A stretch of DNA of 64,000 nucleotides from assembly GCA_963575745.1 (NCBI GenBank), contig CAUYUJ010000214.1, positions 434,001 to 498,000 of the forward strand. The letters are read 5' to 3'. The stretch comes from Prorocentrum cordatum. Its lineage: Eukaryota. Both the position numbers and the translations under genes were made by a program. Below, in pieces: positions 1-64,000 of the stretch. The notes under the pieces were generated by a model, which ran no database searches, was not told where the DNA came from, and saw only the letters and a program-made list of their open reading frames with translations. Position 1 is the stretch's first letter. Every line of letters starts with the position of its first letter.

Positions 1-88
1 GCGCCTCGGCCCGCCGGCCCCCCGAGGCGAGGCGGCGACGGCCAGAGGTCTCCAGCCAGAGGCCGGCCGGCCACCAGCGGGGGGAGCT

Positions 89-460
89 GTGGTGTCCTTG
101 CCCCCCCCCGGGGGACTCCTCGATTTCGACGCCCCTCTCAGGAGCTCGTCGAGGCGATGGGCTCCCCCACGGGGGGGGCCAGGCGATGGGCTCCCCCACG
201 GGGGGGGCGAGTCAATTTTTTCGAGCTGGGCGTTTTCGCCTTTTTTCGGGCCCCGGGGCCCTCACAGCTCGATCCGGCTCGAAAAAGGACGCAGAAAGAT
301 GGGGTCTGGGGCTCTGGGCGCGGACTTTCCCGGTGCTGCCATTGTTTCGCTACGTCGGATCTCAGGGGAGTTGTGGTCCCTTGCCCCCCCCGGGGGGCCC
401 CTCGATTTCGGCGCCCCTCTCGGGAGCTCGTCGAGGCGATGGGCTCCCCCGCGGGGGGGG
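89..460. repeat. About 90-bp direct repeat (89-177 and about 373-460)
   Basis: CTCGATTTCG.CGCCCCTCTC.GGAGCTCGTCGAGGCGATGGGCTCCCCC occurs twice. Confidence 0.75.
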
Positions 461-534
461 CAAGGGCCATCAGTTCCCCCAGCTGTGGCTGGTCGGAGAG
501 GCCCCCAGAGAGAGGGCCGAGGACGCCGCCCGCC

Positions 535-566
535 GCCGTCGCCATCATCTGCGTCGTGGTCGTCCG

Positions 567-627
<61 letters not shown>

Positions 628-645
628 GAGCACCATCACCATCAC

Positions 646-701
<56 letters not shown>

Positions 702-708
702 CCACCAC

Positions 709-780
<72 letters not shown>

Positions 781-842
781 CATCCTCATCCTCATCATCA
801 TCCTCATCCTCATCCGCATCATCATCATCATCAGCAACATCG

Positions 843-877
<35 letters not shown>

Positions 878-2302
878 GTAGTCAGTGTTATCATCATCAT
901 CATAATCATCATCACCATAATCGTCATCATCATCATCATCGTCATCATCTGAATCATTAGCATTATCCGTATCATCAGCATCGATCTCATGCTCGTCATG
1001 CTCGCCATCACCATCACCACGATCAGCATCATCATCATCATCGTCGTCATCGTCATCATCATCAGTATGATCACCATCATCATCAGTAGCATCGGCATCA
1101 TCATCATCATCATCATCATCGTAGTCAGTATCATCAGCATCATCAGCATCATCATCATCACCATCATCGTCATCTTCATCTGCATCATTAGCATTCTCAG
1201 TATCATCAGCATCGATTTTTATCCTCGTCATGCTCGTCATCACCATCATCACCACGATCCACATCATCATCATCGTCATCATTATCAGGATCATGATAAT
1301 CATCATCATCAGCAGTATCACCATCATCATAATATCCATCAACATCATCATCATCAGCAACAACAGCATCATCATTGTCATTAGCATTAGCACCGTCATC
1401 CTTATACTCATCCAAGCCTCTTCCTCATCATCAACATCATCATCATCACATTCATGATCATCATCACCACCATCATCACCATCGTCATCATCATACCATC
1501 ATCATCGTCATCATCAGCAGCATCATCAGCACCATCATCAACTTTCTTCGTCACTCGTCGTCGCCCGTCGTCGCCGTCATCATATGCCTGGTCGTCGCTG
1601 GTCGTTGTCGGTTGTCGTCGGTCGTCCTCGTTCGTTGTCGTCGGTCAACCGTCGTCGCTTGTCGTCGTTCGTCGTCCGCCGTCCGTCGTCCTCGTCGTCG
1701 TCGGTCGTCTTCGTCGTCCTCGTCGTTCGTCGTCCGCCGTCGTCGTCCACCACCGTCCATCGTCGCCGCCTCCCGTTACCCTTCCTCGTCGTCGTCGTTC
1801 GTCGTCGGCCGGTCGTCGTCGGTTCTCGTCGTCGTTCGTCGTCGGCCGTCGCCCGTCGCCAGCGGCGGCGGCGGCGAGCCGCCCTCCGCCGCGGCGGCCG
1901 CGCCAGGCGAGCCCGCGGCCCCTGCGGCTGGCAGCGCCGACGGCGGCGGGGGCTCGGCGGCTGGCAGCCCGCGGCCCCCGGGCTTCTCGCCGGCGTCGGG
2001 CGGGGGCTCCTCGGTGGGCGAGGCCGCGGCCCGCGGCGCTTCTGCTGCCGCTGCAGCTCGCTTCTGCGCGCGAGCCCACCTCCTCCTCGCTCCTCCTCCT
2101 CGCTCCTCCTCCTCCTCGCTCGCTCCTCCTCCTCCTCCTCCTCCTCCTCCTCCCCTCCTCCTCCTCCTCCTCCTCCTCCTCCTCCCTCCTCGCTCCTCCT
2201 CCTCCTCCTCCTCCTCCTCCTCCTCCTCCTCCTCCTCCTCCTCCTCCTCCTCCTCCTCCTCCTCCTCCTCCTCCTCCTCCTCCTCCTCCTCCTCCTCCTC
2301 CT
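535..2302. repeat. Compound trinucleotide microsatellite (CGT)n/(CAT)n/(CCT)n
   Basis: Direct inspection. Confidence 0.95.
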
Positions 2303-2619
2303 GGGGTGAACGAGGAAGTGGTGCGGAGCCTCCCAGGCGGGGGCCGCCGGTGCTCGGCGTGCCGGGCGGCATGCTGGCAGTCGCCCACGGTGCTGGAGGT
2401 TGTCCACCGCGGGGCGGCCGTGGAGCGGCCGTGGGACGCGGCCGCGCCTGCCCGCGGGGGCCCTGCAGCTCGCGCTGGCGGCCCCCTCCCGAGCGCGGCC
2501 GGAAGGGCTCGCCTCGGTCGGGTGCTCCTGGGCTCGGCTGGCGGGCGGCCGACCGATGCCACGCCCGCTGCAGGGGCCGACGTGGGGGAGCAGCGCTGTG
2601 AGGGGCGAGTGCCGCTCGT

Positions 2620-3149
2620 GTCGCCCATGCCCGAGGAGGCCCCCGCGGGCCCGCTCGGCGAGGCTGCGGCGCAGCATGTCCGGCAGCAGGCGTCGCGCAG
2701 GTGCGCGCGAGCGACGGACGTCTGGCGCTCCACCGCGGCAGCGGCGGTGCAGCGGATCGCGCGGGGGCGGCCAGAGCGGCGCGTGGTGGCCGCTGCGAGG
2801 GCAGCCAGCAGCGCCGCGAGCAGCCGCAGCCCCATGCAGCGCACGGGGCCGCCGCCCCCGCCCCAGGAGGGGCCGCGGACAACTGGCAGGAGCGTGCTGG
2901 ACGTTCCACGGAGCTGGTCGACGATGGCGACGCGGTGGCGGACACGCGCGGAGCGGCGGTGGTCGACGCGGGAGCTGATCGAGACCAACCTGACCGTCTA
3001 CAACCAGAAGCACAAGGCGAAGGCCTGCAAATACTGCAAGGGCGAGAAGCACGTCCCTCCGGACTCGCGGGCCTGCCGCCCGCCCGGCCCCCGGCACCCG
3101 GGGCTGGGCGACAGCGCGCGCGGCGGCCCCTAGGGGAAGGGGACGAAGG
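2620..3149 (+). pseudogene. Decayed coding relic (gag/zinc-knuckle-like) interrupted by the copia insertion; continues after 21075
   Basis: ELIETNLTVYNQKHKAKACKYCKGEKHVPPDSRAC. Removing the element restores a continuous frame GGP*GKGTK|VSAIPADDADDKLPDEDIQEAQAE. Confidence 0.4.
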
Positions 3150-3346
3150 TGTGAATAGAACCCGTGTAATACCCTCATATATACTCCTTATCCTCACCTC
3201 TCCTGCGCCTGGCCGTTTGGGCTCAGGTATTGGGACAGATCGATCAGACCTTTGATCGTGCAGGAGGGAAAGACATCCATCTATCCCTCCTTCCCTCTAC
3301 CAACGGATCAGGGGTTCTGTACCCTTGTACTTCAACCCCATGCACA
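3150..3346 (+). repeat. 5' LTR (197 bp)
   Basis: TGTGAATAGAACCC...CCCCATGCACA; matches 20874-21070 with 7 substitutions and no indels by eye (about 96%). Confidence 0.97.
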
Positions 3347-3358
3347 GGTTATCAGCCC
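3347..3358 (+). promoter_or_regulatory. Primer-binding site, half-tRNA(iMet) type
   Basis: GGTTATCAGCCC abuts the LTR end. It is 11/12 identical to GGTTATGAGCCC, the complement of the initiator-Met tRNA anticodon arm used by Ty5/copia-type elements. Confidence 0.75.
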
Positions 3359-4083
3359 TTTAAAGCTCACCTTTCACCGAACCGCACGTTGCGACCTCGC
3401 ACGCGGTCTCGATGGAGCCCCTGCGGCGCATGCGCCGCAAGGGGTCCATCGGGGCCTCGCGTCCGAGCTCTCCGACGGCACGACGGCTCGGTGACGAGTT
3501 GGAGAGCCTTAGTGCGGACTGTGTTGGTGTTCCAGATACCCCCCCCCCCCCAGCTCCGACGGACCCGAGGCGCGGCTAGCTGCTGAGCTTCACCGCAGCG
3601 CCGCCCGCGGGGGGACAGGAGAAGGAGTAGGAACAGGAAGGAAGGAGTTTCACACGCCTACCTTCGATCCTCCATCCCCTCCCCCGTCGGGGGCAATCCT
3701 AACCGCGTCAGGCGAAAGCCTCGCTGGTCATGACACTCCAGGGCGCTTTCGCGCTAACCGCCGATGGACCTCAGGCGCTGGCACCCCCAGCCCTGCGACC
3801 GTCCCCGTGGCGGAGCACGCAGCCACCTTCGAGGAACTCAGTAGACCAGTGGCGGCACAGCCGCAGACGCAGTACCCCAAGGTATCATCGGACGAGACAC
3901 CACACACACATGGTCCGAGTCGCAGCTCGTCCGCACGCAATCGCCGTGGAGCCCCAGGCCCATGCGGCGAGAGTAGGTCGAGCCCGCGTACTGCCTCTCA
4001 GAGGCCATGCACTCCCCGTGACAGGGGACACAGGGAAGCTGACGCTCCCCACCTCTCCATCTCAGACGACCAGCTGGCGGAAA

Positions 4084-6973
4084 ATGTCCGCCGCATGTGA
4101 AATAGCTGAGCTCAGAGACCAGGTTGAAACCTTCGTGTCCAGGCAATATTCTGGACTACTGCAGAGCGTTCAGACGAACGCCGCCGATACTGCAGCCATA
4201 CGCCACGATCTGGACGGCGCCTTAGGGATCATTGATTCCAGGATCGCTGAAGATCGACGCATCATAGGTGAACTGCAGTACCAGGTTGATCGTGAGGTGT
4301 CACACTCAGGTGAACGAACGGCGATGGTCGAGAACCTGCGCAACTACCTCGCGCAGATGGAGCAACAGCTTGTGCTCGTACGCGACACAGGCGTTTTAGC
4401 AGTCAGGATTTTACATGATGAGATCCACGACCAGCTCCGCAACCGACCAACACCAGCCGAGGCCACCGACCTTGGCGACGTTCAGTCTCAGATCAATGAT
4501 CTTCGATCTTATCCAGACCACACTACGGTGACGCTTCGCAACGAAGCACACACCAACTCGTCGAACCTGATCGACATGTTGCAGCGTACTGAGAGAGTCA
4601 TCACTCAAAGGCTTGATGCGACCAACGCTGTCGTGCAGCCACTCGCTAACCGGATCTCTGACATTGAGCAGCGTTTTCCTGGTGTGCAGGACGCCCTGGC
4701 AGAGTTGCGTGTCGGACGAGCCCAGACTGGCCAGCTGGATTCTCCTCCCACGGTTTACGATTTCGCCCGCCTCACTGACAGGTTGCAGGAGGTTGAGAAG
4801 GCGGCGGACCACACGCAGTTGGAGCTCTCCCAGGTTATTCGTGAAAGAGATACTGAGAAGGTACGTGTAGAAGGTCACCTCGCACGTCTGGAATGCGAGC
4901 TGGAGGCACAAAGCGCCCGTCTCCGAGCACGCGAGCAACGACTTGATCGGCATTCACAACGTTCTCGGGATACTGATGAGTATACACGCCAAAAGGTGGC
5001 ACAAATACACGAAGACATGGCGAACTGGACGAATCAGCTGATCGACCACACCAACGACACCAATCTCCACCTTCGACCTGCAACCGACCTGCACAGGCCG
5101 ACGGCAGCGTCCGCCGAAGCAACACATGCCTCTGCAGGACAACAACGACGTACGTCACCAGGAGCAGCCTCCGCGGCAGCTTCTTCACAGACACGCCAAT
5201 TGTCTCCTGTGCGCACAGAACCAACTACTGACGGTGCACCGATACCCTCACAACCATTGTCTGCGGTTTCGGTCCATACTACAACTCGTATCAAGGAGTC
5301 AGACACCGTCCGAGTCCCTGTCTTGCCTAAGATCACGCAGCTGCTCGAGTGGCAGCAAACAGTACGGAAGAACTTCGGGGCCGCCTCAGGGCGACCATCC
5401 AAAGCGCACGCCTTCCTATGCGTGGCTGAACAGCCCGAATGTACATTCGAGGACTTACAAGACAGTGGAGACTTCGAGAGCATCGATTGCAAACTCGCTA
5501 CCGCTCTGAGCGACATCTTATCCTCGGACTTGCGCTACCAAATCAGGCTCATCGAAACCAGAAAGCACAAAGCAGGACGCATGCTCAAAGGACGCCAGAT
5601 TTACTGGCATATCCTACAGTCCTACAAAGTGACAGAGGTTGATGACGACCTGCACGACTTCGAGCGCCTTAAAGAATTGAGGATGAGAGATGACGATTTG
5701 CAACGTTTTATTACTGACTGGGACGCTTTACTCTTGGAGTGCCGAGAAGCACCCGATCCAAAGATCTTGGAATCTCTGTTTCGTACACAGATTCGGAGAC
5801 ATGCCTGGATGAAACAAGACATGTACGATTACCAGCGCATGAAGATCAGCGACCCGAATCGTACCTATGATTGGCCCCGACAGCGTGTCCTGGACATACT
5901 GGAGCTTAAACAATTGGAGAAGAATCAAAACAAGTTACGGTACGAACATGAGACACGTTCTCAAGTCAACGCGTGCGCTGCCTGGAAGAAAGGCAATTGT
6001 CGCAATGGTGAACGGTGCAAGGCTTTGCATACATATTCCAGGGATTGGAAGAACAACAAATCTTCCAGAACATCGACGGCTGGTGGCAACTCCCGCCGCA
6101 GCATGTCCACTCCTGCGAATCACAAGAAGCCAGCATCGAAACCATTTTGCTCCGATTTCGCCAAGCGCAACACATGTACCAGAGGCGACAAGTGTAACTT
6201 TCCACACGTCGCACAGTGTAAAGATTTCGCACAGAATAAGTGCCCCAGAGGCGATAAATGCAAATATGCTCATCTTACACCTGGTGCGAAGACTCCCGAG
6301 CGAAGCCCGAGTCGACCACGGACCTCCAGCCAGGATAGCCGCGGCCGATCACCATCCCGCGGATCAGGAAGCCAACGTTCTTCACAACGCGGGGGGGTCC
6401 GCTACGCAAGCGACTCGCGCCATGGACGTGACAACCGACGCCAATACGACCGATCTCGTTCAACATCCAGGAGGTCCCCAGACTCTCGCAGTCAATCGAG
6501 AAGTCGATACGACAGATCTTCGAGATCTACCTCCCGAGGGCGGACGCGGTAGTCCACGCGGCCGTGATAGGTCATATGGCAGTGACAAAGGACGTGGCAG
6601 ACGTTCCCCGGGCCACGGTTCGTCCCGTGGCTCACCCCACGCTAGAGCACGTTCTCCTGCCAACTTTCGACGTTCACGCCGTTCCGACCGCAGTTACGTC
6701 ATCCGTGACAAGACCCTCATGGCCAACACTAAGGCCACAGCGACATCTACCAAAACACGTCGTCGGATACGCTTCGACATACGTAACGTGGAATACTATT
6801 TACATACCGTATCTGGCAGGGCCAGATTGGACAAATGGAAGGAGATGCCGAACGAGGGTGACATCGTCAATGTACCAGACCCGTTACCACAACGATGGTG
6901 GGATCAAAATGCGGACGCCCTACGAGAATGTCAAAAAGAGGCACAGCTATGGTACGACGACCTATATGACTAG
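4084..6973 (+). pseudogene. gag: Gag-like region: coiled coil, capsid-like core, three CCCH zinc fingers, RS-rich tract
   Basis: ORF 3730-6552, with a probable ATG at 4084. CX7-8CX5CX3H occurs three times at 5974-6273. The RS/RG-rich run continues in the next frame after a single extra G near 6538 and reaches a TAG at 6971 that is in frame with pol. Confidence 0.85.
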
Positions 6974-9900
6974 CGTCACAATAAAGAGCCGGTGGCCACA
7001 CCAACTGCGATCCGAAAATATGACGACACTGTTAAGCAGTCATCAAAGACAGCCCAGACGAATACAACGACAATGCAAGTCGACCCACCACGCTCGACTG
7101 CTGCATTGACACGGTCTTGGTTTCTCGACAGTGGTTCTGCTCATCAGATTCAGGGAAACCATGAACTAACGCAGACCGAATCGGATCGCATATCTATTCG
7201 CGAAGAGCATATTCTGGAAACTGCCAATGGTGATCGTACTGTCGACGAGCACTACGACATACGGCTACCCGAGGTCGGCTTACACAGTTCAGCCCTTGCC
7301 TTGCCAGATTGTCCATCTTTACTATCAGTTGGGAAATTGATCGAGGTTGATGGTTTTCGGCAGCTTTGGGATCCTGAGCTGGGCTACTTGCTTCAGGATC
7401 CGGGGGGCCAATGGTATAACATTCCAGTCAACAATAGAGTTCCAGAATTACGACTCGACGACCTGACACTGATGCCACCACCACGCCTATGCACTTCGTC
7501 AGCACCCCGACGTCGTCAGCGCAAGCGTTCATCCGCCCGCTGCAACGACATTTGCTGGTGCTGCAAAACTACAGAGCAGTCAACCACTGCAGAAGAGCTA
7601 CGGCCCCACATAGGGACCTGCCCCAAGAGACCACATGTCGGAGAGGGAGGAGGAGCACGGACCACCGCGGTCGAAGAACTTCCCGACACAAACACAGACG
7701 AGCCTAACGTGGACACACCCACCGACTCGCCTACGTCTCAGACGCAGTGTCCTCCTCTACAATGCGGGGGGGTAGTAGATATAGCTCAAGCAGATAACGA
7801 CATACCGACAGAGACGCCCGCGCGAATGCATCACGACAATGATCGAGTTCTCCCCAACAGACAGAAGAAACCGATCGACCCGATGCATTACATGACTCAC
7901 AGCCCAAAACACCTTGACTGTGAGATCTGTTCTCGTACGATGGCGCAGAATGCCCCGTGTAGACGACAGCGCAAACCACACCCACCGGCAGATCCCACCG
8001 ACGAGGATAACGCCTACGAGGCTTTTGTCCCGAAGAAGTTTGGCGAGGCTTTAACTGCCGACCATATCGTCCTGGCCAAAGACGATGCCGCGGACAAACA
8101 CGGCGACAAGTATGCACTTGTTGTCCTAGACAGATACACCGGCATCTTCATGGCCTACCCAGCACTACACAAAGACGCAGCTACCACAAAGGCATCCTTT
8201 CAACAGTTCATCGCCGCGAACGATGAGGTGCAGCATATCTATACAGACAATTCTGGAAAGCTTCAGAAAGCTCGCCGCCAACTGGGATGGAGACACGACA
8301 CGAGTACGCCACATCGTGCGCAAACGAATGGATTGATTGAGCGCGTCGTCAAAATTGTCATTCTCGGTACGAGAGCTGTGTTACATATGTCTGGTCTGGG
8401 ACACGAATGGTGGAAAGAGGCCATGCAAGCCTTTTGCTCTGGACACAATTTTGTGCATGCATCCACGGGCGTGGCTGCCCTCAATGAGGAGCATGCAGAT
8501 AAGACAGCTCATGAACTACGCTTTGGTGAAAGCTTTCCCGGGCACTGCATGCCATTCGGTGCTCGAATCTTCTGGAAATGCCTCAACCCCGAGATTAACA
8601 ATGAGACTGCGAAGTTTAAAGAAAATACTCGGGAAGGGTTATTCATGGGTTGCCACTTACATTCTGGTGGGCGATGGTCAGGTGACTATCTTGTTTTGGA
8701 TACGGCTACATATGCCAAGAATCCTGATGGTGAACTGTGCCACGTGTACAGTATCAAAGACATCATCATCCCTGGTGGCAAGTTCACCTACCCAGTGAAA
8801 GAAGGTACTCTGCGACATTATAACCCTGAGGCACACGACGAGGTCAAGGCATCCACTTCTCGCCCCTTGGGTGATAAGCCAATGCCCGATCCTCCACTTT
8901 CCTACCCTACGGAATGGGATGACCCATCTATGCTGACAACGGAGGACAACGCCGCTGATATCCAAACATCGGCTTCTGGAGTTGCTGCACCAGCGCCGGA
9001 GCCCGACTACTGGGAACAGCGCGGATATTGCGTCATCAGACATATTCGTACCCCACGCAAGAAACTGTTCATCCCGACGGACGACGTCATGAACATACCT
9101 GTACCTGTTGATCAACTCGATGTGACACGAGATTTCAGGACAACTTTTACTTTTGAAGGAGAAAGTGACTTTCGAGATGTTTGGGATGGTGTTAGCGCCA
9201 ACGACCACAGGGAGTTAAGCGAGCCGTGGACAGGCACGATTCAATTCTATGAGCTTCCAAAAATGACGCCAGACGGCAAAATGGTGGTTCGCGGACGCGA
9301 GACACGTATACAGACGACTACACGTCCTGATCACATTCTTCCCGAGCATTGGACAACACTCTCTCGTGGACAACAAAAGAAGGAAATCGACTACGCCAAC
9401 GACGTTAAACGGGCTCGTGAGATTCGTGACCGAGCTGCACTAAGAGTGTGGACAAGACAGGACAAACAGGTCAACAATTTCCGTACCACTACATCCGGCG
9501 GACCCACATGGAATACTGTGGAACGACGGATTACATACGACACTGACAATGGCGCCGTCATCCGTGATGAAAATGTCAAAGGCGTGACAAACAAAGGAAT
9601 ACTGTATGCCAAATTACCTGGTGGGCCACGTGACATTACTACGGTACTGTACTACCGCCAATCACCACAACAGCACGATGGAGAAGAACGCGCTTTGGTA
9701 CTTGTGGATGGTGAAGGAACCGACTTTGGGACCATGAACCCCCTCATACGCCAGTTCACCCAGTCGGTAGCAATACCAACTATGCCACGTGAGACCACCT
9801 ACATACTGGCACACAGGGATAAAATACCTGATCCCTCATGGTCACGCCCGGCACTAGTTACCAGAAGCCTGAGTAAGACAGAAGTTGCCGCAGAACCACG

Positions 9901-12186
9901 TGCACAAGAAGCCCTACGAAAAGAATACGAGAGATTGGAAAAGAAACAAACGTGGATGTTGGAGACTGTTGCAGAAAAGCTGATATTGAGTCACAAGCTA
10001 TCCGCACTGGGACGGAAGTTCATTTCTTCAATATCTTAGAGCTATCTTCAGTCAAACACGAGGAACTTCCACCTGATCTACGTAAATTCAAAGGCAGAGT
10101 GGTGGTTCAGGGCAATGCAGGCAAAGATGAAACTGGCTTGGCCGCAATATTCGCCGACGCCGCTTCCAGTGCTTCACATATTGAGGCTTCCAAACTTTGC
10201 GATGCTACTGCATTATTGCCACAATATGCGGGAGAACAAAGTGATGCACCTGGAGCCTACACACAGGCATTATTATACGGCGACGGACGAATCGATCCAG
10301 TTGATACCTGGATTACCATCCCTGAGTGGCGACAACCGACATCCTGGTCAAAATGCAAAAATCCAGTGTGCCGATTGCGATTGGCTCTATACGGACACCC
10401 TCTCGCAGGTGTCTTTTGGGAACGAAAATGCCGTACGTGCTTAGAAAGCGTTGGTTTCGAGCTTATTTCAGGATGGGAATGTGTATGGAGACACAACAAA
10501 CTGGGACTGATACTTTCAGTATATGTGGATGACTTTAAATTAGCCGGCCCAGCTCACAATCTACAGACTGGCTGGGATTATATTCGCAAAAGCGGTATTG
10601 ACTTGGATCCACCTACTCCATACTCACAATTTTTTGGTTGTTGACAACAGGCATATGAGGTACCGCAGACTATCTTCGACAAAAGAATGTCTACCATACG
10701 CCCTATGTTGCCCGTGCACAATGAGAAAGATTACAATGCGGCCAAACAAGTTCGTGGAATTCGACATCATATGCTTGGTTTTATTGATCAGTGCATTGAG
10801 CGATACCTGGAATGCGCCTCCAAGCGCGTCCAGGGACCAGGGTCGCGTCGGAATCGATCCGACTCGCCGAGGACTTCGCGATCCAAATCGCCTGCATCCT
10901 CCAGGTCGGTCGCCAGACCTACTAGTGTGCTCAATGCACGGCCACGATCATCCAGCCCAGCAAAATCGGTCGACACGACATCTACCACGACAGATCCCAT
11001 ACCCGTCACATACGATGACCTACCTGACGCCGAAACTCCTGGCATCGAGGACACCTCCTTCACGGATTCCGACTATTCCGACGAGGGCGTCCTTGGCCAG
11101 GACGCGGCGAGTGTACCAATGAAGATCCTATACTTGGCACGTTGTTGTCGTTTCGATCTTTTACATCCAGTATGTATGATGGCCAGAGAAATTACAAAAT
11201 GGAATACTACGTGTGATAAACGTCTACATCGGTTGATATGCTATATCAAAACGACGCGCACACATTGTGTGCACGGATGGATAGGTGATTCGTCAGACAA
11301 GTTATCCATCATGCTCTTCACTGACGCCTCGTTCGCCGATTGCATTACATCATCCAAATCCACTACCGGCGTTTTCGCCGCGCTTGTTGGACCCAATACG
11401 TTCTTTCCAGTCAACGCTGTATGTAAGAAACAAACGGTTGTGTCACATTCATCGACTGAATCCGAGATCGTTGCCCTTGACTCAGCACTGCGACTGGAAG
11501 GATTACCACTGCTCTCACTCTGGGAAGCCGTGGTGGGAATTGCCAAAACATGCAAAGAGAAGAATGCATGCCTGAGCTGCCATCGACACGCCGACCCGGC
11601 AATGTGTTCGACGTTGGCAGCCAAAAAGAAGCGTAAGCCATCGCCTCGCAAGGCACCCCCTACACGGGGATCTTCTCTCAGCCGTAGGCAACTACCGCTA
11701 AATACGGAATTGCACACGCCTCCAAAGAGACGTACAATATCCCATGAGGGTACAGTATTGCACGTGGATCCAGAACCGGCTCAAGAGATTAGTTCTCCCA
11801 AAGTGCGACTTATCGCCCTCGAGGATAACCAGGCCGTGATCAAAATTGTCCAAAAAGGACGTACACCAGCACTTCGTCATCTTCATCGTACTCATCGTAT
11901 CAACCTGGATTGGATATGCGAGACGTGCCAACTCGAACATATCGAGCTCAAATACGTAGGTACAAAGGAGCAGGTCGCAGATATGATGACCAAACATTTC
12001 GAGACGAAGAAAGCAGACCTTTGGAAGGATCTCTTGGAACACTCGCTCATCTTTCCCGCTACCCCGATACAGTGTCCTCCAAAGAAACCCTGGAAACCAT
12101 TGCGAGGGCCTCGAAGGCCCGATGGTTTACCTCATGTTGCGGAACCTCCAAAACTGGATGGATGCCCTGAAGTATGCAAAATATGA
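6974..12186 (+). pseudogene. pol: Copia Pol (aspartic protease, integrase, reverse transcriptase, RNase H) with one frameshift near 9977 and an internal TGA at 10642
   Basis: Protease WFLDSG (DSG at 7127). Integrase HYMTH..CEIC (7886-7930) and TADH/YTDN/NGLIER DDE (8060, 8246, 8339). RT KFKGRVVVQGN, ALYGHPLAG and YVDD (10522). RNase H FTDAS (11323), SHSSTESE, EDNQA, ADMMTK. Confidence 0.95.
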
Positions 12187-14907
12187 CTTACAGAAAAAGA
12201 AAGATGGGGCGAAGTAGGATCAGAATGTGGATTTCGGTGCGTGGGACAAGCCAATCACGAGGGAATATGCGCATGCATGTACCACATTGGCGTACCGGCC
12301 GCAGCTATTGCGTCGCGCACACCTCGTTCACGCGCACGTTCCCCGCACGGTAGACATCCCCGCCATCCTTCCTCGCCTCCACAAGATGCAGAGAGATTTA
12401 GAACATTACTTATACGTTCATGCCGCAGCAATTTTACGACTCGAGCTACAAAGCTCACAGGCCTTCTGTTCGCCACGTGCGAGGCGAAAATAAGCGAGAT
12501 CGGTTCTAATCCCGGTACCCCCATCCACAAGATGGATCAGGCACAGCCGCTCAACCTCATCGGCTGGCCCATCGGCTACGACACGGAGTACGACTCGAAC
12601 GCCAAGGATGACGACCGCGTGGGCTTCACGTACCACGCTCAAACTGGCCGTCCTCGTGATCCTGATGATGGTTACATATACATACATCAACGGCGTGCTG
12701 ATCGCAGTGGAGAGTTTGATCTCCGCGTACCCGACGAATCCACTATTCGAGAAATTACCCGCTCTGCGTCCGCCGACGCCAAGAGTTGGATCAATGACAC
12801 GAATGGATCTGTCGGCGGCGACGCCAACTATGACTACAGCACGTTTACTGCTACACCGTGGCTGTCATTCATGCGGGCTATGTGTATGCTTTCCAGTCTC
12901 TTCAATCGTAATCCGTCTGTACGAGAAAGTGTTCGTGGTTTACATGATCATTTGAACGCGGTGATCCCAGGAACGCACCGCAAGTGCCCACCAGAGAACT
13001 TTACGACGATGATATTGAAAACGGAGTGGATGATGATTCACAACGATTGGTCCAAGATTGGCAGTGCAGTACTGGGACAATATGCCGAGGACAGCGTTCA
13101 GGATACACAAATATACTATTCAAATGGTCTTTGTGCACCATCCGATGTATACAGCAATGGATTGATAATTCCATGCGATGCTCCTAAACTTGATCGTACA
13201 ACGGCTAAGTTACCTACACGCCCACCTGGCGTAGCCAGGACATCAGATACATCTGGACACATCGGCCACATTGTTGAGGATAAGTTGGTCACCAACATGA
13301 GAGCATTTTCCGACCTTAACCAAACAAGCAAATTTCGCCGCAAGTTCACCACATGGTTGACGGCGCGCGGAGGCTTTGGAGGTATCGGATCACACCCCAA
13401 GACGGTGGCAACACCATCCGATCATCCAGAAGGCTGGGTGGCAATATCAGAGCATGACGGGGATATGACAAGTACCTATCGTTGGCAACCGTACAACGAG
13501 GGCAACGACTTCTTTGGCGAAGCCGCTGACCAGATCGACCCTGGTCTTACCCCTGGCCCTGATGTTGACCCACTCGAGCTGGACCAAGCAAAGTACAGCG
13601 CTTTCTGTGGTGGTCGTTTGGTTTCTACTCTTCTTTCAGATAATGGGTGGTGTTCCCTCGTACAAGAAGACTTGGGACTACTCTTGCATCATGCATTTGG
13701 TCCATCAGGGCACGCATGCAAATGGACCAACTTATACACCGACTCAACGTGGATTATGCAGGCCAAGAAAGGGGCCAAGAGCGCAAAACACAAGAAGTAC
13801 CCAACTTACGGCATCGACGAGCTCAACACTGCACATAAGCGAGAAGATCTCGCCAAGGCATCAAACGTTGCTCTCGTACCGCTGTTTATGCCGTGCCTCA
13901 ACCGCGCGGAATACATGGGCGGCGCTACTCTCGAGCATTTGTCGACCATGATCCGCGACGACATCATGATGTGGGCATTCTCCTTTGGCAATTATAAAGA
14001 ATGGTTCAGACAGAACGACACGCCGATCGGCCAAGATTGCGTTCGATTGCCAGAGGCTGGTGGAGACACCCGCTATGGTATGGGGGAGCTGCGTAACCAG
14101 CGTTTCGAAACACAGGAAACCCGTACCACAGCTATTCTCAACAACCAATGTGAGTGCACTCTCGAGCAGCGCAACATGATCAAGATGATCCGCGAAGCCA
14201 GAGGCCTCATGTTACACGGCGACAATGCCTCCATCAAAAAGTGGCGCGAGTTAAACGAGACTATCTGGAGCTACTGGGCCAATGATTTTCCAGCATATGT
14301 GAAACAAAGACATTATTGCAGGGGCCTCAATGCCATGGTGGTATGGAGCGCGAATGACATCGCATGCGCCAACCACGGACAGAACACCGTGGACATGCGT
14401 CGACATCAAATCCGTGCACCTACTGACGTATACGAGCTCCAGGAAATGGAATGTGAGGGTGGCGTCCCGACGCTCATGCCAGTACACGTGCACGTGGACG
14501 TATCACGTTTTGTCGATGTGATGCAGTACTTCCGCTGTCCCACAATCATGGGGCCTGGCCAAGCAGCACAATGGGGCGCACACCCGAACTTTGATCACCA
14601 CACGAACGACCTGATCAATATTATGCAAAATCGTGGTATCACTGTTCTTCCAGCAGATCACTGGGTTGAAGCGTACGATAGGATTACCCCGCAGGCTTGG
14701 CACGCAAAACAGAACAACCATAACATGGCGATGTTTACAACACAGTTCTGCGACGCAGTATGCTATCGTAACTTCTGCGCTTTGATTCAGTCACTGCCCT
14801 CTCAACCATATCCATTCAGGGCGCCATTACTGATTCCTGTCACGGATGAGCAGGCCTACACACAGGCCAAAGAGATCATGGCTGCTCTCGACTTCAGAGA
14901 AAGATGA
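12187..14907 (+). pseudogene. Cargo ORF 1, in frame with RNase H: Cys/His-rich linker plus SGNH/GDSL-hydrolase-like domain (about 13720-14790)
   Basis: Same frame as RNase H, separated only by TGA at 12184. Blocks LYTDS (13732-13746), GGAT (13918), VVWSAND (14338-14358) and QAWH (H at 14701) occur in the order of SGNH blocks I, II, III and V. Confidence 0.55.
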
Positions 14908-16080
14908 CAAACGAATGGAAAAGAGATCTCAGCCTCACGACGCTGATGACACAGACGGCAAGCGAAATGGCTCGTTGTGCGTGGATGGCACCATGTGCCG
15001 ATGGTACGTTGCCGGCATCACTGCCTGCTGACGCAGGCGACACAACGGAACCTATTCCTGGAATGCCGAAACGGACACCAGCACCTGATCCTAGCGAGCC
15101 AGACAAAGCTATCCCTGAAAATGAACCATGGGGTGTAGCATACGACGACTTATTCCAGTACCTCATGCTGTTGATCAACGGCTACCCTGGGGCGTGGGCA
15201 TCCTGGCATTCAGTCGAGAAACAAGAGCTCCTCCACCCCAAGATCATTAAAACGGTTGAAGATGCACATGCAGTTACTTGGGTTGTGTTCGAGCAGCTTT
15301 TACAACAGATTACTGACTCGGATGGAGATGATAACGCGACCAAATCACGACTCACTGCGGAAAACAACAGGTTGACTTCTCACTGCATCGGCCCTGCTGC
15401 CGAGAACGAGCGGACCATCATAGCATGCGAAACATTCTTCAGGCAGAATGCACTAGATCGCGTGGCATTGGGATATGATCCTGATGTTCCGACGTCCGTG
15501 CGGCGTGCGGCGGCTGATACAGAACAGCCAGCCCCACCAGGCCCATTGCCTGAACCACTGCAACCTGGACCGCAATTGTTAGACGTGCCACAGTCATCGA
15601 CTCCTGGACCAACAGCAGACCAGCAGCCAGCATATCAGCTCCCAAAGGCTGAGGCGGTACCGATCCCTGACGACGGCACTGACCTAGAGGCCATGGAGCT
15701 GGAGGCAACTCCTGCCGAAGAGGAATCTTCTCCACACGAGGTGAATTTATTATCATGGCAGGACAGCTGCGAGCGTTCCATGCATGAGGACATCAGCCAG
15801 GCCGGGATGTTCGATAACGCATGCACTATTCGAGAGTGGAAGCTGCAAGCGGGCATCAAGGACGACCATCCATACGTATGTCCACTACTGCGGGGTACAT
15901 CCGCGATCAATGGATTCGCCTGCCTGGAAAACAATGACTGGTACGAGCAACTGTTACACGATGATTGTGATTGCTCACGCGCCTGACATTGCACAGTCTG
16001 GTTGCTTTCCAGAATGGAAGTGGATATCGTTACCAAATTACGACGACGTACGTTATGGTCCCGAGTTACTTGATGATGAA

Positions 16081-16930
16081 TGGCTGGGAGCAGCCAAATA
16101 CATGAGCAAAGACATCACGACCATGTTACGCCACGAGATTCACTACAAAAAGTTCTATATCAATCAATTTCACGATAGACGTATCAACATTTGGACGAAA
16201 ACAACATATCGTGAATGGACTATTCCAAGCAATTGGAAATCCTTTCAGGAAATGGTTCAATGGAAATTCAAAGATCGCAATGACCACAACGGGCCGTCCA
16301 TGGACGCGGCCGTGTCACACTTCAAGAAAGATGGTGAAAATGATGGATATGCCGATTCGAACGATTATTACCCGATCTTCATCATTCGTGCGTTCCAGAA
16401 ACATATTGATCCGCAGAAAAATAGAATTGAGATATACGCCAAACCAATCCCCGAGGGAGGTGACCCCAGCTGTTTCGATTGGAACAGCGTCATTGCCATT
16501 CGATGTGTAGGGGGTCACAGTTGCGTTAATCCACTTCCAAACCATGGAATATGGGCTGGGAGAGCCTACAATGGACAGACGTGAAATACCTCCACCACGG
16601 CACAGCAGCCCGTGCTTGGCGCAACATCTTGAAGACAGGGATCATTCCAGGCTGCGTTGATCCATCTTCTCAGAGCGACAAGCATCATAAACCATCACAG
16701 CGAACGGAGGCATTCTTCAGTTCCAGCACATATTTAGACAATGCCCAGAAGAATCCCCACACCTCAGTAGAGTCATATGAGTTCTATCACTACAAGAACG
16801 AGGTCGAGCTAGTGATCAATATGGAGATCGCCACAAAAGCAGGTTGCAGATTTTGGCTGGGCGCTCAAGGCGCTATCATGACAGAGGACGTGGTTCCAGC
16901 TGCGGCAGTTATTGCCATTCGCCGCCTCAA
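16081..16930 (+). pseudogene. Tpt1/KptA-like RNA 2'-phosphotransferase (NAD+-dependent ADP-ribosyltransferase fold) inside the retrotransposon, frameshifted near 16548
   Basis: SKDITTMLRH (RH at 16129-16134), KNRI (R at 16423), IRCVGGHS (16498-16521); after the shift YLHHGT (HGT at 16596), ILKTGIIPG, RTEAFFS, LVINMEIATKAGCRFWLGAQGAIMTEDVVP. These match the Tpt1 motif series SK.L...LRH / K.R / IRA.QGHS / HGT / I...G / R....S / I.....A...G..F....NG..L....P. Confidence 0.82.
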
Positions 16931-17725
16931 ACCACATCACATGCACGGCCAGCAGATATGGCCAGACGGCGCCACATGGGAGTACCCGCCATTGGCCGCG
17001 AGACCGCCATTGAGCAAATACGAGATTTGCGCCTATCTTCCTGGAGAGTTCATCGAAGACCCCCCTGGGATTGCACCTGCTGGCACGGATCAGAACATGG
17101 AGCAGCCAAGGACAACGTCAGCATCCGCACCTTCGGCTCAGCTGGGGGCAACCCCTGCTAGCCGTATATATGGAGCCGATGCCTTGGATGAGCAAATGGT
17201 CCGTGCTATGATTGCGGGCACCAAGCACAAAGCAGATGATAAAGAATGGTTAATTGCCCTGTCATATTGCCGAGAGGCTCTGCGACCTATTACATCAAAG
17301 ATTACACAAAAAGATTGGGATCGTCGGCCTGCAATTAATGATGTTCGCATGGGGGACTTCATTATCATTAAGAATTGGGGATCTATCAAATGTTATCATT
17401 ATGACAACCACTACCCCAAAGGCAATCACAATACCAAGGTCCCCATGGATAAGGGCCACATATATATGTCCCAATCATTCATTTCGGAGTCTTTGACAAG
17501 TTCTTCGCGGTACAGATACCTATTCTCAACTACGGTTTACGAGGGGTGAACATATGGTACAATGACAAAAGCATGCCTCTCAAGGGCGTTGTCGTTGCAT
17601 TACCAATTCGTATCGACGAACATGCCATTGACCCGGCATAAAAGAATACTGTCCTGGAGGGACCATCCTCATGCCGTGACAAAATATTTCAGCACAAAAC
17701 TGATGGCAGTCTGCCATATCTTGGT

Positions 17726-20191
17726 ATGCCGAGCATTTATAGGCCACGCATTCCACGTACACCGACCAGACAGCCCGCCCCTCGGACACCCGATCCCGAA
17801 GAGCTGGTGGCCACACCTGCTGAAGATACCGCTCCTACGGACGATGGACCTCAACAAACTGCAGGCTCATCTGATGAACCTTTGGTTGCCGTTATCGTGA
17901 ATATATCAAACATATCGCTCACCGCTGAAGAAAAAGCAGCAAATGACAATATGAGAGCAGATCTATCAGCAGAGATCCAAGCAGACGAGCACGTTGATGC
18001 GAGCATACTCGACAACGTTATTGACCCGCCAGAAGATTTCCTCAACCACCCAGACTACGACCCAGAGGAGGATTCAAGGTGGAAAAAACAGTCATACGAC
18101 CGCCGTATACACCGCTGGACGTCGGAGTTGTTGGTGGATTCACCTATGATAAAGATGAAACAAATCATTGAGGTACACACTGGCGCGGACAGAATTGTGG
18201 TTGACAAAACACAATCGCACTTACGATTTGAGATTCAATTTGGATCCAAAGCATGGAATGCAGAGAAATACTATTTGAATTATGATCACACCCACACATG
18301 GGCACGCGACTTGCCAATTTGCAGTGCAGACCGCTTTTTCAAAAAGTTGGTGCACTACCTGGACCCAGAGAACATCGAGGAGTCGACGACAGGCGTCTTT
18401 CAATGGATCTCCAAAGTATATCAAAACATATTGATGGACAGTATTGCGGAGCTCCGTGGCTTCACAAAAGATGCCATCCATCAGAAACATCCTGCACTCC
18501 AAACGTTGCGTGATCTATTGAAACATTGCATCGACACATTCGGTAATCCAGACTTCCCCTTATGGAAGGAACTGGTGGAAACACCTGCCGCGCCACGTGG
18601 CCCAGGCGCGGAGCAGGATATTCCCCAGGACCCAGGCAGCGTTGCATCCGCAGCTCCTGATCAAGAAACCATGGTACGGATCATAGCCGAGCAGACGGGA
18701 GTCAACCGCGAGGAGGGCGACAACGGGTCCGCGTTGCAAGAGAAGGCTCGCCGTCTCCGTACTGAAAACGCATGCCATGGTGATGCCGATGATGCGGACA
18801 ACGACACAACAGAGCACATAGGACTGCCAGGGGAAAGATTGTCTAGGATCGAGATCGAGGGATTGAGTAGATCAATCGCTTCCCGACCGAATGCCGAGAT
18901 CAACCGCGAAGCCATGGACCAGATCGGCCGTAGTCTTGCTCGTGGTCAGGATACTCGCTGGGGATCCCGTGAGCACCTCACGACGGAGGGAGCCCCAGAA
19001 ACGATCCTGCATGATATCGCGCGATGTCGGAATTGCGGTCGAGACTTACCCCTTGGGATCGTCACAGGTGATGGTGCCCTTTGTGACATCTGTTGGCAGT
19101 ACACCGTGGCCGTAGGTGCTACGGGTAAAAGTACCGCCGCCCAGAGCGACCTAGCATACCTCCACAAGCTGACCAACTGGATCAAGATGACGCCCTCCCA
19201 GGATGACATCACGAGGTACATGAGAGACGGAGCGCAAGTCATTATGACGGGCGCGCGCTCATTCCCAGGTAATGAGAAAGATTCGCTGAGGAGAATGGCT
19301 AATGTGTCTAGAAAGAGGTATCAGAAGTGGGTCGACTCTGGTCGCCCTCCTGCACACGAGTGCAGACTGATGGGCGAGGCTGGTGACGACAGACCTCTGT
19401 ACTACCCATATGCCAATCTCGCTCAGCGCTTTCTCAACGATTTGAAGTTCCACCACCAAATGACAGGCGCTCGCGTGAACGTGGGCAAGAAGGCCTGGAA
19501 CGTGGACGACATGCGTGATGCATGCACGATCCTCGATACCAGCATCAGGACAGGACAAACTGGTCGGAAGAAAGGGTGGCTGAACGAGGGCAGACTCGAC
19601 AGGCAAACGCGGCAGGCTCGCGGACTTGTCACGATTGCCCCCCCTAGAAGGGATGGCACCCGTGAGAAAGTCACGCAGCGCAAGCTTGCTGCGATTGCTA
19701 GCGAGTTGTTGGGCTCCCTCGATCCGTCACATACCGACCAGAGGGGGGTTGATTCAGGGATGAGAACCGATCCGATCGAACCTGATACACACTCCCATCA
19801 GTCTGATGATGCCATGGGCCCGCGCCATCCACCGCCGCCGCCGCGCCCTGCCCCTGGCGATGCTGCACAGCCCAGCGCCTCTGGCGCGGCGGACCACATG
19901 CCCGCGGGGCCGCGCGCCAAGAGAGCGCGTACCACGGATTACGCCGCCTACTGGCGCGACGACCTTGAGGACAGTCATTGGGGTCTCAGGTATTGGAGCT
20001 ACTACATCAACTGTTGGATCTACATCGCGATGAACAACGACGAGTTCGTATACATCCACGACATCCAGTACAACGATTGGTTTCGTCACTGGATCCCGAG
20101 GACATATTGGGAGATGTTCACGACGAGCTACGCGACGTACAATGGCCAGAGGATGTGGGACCGCAGGTTCTACAAGAACGGCAACGCGTAG
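17726..20191 (+). CDS. Cargo C-terminal ORF (821 aa), function unknown; C4 zinc ribbon and W/Y-rich C-terminus
   Basis: Long clean ORF inside the element. CRNC-x15-CDIC at 19025-19093. The frame extends upstream to about 17465 across one TAA (17639) and joins the Tpt1-containing frame through a 2-nt slip in an (AT)n run. Confidence 0.7.
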   Translation: MPSIYRPRIPRTPTRQPAPRTPDPEELVATPAEDTAPTDDGPQQTAGSSDEPLVAVIVNISNISLTAEEKAANDNMRADLSAEIQADEHVDASILDNVIDPPEDFLNHPDYDPEEDSRWKKQSYDRRIHRWTSELLVDSPMIKMKQIIEVHTGADRIVVDKTQSHLRFEIQFGSKAWNAEKYYLNYDHTHTWARDLPICSADRFFKKLVHYLDPENIEESTTGVFQWISKVYQNILMDSIAELRGFTKDAIHQKHPALQTLRDLLKHCIDTFGNPDFPLWKELVETPAAPRGPGAEQDIPQDPGSVASAAPDQETMVRIIAEQTGVNREEGDNGSALQEKARRLRTENACHGDADDADNDTTEHIGLPGERLSRIEIEGLSRSIASRPNAEINREAMDQIGRSLARGQDTRWGSREHLTTEGAPETILHDIARCRNCGRDLPLGIVTGDGALCDICWQYTVAVGATGKSTAAQSDLAYLHKLTNWIKMTPSQDDITRYMRDGAQVIMTGARSFPGNEKDSLRRMANVSRKRYQKWVDSGRPPAHECRLMGEAGDDRPLYYPYANLAQRFLNDLKFHHQMTGARVNVGKKAWNVDDMRDACTILDTSIRTGQTGRKKGWLNEGRLDRQTRQARGLVTIAPPRRDGTREKVTQRKLAAIASELLGSLDPSHTDQRGVDSGMRTDPIEPDTHSHQSDDAMGPRHPPPPPRPAPGDAAQPSASGAADHMPAGPRAKRARTTDYAAYWRDDLEDSHWGLRYWSYYINCWIYIAMNNDEFVYIHDIQYNDWFRHWIPRTYWEMFTTSYATYNGQRMWDRRFYKNGNA

Positions 20192-20862
20192 GGAGTCGGC
20201 CGCAAGGCTCACCGCTCAAAGGCTTGAACTTCATTATAATTCAAGTTCGCCTTGAGCGGTGGCTATTACATACTTCTAGGCCACTTCGCTATACAACACA
20301 AGTGGCCACATATACAAACATCTTTTGCGATAACCGAGGCAACCTCCTACGGAGCAACGCCAACGGGGGTCGCCAAATAGAGTTTATATACATGCAGCTT
20401 TCGCGTTTATCAACACGACATTTCGTCTGGCCAGACACTTGCTTTTACATGCAGTTGCGTTCCGTAGCACGATCGCGTTCATCAGCGCGATCTTAGCGTG
20501 CATATTCATTACAGTATAACTACATTGCGCTGAGAATAATCTGACAGCTGGTGGCAACACCTGCCTCGCAAAGGCGAGGCAGATTACAAGTTGCTTTATT
20601 GTTCAGCTCTTCTTTCTCCGCCCACCCTTGTCTCATTCTTCTCCGCCCTCGAGTGCCGAAGCGTTTTGGGGGGCGCACCGAGGGGGCGCCAAAGTGTGCT
20701 TGGCGAAGAAATGGGGACCCAGGGTGTTCCTTCTTACTTTACTTTGCAGCTGAGGCTATACTGACTTTAAGCTCAGCTGCCTGCAGACCTGAGGATTAAG
20801 GAGTAAAAGGGTGACGGATTATTTTCCTCTGTTCCCGAGTCCTACCCTCACGGGCGGGATTC

Positions 20863-20873
20863 GGGACGGGGGG
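20863..20873 (+). promoter_or_regulatory. Polypurine tract
   Basis: GGGACGGGGGG immediately 5' of the 3' LTR. Confidence 0.8.
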
Positions 20874-21070
20874 TGTGAATAGAACCCGTGTAATACCTTC
20901 ATATATACTCCTTATCCTCACCTCTCCTGCGCCTGGCCGTTTGGGCTCAGGTATTGGGACGGATCGATCAGACCTTTGATCGTGCAGGAGGGAAATGCAT
21001 CCATCTATCCCTCCTTCCCTCTACCGACGGATCAGGGGTTCTGTGCCCTTGTACTTCAACCCCATACACA
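20874..21070 (+). repeat. 3' LTR (197 bp)
   Basis: TGTGAATAG...CCCATACACA followed by the TSD GAAGG. Confidence 0.97.
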
Positions 21071-21269
21071 GAAGGTATCGGCGATTCCAGCCGACGATGC
21101 CGACGACAAGTTGCCGGATGAGGACATCCAGGAGGCGCAGGCGGAAGGAGCCGCGCTGGCGGCCGGGCCCGCCCCGACGCCTCGAGGAGCAGGTGCGGCG
21201 CAGCTCTGGGCGCCGAGGCCTGGCGACGGGGCTCGCGCCAAGCAGCGGCGGTGGGCCAAGACGCGACGG

Positions 21270-21329
<60 letters not shown>

Positions 21330-24192
21330 AAATCGGCCAGCCGCTTCAGGAGATCGATTCTGCGCAGCCGGGGGAGCCGAGGGCGCAGTCCCTCGGTGGC
21401 CCAGGATGTCGGAGCCCACGGCCCCCGTCCGACAGGACACCCCCAGCGGGGCGAGGCGGTCGGGTTGCGGCGGGGTCGCCGGGGCCGCTCGGCCGAGAGA
21501 ACCGCCGCAGCACGGCAAATTGCCGCCGCGGTCGACGAGGAGCTCGAAAGGCTCGGCGCACACCGAGCAGGTGGCCGAGTTGCTGGCCGCTCGGGGGACT
21601 TTCGCCGTCGTCGGGGCGGAGCAGCGCGCGGCGGTTGGCTCTCGGGCGCCGCGCGGAGTGGACCCGATGCCACAGCAGGCGCGCAATGGAGACCTGTCTG
21701 GGAGCGCCGCCGCCCTGGAGCGGCCGTCGCCGCGGCACACGGGCGAGCGGGGGCGAGAGGCTGGCCGCCTCGCGGCCCTCGCCCGCTGGGCCGCCGAGGG
21801 CTCGCGGGCCGCCGAGGCCGCCGACGAGGCGCCCCCGCCGCCGCGCCTGCGGGCGCCCGCGGCTTCCCGACGCGGCTCCTCCGGGAGCTGCGGGAGCGGC
21901 CGCCTGCGGGCGCCTGCTGGCTCGGCGGCCCGACGCGCGTGGGGGCGCGCGGCGCGGGGCCGCGCGCGGTCGGGCCGCTTGCGACCCGCGCCGTCCGCCC
22001 TCGATCCCTCGATCCCTCCTCCTCCTCCTCCTCCTCCTCCTCCTCCTCCTCCTCCTCTTCCTCCTCCTCCTCCTCCTCTTCTTCTCCTCCCCCTCCTCCT
22101 CCTCTTCTTCTCCTCCCCTTCGATCCCTCCTTTTCCTCCTCCTCCTCCTCCTCCTTCTCCTCCTCCTCCTCCTCTTCTTTTCCTCCCCCTCCTGCAGCGA
22201 GCCCAAGCTGCAGGCGGAGGAGCGGAGGGAGCCAGGCGCAGAGTCGTGGGAGACACTGGAAGGAGGGGGAGGAGGGAGACGGAGCCGGGGAAAAGAGGAG
22301 GAGCGGGAGGAGGGGGAGGAAAGAGGAGGAGGAAGAGGAGGGGGGGAGGGGGAGCAAGCAGAGGAGGGAGCTGGGACTCGGACCGGGGATGCCTTCCAGC
22401 CAGAACAGAACCCCCAACTGCCCTGCCCGCACCCGTGGCTCGTATTGTTATCCAACGCACAGCCCGCGGGGTTACAACGGCCAGTTCTTCTACTGTAGCA
22501 CCGGTGCGCGAACATCTGTATGTCAAGAGCCCAGCCACTATGTCCTGCCCCAGGGCTGGAAGCGGTCCATCCCAGCAACCAACGACAAGTTCTACTAGCA
22601 CGACGAGCGGAACAATATCATCCGCAACGGCCCACTCGCACCACGATGTGCAGGGCAACCACCAGCATCGCCCAAACCAGGAACACCATCGCCACCAGCG
22701 CGATCACCTTACGTCGTCACATCAGCCCTGGACACCACATTGCCAGCTACAGCCAGGACGACATCGACAAGAGACAACTCGACAATCTCATTGACAACAA
22801 CAAGGACATGACCATCGACCATCTCTGCGATTATGTCGAAGCCAACAAGGTGAGCGCCAGCCTCAACAACAACATCATGATGAGACTCAGTCCGATAATT
22901 CAAGTAGCTACGAGGGCATCACACGGGTCATCAACGAGATACAGACGGCAGCAGCACTGCCAGCGATCAGAATGCAGAACTACGACGACGACGACCACAT
23001 TAAGCACCGCGTCACCATTAACCCAGACGTCTGCCAGTCAAACGTGGCACAGGGGGCCCCCGAGCCCACAGGGCACGCTGACGACATGAATCAGGACAAT
23101 GGTAACTTGATCGGCCCCGTGACAGGCGACTCTTTCCAAGCGACCGCTGCAACCATGACGCCCGCCCCCCACCCCCGTCCCACAACGGTGACGGACCCCA
23201 GCCCTCAGGCAGCACCCGCGTCTAGAACCGACCGCTGGAAGGCACCGCCCACCGACGGCCAATTATCCCAAGCCGTCGCATGCAGTGTTCTTCCGCCGCG
23301 GCGCGAGAGGACGGCATCAGTTGACGCGGGAGACCTGTCGTTGCAGCCCGACGTCCAGCGCCAACTGACTGACGACAGGCGACTGGGCCCAAGGGCCAAC
23401 TACGGCAGCAGCGCCACACGCAAGTCCCAAGCGGTGCCCGCCAAACCGCCTCCGAAGCCGACGCCGCCCCTCCGCGACGGCCGACCGCCTCGCAGGACGG
23501 TAAGGCCCCGCCTCCCGACAGCGCAGCGAAGCAGGCCGCCACAGGTAGCATGACCACAGTACGCGAAGGAGCTGAGACGCCAGTCGAGGAGCCACAAATT
23601 GGAATTCGCACAGGAGCGATGACAGCGGACATCCGGCGCGACGCGGCCAACCGACTGGTCGACACCATAAGCACCATCTACCACGACAAGAACGCAAAGT
23701 TTGTTAGGATGCGCAGGCGCAAGATCATCAAGGACAGTCTGACCAACGCCATCAACCCACGCGCCATGCATGACCAAGCTCATGACCCACATCTGCGAGA
23801 TCGACACGAGCGCGATCAGATCATGAACAACCTCGCCGGCGCGCTGCCGAACAACCAGGGAAACCAGATTCGCCCACCACTCGCCCCATGCATCACGACG
23901 GCGAACCAGAGGGTGCTGACGCAGTGCGTTATGCACCCTCCGCGCAGCATAATGGCACACCCAACCACAGGCGACGCCCAAGATGCGACCTTTCCATGCC
24001 ACTACAATCCATCGCCGTTGCGATAAGATCGCCAGCTGCATCAGAGTTGGCTTGCGGGACGACCCGAACGGGGAATGGGCGCCATTCGCAACGACGGCAT
24101 TCCAGAGAGGCATCGCACGGGGCGCGACCCGCCACGCGACCAACTTGCCGCGTTCCCAGGAGCAGGAACAAGCGACCAAGACTACCCTGAAG

Positions 24193-24340
24193 TCGGGCTT
24201 GTCTTTCTACAGGGGGACGAGTCAAAAATAATCCAACTGTAATTCGGGGGCGATTTTTAAATGTTTCATAACCATTTGGCGCTATGTTCTTGTATTTTCC
24301 CATTTTTTGTCAAATCCCCCTGCGCGGGGGACATGCCCGA
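24193..24340. mobile_element. AT-rich-core TIR element (family C), copy 1
   Basis: TCGGGCTTGTC..CTACAGGGGGA / TCCCCCTG..GGGGGACATGCCCGA; same TIR as 57168-57349. Confidence 0.6.
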
Positions 24341-25299
24341 AGTAAAACTACCCAGACGTTCCGCGGAGACCCGGGACACGACCCCTCCGACTCACCCCCA
24401 GACCTCGCGACGATCCCCAGACGCACCGCGCCCGAGCAGGGGCCACCGGGCGCCCACAATGACCGCCCAACGGGGTCTCAATAGGACCATTCCACGCAAG
24501 ACTGGGCACCGCAATCTTCGCCCGATGATCTGAGCTTGCGATGGGCAACGGGGAGAGGAGCCATCGCTTACGGCGATTAGTCGTCGAACAGGAACACTGC
24601 CTCACATTGCTACTGGAAGAACTGCCTCGCCCACGGCCGCGCAGGACTCCGATCGTGATCACAAACAAACGTGTGCCAGCGGGCAACGGGGCCTACTTCT
24701 TTGACTCGACATGCCGAGTACCGTGCTCCGACGCGTCCACCAACGACGACAATGAGGAGGAGGGCCCCCGCGGCCGCGACCGCGGGCGACGCGGGCTTCG
24801 AGACGGAAGCAGATGCCCGCGCCAGACAAGCGCGCGACCGCCACCGACTTGACCAGCTAGGAACCGCGCGCGGCGCGCGCAAACCCGCGCCGACCCCGCC
24901 GACATCATGATCGATTGCAACGCGACGCCCGGCCCAGCGCCGCGGCCCGCGGCGCGGACCTCCCACCTTGAGACGAACGCGCGCCACCGCCCCATTCTCT
25001 CCACAACTCCCACCCTCGCGCCGTGGCGGGGCCTGCCTCGCGGCGGCCCGCCAGTGCGCCGCTCGCCCTGCGCCGATGTCGCCCCCGGCGACCGACAGCT
25101 CCAGTTGCGCAATGTTGCCCCTGGCTGCGCGGGGCTCCGCCGGCTGCCCCTTGCCCCGCGCCTGACCTCGGCGCTATCCTTCTACCGACGAGCCGCGCTC
25201 GCTGTTGCGCTGGCGTCCGCGGCGCGCAACGGAACTCCCGCCTCGTCTCGGAGCGACAGCAGCACTGCATTCCTGCGCGCGGCTACGGCAGCGCGAGGA

Positions 25300-26155
25300 T
25301 CGAGGGTCCACGGCAGCGCAGGGCTCAAAAACCGCCGCGGCTTTCTCACCTGCACAAGATCACCCGACGTTTCGAATCACGACGACGGCGGCTCCACCCT
25401 CAACAGCTACGGTATGCAGTGGGTCCACGGTCGCACAGGGCCCCCAAACCCACCACGGCATTCCGACCCGCAGGCCAATGCTACGCTCGTGGGCCCACGG
25501 TGAGACAGGGGTCACAATCCGCCGCGGCTTTCGCACCCACTGAGGGACAGTTGGCGTTTCATAGCACCACGCGGTGCCTACGTCGACAGAGATGCTACGC
25601 AGTGGGTCCGTGGTCTTGCAGGGCTCCATGGCCCGCCGTGACTTTCTCACCCGCGCGCCGCCGCCGCGCGAGTGTGTCCATGGTCGCGCAGGGCATCGAA
25701 ACCCGCCGTGGCTGTCTCACCTTCAGGCCATCGCTAACTATGCTGGTGGGTCCACGGCGAGACGGGGCCCCGAAACCCGGCGTGGTTTTCTCGCGCGTTG
25801 CGGAGAAGATGGCGTTTCGTAACGCCACGCGGCGCCGACGCCGACTGATATGCTCATATGCCACGCAGTGGGTCCGCGGTCGCGCAGGGCTCCGCGGCCC
25901 GCCGCGGCCCCTCGTGGCTGTCTCACCTGCATGCCATCGCTATGCTGGTGGGTCCACGGCGAGACGGGGCTCCGAAACCCGCCGTGGCTTTCTCGCGCAC
26001 TGCGGAGAAGTTGGCGCTTCGTAGCGCCACGCGTCGCCGACGCCGACTGATATGCTCATATGCCACGCAGTGGGTCCGCGGTCGCGCAGGGCGCCGCCGC
26101 TGTGCGAGTGGGTCCGCAGCGCCACGGGGCCCCAGAACCCGCCGCGGCTCTCCTC
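25300..26155. repeat. Degenerate tandem repeat with a 202-bp higher-order duplication
   Basis: A GTGGGTCC(A/G)CGG motif recurs about 10 times; 25741-25890 is nearly identical to 25943-26092. Confidence 0.75.
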
Positions 26156-27213
26156 GCCCACGGATGCCACCGTTCTCGGATCAGTTTTGGTGGGGCCGCT
26201 GTATTCACAGACCAGCGGGTAGAGCTCTCTCGTGCGCCTTCTTCCTCTTGGCGGCGGCCCCGATCGCTGGCGCCGCCGGGGCCTCGGAGGCGACGGCGCG
26301 CGGAGCTTGCTTCCAGCCGGTCCTGAGAGGGCCCCCCGCTCAACTCCGACCGGCCCTTTGCTCTTGGCCCCGCCTGCCTGTGACCTGCTTCCCCCGCCGC
26401 CCGCCCCGCTAACCTTCCCCCCCCATTCTCGCGGCGGCGGGGTTGGGCGGGGTCAGTGGGGGGGGGGGTGCTCGGCTAGCCGACGGCCGCCCTGGCAAGG
26501 GCCGGGGCAGCCGCGGCGCGCGGGCAGCGGGGCGCCCCCGGGCTGCAGCAACAGCCGCAAGCTGCAACGGCGACCAGCTTCGAAACTCCAGCCCTAACCT
26601 CCCCCACCGCCGGGAGCCCTGGCACGCCGCATTCGCTCTTGCCCAGCCAGCTTCTCGGCCATCGCCAACCGTTGCGAGTCAGCAGTGTGATGCCCGTCGC
26701 TCCACCCTTGTCAAGGGCGTCATTTTTTGGCTCGCTTCCGCATGGCCCTTCCTCTTTCAGCATCGGTGCGCCGGCGCGCTTGCTGCGCCCGCGCCGCCAA
26801 CCTTCGCACGGCCAGCTCCCGCGCAGCAGTTCGACGGTGGTGGGTTTATTGGGTGGGCGGGATGCGGAACCTGCCGTCGGCCGCCCTGGCGTTGGCCGGA
26901 GCTGCCGAGGCCGCGGCCGCGGCCGGGACGGCTGCTGTCTCCCACAGCCCATTTGTCCTTCAGCATGCGTTGCTGTTCCAACCTCCGCGTCAATGACCTC
27001 GTCCAGCGCCGTGCCACATGGCCCCGCCAACCCGCCAACACCGCCGGCCTCCCTGGCGTTGGCCTGGGCGGCCGCGGGGATCGATGTGTGAGCCCTCGTC
27101 CAGAGAGGGGAGGAGGAGAATGAGGAGGAGGAGGAGGAGGAGGAGGAGGAGGAGGAGGAGGAGGAGGAGGAGGAGGAGGAGGAGGAGGAGGAGGAGGAGG
27201 AGGAGGAGGAGGA

Positions 27214-27253
<40 letters not shown>

Positions 27254-28819
27254 GAGGAGGAGGAGGAGGAGGAGGGAAGGAGGAGGGAGGAGGAGGAGGA
27301 GGAGGAGGAGGGCAAGCACAGAAAGGATCAGGAGGAGGAGGAGGAGGGGACGGAGGAGGAGGAGGAGGAGGAACGCTGCCAGTCGTGCTCCGGTGCCCCT
27401 TGCCCCTTGCCTGCGCCGTGCGCTCTTTCCGCGCGCTCGCCTTCGGGCCACCCGCGGCCCGTCTCGCCGTCTCATCATGCCGGCAGCGCCCCGCAGCCTT
27501 GTTGCCTGTCATGGCGGTTTGAGGGGAGGGAGGAGGGAGGGATATGTGGATATGAGGAGGGAAGGGAGGGTAAGGGAGGGTGGGGAGGGGACTGGGGAAG
27601 GGAAACGCTGGGGGGGAGGGGTCGGGGGAGTGGAGGGGTTTTGTTGGGGTTGGGGAGCGGAGGTGAAGGGGTGGGGATCGGGGGAGCTGAGGGTCGGGAA
27701 GGTGGTGGTACGGGGAGGGTGGGGGTGGGTGGGAGGGGGTGGGTGGGTCGGGGTGGGAGGGGGTTGGGAGGGAGGGGGGAGGAGGGATGTTGGGAGGGGA
27801 GCGAAGCTCACCAGAAGAAGATGGGAAGGGAAGGAGACCCAAAAGCAACCGAAAGCAGAAGAAAGAAAGAAGAAGCGCCGCATAGCGAAGACGAGCGAAG
27901 AAGACGTCACGAAGACACCAGAAGCGAAGAATCCTGGGAAGCGCGAGACACGTAAGAACGACCGACACGCGAATAACAAGAAGAAGACGCGGAAGCGAAG
28001 CAGATCTCCTCCCTACTCCCCTCACCCCTTCATCCTCCTCTCCTACCTCCTCTCCTTCCTCCTGACCTCCTCCTCCTCTCCTTTCATCCCCTCCCCCCTC
28101 CTCCCCTCCTCTCCTCATCCTCCTCCTCCCTCCCCCTCCTCCTCCCCCTCCTCCTCCTATCCTCCTCCTCCTCCTCCTCTCCCCTCTTCCTCTCCTCCTC
28201 TATCTCCTCCTCCCCGTCCTCGTCCTCCTCCCTCCTTCCCCTCCTTCTCCTCCTCCTCCTCCTCCTCTCCTCCTCTTCCTCCTCCTCCTCCTCTTCTCCT
28301 CCTCCTCCTCCGGCCTGCTGCTGCTGCTGCTGCTCCTCCTCCTCCTCCGCCTACTCCTCCTCCTCCTCCTCCTTTTCCTTGACGCTTACGGAGCGGGGGC
28401 CGCGGGACGCCCCCCGCAGGCGGAACCCGGGACCTCGACGACGCGGTCCCGCACGGGCAGCGCCTCTAGCGGCGGCTCGCTCCACGGGCCCGGTCGCCCC
28501 AGGAGGCGCGCTTTTCCCGTCGTCGGCGCCGTCGTCTGTGGCCGAGCGTCGAGGGCAGCGCGTTCTCCCCTGAGCAGTGCTTGCACCTAGGGCGGAGAGG
28601 GAGGAGGAGGAGGAGGAGGAGGAGGAGGAGGAGGAGGAGGAGGAGGAGGAGGAGGAGGAGGAGGAGGAGGAGGAGGAGGCTGAGGAGGAGGCGGATTTTC
28701 TTATCTTGTTTAGAATGGACCGGACGGTCGTCGCCGCTCGTCGCCGCCCGTCGCCGCCCGTCGCCGCCGCCCGTATGGGCCTGTGTGCCCGTTCCCGTCG
28801 TCGACGCCGTCAGCTGGAG

Positions 28820-28839
28820 CCGAGCCACTTTGGCTCAGG
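28820..28839 (+). other. Dinoflagellate spliced-leader relic
   Basis: CCG-AGCCACTTTGGCTCAGG versus DinoSL CCGTAGCCATTTTGGCTCAAG (18/21); an ATG follows about 100 bp downstream. Confidence 0.65.
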
Positions 28840-29451
28840 GCGGCACCCAGGCAGCACTGTTCCCCGCACGTCCTGGTCGAGCTGCCCGCTCGGCTTCCTC
28901 CGCAGGACCAGCCTCGCGCGCACTCTGCAGCGGCCGGGATGGCAGCCGTGGAGCGCGTCGCAGCTCCCGCGTCCGCCTCAGCACAGAGTGCATGGCAGCG
29001 GGAACAGCGGCGCCGAACTGACGGCAAGATCTTCGCAGATGTAGAGAGGACATGAAGGATGCAGAGACCGACGACGGCATGGGCCTTCTCGATCTCGCGG
29101 GCGCGGTGGTGAAGCCCACTGCGGCGGCTGGCGAGCCCGTGGCACCCCCGGATTGGAGGCGCTCCCCGCGGTCAGCGCGGGCCGCTGCCGCCACCGCCGA
29201 CGGGCCCCGCCCAACTGAGCCCAGCCAAGTTCACCATCGAGCCGATCAACGAGGGCATGGGTGCGCGAGTGGAGGGCATCGCGGCGCTGGTCACAGCCGT
29301 GCGCCGCTTGTCGGGGCCAAGCTGCGTGCTGCAGGAGGCGAGGCTGGAGGCGCTGGAGTTGGGGCGGGCGTCGTCGGCAGCCAGCGCCGCGGCCTCAAGG
29401 CCTGGCCTGGGCTCGGCGCCAGGTCAGCCTGACCCGTGCAGTTCCTACTTG

Positions 29452-29506
29452 TGATGGGCCTGTTTTCCACCACCACCACCAGCATAAATTGGCGGGGGGA
29501 AGGAGG

Positions 29507-29599
<93 letters not shown>

Positions 29600-29928
29600 C
29601 TGATGATGATGCTGGTGATGGTTGTTGGTGTTGGTTGATGGTGATGGTGATGGTGATGGTGATGGTGATGGTGATGATGTGATGATGATGAAGAAGAATG
29701 ATGATGATGATTGTGAGGAGGAGGAGGAGGAGGAGGAGGGAGGAGGAGGAGGAGGAGGAGGAGGAGGATGGTGGGGAGGAGAGGAGGAGGAGGAGGGAGG
29801 AGAAGGGGTAGGAGGTGTGGTGAGGAGGAGGCGGTGAGGAGGAGGAGGAGGAGAGAGGGAGGAGGAGGAGGAGGAAGAGGACCCCCTCCCCCTCCAACTT
29901 ATGGTGGTGGTGGAAAGCAGGCCCATCA
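29452..29928. mobile_element. MITE family B, copy 1, with microsatellite core
   Basis: TIRs TGATGGGCCTG.TTTCCACCACCACC; flanked by TACTTG on both sides; the interior is (GAT)n/(GGA)n. Confidence 0.85.
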
Positions 29929-30069
29929 TACTTGCAGCGCGGGGCGGCTCCGAGCGGGCAGGTTCCAGATGGAGCGGCGCCCGCGGTGCGATCGCATGGG
30001 CGGAGCACCAAACACGTTGTCTCCGTGGCAGGTTCAACAGACGCGCGGGGCAAGGAGGAGGTCGAACGC

Positions 30070-30169
30070 NNNNNNNNNNNNNNNNNNNNNNNNNNNNNNN
30101 NNNNNNNNNNNNNNNNNNNNNNNNNNNNNNNNNNNNNNNNNNNNNNNNNNNNNNNNNNNNNNNNNNNNN
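30070..30169. other. Assembly gap (100 N)
   Basis: Run of exactly 100 N; contiguity across it is not guaranteed. Confidence 0.99.
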
Positions 30170-30240
30170 CGACGATCACGACGACGACGACGACGACGAC
30201 GACGACGTCGACGACGACGACGACGATCACGACGACGACT

Positions 30241-30289
<49 letters not shown>

Positions 30290-31821
30290 TCGCGACGACG
30301 ACGATCGCGACGGCGGCGGCGGCGGCTGCGACGACGGAGAGGGTCACGGTGCGCTCCTGGTCGAGGCGCTGGGCGAGAGCAGTCAGCCCGGCGGCCCCGT
30401 GCCTCTTCCGGGGAGCGGGAGGAGCGCGCGGTGGCTTTGGGCTGCAGACGGGACCTTCGGATCTTTGGCTTCGCTTTGGGCGCGCGGGAGGAGGGGAAGG
30501 GGGCGAGGAAGAGGAGGAGGTTCCCTAAGGGCTTGTCGGCTTTTCGCCAAGCGACTTGTGGGAATCGAGCCAGATACATCCAGGTAAATGCAGATAAATC
30601 TAGATGAATCCAGGTCAATCCAGGTCAATCGAGATAAATCCGGGGAAATCCAGGTAAATCCAGAGATCTCCAGGGAAGGTTGGAGCAACTCGCGGCCGCT
30701 CTAGCGCGAGTGGAAGGACGGCAGAACTCGTTAAGCCCTTAACGAGGAGGTGGAGCGGGGCGCTGCGGCTTTAAAACGAGGACCCAGCGTACGGGAGCGT
30801 TGGCAGGCACCGAGGGGTCCAGGGTCGTCCGCCAGTGCCGGCACCTGAGGGCCGACCAGAAAATAAGGAGTCGATGCGCATATCAGACATGTCAAGTAAG
30901 GTTCACAGCGCCGTGCGTCGTTCCCTACTGCATGGGGCCGGCAGCACATGCTGTGTCAGAGGTGAACTCTGTCGAGCTGGCGGCATGCGCGCCCTGACTG
31001 TCATGTTAGGCGCTCTGAGCCGTCTTAGGCGCTCTGAGGTCCGTCTTGGGAGCCGTCTTCATTCTAAAGCGTTGTCCTCACTTGGTTGACGCGTCGAGAG
31101 CAAATTGCTGTTCTTGTTAGCTCTCGCTGCGCCGGGAACGTCTGGACCTACGTTTCTCGCGAAGCAGTGCATTAGCACCGGGGCCGACCTCGCTTGGTTG
31201 ACGCGTCGAGAGCAAGTGGCTGTTCCTGTTGGCTCTCGCCGCGGCGGGGACGAAGCGGTGCATGAGTACCATGGCCAGGTCGGCACCTGGCAGAGCGTTC
31301 TGCTGCCGACCTGCTCCTCCTCCTTCTCCTCCTCCTCCTCCTCCTCCCTTTCCTCCTCGTCCTCCTCCTCCTCCTCCTCCTCCTCCTCCTCCTCCTCCTC
31401 CTCCTCCTCCTCCTCCTCCTCTTCCCCCCAGGACCAGTGATGGCCGAGCTGCTTCCGTAAGAGGGCAGGTGGCACCGTCGACCCGAAGACGGGCTCGATG
31501 TTGCCGCTGCGATGACTCGGGGAGGCCCTCCTCTCCGTTCCTCGAGCCCCCCCGAGCCCTGTGAGATCGAGCGCAGTGCGCATTCAATGCCAAGCCAGTT
31601 CCATGTGAAGTGATGCATCGCATCGCAAATCAAGGCAAAGCAGTTCGTTGGAATGCAGATCGATGCAGTCCAAGATATCGCGCATAATTAGGAAGTCAAA
31701 ACGACCAAACACAAAGTAGTGCACACGCACTGCAAAGGCATGGACGTCACAGTCTGTCTCTCATCGCGTTGGTCCAAGGCGTGTGGCCCGAGGACAGATT
31801 CCCTTGCACAAGCACTTGCAA

Positions 31822-32574
31822 ATGGGTAGCATGCGCCGACAGGCATCGAGTTCCTCATCGTGTACAGTGACAGTCGAGTCGGATAGCGATGTAGACGTGG
31901 AGAGTTTGGGCGGTGGGGAGGCTGCGTGCAGAAATAGCGCTCGCACCATGGCTCTGGTGTTCTTTGTGCTCGGCGCGGGCTTAGAACTGCCTTACCAGGC
32001 TCTCATCTTAGCAGTTGATTTCTTCAAGGATCATTACGACGGCGGGATTGTGTACAGTGTGACCGTCGCTTTCGACCCGACAGCGTTGCTCACCCTGGTC
32101 CTCTTGATGAAGGGCCTCGACGCCTGGCTGTGCTCGCGGCATTTGCGCTGTGCGGTGGTTTTCGTGTTCGAGGCCTTTCTGCTCATGTGCATCCACGCGT
32201 TGCCACGCTTCAAGCTCATTGCGTTGCCAGCCACGCTCGCTTGCGTCAGCGCCATCGGTGTGGGCACAGCTCTGCAGCACTTCAGCGTTTTTGGCTTCGC
32301 CGCGGAGAGTTACCCTCGTTGCGTCGCTTCACTTTCATCGGGCCTCAACTTCTCTGGCGTCATAGCATCTTTCATCCGCTTGGCTACAAAGTTGCTGGAC
32401 ACAGGGCACTTCGGCCACGACATCGATCTTGAGGGCGCGTACTTCGGGTTCACTGCAATGTGGTGCTTGGCTTGCGCCGCCATCGTGTTTGGGATCTCGC
32501 CGCCGCTTGATGCTTGGAGCTGTTGCTGTTTACAAGAGGATAATGATTCTACAGGCTTGCGCCACATCCGCTGG
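31822..32574 (+). CDS. Equilibrative nucleoside transporter (ENT/SLC29 family), exon 1; 3' boundary uncertain
   Basis: FFVLGAGLELPYQALILAVDFF (ENT TM1-like), GVGTALQHFSVFGFAAESYPRCVASLSSGLNFSGVIASFIRLATK and several hydrophobic helices. Candidate donors are TGG|GT at 32574 or GAG|GA at 32538. Confidence 0.8.
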
Positions 32575-33651
32575 GTTAGTTGGTCAGTTGTTTGTATCAC
32601 GTTGGATGCCATGTTGGGCGTTTTCGACCCCTCGTAAGCGTCTGTGAGGCCATCATCGACTCACTCGGGCCCGTCTTGGCGCACTCATTGGGGCCGCTGG
32701 GCCCGATTTGGGCTCTTCGAGGTTGTCAGAAGCCTGCGCTGGAGGGAGAGCCAATGTCATTGGCTAGCCCAGTGCGTAGCAATGCTTTGGGCTTCCCGCG
32801 GGCATTTCTGTAGGTCTTCCAGTAGCAACTTTGAGCGTGCTTGGAGCCTACTGGGCTTCTCAGGTCGCATCGGGAGTCGCTTTGGGGCTAGAGGCGGTCG
32901 CTTGACATTCTCGACATCGCGAGTCCGAAGCCAGCGACATTGGGAAGGTCTTACGGACGGTGCCGCTGACCCTGAAGGTGGACGACGACGACGACGACGA
33001 CGCTGACGCTTTGGAGCCCTCCTTGGGGCTCCCTTGGGAGCCTATCGGGCTCTACAGTGAGCGGCTTGTATAAGGAACGCTTACTTTTCAAAAGGGGCTC
33101 GGTCGTTCCTTAGGCTTGCATGCGTTATTTATCGTTCCCTATGCGTTATGCATTATTTGCTCATCGTTCCCTATGCGTTATTCCTTGGAAGAAAGGGGCT
33201 TCGTTCCTTATTTATCTTTCCTTAGGTCAGGCCGATGACTGTATTGGGGGGCCTCTTGGGGGACTTCTTGGGGAGCTCCGTGGCCACTGCCTGCTTTCCC
33301 CCTGTCCACCAGAAGACTACACCCCCGTCCCCCTTGTCCTCCCGGAGTCGCCCGGGGGGGGGGGGGGGGGTCGGCGACCTGCCTCGGGGGCCCCCTGGGA
33401 CCCCCTCGCCGACCCCCCCCCCACGGAAGGGAAGAAGGGATCAAAGGGGAAGGGGCCTCCCTTCCACTCAACTACGGCGTTGTCTGGTATTTGGCCCCGT
33501 CGGGCTCTCCGCCGGGCGGCCCGGCAGGAGTCCGGGCTGAGCCTCGGGCCGCCCCGGGGTGTCATCCACGCTGGCGGGGGGCTGCGTGCACGACTCCGAA
33601 AGGCCTCCTGCCCACCCCGCCACCGCGACGGGAGTCCGAGCCTGAGACGTA

Positions 33652-33808
33652 CAGTCGGGCTTGATTGGAGAGGACACGCGAGAGGACACAAGACCCTTCC
33701 GAAGGCCACATCGCCACAGGAGTAGTGCAAGAAGGCACGCGTCGCGAGGCACAGGGCACAAGGGTACCCTTGAGCTGGCAGGGTCGACCTGCGAACCCGG
33801 GCCGACTG
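33652..33808. mobile_element. Tc1/mariner-like MITE (TA TSD) nested in a dispersed repeat
   Basis: TA|CAGTCGG...CCGACTG|TA; the paralogous repeat near 37390 lacks this segment (empty site). Confidence 0.75.
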
Positions 33809-34006
33809 TATTGGGTAAATGCCAGGTGTATGTTGGGATGCCTCTCGGGGGGGCCCCTTGGAGGTGTCTTGGGGGCCTCTTGGGGAGATTTAGGAGACCT
33901 TTTGGGGGAGCCTCTTAGGCCAGCCAGGGAGCTAAGATGCTCCTCCTTCTCCTTCTCCTTCTCTTTCTCCTCCTCCTCCTCCTCCTCCTCCTCCTCCTCC
34001 TCCTCC

Positions 34007-34043
<37 letters not shown>

Positions 34044-34050
34044 TATCAGC

Positions 34051-34116
<66 letters not shown>

Positions 34117-35182
34117 GTCATCATCATCATCATCATCACAGCAATCATCATCATCATCATCATCATCCCCCTTCTCCCCCTCCACCCTTCCCCCTCCTCC
34201 TGCTCGTCATCCTCCTCCTCCTCCTCTCCCTCCTGGGCCTCTGGGGGACCTCTTGGGTTGGGGGCGCCTCGTGAGCCTCCGGGAGGCTCTTGGGGCAATC
34301 TTGGGGCCGAAGGTTCGACAGGTCCGCTCGGGTCCACCATCTGGGCCTCCTCTTGGGGCCGTCCTCCTCCTCCTCCTCCTCCCCCTTCCTCCTCCTCCTC
34401 CTCCTCCTCCTCCTCCTCCTCCCCCTCCTCCCTATCCTCCTCCTCCTCCTCCTCCTCCTCCCTCCTCCTCCCTCCTCCTCCTCCTCCTCCTCCTCCTCCT
34501 GCCGTGTTCTCCTCCGTCGGGGCCGTTAGGGCCGTCTTGACGTTCTCTTGGGCCGTCTTGGGCGCCTCTTGGGCCGTCTTGGCGCCCCTCGGGGCCGTCT
34601 TGGGGCCCACCTGGAGTCCTCGTGGGCCATCTCGGAGTGATCTCGGGGGCCTCGTGGGCAGTCTTGGAGCATCGGGACTCTCAAGAGGCAAGAACCCCAA
34701 CATCTGTCAGAAGCCATACGGCAATCATTGATGTCTGCCTCTATGGCCCTGGTCCCTTTGGGGAAGCCTCTTGGAGGTTTCTCGGGGCGCCTTGGGAGCA
34801 TCTTCGATCGTCTTGCTCCTCCTCCTCCTCCTCCTCCTCCTCCTCCTCCTCCTCCTCCTCCTCCTCCTCCTCCTCTCCTGGGGCCAACTCTCGGCGAGCG
34901 GGAGCCCTCTTGGGCTGTCTTGGGGGCCTCCGGGAGCTCTCGTGGCCCATCTCGAGGCCGCTGCGGGCCCGAAGAAGGCCCAGGTGAGCCCGGCCCGGGG
35001 CGAGCCCTCAAACTTCCATCTGGGACCTCCTCCTCCTCCTCCTCCTCCTCCTCCTCCTCCTCCTCCTCCTCCTCCTCCTCCCCACTCCTCGGTGGGGCGG
35101 GGGGGGGGACTGCAGGGGGGGAAGAATCTCACACGCCTCGAGACCCCAAAAGGGGTCGGCGGATAGTCCAGCAGCTCAGCAG

Positions 35183-35572
35183 GGTCAGAGCGTCTTGGAC
35201 ACGGTCTGGTGGCACTTCTGGCTGACCGTCGCGTCCCTTACGACGACCTACGCGGCCGTCCCAGGATTGTGCTCCAGCTTGGAGTCCAGCTTTCAGCTCT
35301 TGCAGCGCGACGAGTGGTTCTCTGTGTTGTTGGTCTGTGAGTTTACCTTGGCCAACTTCCTCGGCTCCTTTGGCCCCGCAGTGCCGGGCGGCCTCAGCAG
35401 GCTACGGGCTCGGCTCTGGACGCTCGTGAGCCTGCCAGTCCGCGCGAGCGGCGTGGGCCTGCTGGCGGTCCTTGCGAACGCGCGCGCTCGCTGGCCCCTG
35501 GACTGGGTCCCCCACCTGCTGCTCAGCACCCTGGGCCTCTCGAGCGGCTACCTCGTGGCGCAGGCCGCAGAG
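35183..35572 (+). CDS. ENT family transporter, exon 2
   Basis: CAG|G acceptor and GAG|GT donor, phase 0. TTTYAAVPGL, WFSVLLVCEFTLANFLGS and LGLSSGYL match ENT TM7-TM10 patterns. Confidence 0.8.
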
Positions 35573-36119
35573 GTCCGGGGGTTGCACGCCAGGGGGAGGT
35601 GGGCTCTCGAGGGCGGAAGCGCCGCCCTCCAATCGCTCACTGCTTATCCTCCTCCTCCTCCTCCTCCTCCTCCTCCTCCTCCTCCCTCCTCCCTCCTCCT
35701 CCTCCTCCTCCTCCTCCTCCTCCTCCCCCTCCCCCTCCCCCTCCCCCCTCCCCTCCCTCCTCCCCCTCCCCCTCCTCCTCCGTCCTCCTCCTGGCCCCTC
35801 CTCCTCCTCTCCTCCTCCTCCTCCTCCTCCTCCTCCTCCTCCTCCTCCTCCTCCCCCTCCCCCTCCTCCTCCTCCTCCTCCTCCTCCTCCTTCCTCCTCC
35901 TCCTCCTCCTCCTCCTCCTCCTCCTCCTCCTCCTCCTCCTCCTCCTCCTCCTCCTCCTCCTCCTCCTCCTCCCCCTCCCCCTCCTCCTCCTCCGCCTGCC
36001 CAGGGAACGCGGGGGCTCGACCCCTGCGGCCCGCCGCCGATCGATCGGTGCTGTGTCGCCCACTCCGGGCCGGCGCTTCCCCCGCCGAGCCGGCTCCCCC
36101 TGCCGTGGGTCCTCGAGAG

Positions 36120-36254
36120 GGCGCCACGGAGGTCGTGGAGGAGAAGGACCGCAAGCGGGCCGGCGAGCTGCTCAGCCTCGCCTTCAGCGTGGGCATCGCG
36201 GCGGGCACCTCGCTGGCGTTCCTGGGAGAGAAGCTGGGCGCCGTGCCCGCCTGA
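36120..36254 (+). CDS. ENT family transporter, exon 3 (terminal)
   Basis: GAG|G acceptor, phase 0. GATEVVEEKDRKRAGELLSLAFSVGIAAGTSLAFLG...TGA resembles the ENT TM11 (E.AG.LM...L..G...GS). Confidence 0.8.
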   Translation, partial: GATEVVEEKDRKRAGELLSLAFSVGIAAGTSLAFLGEKLGAVPA

Positions 36255-38428
36255 CGCGCCGCCCGCACGCCGCCCGCGATCCGGCTGTCTTGCTCCGCGT
36301 GTCGCGCCGCCAGTTCGGGCCCACCGCGCTCGGCGCGGCTCGCGATCCGTGCCAGAGTTCCCCAGCGTCGCTGGCACGAGCTGTTCCCAGCCTCCCGTGC
36401 CTCCCAACCCACGCAGCGGAGCGACACGCTGTCCGCTAGCAGGGCACAGCGCGTCGCCGGGGCCGCCGCCGCGACACGCTGTGCAAGCGTTCCTGACCGT
36501 CGAGCCTGGCACTTGAGTCTGGTCCGCTCTTCGTTGTCCTTGGTGGCGCATGTCGGCAAAACGCTGGCACCCGCAACGCGCAGTCGTGAGCTGTGGTGTT
36601 TTCTCCGAGTCAGGCCCGAACCCTGAATGGCGAATCTGTCAACGCCGATGCCGTCCGACCTGCGGCTTTCTCTTTCCCTCCTCTTATGTTCGCCTTCCTC
36701 AATCGGCCACTGCTGCGCCTGGACAGTTTCATCGAGGCTCCGATTGTTCGGCCCTCAGCCTGAGGTCGCTACGTGTCGGAGGGATCACCATCCTTGGTTA
36801 AGGACTTCGACAGCGACAGTAGTCTACATGGCTCAGTCACAATCTTGTCAGCTACATTGACTATTCTAGAACTTCGGCAGTGGCCAAATGTTCCGCGACG
36901 TCTGATGCTATCACTTCTATTGAGTTGTGCGCATAAGGCTATATCATTGTGCACATAGGCTGCACCACATAGATTGCACCAAGTAGTTTGTACCGTATAG
37001 ATTGCACAACATGGATTGCACCGTATAGTAGATTTTTAAAGCACTGTTTGGGGTCCACGCTGGCCACCATGTTTTGAGAGTTTTCAGCATGTTTGGTCTG
37101 GGGCCTTCTTGGAGTCGAGGAAACACAACACGGCATACACACAAACCTTCGGAGCTCCGCGCGGATCTCTTGGATCGGCGCCTGGGCCCCCCCTGGCGGC
37201 GCCTCCGGCGCCAGTTCTCGACGTCGCGAGGCCGAACCCAGGCCCCGTCGGGTTTCAGCCGGACGGCCCGGTTGGAGTTTTGGCTGAGCCTCGGGCGCCC
37301 CCTGGTCATGCACGCTTGCGGCGGGCTACGTGCATGATATCTACAGGCCTTCCGTCCATCCCGCCGTCGCGACCGGAATCCGAGCCTGAGACGTGTTGGG
37401 CGAATGCCAGGAGCATGTTGGGATGCCTCTCGGGGGCCCCTTGGAGGCATCTTGGGGTCGTCTTGGGAGCACTCCGGGGGCCTCTCTTGGGAGCCTCCTG
37501 GGTGTTCACAGGAGTGCGGCGCTGGATCAGGCCACGGGCGCCATATTCGGGCTGGCACAGCTACAACGGGGGACCGGGCCCGGGGGCCCCGGGGCCGCGA
37601 CCCCGACCTCAAATGGGGGGAAACAGGGGCCTGGCCTGCCCGGTGGGGGGTCCCAGCATCGCCTCTGACAGCCATTGGACTGCCGCTGCGGCGGCCAAAG
37701 ACGGTCCCGAGTCGCATCCACGACGCCCCGCAGGGACCTCCGACGGTTCAAGATGTTTTTCAAAGGGCCACGCTTCAAGACCGCTCCAAGAGGAGCCCCA
37801 AGAGGGTCCTGAGAAGCAACAGCTACCCCATTCCCTCAGGACCACGTGCATGTTTAGCATCTTTGCTGTTTCTGGTTTCAACACGGTCCCAGACGACCCG
37901 AGAGATCCCCCCGATCGCCCTGGGACTGCCCAAGAGGGCCCCTGGACGGCCCAGGAGCGCCCCAAGACGGGCCAGGACGCCCCGAAGACGGCCCCGAGAG
38001 GCCCCCCGCGAGGGGCCCGAGAGAGGGAGCCCCGAGCCTCGGCGGCGTCCCGCAGGAGGCCCCTGGCGGGGGCGCTCGCGCCGCCCAGCCCAGATTGGAA
38101 CCCCCACAGGGGAAGCAGTTCGGATTGGCGAGGTGCTCGGCGCCGGACCCCCCCTGGCGCTCCTCCTCCTCCTCCTCCTTCCTCCTCCTCCTCCTCCTCC
38201 TCCTCCTCCTCCTCCTTCTCCTCTCCTCCTCCTCCTCCTCCTCCTCCTCCTCCTCCTCCTCCTCCTCCTCCTCCTCCTCCTCCGCCCCCCTCCTCCTCCT
38301 CCTCCTCCTCCTCCTCCTCCTCCTCCTCCTCCTCCTCCTCCTCCTGCCCCCCCGGGTCCAGGCGGAGAAGCAGCCGGCGCGACCCGCTCCAGTCCGGCCA
38401 AGCGGGGCCCCCTCGGGAGGAGTGCGGG

Positions 38429-38625
38429 TCGGGGCGGCGGACAAGAGGGGGGTGATGACTAGGGGGGGGGTGGCTATCATGGCGGGGGCCATGATATCTC
38501 CCCGGATTTCATGGCGCCTCTCCTTATTTCATTACGTCCCTGGCCCCCCCGCTGGGCCGCGCACATGCCGCCGGTCATGATTTGCACACACCCCTCTTGG
38601 ACACCCCCCTCTTGGCCGCTCCCGA
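38429..38625. mobile_element. MITE with TCGGG...CCCGA ends and 5-bp TSD GCGGG
   Basis: Imperfect TIR containing CAAGAGGGGGGTG; GCGGG at 38424-38428 and 38626-38630. Confidence 0.65.
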
Positions 38626-40654
38626 GCGGGGAGGGGCAACGATCTCACAGGCCGTCGACCCCAAGGGGTTGGCGGATTCAGTGCCACGTCCTCGGGCGGC
38701 TTGCCACACAATTGCAGCAAGCCGACGGGACTCGAGCATGCCGCCGCTGGACAAACTCCTTTGCTATTTTTGTTGTCACCCTAATCTCTCTTCTGCGTGC
38801 CACTTGCCCTGCTAGTTTTCACTCTCTCCCTCTCTCTCTCTCTCTCTTCTGACGCCCCGCAAACTTACGCGACTTCCGCAGGAGGCGATCATGGATCTGG
38901 CGCGCTCGCAGCCACCACTGTCAAGAAAGACAGCGGCTGCGCAGGTGCACACATTTCAATTATAACCTTGCCCAGATCGAATCGCTTCGCTCACTCCGCC
39001 GGCCGATTTCTAATGTCCTTCGGCCAATCTCGCCACCGTGCTTGGGTGGTGGGTCTGAGATCTGTTGGATGTTCGTCGGGATCTCGTCGAAGCCTGTCGG
39101 GGCCTTCTGGAGGTATTTCTGTGGCCTTCGGGGGGCTGTTTTGGGGGCCTCTTTGGGGCCTCTTGGTCTAGCAGTGGCGAAGCGTCCTGGCTCGCCTAAA
39201 GGCCCACTAAATAATGTTCTAAGAACCTTTGGTGGTTTCTACGAAATGTCCTTCGAACATTTCTGGCTGGGACTGTCTTGTATTAGTACATCGTCTCTAT
39301 GTTCTAAGAACATTGTTTTTGTTCATAGAACATGTTGGGGGGGTCATAAGAACATGTCGTGGTAGGCCTGTAGGAATGCCAGGACGGTCGGTCCCTGCTC
39401 AACTTGGGGGCCTCTCGGGGCCTCGTGCGGGCCTCGTGCGGGCCGTCTTGGGCGCCTCTCGGGCCAGGCACAAGGCAGCTGGGGGGAGCGACGACGACGC
39501 CGAAATAAAGTGGTCGGAGCTCTAGACACCCTGTGCAAGAGAATATGAAGAGGAATATGGGGCCACGTGCCGTGCCGGGGGTGTGCCGAACCGGGCGCGA
39601 GGCCGCCACGCGGAACCTGTTGCTGGAGCCTGTGGTGGAGCTCCCTGCGGGGTCACGAACAGGGGTATGCCGAATCGTGTACGGGGCCGCCGTGCGGACC
39701 CCGCCGCTGGGACTGGGCCGTCGGTGGAGCTCCCTATGGGGCCACGAAGCGCGTCAGCGGCGTGCCGAATCGGGCGCAGGCCCGCCACGTGGACCCTTCC
39801 GCCTGGGCCTTCGGTGGAGCTCCCCATGGGGCCGGGAAGCGCGCGAGGAATGCGCAGAAACGGTGGACATGCGGAGAGCAGAGGCAGGGATGGGAGGAGG
39901 GAGGAGGCGCGGGTTAGGAGGCGGGAGGAGAACGCGGGGCGCCGTTTCTCCAAAGCGAAAAACACGCCCCTGCGACCATCATGCGCCTTCCTGGAGGTGA
40001 TCGAGAGCGCGCGCGAACCCTGGTGGGCGTGTCGGGCTGGGCGGGCGGATTCTGACGGGCGGAGCGGGTCCAGTCGGGCGGGCGAGCCCTGGCGGGCGGG
40101 TCGGGCTGAGCGGGGGGGGCGTGATCGAGCGGGCACGCCAGCGCCCTAACGGGCGGGCTGGGTCGGGCGGGCGGACCCTGGCGGGCATGTCGGATCGGGC
40201 GGGGCGGGGCGTCGAATTATGGTGCAAACTCGGGTGAGCACGCGTGGGCCTTCAGTGCGGCGCATGCTCGAGAGCGCGCGCGAACTTCGGCGGGCGGGCC
40301 AGGTCGGGCGGGGTTCGGCGGGCGAACCTGGACGGGCGGGTCGGGTCGGGCCGGGCGCGGCGCTGAAGTGCGGCGGGCCCTCGAGCGAGCGCGCGCCGAA
40401 CCCGCGCGCGGGGCGTGCTCGAGCGAGCGCGCGCGAAGCCACTCGGGCGCGTCGAGCGAGCGGGCGGGCCTCGGCGGGGGCGGGCCAGGTCCAGCGGGCG
40501 GGCCCGGGCGGGCGGGCGGGTCGGGCAGGGCGGGCCTCGGCGAGCCTTGGCGGGCGGGGCCGGGCCGGGCCGGGCGGGGAGCGTCAAGTGCGGGGCGCGA
40601 TCGAGGTGCCACGCGCGAGCCCTGGCGGGCAGGCCGCGGCGGGCGGGGGGCCAG

Positions 40655-40900
40655 GCGCGGGCAGTCTTGGAAGGATCGGGCGGGGGGCCTCGTTGGGCAG
40701 TCCTGGAAGGATTTGCGGGGGGCCTCGTGGGGATTCCTGGAAGGATTCGGGGGGCGCCTCGTGGGCAGTCGTGGAAGGATTGGGGGGGCCTCGTGGGCAG
40801 TCCTGGAAGGATCGGGGGGGGGCCTCGCGGGCAGTCCTGGAAGGAGTTTGGGGGGCCTTGTGGGCAGTCTTGGAAGGAGTTGGGGGGGCCTCGTGGGCCG
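40655..40900. repeat. Minisatellite, about 30-bp unit (GGGGGGCCTCGTGGGCAGTCCTGGAAGGAT), about 8 copies
   Basis: Visible tandem units. Confidence 0.8.
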
Positions 40901-42748
40901 TGTTGTGGCATCGGGGCGCCGAACAAAGAAGAGCCTCAACATGCGTAAAACATCGTAGGGGCATCGTTGCTTTGTACCTCATGAGACTGTGTGGGGAAGC
41001 CTCTCGGAGGCTTCTTGGGACGTCTTGGGGTTCTCTCCGTTAGTTTTGCGACCATGTTGGGTGTTTGGGAACCAACTTTCGGCGAGTTGGAGCCCTCTTC
41101 GGTCGTCTTGGGAGCCTTTGTCAGCAGAATTTGGGCACTTGGATCTATCCCGCTGTTCAATTCAATTTTATGTGTGGCGCATGTGGGCAACATGCCCGTG
41201 TCCGCAACACGCAGTGGTGAGTACTTGTGTTTTCTCCTGGTCAGACCTGCCTTTAATGACGAGTCTGTCAACCTCGATGCCCTCCGACCTGCGTGTGTCT
41301 CTTTCCCGCCTCCTCCTTCCACCATCTGAGGAGGAGGAGGAGGAGGAGGAGGAGGAGGAGGAGGAGGAGGAGGAGGAGGAGGAGGTGGGGGGACGGGTCG
41401 GGGAGGAAGTTCTCGAAGACAGGAGGAGGAGGAGGAGGAGGAGGAGGAGGAGAGGAGGAGGAGGAGGAGAAGGGGAGGAGGAGGAGGAGGAGGAGGAGGA
41501 GGAGGAGGAGGAGGAGGAGGAGGAGGAGGAGGAGGAGATCTGCCTTTGCTGCGCCCGGACGCTTCCGTCGAGGTTCGGATTGTTCGGCCCTCGGCCTGAG
41601 GTCGCCATGTGTCGGAGGGACAACCATCCCAGAAGCCTGTTTTCAACTAAGGCCCAGGATGTGACGTCGACGGTGGTTCGGTGAATGGCCCAGGAATTCG
41701 ACTGGTAAGTGTCTACATGGCTCAGAGACACTATTGCTGGCAATAGCGGATGTTATGGGACTTCGATTGTGGTTACATGTTCTGCGACTTCTGGCACAGC
41801 ATACCAGAGGAGTTTTCAACTATGCATCGCCAGAAATATACTCATCACCATCACCATCGTCCCCATCATCGTCGTCTTTGGCATCGTTAGCGTGGTCGCT
41901 GCCATCGCTGTCATCACCATCATCAGCATCAGCTTAGAACACTTACATGCGTAAGCTCTACCACGCAGTGCTTGGCATGCTACTACGGCTCAGCTTGCGA
42001 GGGGTGAGAGTGGCGGATGCGTCTTCGCATTTAGTTTTCCGAGACGGAAAGACTAGCGACAACTACACGGATGGTGGGCGGCTCTTTGCATGCCCCTTTC
42101 CCTACTGGGGGGGGGTCTTTTGTGGTATTTTCGAATGTTAAAAGCGCCGAAATTCAACATGTGAGACAGTTGATTTCTGTGGTCCTACAATGTGGCATGC
42201 CGAGTAGTTTTGCACATGTAGGGCAGTTCCTGTTCATGAAACACATGCCCATGGGATGCCCGTCTTTCAAGCTTGCGCTCCCCACAGTGAACAAGAGCGC
42301 TTGCCCAGATTATGAAGATGGGGCATTGGGACGGGAGGAGAGGGTGTGTTGCATCATGGTTGATGCACATTGGGCTGCGTATGGTTCCTCGGCTCTCCTC
42401 CTAACCGTCCTGCCGCTCTTCGTTTTCCTCCGTCCTCTTCCTCACCGATCCTTCCCCTCATTCTCCTTCCCCGCAGTGCTGCTGCTGCTCTTCCTCTTCC
42501 TCCTTGCCCCTTCCTGCTCCCCCCTGCCTCTCGCCGATGCCGTTCCCGTGCCCTCCCCCCTGCCCGGACGGCCTGCTGGAGCTCTGGGCCGGAGAAGAGA
42601 AGCGCAGCGCTGCCAGTCATCTTGGAGGGTGAAAGAGTGGGTCTGCAACAGGGGGTCATCAATGGGGGCTGAACGGCCCATGGGTGCTCAATGTATCGCT
42701 CGTGTATCGCTGCGATCGCAGTGGGCTGACAGCCCACTGCGATCGCAG

Positions 42749-42793
<45 letters not shown>

Positions 42794-43240
42794 TCCTGGC
42801 CCCTTCTGCTCGCTCTGCCTCGAGCCGCTCCCGCTCCCGTGCCCTCCCTCCTGCCCGGGCGGCTTGCCTCCCTCCTCCTCCTCCTCCTCCTCCTCCTCCT
42901 CCTCCTTCCTCCTCCTACTCCTCCTCCTCCTCCTCCTCCCCATCCTACTCACACATCCTCCTCTCCTCCTCCTCCTCCCCCTCCTCCTCCTCCTCCCCCT
43001 CCTCCTCCTCCTCCTCATCCTCCTCCTCCTCCTCCTCCTCCTCCTCTCCTCCTCCTCCTCTCCTCCTCCTCCTCCTCCTCCCCCCTTCTCCTCCCTCTCC
43101 TCTCCTCCTCCTCCTTCCTCCTCCTCCTCCTCCTCTCCTCCTCCTCCTCCTCTCCTCCTCCTCCTCCTCCTCCTCCTCCTCCTCCTCCTTCCTCCTCCTC
43201 CTCCTCCTCCTCCTCCTCCTCCTCCTCCTCCCCCCCGGTC

Positions 43241-43564
43241 GGTCGGCCGGTAAGGGGAGGGGTGACTTCAATGGGGGGCGCAGGAGTGGCCCCTGGGGGG
43301 GCCCGTTCTTCACCCCCAAGTTGACGTGGAAGCCAGTGCCAAGGAACACCCCGCTTGCCCCCCGGGTGCCCGGGGTTCCTTGGGTTTCGATGGTTTTGCG
43401 ATGGGGAGCGTGACGTTCCCACACCCAAAATCAATGGAAGTCCTGGGGTCTCAGGGTTGCGTTTCTTGCGGAAGGTTTTCTTGTCGCCGAGCTCCTACTG
43501 TAGGGCCCCTTTAGGGCCCCTTTCTTCACCCCCCATTTACGTCACCCGCCCTTAACGGCCGCCC
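43241..43564. mobile_element. TIR element; a related copy lies inverted at about 53815-53970
   Basis: CGGCCG.TAAGGG..GGGTGAC...AATGGGGG is inverted at the two ends; the interior is similar to the reverse complement of 53815-53970. Confidence 0.55.
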
Positions 43565-44099
43565 AAGAGAAGAAAAGCGCAGCGCTGCCAGTCAGCCCAC
43601 CGCGATCGCCAAGAGCTGCAAGATGCAGGAGGACCTCAAGCCTCACGTGTCTCAGGATTCGGGATGCAACTCCCAGGAGGTGAACGATTCAGCATCGGCG
43701 CTGTCACGTCCGTGGTCGAGAACCCTCCGAATCAGGCGTGGTCCAGCCTAATTGCGCCGAATCCCGCTTTGTTAATCTCGCTCCATCGGGCCTGATTCTG
43801 GGCCTAGTCTGGCTCGATTCGGCTTGACAGGCCCCCCTACTCGGGCCAAGCAGCTCTCAGTCTCTCTATCACGAGGACCTTCAGGGAGTTGAGTCCCGAC
43901 TTGCCGAAGAAGAAGAAGAAGAAGGAGGAGCGTGGTGAACATGAGCTTTCGGAGGGAGGGGAAGGGGGAGGAGAAGGAGGAGGAGGAGGAGGAGGAGGGG
44001 GAGGCGGAGGCGGAGGAGGAGGAGGAGCAGAAGGAGGAGGAGGAGGAGGAGGAGGAGGAGGAAGAGGGGGAGTAACCCAGTACACAGAAAATAGGAGTA

Positions 44100-44154
44100 A
44101 TTTGTTGTTGTTTTGTTGTTGTTTTTGTTGTTGTTTGTTGATGATGATGGATGA

Positions 44155-44202
<48 letters not shown>

Positions 44203-44856
44203 CTGATGCTTGCTGCTGCTGTTTGTTTGCTAGCTGCTTGATGATGATTGATGGTGATGTTGATTGTGTGGTTGTGGTTGGTGGTGAGGATGATGATGAT
44301 GATGATGCCTGATGATGATGATGATGATGATGATGATGAGGATGATTATGCATGCTGCTTGCTGAGGAGGATAGTGATGGTGATGATGATGGTGATGATT
44401 GATGAATGCATGCTGATGCTGATGCTGATGCTGAGATGGTGATGCTGCTGCTGCTGCTGATGATGATGATATGATGAAGCTTGAATGCTGATGATGCTGA
44501 TGATGCTGCCTGCTGATGATGAGATCTGATGCTGATGCTGATGCTGATGCTGCTTATGATGATGATGATGCTGATGATGATGATGATAATGATTATGATG
44601 GATGCTGCTGCTGCGGTGATACGGTGATGATGAATGAATGATGGTGATGGGTGAATGATAATTGATGATGAGGCTGGGGCTGCTGATGATGATGATCGTC
44701 TGATGATGATGAATGATGATCATGCTTATTCTGATGCTGATGCTGATGTGGTGATGCCTGCTGCTGCTGATGAATGATGATGAATGATGATGCTGATTAT
44801 GATGCTGCTCGGCTGATGATGATGATGATTGATGCTGATGCTGATGCTGATCTGCT

Positions 44857-44911
<55 letters not shown>

Positions 44912-45003
44912 CTGATGCTGATGCTGATGCTGATGCTGATGCTGATGCTGATGATGATGATGATGAGGAGGAGGAGGAGGAGGAGGAGGAGAAGGAGGAG
45001 GAG
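44100..45003. repeat. Compound (GAT)n/(GCT)n/(GGA)n microsatellite
   Basis: Direct inspection. Confidence 0.95.
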
Positions 45004-45599
45004 GTTGCGGCGGGAGATGAGCCAGCAGAGAGGGCAGGGGGCGGCAGCCCTCTCCTCGCCGCGCCGCGCCTTGCCGCGCCGCGCCCCAGCGCCGCAGGAC
45101 CCGCCCACGGCGGGCGCGGCGCCGGAGCCAGAGGCGATCATGCGGGCGCTGCAGCGGCTCTTCCTGGAGAGGGAGCCTGCGCTGGCCCAACCAAGCCCAC
45201 TGGCAATGGCGCTCCTCCTCCTCCCCCTCCCCCTCCTCCTCCTCCTCCTCCTCCTCCTCCTCCTCCTCCTCCTCCTCCTCCTCCTCCTCCTCCCCCTCCT
45301 CCTCCTGCTGCTGCTGCTGCGCCGCTGAAGAGGAAAGTCCTGAGGAAGCGTCCGCAGCGTGAATGAAACTGGGGCCCCTCACCTCGCCGCGCCTCCCAGC
45401 GCGCAGGCATGTTGCTGCGCGAAGAAGAAGAATAAGAAGAATAAGAAGAAGAAGAATAAGAAGAAGAAAAAGAAGAAGAAGAAGAAGAAGAAGAAGGGGT
45501 CGAGGGGGACGAACAGTGCAGAGCCTTCCGGGGGTCGTTGCCAGGTCTCCCATCTGGTCCTGATCTATATGGCATGGCCAGAAAACGATACAATTGTGA

Positions 45600-46300
45600 C
45601 AGCACCTCTCAGTCCCTGGAACACTTCTCAAAAGCCTTGATAACGACTCCATATTCACCGTCAGCAGGGTGGTCGGCTTCATGTGCCGACATCCGCACAT
45701 GCACTGGTCAACACCAAACGAGCGGACGCCTCTGAGCGTCCTCACCCATGCAATCTCCTCCACCCTCCAGCTGGACGCAGCACGGGGCTCCCTGGTCGGA
45801 CACATCGGGTGCTCCAGAAGTGCACGCGCACTGCCGCCACGGCAAGAAAGCGAACCGTCGCGCGCAACAGCAGGTCACCAACGTTCACTTGCTTCTGCTC
45901 CTGGGCCGGCAGGCCCGCTGCCTCCTCCTCCTCCTCCTCCTCCCTCCTCCTCCTCCTCCCTCCTCCTCCTCCTCCTCCCTCCTCCTGCCTCCTCCTCCTC
46001 TCCTCCGGTGTTCCTCTCCTCCTCCTCCCGCGATCATGCAGAATCCCAGATCTCCTCCTCCTCCTCCTCCTCCTCCTCCTCCTCCTCCTCCCTCCCCTCT
46101 CCCCTACCTCTCCTTCCTCCCTCCCCTCCCTCCCTCCCTCCCTCCTCGTCATCCTCCTCTCCTCCCTCCTCCTCCTCCTCGTCCTCCTCCTCCTCCTCCT
46201 CCTCCTCCTCCTGGACGTCCCGAGAGCGCAGAGGCCTTGGCCCAGCCACCTCTTCCTGCGGGAGGTCCGCCCGATCGCGATCGTTCGCCACATCTCAGGA
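45600..46300 (-). pseudogene. LINE-borne C5 cytosine methyltransferase, C-terminal part
   Basis: PP-EMW (degenerate PPCETW), GPRPLRS, a (GAG)n insert, QVNVGDLLL, LLEHP, ASSW, DQCMCG....KPTTLL. Confidence 0.7.
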
Positions 46301-46538
46301 GGGAAAGAAACACGCAGACACAAGGAATCGGCGATTCCCCAGAAAATATGGGAACATATGGGAAGTGGGGGGACGACAGAAACCCAGAAAATATGGGAAA
46401 ATATGGGGGATCTTTTTATTCCCAACCCTCCTGCGTTGGGTTCTCGTTTTGAATAGAGCACTGCTCGCGCGTCTCCTTCCTTCCCGCCCCCCCCCGTCCC
46501 TCTCTTCCCCCCTGCCTTCGCTCGTCGCTGCGTGCCAG

Positions 46539-48724
46539 CTGGGGGGCTGCGATCTGTGAAACTGTCGCCACTTTCGAGGCCTGCTGGGGGGCCCAGCGCA
46601 GTGGGTACTCACGGCAGACTCAAATGGGACCTCGCCATCCCTGGGGGGCTGCGATCTGTGAAACTGTCGCCACTTTCGAGGCCTGCTGGTGGGCCCAGCA
46701 CAGTGGGTACACACGGCGGATTGAAATTGTACCTCGCCATCCCTGGGGGGCTGCGATCTGTGAAACTGTCGCCACTTTCGAGGCCTGCTGGGGGGGCCCA
46801 GCACAGTGGGTACCCACGGCGGATTCAAATTTGACCTCGCCATCCCTGGGGGGCTGCGATCTGTGAAACTGTCGCCACTTTCGAGGCCTGCTGGGGGGCC
46901 CAGCACAGTGGGTACACACGGCGGACTCAAATGGGACCTCGCCATCCCTGGGGGGCTGCGATTTGTGAAACTGTCGCCACTTTCGAGGCCTGCTGGGAGG
47001 CCCAGCACAGTGGGTACACACCGCGGACTCAAATTAGACCTCGCCATCCCTGGGGGGCTGCGATCTGTGAAACTGTCGTTACTTTCGAGGCCTGCTGGGG
47101 GGCCCAGCACAGTGGGTACACACGGCGGATTGAAATTGTACCTCGCCATCCCTGGGGGGCTGTGATCTGTGAAATTGTCGCCACTTTCGAGGCCTGCTGG
47201 GGGGCCCACCACAGTGGGTACACACGGCGGATTGAAATTGTACCTCGCCATCCCAGGGGGGCTGCGATCTGTGAAATTGTCGCCACTTTCGAGGCCTGCT
47301 GGGGGGCCCAGCACAGTGGGCACACACGGCGGATTCAAATTGGACCTCGCAATCCCTGGGGGGCTGTGATCTGTGAAATTGTCGCCACTTTCGAGGCCTG
47401 CTGGGGGCCCAGCACAGTGGGCACACACAGCGGATTCAAATTAGACCTCGCCATCCCAGGGGGGCTGCGATCTGTGAAACTGGCGCCACTTTCGAGGCCT
47501 GCTGGGGGGGCCAGCACAGTGGGTACACACGGCGGATTCAAATTGGACCTCGCCATCCCTGGGGGGCTGCGATCTGTGAAATTGTCGCCACTTTCGAGGC
47601 CTGCTGGGGGACCCAGCACAGTGGGTACACACCGCGGACTCCAATTAGACCTCGCCATCCCTGGGGGCTGCGATCTGTGAAACTGTCGCCACTTTCGAGG
47701 CCTGTTGGGGGGGCCCAGCACAGTGAGTCCACACCGCGCTCTCAAATTAGACCTCGCCATCCCTGGGTGGCTGCGATGTGTGAAACTGTCGTTACTTTCG
47801 AGGCCTGCTGGGGGGCCCAGCACAGTGGGTACACACCGCGGATTCCAATTAGACCTCGCCATCCCTGGGGGGCTGCGATCTGTGAAACTGTCATTACTTT
47901 CGAGGCCTGCCGGGGGGCTCAACACAGTGGGTACCCACCGCGGACTCCAATTAGACCTCGCCATCCCTGGGGGGCTGCGATCTGTGAAACTGTCGCCACT
48001 TTCGAGCCTGCTGGGGGGCCCAGCACAGTGGGTACACACGGCGGGTTGAAATTGGACCTCGCCATCCCTGGGGGGCTGCGATCTGTGAAACTGTCGCCAC
48101 TTTCGAGGGCTTCTGGGGGGCCCAGCACAGTGGGTACTCACGGCGGACTCAAATGGGACCTCGCCATCCCTGGGGGGCTGCGATCTGTGAAACTGTCGCC
48201 ACTTTCGAGGCCTGCTGGGGGGCCCAGCACAGTGGGTACCCACGGCGGACTCAAATTAGACCTCGCCATCCCTGGGGGGCTGCGATCTGTGAAACTGTCG
48301 CCACTTTCGAGGCCTGCTGGTGGGCCCAGCACAGTGACGCCACGGGCTGACCCAAATTAGACCTCGCCATCCCTGGGGGGCTGCGATCTGTGAAACTGTC
48401 GCCACTTTCGAGGCCTGCTGGGGGCCCAGCACAGTGGGTACTCACCGCAGACCCAAATTAGACCTCGCCATCCCTGGGGGGCTGCGATCTGTGAAACTGT
48501 CGCCACTTTCGAGGGCTGCTGGGGGGCCCAGCACAGTGGGTACCCACCGCAGACTCAATTTAGGCTGCGATCTGTGAAACTGTCGCCACTTTCGAGGCCT
48601 GCTGGGGGGCCCAGCACAGTGACGCCACGCGCGGACCCAAATTAGACCTCGCCATCCCTGGGGGGCTGCGATCTGTGAAACTGTCGCCACTTTCGAGGCC
48701 TGCTGGGGGGCCCAGCACAGTGGG
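46539..48724. repeat. Tandem satellite, 102-bp unit, about 21 copies
   Basis: Unit GGGGGCTGCGATCTGTGAAACTGTCGCCACTTTCGAGGCCTGCTGGGGGGCCCAGCACAGTGGGTAC...GACCTCGCCATCCCTG; period 102 (46547 to 46649). Confidence 0.97.
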
Positions 48725-48979
48725 CTTCCCGCACGTCTTTCTCCTGCTCTTCGTTCCCGACTCCCCATGTCCTCTTCGAGCCTGTAGTTGTCGCCCCTCG
48801 TTCTTGTATGGTTCTCCTGCGCATCATGCCATGGGCACGTGTCCCAAGTAGCTTACATATCAAACAACGGATCCTGCAATTTGATTGTCCATGCAAGTTT
48901 TGGCCAACTCCTCGTTTCCCATGATACAAATGGGTTGGGTACGTCACAGGGTAATTTGTGTGTATTTATTTGTGTGTCC

Positions 48980-49140
48980 CAGGGCCCCATTCAACATCGA
49001 TCGACGGAGCCCACATTGGCTTGCAGCGGGGTGTGGACTCGTTGAGCTCCTCTCTCATCCAGTGCTGGACGTCCCCCACCCTCCTCCTCCTCCCCGAGGC
49101 AGGGTGAAGGAAGCAGAAGTAGGCGAACCTGTCCCGGGCA
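48980..49140 (-). pseudogene. LINE-borne C5 cytosine methyltransferase, N-terminal part (motif I/II-like)
   Basis: YFCFLHPASGRRRRVGDVQHWM...WAPSIDV resembles the LHLFSG.RR.GD...S.D pattern. Confidence 0.65.
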
Positions 49141-49304
49141 GGTCCGAGCGGCGGGGGCTGGGAGGGCAGCGCAGGCGGGGGAGGCGGAGGGGGGGAGGCG
49201 AGGATGCCCGCATCGCCTGCACTCCCGCCGCTGCCGTTGAGCGCGTCCTCCGGCCCATCGCCCCCCAGCGCCGAGACAACCACCGCATGGGGGTCATCAC
49301 CCGA

Positions 49305-49422
49305 GGGGAATACATTATATATATATATATATTTATATATAGTAATATACATACTCTAATACTTCCCCAATAAAATATACAACTTAATAGTATATATTAT
49401 ATAGTATTTATATATTAAAAAA
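49305..49422 (+). mobile_element. Short AT-rich insertion with 18-bp TSD and A-tail (retroposed fragment)
   Basis: ATGGGGGTCATCACCCGA is repeated at 49287-49304 and 49423-49440; the insert ends in TTAAAAAA. Confidence 0.75.
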
Positions 49423-50308
49423 ATGGGGGTCATCACCCGACGCCTCCACGTCGTGCCCGTGTGGCGCAGGGGTCCCAGGAGCCAGCGGGGCGCATCGGGC
49501 AGCACCAGCTCTGTTGCAGCCTCCCTCAGTCTCCGGCTGGTTCCCACCAGCGACCTCCCCCCCACCAGGTCCTTGCGAGCGCACTCCCCGCTCGCATCCA
49601 GGCGTGGGCCCGTCGCCCCCTCATCCTCCAAGACGGGGTCAGCCGCCGCCGTGTCCGAAGCGCGCGGGATCCTGGGACCCTGGACCCAGAACGATGGCAG
49701 GATGGCCTTCTCCCACTAGAACCCTGCAGCTCTGAGTGCCTCGCTGTCCGCCGCATCCTGCTCCTTTGCGGCTATGGCCTGCTCGACTGCGATGGGGAAC
49801 GAGAGGCTCCGCAAGCGCTCTCAGGCAAGTGGCCCTCCTGTGTCTCAGGTGCCGACCTGCTCTCAGCCTGGTGTGGAACTCCGTCATACAGCCCCAGCAC
49901 ACGGATGCAGAGGCGTACCCCTGGGGACGGGCCTGCCCGGGGTGGGCCCTGCACAGGTGCCTCCTTGAGCGCCGGCATGCTCCCACGAAGCTGACCGCAC
50001 TCGTGACACGACGGCCCCCCAGCCTGCTCACTCCTCTTGGGGGCAAGCGGCGGCGGCGGCAGCCCCGCAGAATCCGCCAGCGCACACAGCTCCGTCCTCC
50101 ACGGCACTTTGTGTTGCCCGTCCTCGTGGTGCCAAAAGCGCCTGGGCTTCCGGGCCGCACGCACCGTGGGCTTGAGTTCGCCAGGTGCCGGCCTCGCGAG
50201 ACCCATGGCCTCCGAGAAGGCCTCAGGAGGCCTCTGGCCCCAGGGAGGTGGCACGAATCTGCGCAGGTCTATTTCATCTTGCTCTGTCAGCGAGCTCCAC
50301 GAGTCTAC

Positions 50309-50474
50309 TCACCACCCACCAACCCACCCCAACCCAACCCGAAGGCTCAGATTTACCCTCGATTTCCAGTGGGGAGGTGTCGGGAAACATCGAAAAACAC
50401 ATGTGGAACCCTTACCCCCCCCAACCCGAAATTCGGGTCTTCGGGTTGGGTTGGGGTGGTCTGGTAGGCAGTCA
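50309..50474. mobile_element. MITE family A, copy 1 (about 36-bp imperfect TIRs, TSD TCTAC)
   Basis: CCACCCCAACCCAACCCGAAG...CTTCGGGTTGGGTTGGGGTGG; TCTAC at 50304-50308 and 50475-50479. Confidence 0.9.
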
Positions 50475-53400
50475 TCTACCTGGTCCACCTGCATACGTAT
50501 CTAGCAGCCAAAGTAGGTGCTCTGGCACGTGCCTCGGCAGGCGGGGTACGTATGTCAGCCGCCTGTACCAGAGCAGGGCCTCAAAGGGGGCCTTGTCGGC
50601 CCCAAGAGGCACTGCTTCCGTAGGCGGGCTCACCAACTCTCTCGAATCCGACGAGAACTCCACGTTCTGTGCCTTCCTGGAGATGTCTGTGTGGCAAAAG
50701 GTGAGGCTGTCGTCCAAGCCTTCGTCCTAAGCTCTGGGCAGACCTCGCAGTTGAACAGCAGCCTCGACGCGGCCAGGGCGTCCGCAAGAATGGTGTTCGG
50801 CCGAAGGGGAAGACTGGGCGCTCGAAAGACCGCCTGGGACCGACGGTAGGCCAGCTCCGGGCCCATGCCCAGGGCTGCAGAGACCTTGGTGCCCAGAGTT
50901 TTTCCCGACCGTACTAGGGCAACGTGCTGCCCAAGTCGTGGTAGCCAGACCTTTCCCCCCCTTCGCTCAATGGACAGCTCGCTTTCCACGGTCCGCTTCT
51001 GGGCCCCCCTGACATCCACCAGCACCTTGGCTTTGTCATTCACAAAGCTGTAGCGTAGCCCAGCCTTGGCCGCTTTCTCAACAAGAGTCATGGCAACCGG
51101 GCTGATGTTGGCAGCCAGGGCAAGGCTGGAGCTCGCAACGCAAGGGAACGTGGCGTCGTCACAGTAGGTCATGTCTTCCAGCTCGCCGCTACCCGCCTGC
51201 ACCTGGAGAAAGGCGCCTGCCTGCAACCCAGCATCGAGCTCCAAGAGAAGGCCCAACTCCCCAAGCCCAGACCTGATGCGCTCCATGACCCCCCTACAAA
51301 GATAATGTTATAGAGGAGGTCCTCCAGCGCGTTGCCTGGCCTTGACCCATTCCTCGCGAGGGCGACTCTTGAGGGATCCCCCACCATGAACCACACCGCC
51401 CTCTGCGACTCCGTCAACTGCGACGCTAGGTGCGCTGGCACCGTGCCCTCCAATGCAGGGGGATACTCAAGGGCTAGCTCGAGCGCAGGCACCATCCACT
51501 CAGGAATATCAGTGTGGGCGATGAGGTCCCTACGATCCTCGGGGCTGGAGGGGAGGGAGAGGACAAAATCTCTGACCATCCTGTAGAAGGCGCTCACCAC
51601 ATGGGGATGAGCGAGGTGCGCCTGGTGGCCCGCATCTGCTGGAGGAAGGAGAGAAGAGTGTGGATGGAGAAGGCGGTTCCTCGCCCTGGCACACCTCCAC
51701 ATCATTGGGTGTCCTTCGAATGCCACTTTACAAACTCCGCCATACACTCCCTCAAAAACGAGTAGTGAACCTTCGGCACCACCCTGTTCAGAGCAGCTGA
51801 CCTGTAGTGCTCTCTCACCGACCAGGACCCCTTACCCTTGTAGATGCCGCAGGCCTCCGCCCCTTTGAAAGACGCAGGCTCTACTCCCCCAAGCTGACCT
51901 TAACTCGCAGCGGATGGATGACTGTCGCCATCTGCCCTGGCGCCGCTCGCATCGCATCGAACGTGAGACCGTCAGGCCCCCCAGCCTTCAACCTGGGCAG
52001 TCTCCTAAATTTGTCGGCAAGCCACCTGCGGGTCGGGACTTATTCAAGATGCCGCTCATGAGCCAACGGCAGGCACCTCTCGAGCGGCTCGAACATCCCT
52101 CGGAGCTCTCCCGAACGTACTACCCTGGCCCCCCTCCGTTTGCATAAGCGTGTCAAAGAGCAGCTTGTCCCATTGTTCTTTGGACCTCACAGGGTTGCCT
52201 TCGGCGTCAACCCTTCTCGGGAGGGCGTCTCCACCCATGTACTTAGTTGGCGCCCACCCCCCATACCTGAGCAATCGCCTGAGACCTCACCACTCAGCGT
52301 CTGGATCTCGCCTATTGCCCGCAGCGGTCACTTCCTCCGAATCGGAGTAGTGGCCTATGACAATGGAGCTTGGAGGGAGGGTTTATTCCAGCATCGTTGA
52401 TGACTCTTGGGTTTACACTGGTCCTCCTCCTCCTCCTCCTCCTCCTCCTCCTCCTCCTCCTCCTCCTCCTCCTCCTCCTCCTCCTTCTCTTCCTCCAGCC
52501 GACGCAATGCGGACAGGCCCCACGGACCCTCTGGCCAAGGGCCTCAGGAGGTCCGTCCTTTCTGGGCCAAGCCCAATCGTGGGGGTCCCAGGTCCTGGAG
52601 GCCAGAGTTCGGCGAGAGCGCAGGGACTGGGATTCCCGTCTGCACGCCGCCCCTTCGGCAGGGTCCCGCCTGGAGAGGGAGCTCTGCGGAGACGAAGCTC
52701 GGCGGCGCCCGCAATGGGGGGAGGGTGCGAAGGGGGGGGGGCTTCTGAGAGGGTGGCAGGGCTTCGAAGAAGGTGGGGGGTGGGGCTTCGTGAAAGCCCG
52801 CCCAGTCCGCTGTGAAGCCTTCTTAGAAAAGGGGCCTTCCCTGCCTTCTAAGAAGCCCCCCCGCCTTTTCACAAGGCCGCCCCCCTGGTGCCACCCCCCT
52901 GGCAGGAGCTCCGGGAGGAGGAGAGAGAGCCCCGCACGGCCGCCAGACGGCCCAAGACGGCCCCCCAGGGGGGCCTCAAGACGGCCCTCGGGGGCCCCAA
53001 GGCGGCCTGGGAGGCCCCCCAGGGCGAGCCCAAGAGGCCCCCCCCCCAGGAGGGGCAGCATTTGCGGCCCTCCGCCCCCCGAGGCGGCCCGTCAGCCCAA
53101 AGGAGGCCCCCCAGGGAAGCCTCGGGAGGCCCCCAGGAGGCCCCCCCCTCCTCTCCTCCTACTCCTCTTCTTTTCCTCCTCCTCTTCTTCCCTCCTTCTC
53201 CTCCTCCTCCTCCTCCTCCGCCTCCTCCTCCTCCTCCTCCTCCTCCCTCTCTCCTCCCCTCCTCCTCCTCCTCCTCCTCCTCCTCCTCCTCCTCCTCGTT
53301 CCTCCTCCTCCTCCTCCCTCCTCCTCCTCTCCTCCTTCCTCCTCCTCCTCCTCCTCCTCCTCCTCCTCCCACTTGTTTAACGTTGTGTGATCGAGACCTT

Positions 53401-54739
53401 GCGTTTCAAACGAGTTTTTGTTTGCCTCCTCTCCCTCCTCCTCCCTCCTCCGCCTCCTCCTCCTCCTCCTCCTCCTCCTCCTCCTCCTCCTCCTCCTCCT
53501 CTCCTCTCCTCTCCCCTCCTCCCCTCCCCTCCCCTCCCCCTCCCCTCCCCCCCTCCCCCTCCTCCTCCTCCCCTCCTCCTTCCTCCTCCTCCTCTCCTCC
53601 TCTCCTCGTATTCCTCTCCTCCTCCTCCTCCTCCTCCTCCTCCTCCTCCTCCTCCTCCTCTCGAGAGGCCAGGGCACCCCCCAATGGCACGAGCTCGGAG
53701 CCGAAACGACGCCGACGCCGCGGCCCGTCCCTCGTCGCTGGGGCTGGGCGCGCCTAGGGATCCGTGGCCAGAACGCGCCCAGGGAGAGGTCCCGGGGTAC
53801 GGGGGGGGGCCAGTCCACAAGAAGCCTTCCACAAGATGCCCAGCCCTGAGACCCCACGACGTCCCTTGATTTTTGGTGTGGGGAGGCCACGCTTGCGATA
53901 GCAAAACCATCGGGACCCAGGGAACCCAGGGCACCCTGGAAGCAAGCAGGGCGTTTCTTGGCATGGGCCCCTCGTATCTTTCTTTCTGCTCCTCGTGCGC
54001 CTCAGCTCTCGGAGGTCCGCGCGGATGTCTCGTGTCGGCGCTGGGGCCCTCGGGGCGGCGCCTCCGGCGCCGCCCTTAACGCGCTCCGTGCCGGTCCAAG
54101 ATATCCGCGCGGACCTCTGACAATCCCAGACATGATCGCGTCTGAAAATCAGGACGGAGTTGGTGTTCGCAATTTTAGGCCTCCAGAGGCCCTCGCCGGG
54201 CCCTGGGACCATCAAAAAACGCTTCAGGATGAAAAAACGGCCCCAGGGAAAGGGTCTGGACTTCGGGGACGCCGTCCTACAAAAATGAGGACGTCGCATG
54301 TCTGGGATAAATGCTTACTTATATGTTTCGGAGGTTGACAGACCTCCTACTCTGACGCGTCGATTAAGGAATTGGCCGTTTTCGGTTCGCGAGAGGGCGT
54401 CACGGCCGCTATTTTTGCGGGTCCAGGTCCGTCGGTTTCGGTCCTTGGTCGTTTTCGCTAAGGGGAGGTTCGCTAAAGGGAGGCTTGTCCACCGCCGAAT
54501 GTTTGGTCACAGCATACCTTACGCATCCACCGTACGATAGCTGATTGCTTTGGGCCCGTGCTGGTAAACACAACGAAATCCGCGCAGACCTTCGAAAGTC
54601 TATGTTTATGTTGATGCGCCTGCCTCCAGGAGCGGGAGGCCAAGGAGAAGGCGCGGGTGGCGTCCAAGGAGACCTGGGCGGCCCGCGACCGCGACGTCGA
54701 CGCGCGCTTGGGCACTCTTTCTGTTGGCGCCGCGCGCAG

Positions 54740-55840
54740 TCCTCCTCCCCTTCCTCCTCCTCCTCCTCCTCCTCCTCCTCCTCCTCTCCTCCTCCTCCTC
54801 CTCCTCCTACTCCTCCTCCTCCTCCTCCTCCTCCTCCTCCCTCCTCCTCCTCCTCCTCCTCCTCCTTCTCTCCTCCCTCTACCCTCCTCTCCTCCCCCTC
54901 CTCCTCCTCCTCCTCTACCCCCTTCCTCCCTTCCTCCCTCCTCCTCCTCCTCCTCCTCCCCTCCTCCTCCTCCTCCTCCTCCTCCTCCTCCTCCTCCTCT
55001 TCCTCCTCCTCCTCCTCCTCCTCATCCCTCCTCCCTCCTCCTCCTTTCCCTCCTCCTCCTCCTCCTCCTCCTCCTCCTCCTCCTCCCTCCTCCTCCTCCT
55101 CCTCCTGCCTCCTCCCCCTCTCCCTCCTCCTCTTTCCTCCTCCTCCTCCCTCCTCCTCCTCCTCCTCCTCGCCCCTCCCCTCGCCCTCCTCCTCCCCTCC
55201 TCCTCCTCCTCCTCCTCCTGCCTCCTCCTCCTCCTCCTCCTCCTCCTCCTCTTCCTCTCCCTACTCCTCCCTCCTCCTCCTCCTCCTCCTCCTCCTCCTC
55301 CTCCTCCTCCTCCCCTCACTCCTCCTCCTCCTCCTCCTCCTCCTCCTCCTCCTCCTCCCCTCTCCCCTCCCCTCCTCCTCCTCCTCCTCCTCCTCCTCCT
55401 CTCCTCCTCCTCCTCCTCCTCCTCCTCCTCCTCTCCCCTCCTCCTCCTCCTCCTCCTCCCTCCTCCTCGCCTCTCCCTCGCCCTCCTCCTCCTCCTCCTC
55501 CTCCTCCTCCTCCTCCTCCTCCTCCTCCTCCTCCTCCTCCCTTCCTCTCCCTCCTCCTCCTCCTCTCCTCCTCCCTCCTCCCTCCTCCTCCTCCTCCTCC
55601 TCCTCCTCCTCCTCCTCCTCCTCTCCCTCCCCTCCTCCTCCTCCTCCTCCTCCTCCTCCTCCTCCTCCTCTCCTCCTCCTCCCTCTGTCCCTCCTCCTCC
55701 TCCTCCTCCTCCTCCTCCTCACCTCCGTTCCCTCCTCCTCCTCCTTTCCCTCCTACTCCTCCTCCTCCTCCTCCTCCTCCTCCTCTCCTCCTCCTCCTCC
55801 TCCTCCTCCTCCTCCTCGCCCTCTCCCTCTCCCTCCTCCT
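54740..55840. repeat. 1.1-kb degenerate (CCT)n tract
   Basis: Direct inspection. Confidence 0.95.
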
Positions 55841-56164
55841 GCGCCAGGGGGCGGCCTTCTATGGCGCCCGGGGGAGAGGGGGTCGAAAGTGCCGGGGGCC
55901 TTCTTAGAAGCCGTCCCGGCCCCTGAGAGAGGCAGGCGCAAGGCTTCCTGGGCCCTCTGAGGAGGCCTTCGGCGTCCGAGCGCCAGCCCCTGGTGCGCGC
56001 CGCCAGTCCTCCCGGACGTCCAGCAAGGCGCCGGGCGCAGACCTCCCAAGCCTCCACGAGCCTGCGGGCGAGCTGCCCCTGGGGCCCAGGCCTCGGGGGG
56101 GCCGCGCGGCGCAGTGGGCCTCGCGGTGGGCCTCGCGCCCCCTCGCCGAGCAGGAGGCCCCTCG

Positions 56165-57913
<1,749 letters not shown>

Positions 57914-58370
57914 CGACGCGCTGATGGCTCTGCCACAGTCGCGGGCCAGGGGGGTAAGAGGAGGACGAGGAGGACCCTCGGGTCAGGGAGCAGTGGTGGT
58001 CAGAGGCAGGCATCATCTTCTGGGCCTCCCAGGTGGGGTCGGAGTAGATGTCGGAGGAGAACGAGGTACCGCTACCGCTACCGTTCTCTCGTTTTCCTCT
58101 TTACGGGCCTCCTGGGAGGCCCTCGTCACCACGGCTGCATTCGCCTCGGAATTCTGGTCAGAGCGCACCCCGGGAGAGGTCCGGGGAGTAGCGGTATCGG
58201 TGCCGCTTGGGTTGCCCAAGAGGAGGTCTTTCAGATAGGCTCGGCATCGCTTGGACGTGTGCCTTTTTTCTCGGCGAGGACCATCGAGGAGCATCCTGGA
58301 TCATCCTGCGAAAAAATAAGCGCACGACGCCGAACAGTGCACGGGGACTGGGTGTCCGAGCGATGACAAG

Positions 58371-58576
58371 TGGGGTCGGAGTATAGATGAGCCCGGAGGA
58401 TCGCGCCGCATCGCCGATGTACCGGCGATGCGGCTCCATGTGGGGTCCGATTTTCTTCACGCTGGTGTCGCTGATGCATCGCGGTCGTCGCCGACGCATC
58501 GTCGACGCATCGGCGATTCATCGCCGACGCATCGGCGATGCGGAGCGATCCTCCGACCCCATCTGCTCGGACCCCA
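58371..58576. mobile_element. Foldback/TIR element, about 47-bp imperfect inverted ends
   Basis: TGGGGTCGGAGTAGATG..CGGAGGATCGC.CCGCATCGCCGATG and its inverse; a further partial end lies at about 58022-58050. Confidence 0.55.
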
Positions 58577-59036
58577 TCCAGGAGGCCTCCACACATGTAC
58601 GTACGCACACGCGGCCAGCTTCTGCTGGCCTGCGGTGGACCGCGGCCCTTCGTGCAATGCGGCACCGCGGAGGGCGCACACGGACATGGGGCTGTCTGCT
58701 CTCACGGATGGGGGAGGGGCTCGGGGTGGGGATCGTGGCTCGTGGGCTCGGGGGCCGAGGAGGGGGAGGAGGAGGAGGAGGAGGAGGAGGAGGAGGAGGA
58801 GGAGGAGGAGGAGGAGGAGGAGGACGAGGAGGAGGAGGAGGAGGAGGAGGAGGACGAGGAGGACGAGGACGAGGAGGAGGAGGAGGAGGAGGAGGAGAAA
58901 GAGGAGAAAGAGGAGAAAGAAAAGGAGGCGGAGGTTCTTTTGTTTGCATCTCGTTCGGGGTACACTCCCGACACTGTTTTTTTAAGTAGTGAAGTCAAGC
59001 AGGGTACGGCGGACTCGAAGTCAGGGCTCGGGATTA

Positions 59037-59204
59037 TCACCACCCACCAAACCACCCCAACCCAACCCGAAGGCTCAGATTTACCCTCGATTTCCAGTGG
59101 GGGGGGGGTCGGGAAACATCGAAGAAACACATGTGGAACCCTTACCCCCCCCAACCCGAAATTCGGGTCTTCGGGTTGGGTTGGGGTGGTCTGGTAGGTA
59201 GTCA
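59037..59204. mobile_element. MITE family A, copy 2 (TSD GATTA)
   Basis: Near-identical to 50309-50474; GATTA at 59032-59036 and 59205-59209. Confidence 0.9.
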
Positions 59205-60973
59205 GATTACGGGCGGGCCCTCGGGAGAGGCTCGGGACTGCCAGGGACCCAGTACTCCACAAGTCAAGACCACGGGCTGTCGGTCGGAGTCCGGGCGCCC
59301 GTCTCGTGACTCCGCCGGGGGCTCCAGCTGCTGGGCCCCAGCTTGGGGACGAGCTGTTCCTTTCGGGGGCAGCGGCAGGGAGAGATAAGTCTAGACGCTT
59401 CGCGCAACCCCGCAAGCAGGTGGTACACCCTTTGCCCGACTGTCGACGTTCCCCCCTGCTGGTCCACCACGGTCCCCGATTGACGCACGCCGCTTGGTTC
59501 CCCCGTCCAGCGTGATGGATAAGCAGCCTGCGTTGTTCGCCGACGACGTAGTCCACCTCTGGGCTGGAGCCACCATCGTGCTCCTGGTACTGGACAAGTG
59601 GTTCATTCTTTGACAGTACTCATGCTCTCCTACGGGTTGGACCACGACGTTAGGCCACGCCTGCTGCCGTTCCCCCGACACTCCGGGTCAGGCAGACTAG
59701 GTTCGGACTCCGCGGCTGCATCGACGTCAGTGCATTGGTCAATGGCTCACGTCGGATCGCGCCCAGATGTCCAAGTGAGTGAGGCTTACCCGGCCACCCC
59801 TCTTCTGCCCGCGCTTTCCCCGCTCTCTCGCCTCGCAGTGGTGAGCGGTGCGGCCTCACGTGCCCACTGTCCCGCCAGTTGGCTGGTCGGCCCTTGCCTG
59901 CGCTCTCTGGACTGCACGGTTTGAGCTGGCGCCATTGTGCGACTTCTCTCCGTCTGCTCCAGTCTGGTGCTTGCGTCCCCGTCTCGGGTCGCTCGCATCT
60001 TAATGGGGGGCATTTTGCCTCTTGCAGGTGCACTTGTTGCGGCGGCCTAAGCGCCTTCGTAACTAATTATCTCGCCTGTGCCCCAGACGTGCTTGCCCCG
60101 CGTCCTGGACTTGTCCTTGGAACCGCCAATCAAACAAGGAACCCCGCAAGCCCATCCGGACACGACGCCCATACGAGTTGCCCGTATCAGGGATGTACGG
60201 GGGTCGAGGAGCACGCAGTGGAATGCAAGGCTGGGTCAGACGTCATAACCCCAAGAGGGGGAGGATGGAAGAGGAATTGGAGAAAGAGGAGTAGGGCAGG
60301 AGGATTGGGAGGGGGGGGGAGGGAGGAGGGAGGATGAGGAATAGGCGGAGGAGGAGGAGGAGGAAGAGGAGGAGGAGGAGGAGGAGGAGGAGGAGGAGGA
60401 GGAGGAGGAGGAGGAGTGCGAGCAGGAAAGCCAGGGACCTCTCGGATGCCGCTCGGAGTCTCTTCAGATGCTCCTTGAGAGTTCCTTGCGATCTTCTTGG
60501 GGCGTCAGGGGGGCCTCTTGGCGGCCTCGGAGGCCTCTGAGAGCGTTTTCGCGGCCTCAGGGGAGCCTCTTGGGGCATCATAAGGGGGTCTCTCGGCGGC
60601 CTGTCGGGGACCTATTGGGGGCCTCTTGGGGCCTCCTGGGGCCTCCTGGGCGCCTCTTGGGTCACGCTTGGGAGTCTTGGGACCATCTGGGAGGAGGAGA
60701 TCGGCCAAAGAAGGGGCGGTAGTAAATTAGCCCCCCCCCCCTCCCAAGGAAGCCAAAGTTGGTCCGAACCCTTCGTAAACTCAATGATTCGTGGCGTCTC
60801 GCCGAGGCCATCCTGGACGCTCCAACGACCCGCGGTTCCGTCCCGTCAAGTTGCAGCGGAAGGGGGGTGAGGCGATGGGCGAGCCTTTTCCCGAATGGGG
60901 GACGAGGGACACCGGAAGAGAACACTCGCCAAACCACTCACGCCCAGAGGGCTGGTGGGAGTAGGCAGTCTCA

Positions 60974-61151
60974 TGATGGGCTTGTCTTCCACCACCACCA
61001 ACACCATAAGTTGGAGGAGGAGGAGGAGGGGGAGGAGGAGGAGGGGGAGGAGGAGGAGGAGGAGGAGGAGGAGGAGGAGGAGGAGGAGGAGGAGGAGGAG
61101 CCCTCCCTTTTCAACTTATGGTGGTGGTGGTGGTGGAAAACGGGCCCATCA
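60974..61151. mobile_element. MITE family B, copy 2, with (GGA)n core
   Basis: TGATGGGC...TTCCACCACC...CATAAGTTG and its inverse ending GGCCCATCA; imperfect TSD (TCTCA/GCTCA). Confidence 0.8.
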
Positions 61152-61759
61152 GCTCAGGGGGGACCCGTCGACTCCCAATCCCATGCATCGCCGACAGGGG
61201 CCCGACAGCCCACCCCGCCCAGGAGCGCGCGGGCGCGCCACCGAGAGGCCTCGCGCCGACCTAACGGCGACGCGCCGCGGATTCCAGCTCGGTGTCCCCT
61301 CCCTTTGAGCCGGTCCCTTCTCGTCCTTCTCCCGCATTGGGGGCGCTCTGCTCCTTGCCCAGGGCCCCGCCAAAGGCGGCGCCGTCGCCGCCAGAGGCCA
61401 AGGGGGGCCTTCGGTTCCAGTGCAGGGCCCCCCGGCTGAGATGCCTCCGCGGTGTGCCGGGGGGGCGCGCGCTGTGGGTGCCTCCCGCGGGGGCGGAGGC
61501 GGCCTCGGGCCACCTGCTCTGCAGCACAATTGCGACCTGTGCGAACCAAAGGTGCCGGGGGGCTGCGAGGCCCTGGTCAGGGCCCAGAGGCGGGGGGGGG
61601 CATCGTTCCCGTTGCACTTTGGACTGCCTTCAGGAGAGGTGCTGGCTCGTCGAGGCGGTGCCGACGAAGGAGAGCCGTGGGCGCACGGTGCCCGCGAGCA
61701 TGAGGTGGCTCGGGCCCGAGGCCGAGCTCGGGCGGGCAGGGAGGGGGAGGGGGATCATA

Positions 61760-62850
61760 GGAGGAGGGGGGGGAAGGAGGAGGAGGAGGAGGAGGAGGAG
61801 GAGGAGGAGGAGGAGGAGGAGGAGGAGGAAGAAGAAGAAGAAGAAGAAGAGAAGAAGAAGAATAAGAATAAGAAGAAGACTAAGAAGAAGAAGAGAGACG
61901 AAGAAGAAGAAGAAGAGAATAATAATAAGAAGAAGAAGAATAAGAAGAAGAAGAAGACGAGGAGGAGGAGGAGGAGGAGGAGGAGGAGCAGCAGGAGGAA
62001 CAGCAGGAGGAGCAGCAGGAGGAGCAGCAGGAGGCAGCAGGAGGAGGAGGAGGAGGAGGAGGAGGAGGAGGAGGACGGGGAGGGGGAGGAAGGACGATGG
62101 ATGGAGGAGGGAGGAGGGAGGGGAGGAGGAGGGAGGAGGAGGGAGGAGGGAGGAGGGAGGAGGGAGGAGGGAGGAGGGCGGAGGGAGGGAGGAGGGAGGG
62201 AGGAGGAGGAGGAGGAGGAGGAGGAGGGGAAAAGGGAGGAGGAGGAAAGGATGGAGGAGGAGGAGAAAAGGAGGAGGGGGAGGAGAGGAGGAGGATAAGG
62301 AAGAGGTAAGGAGGGAGGGAGAGGGAGGAGGGAGGAGGCGGACGGAGACGGGCAGGTGGTGGGAGGAGGGAGGAGGGATGATGAGGAGGAGAGAGGTGGG
62401 AGAAGGAAAGAGGGAGGAGACAGGAGGAGGAGGGAGGGAGGAGGGAGGGAGAAGGGAGGAGGGAGGGAGGAGGGAGGAGGGAGGAGAGAGGAGGGAGGAG
62501 GAGCATGAACAGGGAGAGGAGGATGGAGGAGGAGAAGGAGGAGGAGGAGGAGGAGGTGGAGGAGGAGGAGGAGGAGGAGGAGGAGGGGAGGAGGAGGGGG
62601 AGGAGGAGGAGGAGGAGGGGAGGAGGAGGAGGAGGAGGAGGAGGAGGAGGAGGAGGAGGAGGAAAGGAGGAGGAGGAGGAGGAGGAGGAGGAGGAGGAGG
62701 AGGAGGGGAGGAGGAGGGGGGACGAGGGGGGAGGAGGAGGAGGGGGAGGAGGGGGAAGGAGGAGGGGGAGGCGGACGGGGAGGGGAGGAAGGATGATGGA
62801 GGGAGGAGGAAGGATGGAGGAGAGAGGATGGAGGAGGGAGGAGGAGGAGG
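61760..62850. repeat. Degenerate (GGA)n/(GAA)n tract
   Basis: Direct inspection. Confidence 0.95.
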
Positions 62851-62879
62851 TTTTCCTCCACCCAGCAGAGGTCTGGCCA

Positions 62880-64000
62880 CTGGGGCCTTGCCAGCTCCGT
62901 GCAGCTGTCCCAAGAGGGGCCAATGAGCAATAATCCTATCCTCATTCCCGTGCTTGGGGTGCTTGCTCTGCAGAAATCGGCGCAACTTGTGCTGTGCTGC
63001 CTCATTGCGCTTCCACCCTGGGATCCCAAAACTGGGACAAACCTTGCCGAGGCCCAGTGGTTTCGTGGAAGCGTACTGGCAGCACTTCTTGCAGAACAAC
63101 AAGGTGTCACCCATCTCGGCCTCAGGCCGCGGGGTGAGCTCACACCACTCAATATCGTGTGTGTGGGCGAATTCGGTCACACACTGAAAGCTGGGCGGCA
63201 CATCGCTCTGCCTACAGTCCCGCTGGTCCAGGGAACTGTGCGGGGTCACCTTAGACCTCAAACAGAGCTTGCACTGCCAGCGGGAGGGTCCGACCTGGAT
63301 CAAATCGTGGGCGATTTTGCAGGCGGGGACCTTGGGGCACTGTGCCCGTCGGAGGTCCTTCCATTCAACTCGGGGCGCTGGCCCCGAGGCAAGGACACGG
63401 GCAGCAGCTACGGCGAATTTCGAGACCCGCGCAAGCTGGTCTTCGAGATGGGCCAGAGTGGGGCCGTGGATATCGTGCAGCTTGCAGGCCGACTTGGCAG
63501 CCTGGTCGGCCTGGTCATTTGACCAGGCCCTCCATTCAGCGGGAGACGCGGGGCTCTCAGGGACCTCCACATGGGCATTCTGCTTGTGGAGCCCTTTGAA
63601 GGCGGCGTCTTGCCGTGGCAGCCCCCTCCAGAGGCCAGCGAAACGACTTCTGGGGGTCGCGCCTGCCACAACCCCGGCACGGGCAATGGAGAGGACCGCC
63701 GAGCAATCCCCAACGTAGTCACAGGAGCCATCACGAAATCTGGCCCCTCACTAAATCGGCCTCCACGGCCGTCTGGGCCGAGGTGGGCGGGAGGGTCCCT
63801 GGGAGACGGTGGAGCTTGCCCGTGGCTGGGTTCCACTGCACAACCCCGACCCCCCCCCGACGAAGCGACTCGAGCAGCGAAGTCGAGGCCGATCCGTCAC
63901 CAGCCACGGGCTCCCCTGAGACAACACGGAACTGCGACAGACTGACCTCCTCATCCCCTACGAAAGCACGAGTGACAGACGAAGGAGGCGCGAGGTGGAG
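62880..64000 (-). mobile_element. Decayed LINE 3' region: RNase H plus Cys/His knuckles; runs off the window end
   Basis: AGDGSA..LRRGGVGVVQ..QTAVEA, HKQNAH..SNDQADQAAK, WQCKLC, LFCKKCCQYAS...GLGKVC, LRRFLQSKHP. Confidence 0.7.

What the first reader, a model, noticed from the sequence alone, without database searches (positions are those of the whole stretch)
3150..21070. Giant 17.9-kb copia element that rebuilds as one polyprotein of about 5,400 aa with about 8 kb of cargo fused after RNase H
Seen: LTRs, TSD, PBS and PPT delimit 17,921 bp, much longer than the usual 5-9 kb copia. The ORF pieces from 4084 to 20191 abut without intergenic gaps. They are joined by single lesions: frameshifts near 6538, 9977, 14900, 15960, 16548 and 17462 (mostly in short A/G/AT runs) and in-frame stops at 6971, 10642, 12184 and 17639. 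RNase H reads CPEVCKI*LTEKERW... straight into the cargo. The same kinds of lesion hit core RT, which fits the LTR divergence of 7/197. Inference: the active ancestor encoded Gag-PR-INT-RT-RH-[Cys/His]-SGNH-?-Tpt1-?-Zn ribbon as one ORF, an architecture I do not recognise from described copia lineages.
Basis: partly seen in the sequence, partly recalled or inferred. Interest (0 to 1): 0.88.

Follow-up and report, generated by a model that had tools for sequence, protein, structure and literature searches.

The report
Giant copia-like retrotransposon with fused cargo
This is a decayed copy of a very abundant 17.9-kb copia-like retrotransposon of a marine green alga. In its sister copies the reading frame runs from Gag through RNase H straight into about 8 kb of extra protein domains, an unusual way for such an element to be built.

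Summary
Two 197-bp LTRs (7 differences), a 5-bp target duplication (GAAGG), a PBS-like site and a polypurine tract delimit 17,921 bp. A chain of abutting ORF pieces runs from 4084 to 20191, about 5,370 codons. For each one, at least one sister copy or relative is open or continuous at that site. This includes the key TGA at 12184, between RNase H and the cargo: all four database proteins that reach it read a sense codon there.

The family covers the whole element, cargo included, at very high depth in four public runs. No contig joins across the cargo. Core and cargo share codon usage. The cargo therefore belongs to the family and is fused in frame after RNase H.

The domain labels stand less firmly. 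A Tpt1/KptA-like domain is probable, on four weak but concordant signals. An SGNH-like fold is only hinted at (Z 5.2 or less, no obvious catalytic Ser). The rest of the cargo is unassigned.

No single fully intact copy was seen, and no RNA evidence was found. I made no consensus. My searches found no description of such an element in print. Verdict: a real, new variant of the copia kind.

The parts
3145..3149 (+). Target-site duplication, left copy (GAAGG)
   Evidence: Identical to 21071-21075.
3150..3346 (+). 5' LTR, 197 bp, TG..CA ends
   Evidence: It differs from the 3' LTR at 7 of 197 positions.
3347..3358 (+). PBS-like site (GGTTATCAGCCC)
   Evidence: Sequence. The likeness to the initiator-tRNA-Met PBS of copia elements is recalled, not tested. 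The window holds no tRNA gene.
3393..3470 (+). 78-nt palindrome in the leader
   Evidence: A blastn self-match in reverse orientation, 80% over 80 nt. Not followed up.
4084..6549 (+). Gag: coiled-coil N-terminus, capsid-like part, three CCCH zinc fingers (5974-6273) and an Arg/Ser-rich tail
   Evidence: ORF. Pfam zf-CCCH, E 1.3e-12. Finger spacing was read from the translation.
6538..6540 (+). Frame change, frame 0 to frame 1 (lesion)
   Evidence: Contigs of runs X3 (2) and X6 (1) run on unlike the window after 6539 (table 7). Read by eye, their frame 0 stays open and runs into the text that is frame 1 in the window. The net length difference is 17 nt.
6971..6973 (+). In-frame TAG (lesion)
   Evidence: P0151 has Tyr here. 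P0152 and P0154 are also open across this region.
7106..7423 (+). Aspartic protease (DSG at 7127-7135)
   Evidence: Motif in the translation. The block is conserved in 4 of 4 relatives. No Pfam hit.
7886..8400 (+). Integrase: HHCC finger (7886-7930) and catalytic core
   Evidence: Pfam rve, E 2.4e-5, 25 bits, below the cut-off of 32.6. NCBIfam IS481 transposase, E 4e-7.
9974..9977 (+). Frame change, frame 1 to frame 0, in an A run (lesion)
   Evidence: Part of the sister depth is one A longer: 641 of 2183, 327 of 1467, 50 of 166 and 65 of 123 (table 4).
10084..10638 (+). Reverse transcriptase (YVDD at 10522-10533)
   Evidence: Pfam RVT_2 is the only RT family hit, at 25-27.5 bits against a cut-off of 31.6.
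10642..10644 (+). In-frame TGA (lesion private to this copy)
   Evidence: All sister contigs in all 4 runs read another first letter, which gives a sense codon: 6, 10, 8 and 5 contigs (table 3).
11305..12000 (+). RNase H, with an insert of about 100 aa, ending in the ADMMTKHF motif
   Evidence: Of the 4,989 proteins that matched at E<=1e-3, most of the 150 listed match the RNase H part of the query.
12184..12186 (+). In-frame TGA between RNase H and cargo (lesion)
   Evidence: P0025, P0069 and P0046 have Leu and P0004 has Val at this codon, and all four read on into the cargo.
12226..12285 (+). Cys/His-rich knuckle at the start of the cargo
   Evidence: Translation. It is conserved in P0004, P0046, P0069, P0031 and P0129.
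12517..13812 (+). Cargo domain A1, unknown fold
   Evidence: 41% identity to P0001 with no break. pLDDT below 50.
13813..14781 (+). Cargo domain A2: alpha/beta core with a helical insert, SGNH-like by weak fold match
   Evidence: best Z 5.2. The WSANDI block at 14344 is conserved in sisters.
14899..14901 (+). Frame change, frame 0 to frame 2 (lesion)
   Evidence: Part of the sister depth is one A longer. P0032 reads across it.
14904..15962 (+). Cargo domain B, unassigned
   Evidence: No hit in Pfam, NCBIfam, PHROGs or PDB sequences.
15965..15967 (+). Frame change, frame 2 to frame 0 (lesion)
   Evidence: About half of the sister depth is 2 nt longer here (table 4).
16102..16886 (+). Tpt1/KptA-like domain, broken by a frame change near 16540
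   Evidence: Pfam PF01885, E 3.7e-4. PHROG RNA 2'-phosphotransferase, E 0.0066. BLASTP against E. coli KptA, E 4e-5. Protein atlas ranks 1 and 3. P0157 reads across the break; P0155 shares the break.
17460..17462 (+). Frame change, frame 2 to frame 1, in an AT run (lesion)
   Evidence: Most of the sister depth is 2 nt shorter: 391 of 560, 48 of 54, 31 of 73.5 and 12.9 of 17.7.
17639..17641 (+). In-frame TAA (lesion private to this copy)
   Evidence: All sister contigs in the 4 runs differ at the third letter, which gives a sense codon: 7, 3, 4 and 3 contigs.
17642..20191 (+). Cargo domain E: unassigned, with a CxxC..CxxC zinc-ribbon-like site (19025-19093) and a Trp/Tyr-rich C-terminus; stop codon at 20189
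   Evidence: No family or PDB hit.
20852..20873 (+). Polypurine tract
20874..21070 (+). 3' LTR
21071..21075 (+). Target-site duplication, right copy (GAAGG)

Best explanation
This is one decayed copy of a very abundant family of giant copia-like LTR retrotransposons. Sister copies carry the source label of the prasinophyte green alga Pyramimonas sp.

In its unbroken form the family encodes one reading frame of about 5,370 codons. It begins with Gag, which has a coiled coil, a capsid-like part and three CCCH fingers. Protease, integrase, reverse transcriptase and RNase H follow. About 2,670 codons of cargo are then fused in frame. The cargo holds, in order:
- a Cys/His knuckle;
- an unknown domain;
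- an SGNH-like alpha/beta domain;
- an unknown domain;
- a Tpt1/KptA-like domain;
- an unknown domain;
- a zinc ribbon;
- a Trp/Tyr-rich end.

Shown: the boundaries, the copia-type domain order, family membership of the cargo, and an open frame at each lesion site in some sister copy.

Inferred: the cargo is made as part of Pol and cut out by the element's protease. It then acts inside the particle as accessory nucleic-acid enzymes. My preferred mechanism is that the Tpt1-like domain uses NAD+ to remove or ADP-ribosylate a phosphate on the element's RNA, its tRNA primer or its cDNA ends. That part is speculative.
For: Structure of the element:
- LTRs, TSD, PBS-like site and PPT are present.
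- The domain order is PR-INT-RT-RH, with DSG, HHCC/DDE, YVDD and RNase H motifs.

The cargo belongs to the family:
- In four runs from four studies, contigs at least 85% alike cover every bin from 3051 to 21278. Depth is hundreds to thousands, against less than 2 in the flanks.
- The only long joint is LTR to LTR. None skips the cargo.
- Core and cargo share codon usage: RSCU r = 0.65, against 0.12-0.15 for a wrong frame and for flank DNA. GC3 is about 0.5-0.6 in both.

The junction is open:
- 4 of the 4 listed proteins that reach codon 12184 read Leu or Val and continue into the cargo.
- One of them is only 60% identical and also covers RNase H.

Other lesions:
- Each is open or continuous in some sister copy.

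Long-term coding:
- P0001 is an unbroken 749-aa protein 41% identical to cargo domain A.

Derived state:
- A 44%-identical relative (L002) ends Pol about 27 aa after the ADxxTK motif.

Tpt1-like domain:
- Searches point to it.
Against: - No single copy was shown to be open over the whole length. The evidence is pieced together from short contigs and proteins of 76-749 aa.
- At 9974, 14899 and 15965 half or more of the laid depth shares the window's frame-shifted length. P0155 shares the break near 16540. So defective forms have themselves been copied.
- Summed depth over the cargo is about 0.3-0.45 of that over the core. The tool warns that this is not a copy number.
- The RT and integrase hits lie below Pfam's cut-offs.
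- The Tpt1 N-lobe is not recognised by Pfam, and hhalign gives only E 0.07.
- The SGNH match has Z 5.2 or less, which the tool itself rates as possibly a common arrangement. Foldseek found nothing.
Confidence: 0.8

Rival explanations
1. The giant form is a chimeric, non-autonomous subfamily. On this view the cargo was picked up from host or foreign mRNAs and is dead weight. Shorter autonomous relatives amplify it in trans, and the cargo has no role in transposition.
For: - Several frameshifts, including one in RT, are shared by a large part of the laid depth.
- One sister protein shares the break near 16540.
- Summed depth is lower over the cargo than over the core.
- Cargo-less relatives exist (L002).
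Against: - Cargo domain A is kept as an unbroken ORF at 41% identity (P0001).
- The RNase H-cargo junction is open in a 60%-identical relative (P0004).
- Codon usage and GC3 match the core and not the GC-rich flanks.
- No joint was seen that would mark a cargo-less form with these LTRs.
Confidence: 0.12
2. The cargo is a separate downstream ORF or set of ORFs, like the env-like ORF of SIRE-type copia elements. The TGA at 12184 would then be the true end of Pol. Expression would come from stop-codon read-through, re-initiation or a subgenomic RNA.
For: - The stop lies about 70 aa after the ADMMTKHF motif, near where copia Pol proteins usually end (the usual end is recalled).
- In relative L002, Pol ends there.
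Against: - 4 of the 4 proteins that reach the site have a sense codon and read on.
- The first Met of the cargo frame lies 31 codons downstream, inside the conserved Cys/His knuckle.
- The cargo has no transmembrane-like segment.
Confidence: 0.05
3. The 8 kb is a nested insertion or an assembly chimera private to this locus.
For: The unusual length alone.
Against: - The cargo is covered throughout by thousands of sister contigs in four runs whose flanks have almost no depth.
- No LTRs, TSD or repeats bound the cargo.
- The frame runs on across both of its ends.
Confidence: 0.02

Closest known systems
Ty1/copia LTR retrotransposons (Pseudoviridae)
   Same: LTRs with TG..CA ends, a 5-bp TSD, PBS-like and PPT sites, and the order Gag-PR-INT-RT-RH. 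RVT_2 is the only RT family hit. Gag and Pol lie in one frame.
   Different: - Total length is 17.9 kb and the ORF about 16.1 kb. The usual 5-9 kb and 1,300-1,900 aa are recalled figures.
- About 2,670 codons are fused after RNase H.
- Gag has three CCCH fingers where a CCHC knuckle is usual.
- RT and integrase are so divergent that they score below Pfam's cut-offs.
SIRE/Sirevirus-type copia elements with an env-like ORF after pol (recalled; mentioned in passing in PMC5408684)
   Same: A copia element with extra coding sequence downstream of RNase H.
   Different: - There the extra part is a separate ORF with transmembrane features.
- Here it is in frame with Pol, has no transmembrane-like segment, and carries enzyme-like domains.
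Bdelloid rotifer Vesta/Juno LTR retrotransposons with a GDSL esterase or DEDDy exonuclease ORF3 (PMC5408684, passages read)
   Same: LTR retrotransposons that took up enzymatic accessory modules, including an SGNH/GDSL domain. The authors propose an auxiliary role in the replication cycle.
   Different: - Those are gypsy-like elements of animals.
- The module is a separate ORF3 with intact S-G-N-H residues.
- Here the host is an alga, the element is copia-like, the module is fused into Pol, and no catalytic Ser is evident.
Retrotransposons with enzymes inside Pol: DNMT in Symbiodinium DIRS and Klebsormidium gypsy elements (PMC5890265, passages read); ALKB-type demethylase in orchid gypsy elements (PMC9289625, abstract only)
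   Same: A host-type nucleic-acid-modifying enzyme domain built into the Pol polyprotein and kept by selection.
   Different: - The superfamilies differ.
- Those cases add a single domain of a few hundred residues.
- None is a Tpt1-like domain.
Tpt1/KptA RNA 2'-phosphotransferases (PF01885)
   Same: Collinear motifs against E. coli KptA: LRH; an Arg before IRxxxGHS; HGT followed by I..G; and an Arg before a hydrophobic strand. Weak profile hits from two libraries.
   Different: - It is embedded in a retroelement polyprotein.
- There is an insert of about 50 aa in the N-lobe and about 17 aa in the NAD lobe.
- It scores below the family cut-off.

Membership tests
Ty1/copia LTR retrotransposon | Direct LTRs with TG..CA ends, flanked by a short target duplication (5 bp typical, recalled) | tested here: met
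   197-bp LTRs, 97% alike, with GAAGG on both sides.
Ty1/copia LTR retrotransposon | Domain order PR-INT-RT-RH, with integrase before RT | tested here: met
   DSG at 7127, rve at 8093-8317, RVT_2 at 10084-10638 and RNase H at 11305-12000.
Ty1/copia LTR retrotransposon | RT of the copia type (Pfam RVT_2) at the curated threshold | tested here: inconclusive
   RVT_2 is the only RT family hit for the window and for relatives P0040 and P0090. Scores are 21.8-28.4 bits against a cut-off of 31.6. No tree could be built, because no named reference RTs were to hand.
Ty1/copia LTR retrotransposon | PBS complementary to the 3' end of a tRNA (initiator Met in many copia elements) | not testable with these tools
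   GGTTATCAGCCC abuts the LTR. There is no tRNA gene in the window and no genome is held. The likeness is recalled.
Ty1/copia LTR retrotransposon | Gag with a CCHC zinc knuckle | tested here: not met
   Three CCCH fingers stand there instead (Pfam zf-CCCH, E 1.3e-12; spacing read).
SGNH/GDSL hydrolase | Sequence-profile match | tested here: inconclusive
   No Pfam, NCBIfam or PDB-sequence hit for 12187-14904 or for its alignment.
SGNH/GDSL hydrolase | Flavodoxin-like alpha/beta fold of the family | tested here: inconclusive
   Two AlphaFold models with mean pLDDT 45 and 57. In the VIA-wide search, 10 of 50 titles and 5 of 50 titles name GDSL or SGNH outright. About 20 and 15 further rows are esterases, lipases or O-acetyltransferases that I recall to share the fold. 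The best Z is only 5.2 (rmsd 4.3-4.9 over 156-159 residues). Foldseek gave nothing at E<=0.001.
SGNH/GDSL hydrolase | Catalytic Ser in block I, Asn in block III (GxND) and His in block V | tested here: inconclusive
   The matched range starts at VPLFMPCLN, which has no Ser; the Cys there is Tyr in P0001. WSANDI is kept in 8 of 9 sisters that cover it. A W-H is kept in most of those that cover its position. I saw no residue-level structural alignment.
Tpt1/KptA (PF01885) | Profile match at the curated threshold | tested here: not met
   21 bits, E 3.7e-4, against a cut-off of 26, and covering the NAD lobe only. PHROG 5470, E 0.0066.
Tpt1/KptA (PF01885) | Two lobes carrying the Arg-His-Arg-Arg catalytic tetrad (recalled from work on yeast Tpt1) | tested here: inconclusive
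   By eye against E. coli KptA: LRH is present; NRIEIY stands for KKRFSY; IRCVGGHS stands for IRAVQGHS; HHGT stands for YHGT; QRTEAFFSS stands for ERHYVHLS. BLASTP E 4e-5 for the HGT block. hhalign E 0.07 for the N-lobe. Protein atlas scores 0.89 and 0.87, below its own trust level of 0.9.

The most novel reading that the evidence does not exclude
A lineage of algal copia-like retroelements doubled the size of its polyprotein by fusing a block of enzymes behind RNase H. Among them is an active Tpt1-like NAD+-dependent phosphotransferase or ADP-ribosyltransferase that works on the element's own RNA, tRNA primer or cDNA ends. It might cap or repair those ends, or hide them from host nucleases. 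Related elements with other post-RNase-H extensions (P0104, P0139, P0040) would make this clade a general platform for capturing enzymes into Pol.
Probability: 0.25. Interest if true: 0.85.

Novelty: new variant of a known kind. Interest (0 to 1): 0.72.

Why it matters
Gain of an extra conserved domain by an LTR retrotransposon is regarded as rare (PMC9289625, abstract). The known cases add one domain or a separate ORF. Here about half of a polyprotein of about 5,370 residues is extra, fused in frame, kept over deep divergence, and carried by a family that fills a large share of an algal genome. From memory, this would be among the longest retrotransposon polyproteins. My literature searches found no retroelement with a Tpt1/KptA-like domain. 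The family offers a natural system for asking what accessory RNA- or DNA-end chemistry a retroelement can use. It also bears on how large genomes of marine green algae were built.

Tried and rejected
Resources not available:
- No whole genome is held for this window.

Searches within the window:
- There is no other copy of the element.
- There are no Rfam families or tRNA genes.
- None of 12 long ORFs outside the element reached a Pfam cut-off; two had sub-threshold hits only.

Public collections:
- JGI metagenome contigs: the first scan, with the cargo, found nothing. The second, with an RNase H alignment, gave two distant loci, L002 and L003.
- IMG/VR: two scans found nothing.
- A word-based search for long relatives of cargo A found only P0001.

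Function searches:
- The protein atlas gave no usable hit for cargo A.
- PDB sequence searches of cargo A, B, E, RT-RH, P0104 and P0139 gave nothing meaningful.
- hhalign of cargo A against the tail of P0104 showed no relation.
- Pfam did not recognise the Tpt1 N-lobe in the window or in six sister proteins.

Expression:
- No RNA holder was listed among the 16 runs, so expression is untested.

Not done:
- Placing the RT in a tree was not possible without named reference sequences.

Rejected readings:
- A programmed +1 frameshift at the Gag-Pol boundary was considered. It was set aside because sister contigs differ in length there and stay in one frame.
- An env-like role for the cargo was set aside because there is no transmembrane-like segment.

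Full report
**Observation**

Two 197-bp direct repeats lie at 3150-3346 and 20874-21070. They have TG..CA ends and differ at 7 positions (6 transitions, 1 transversion; K2P 0.037). GAAGG stands immediately outside both. GGTTATCAGCCC follows the 5' LTR, and a purine run at 20852-20873 precedes the 3' LTR. The unit is 17,921 bp.

Between 4084 and 20191 a chain of long open stretches (250-1,020 codons) abuts or overlaps in changing frames. They are joined by four in-frame stops: TAG at 6971, TGA at 10642, TGA at 12184 and TAA at 17639. There are also six frame changes, near 6538, 9974, 14899, 15965, 16540 and 17460. The span is 5,369 codons.

**Core element**

The order is Gag, protease, integrase, RT, RNase H.
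- Protease: DSG at 7127.
- Integrase: an HHCC finger at 7886-7930, Pfam rve at 25 bits, and NCBIfam IS481 transposase at E 4e-7.
- RT: YVDD at 10522. Pfam RVT_2 is the only RT family hit, at 25-27.5 bits.
- RNase H: 11305-12000, ending in ADMMTKHF.

This is the copia order. The enzymes are so divergent that both Pfam hits fall below the curated cut-offs. Gag has a long coiled coil. In place of a CCHC knuckle it has three CCCH fingers at 5974-6273 (spacing read).

**Is the cargo part of the family?**

No genome is held, so I used public runs. Contigs from four runs of four studies were laid on 2400-21900 at 85% likeness or more. They cover every bin from 3051 to 21278, with summed depth of hundreds to thousands. 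The flanking bins have 0-1.5.

The numbers of contigs laid were 10,793, 15,546, 2,808 and 2,089. Their likeness ranges from under 90% to 99% and above. The family is therefore very abundant and of mixed age.

The only long joint reported is LTR to LTR (3310 to 21036, one contig). Nothing joins across the cargo. Summed depth over the cargo is roughly 0.3-0.45 of that over the core. The tool warns that this is not a copy number.

Core and cargo share codon usage. The RSCU correlation is 0.65, against 0.12 for a wrong frame and 0.15 for flank DNA. GC3 is about 0.5-0.6 in both, inside flanking DNA of about 60-73% GC. A private nested insertion is excluded.

**The ten lesions**

*Stops*
- 10642: every sister contig in all four runs (6, 10, 8 and 5 contigs) reads another first letter, giving a sense codon.
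- 17639: likewise, with 7, 3, 4 and 3 contigs.
- 6971: sister protein P0151 has Tyr. The more distant P0152 and P0154 are also open from the PDPLP motif into the protease.
- 12184: see the next section.

*Frame changes*
- 9974: part of the sister depth differs in length in the sense that keeps one frame. The shares are 641 of 2183, 327 of 1467, 50 of 166 and 65 of 123.
- 14899: 513 of 1146, 107 of 297, 19.5 of 77.6 and 45.7 of 98.7. P0032 also reads across this site.
- 15965: about half of the depth in each run.
- 17460: 391 of 560, 48 of 54, 31 of 73.5 and 12.9 of 17.7.
- Near 16540: P0157 reads straight from the frame-0 text into the frame-2 text. P0155 shares the window's frame and stop.
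- 6538: three contigs (X3 two, X6 one) run on unlike the window after 6539. Read by eye, their frame 0 stays open and flows into what is frame 1 in the window. The net length difference is 17 nt (table 7). A programmed frameshift is therefore not needed.

**The RNase H-cargo junction**

I searched 1.84 billion representative proteins with residues spanning RNase H and cargo A, with X at the TGA. Four of the 150 listed hits reach the X, and all four read through it:
- P0025 and P0069, 87% and 83% identical, with the source label Pyramimonas sp.;
- P0046, 60% identical;
- P0004, 60% identical, 223 aa. It also covers EDNQAVIK...ADMMTKHF and continues into the Cys-rich start of the cargo.

Three have Leu and one has Val at the stop position. 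No listed hit ends at that site.

A 44%-identical relative from a metagenome (L002) ends Pol about 27 residues after the same motif. The fusion is therefore a derived state of this family and its nearer kin.

**Nuance on the lesions**

Several frameshifts, including the one in RT, are shared by a large part of the laid depth. The stops at 10642 and 17639 are private to this copy. For 6971 and 12184 only sister proteins with a sense codon were seen; how the laid contigs read there was not shown. Some lesions were therefore probably inherited from an already defective template, which implies copying in trans. Others arose after insertion. No single copy has been shown to be open from end to end.

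**What the cargo is**

*Domain A (12187-14904).* It starts with a Cys/His knuckle at 12226-12285 and an Arg/Ser/Pro-rich linker. Its only long relative is P0001, an unbroken 749-aa fragment that is 41% identical. This argues for long-term selection on the protein.

AlphaFold models are poor in the N-terminal half. They are moderate for 13813-14781 (mean pLDDT 45 and 57). An all-against-PDB structural search listed mostly GDSL/SGNH esterases, lipases and O-acetyltransferases in both models. The best rows were 3hp4_A (Z 5.2, rmsd 4.3, 156 residues aligned) and 7tjb_A (Z 5.2, rmsd 4.9, 159 residues aligned). All Z values are below the level the tool regards as safe, and Foldseek found nothing.

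The strand matched to block I reads VPLFMPCLN and has no Ser. A WSANDI block and a W-H are conserved. 'SGNH-like, perhaps not catalytic' is as far as this goes.

*Tpt1/KptA-like domain (16102-16886).* It rests on four weak but concordant signals:
- Pfam PF01885, E 3.7e-4, 21 bits against a cut-off of 26;
- PHROG RNA 2'-phosphotransferase, E 0.0066;
- BLASTP against E. coli KptA, E 4e-5 over the HGT block;
- two Tpt1 clusters among the top three protein-atlas hits, at 0.89 and 0.87.

By eye the motifs LRH, IRxxGGHS, HHGT and a later Arg are collinear with KptA. The N-lobe is not supported statistically.

*The rest.* Domains B and E have no match anywhere. E holds a CxxC..CxxC site at 19025-19093. 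No transmembrane-like segment exists in the cargo, so it is not env-like.

**Mechanism**

Shown: the cargo is translated in the same frame as Pol in unbroken sister copies.

Inferred: it is released by the element's protease and acts in the particle. My preferred guess is NAD+-dependent chemistry on a phosphate of the element's RNA, its tRNA primer or its cDNA ends by the Tpt1-like domain. The SGNH-like domain would be an esterase or a nucleic-acid- or lipid-binding module, as proposed for other retroelements (PMC5408684, passages read). This is speculative.

**Comparison with what is known**

- Rotifer gypsy-like elements carry GDSL or DEDDy modules as a separate ORF3 (PMC5408684, passages read).
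- DNMT domains sit inside Pol of DIRS and gypsy elements (PMC5890265, passages read).
- Orchid gypsy elements carry an ALKB-type demethylase domain (PMC9289625, abstract only).

My searches found no retroelement with a Tpt1/KptA-like domain and no description of this family. They combined copia with Tpt1, SGNH, 'giant' or Pyramimonas, KptA with 'transposable element', and the strain label alone. Supplementary files were not consulted.

**Verdict**

It is a new variant of the copia kind. It is notable for its size, for the in-frame fusion of about 2,670 residues after RNase H, and for a probable Tpt1-like domain. I built no consensus. The source label places the host in Viridiplantae, and that step was referred.

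Noticed in passing
Proteins P0104, P0139, P0040: Other metagenomic relatives of this RNase H carry long, different extensions after it. P0104 has about 680 aa with GDS-like, GND-like and D-x-H-like motifs by eye. P0139 has about 400 aa with an H-x-D...H pattern that recalls 2OG-Fe(II) oxygenases. P0040 has about 600 aa of low complexity. None has a Pfam or PDB-sequence hit.
   Followed up: partly
window 5974-6273: Gag carries three tandem CCCH zinc fingers (spacing C-x7/8-C-x5-C-x3-H) where copia Gag usually has a CCHC knuckle.
   Followed up: partly
window 3393-3470: A 78-nt palindrome, 80% self-complementary, lies in the leader between the PBS-like site and the gag start. It may be a packaging or dimerisation hairpin.
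   Followed up: no
window 8400-10000 and 10900-11200, 11560-11800: The core has long spacers: about 500 aa between the integrase core and RT, an Arg/Ser-rich stretch between RT and RNase H, and an insert of about 100 aa inside RNase H.
   Followed up: no
Protein P0155 versus window 16500-16581: A sister protein shares the window's frame change and ends at the same stop. Defective copies have therefore themselves been copied.
   Followed up: partly
L002 1-2505: A 44%-identical RT-RNase H relative from a metagenome ends its ORF about 27 aa after the ADxxTK motif. It is a cargo-less outgroup.
   Followed up: partly
window 552-1851, 2079-2302, 21270-21328, 22015-22349: The element sits in GC-rich simple-sequence DNA: (CAT)n of about 900 bp, (CCT)n on both sides, and (GA)n just after the 3' LTR. 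The (CAT)n block also matches 44103-45021 on the other strand.
   Followed up: partly
window 30070-30169: An assembly gap of 100 N.
   Followed up: no
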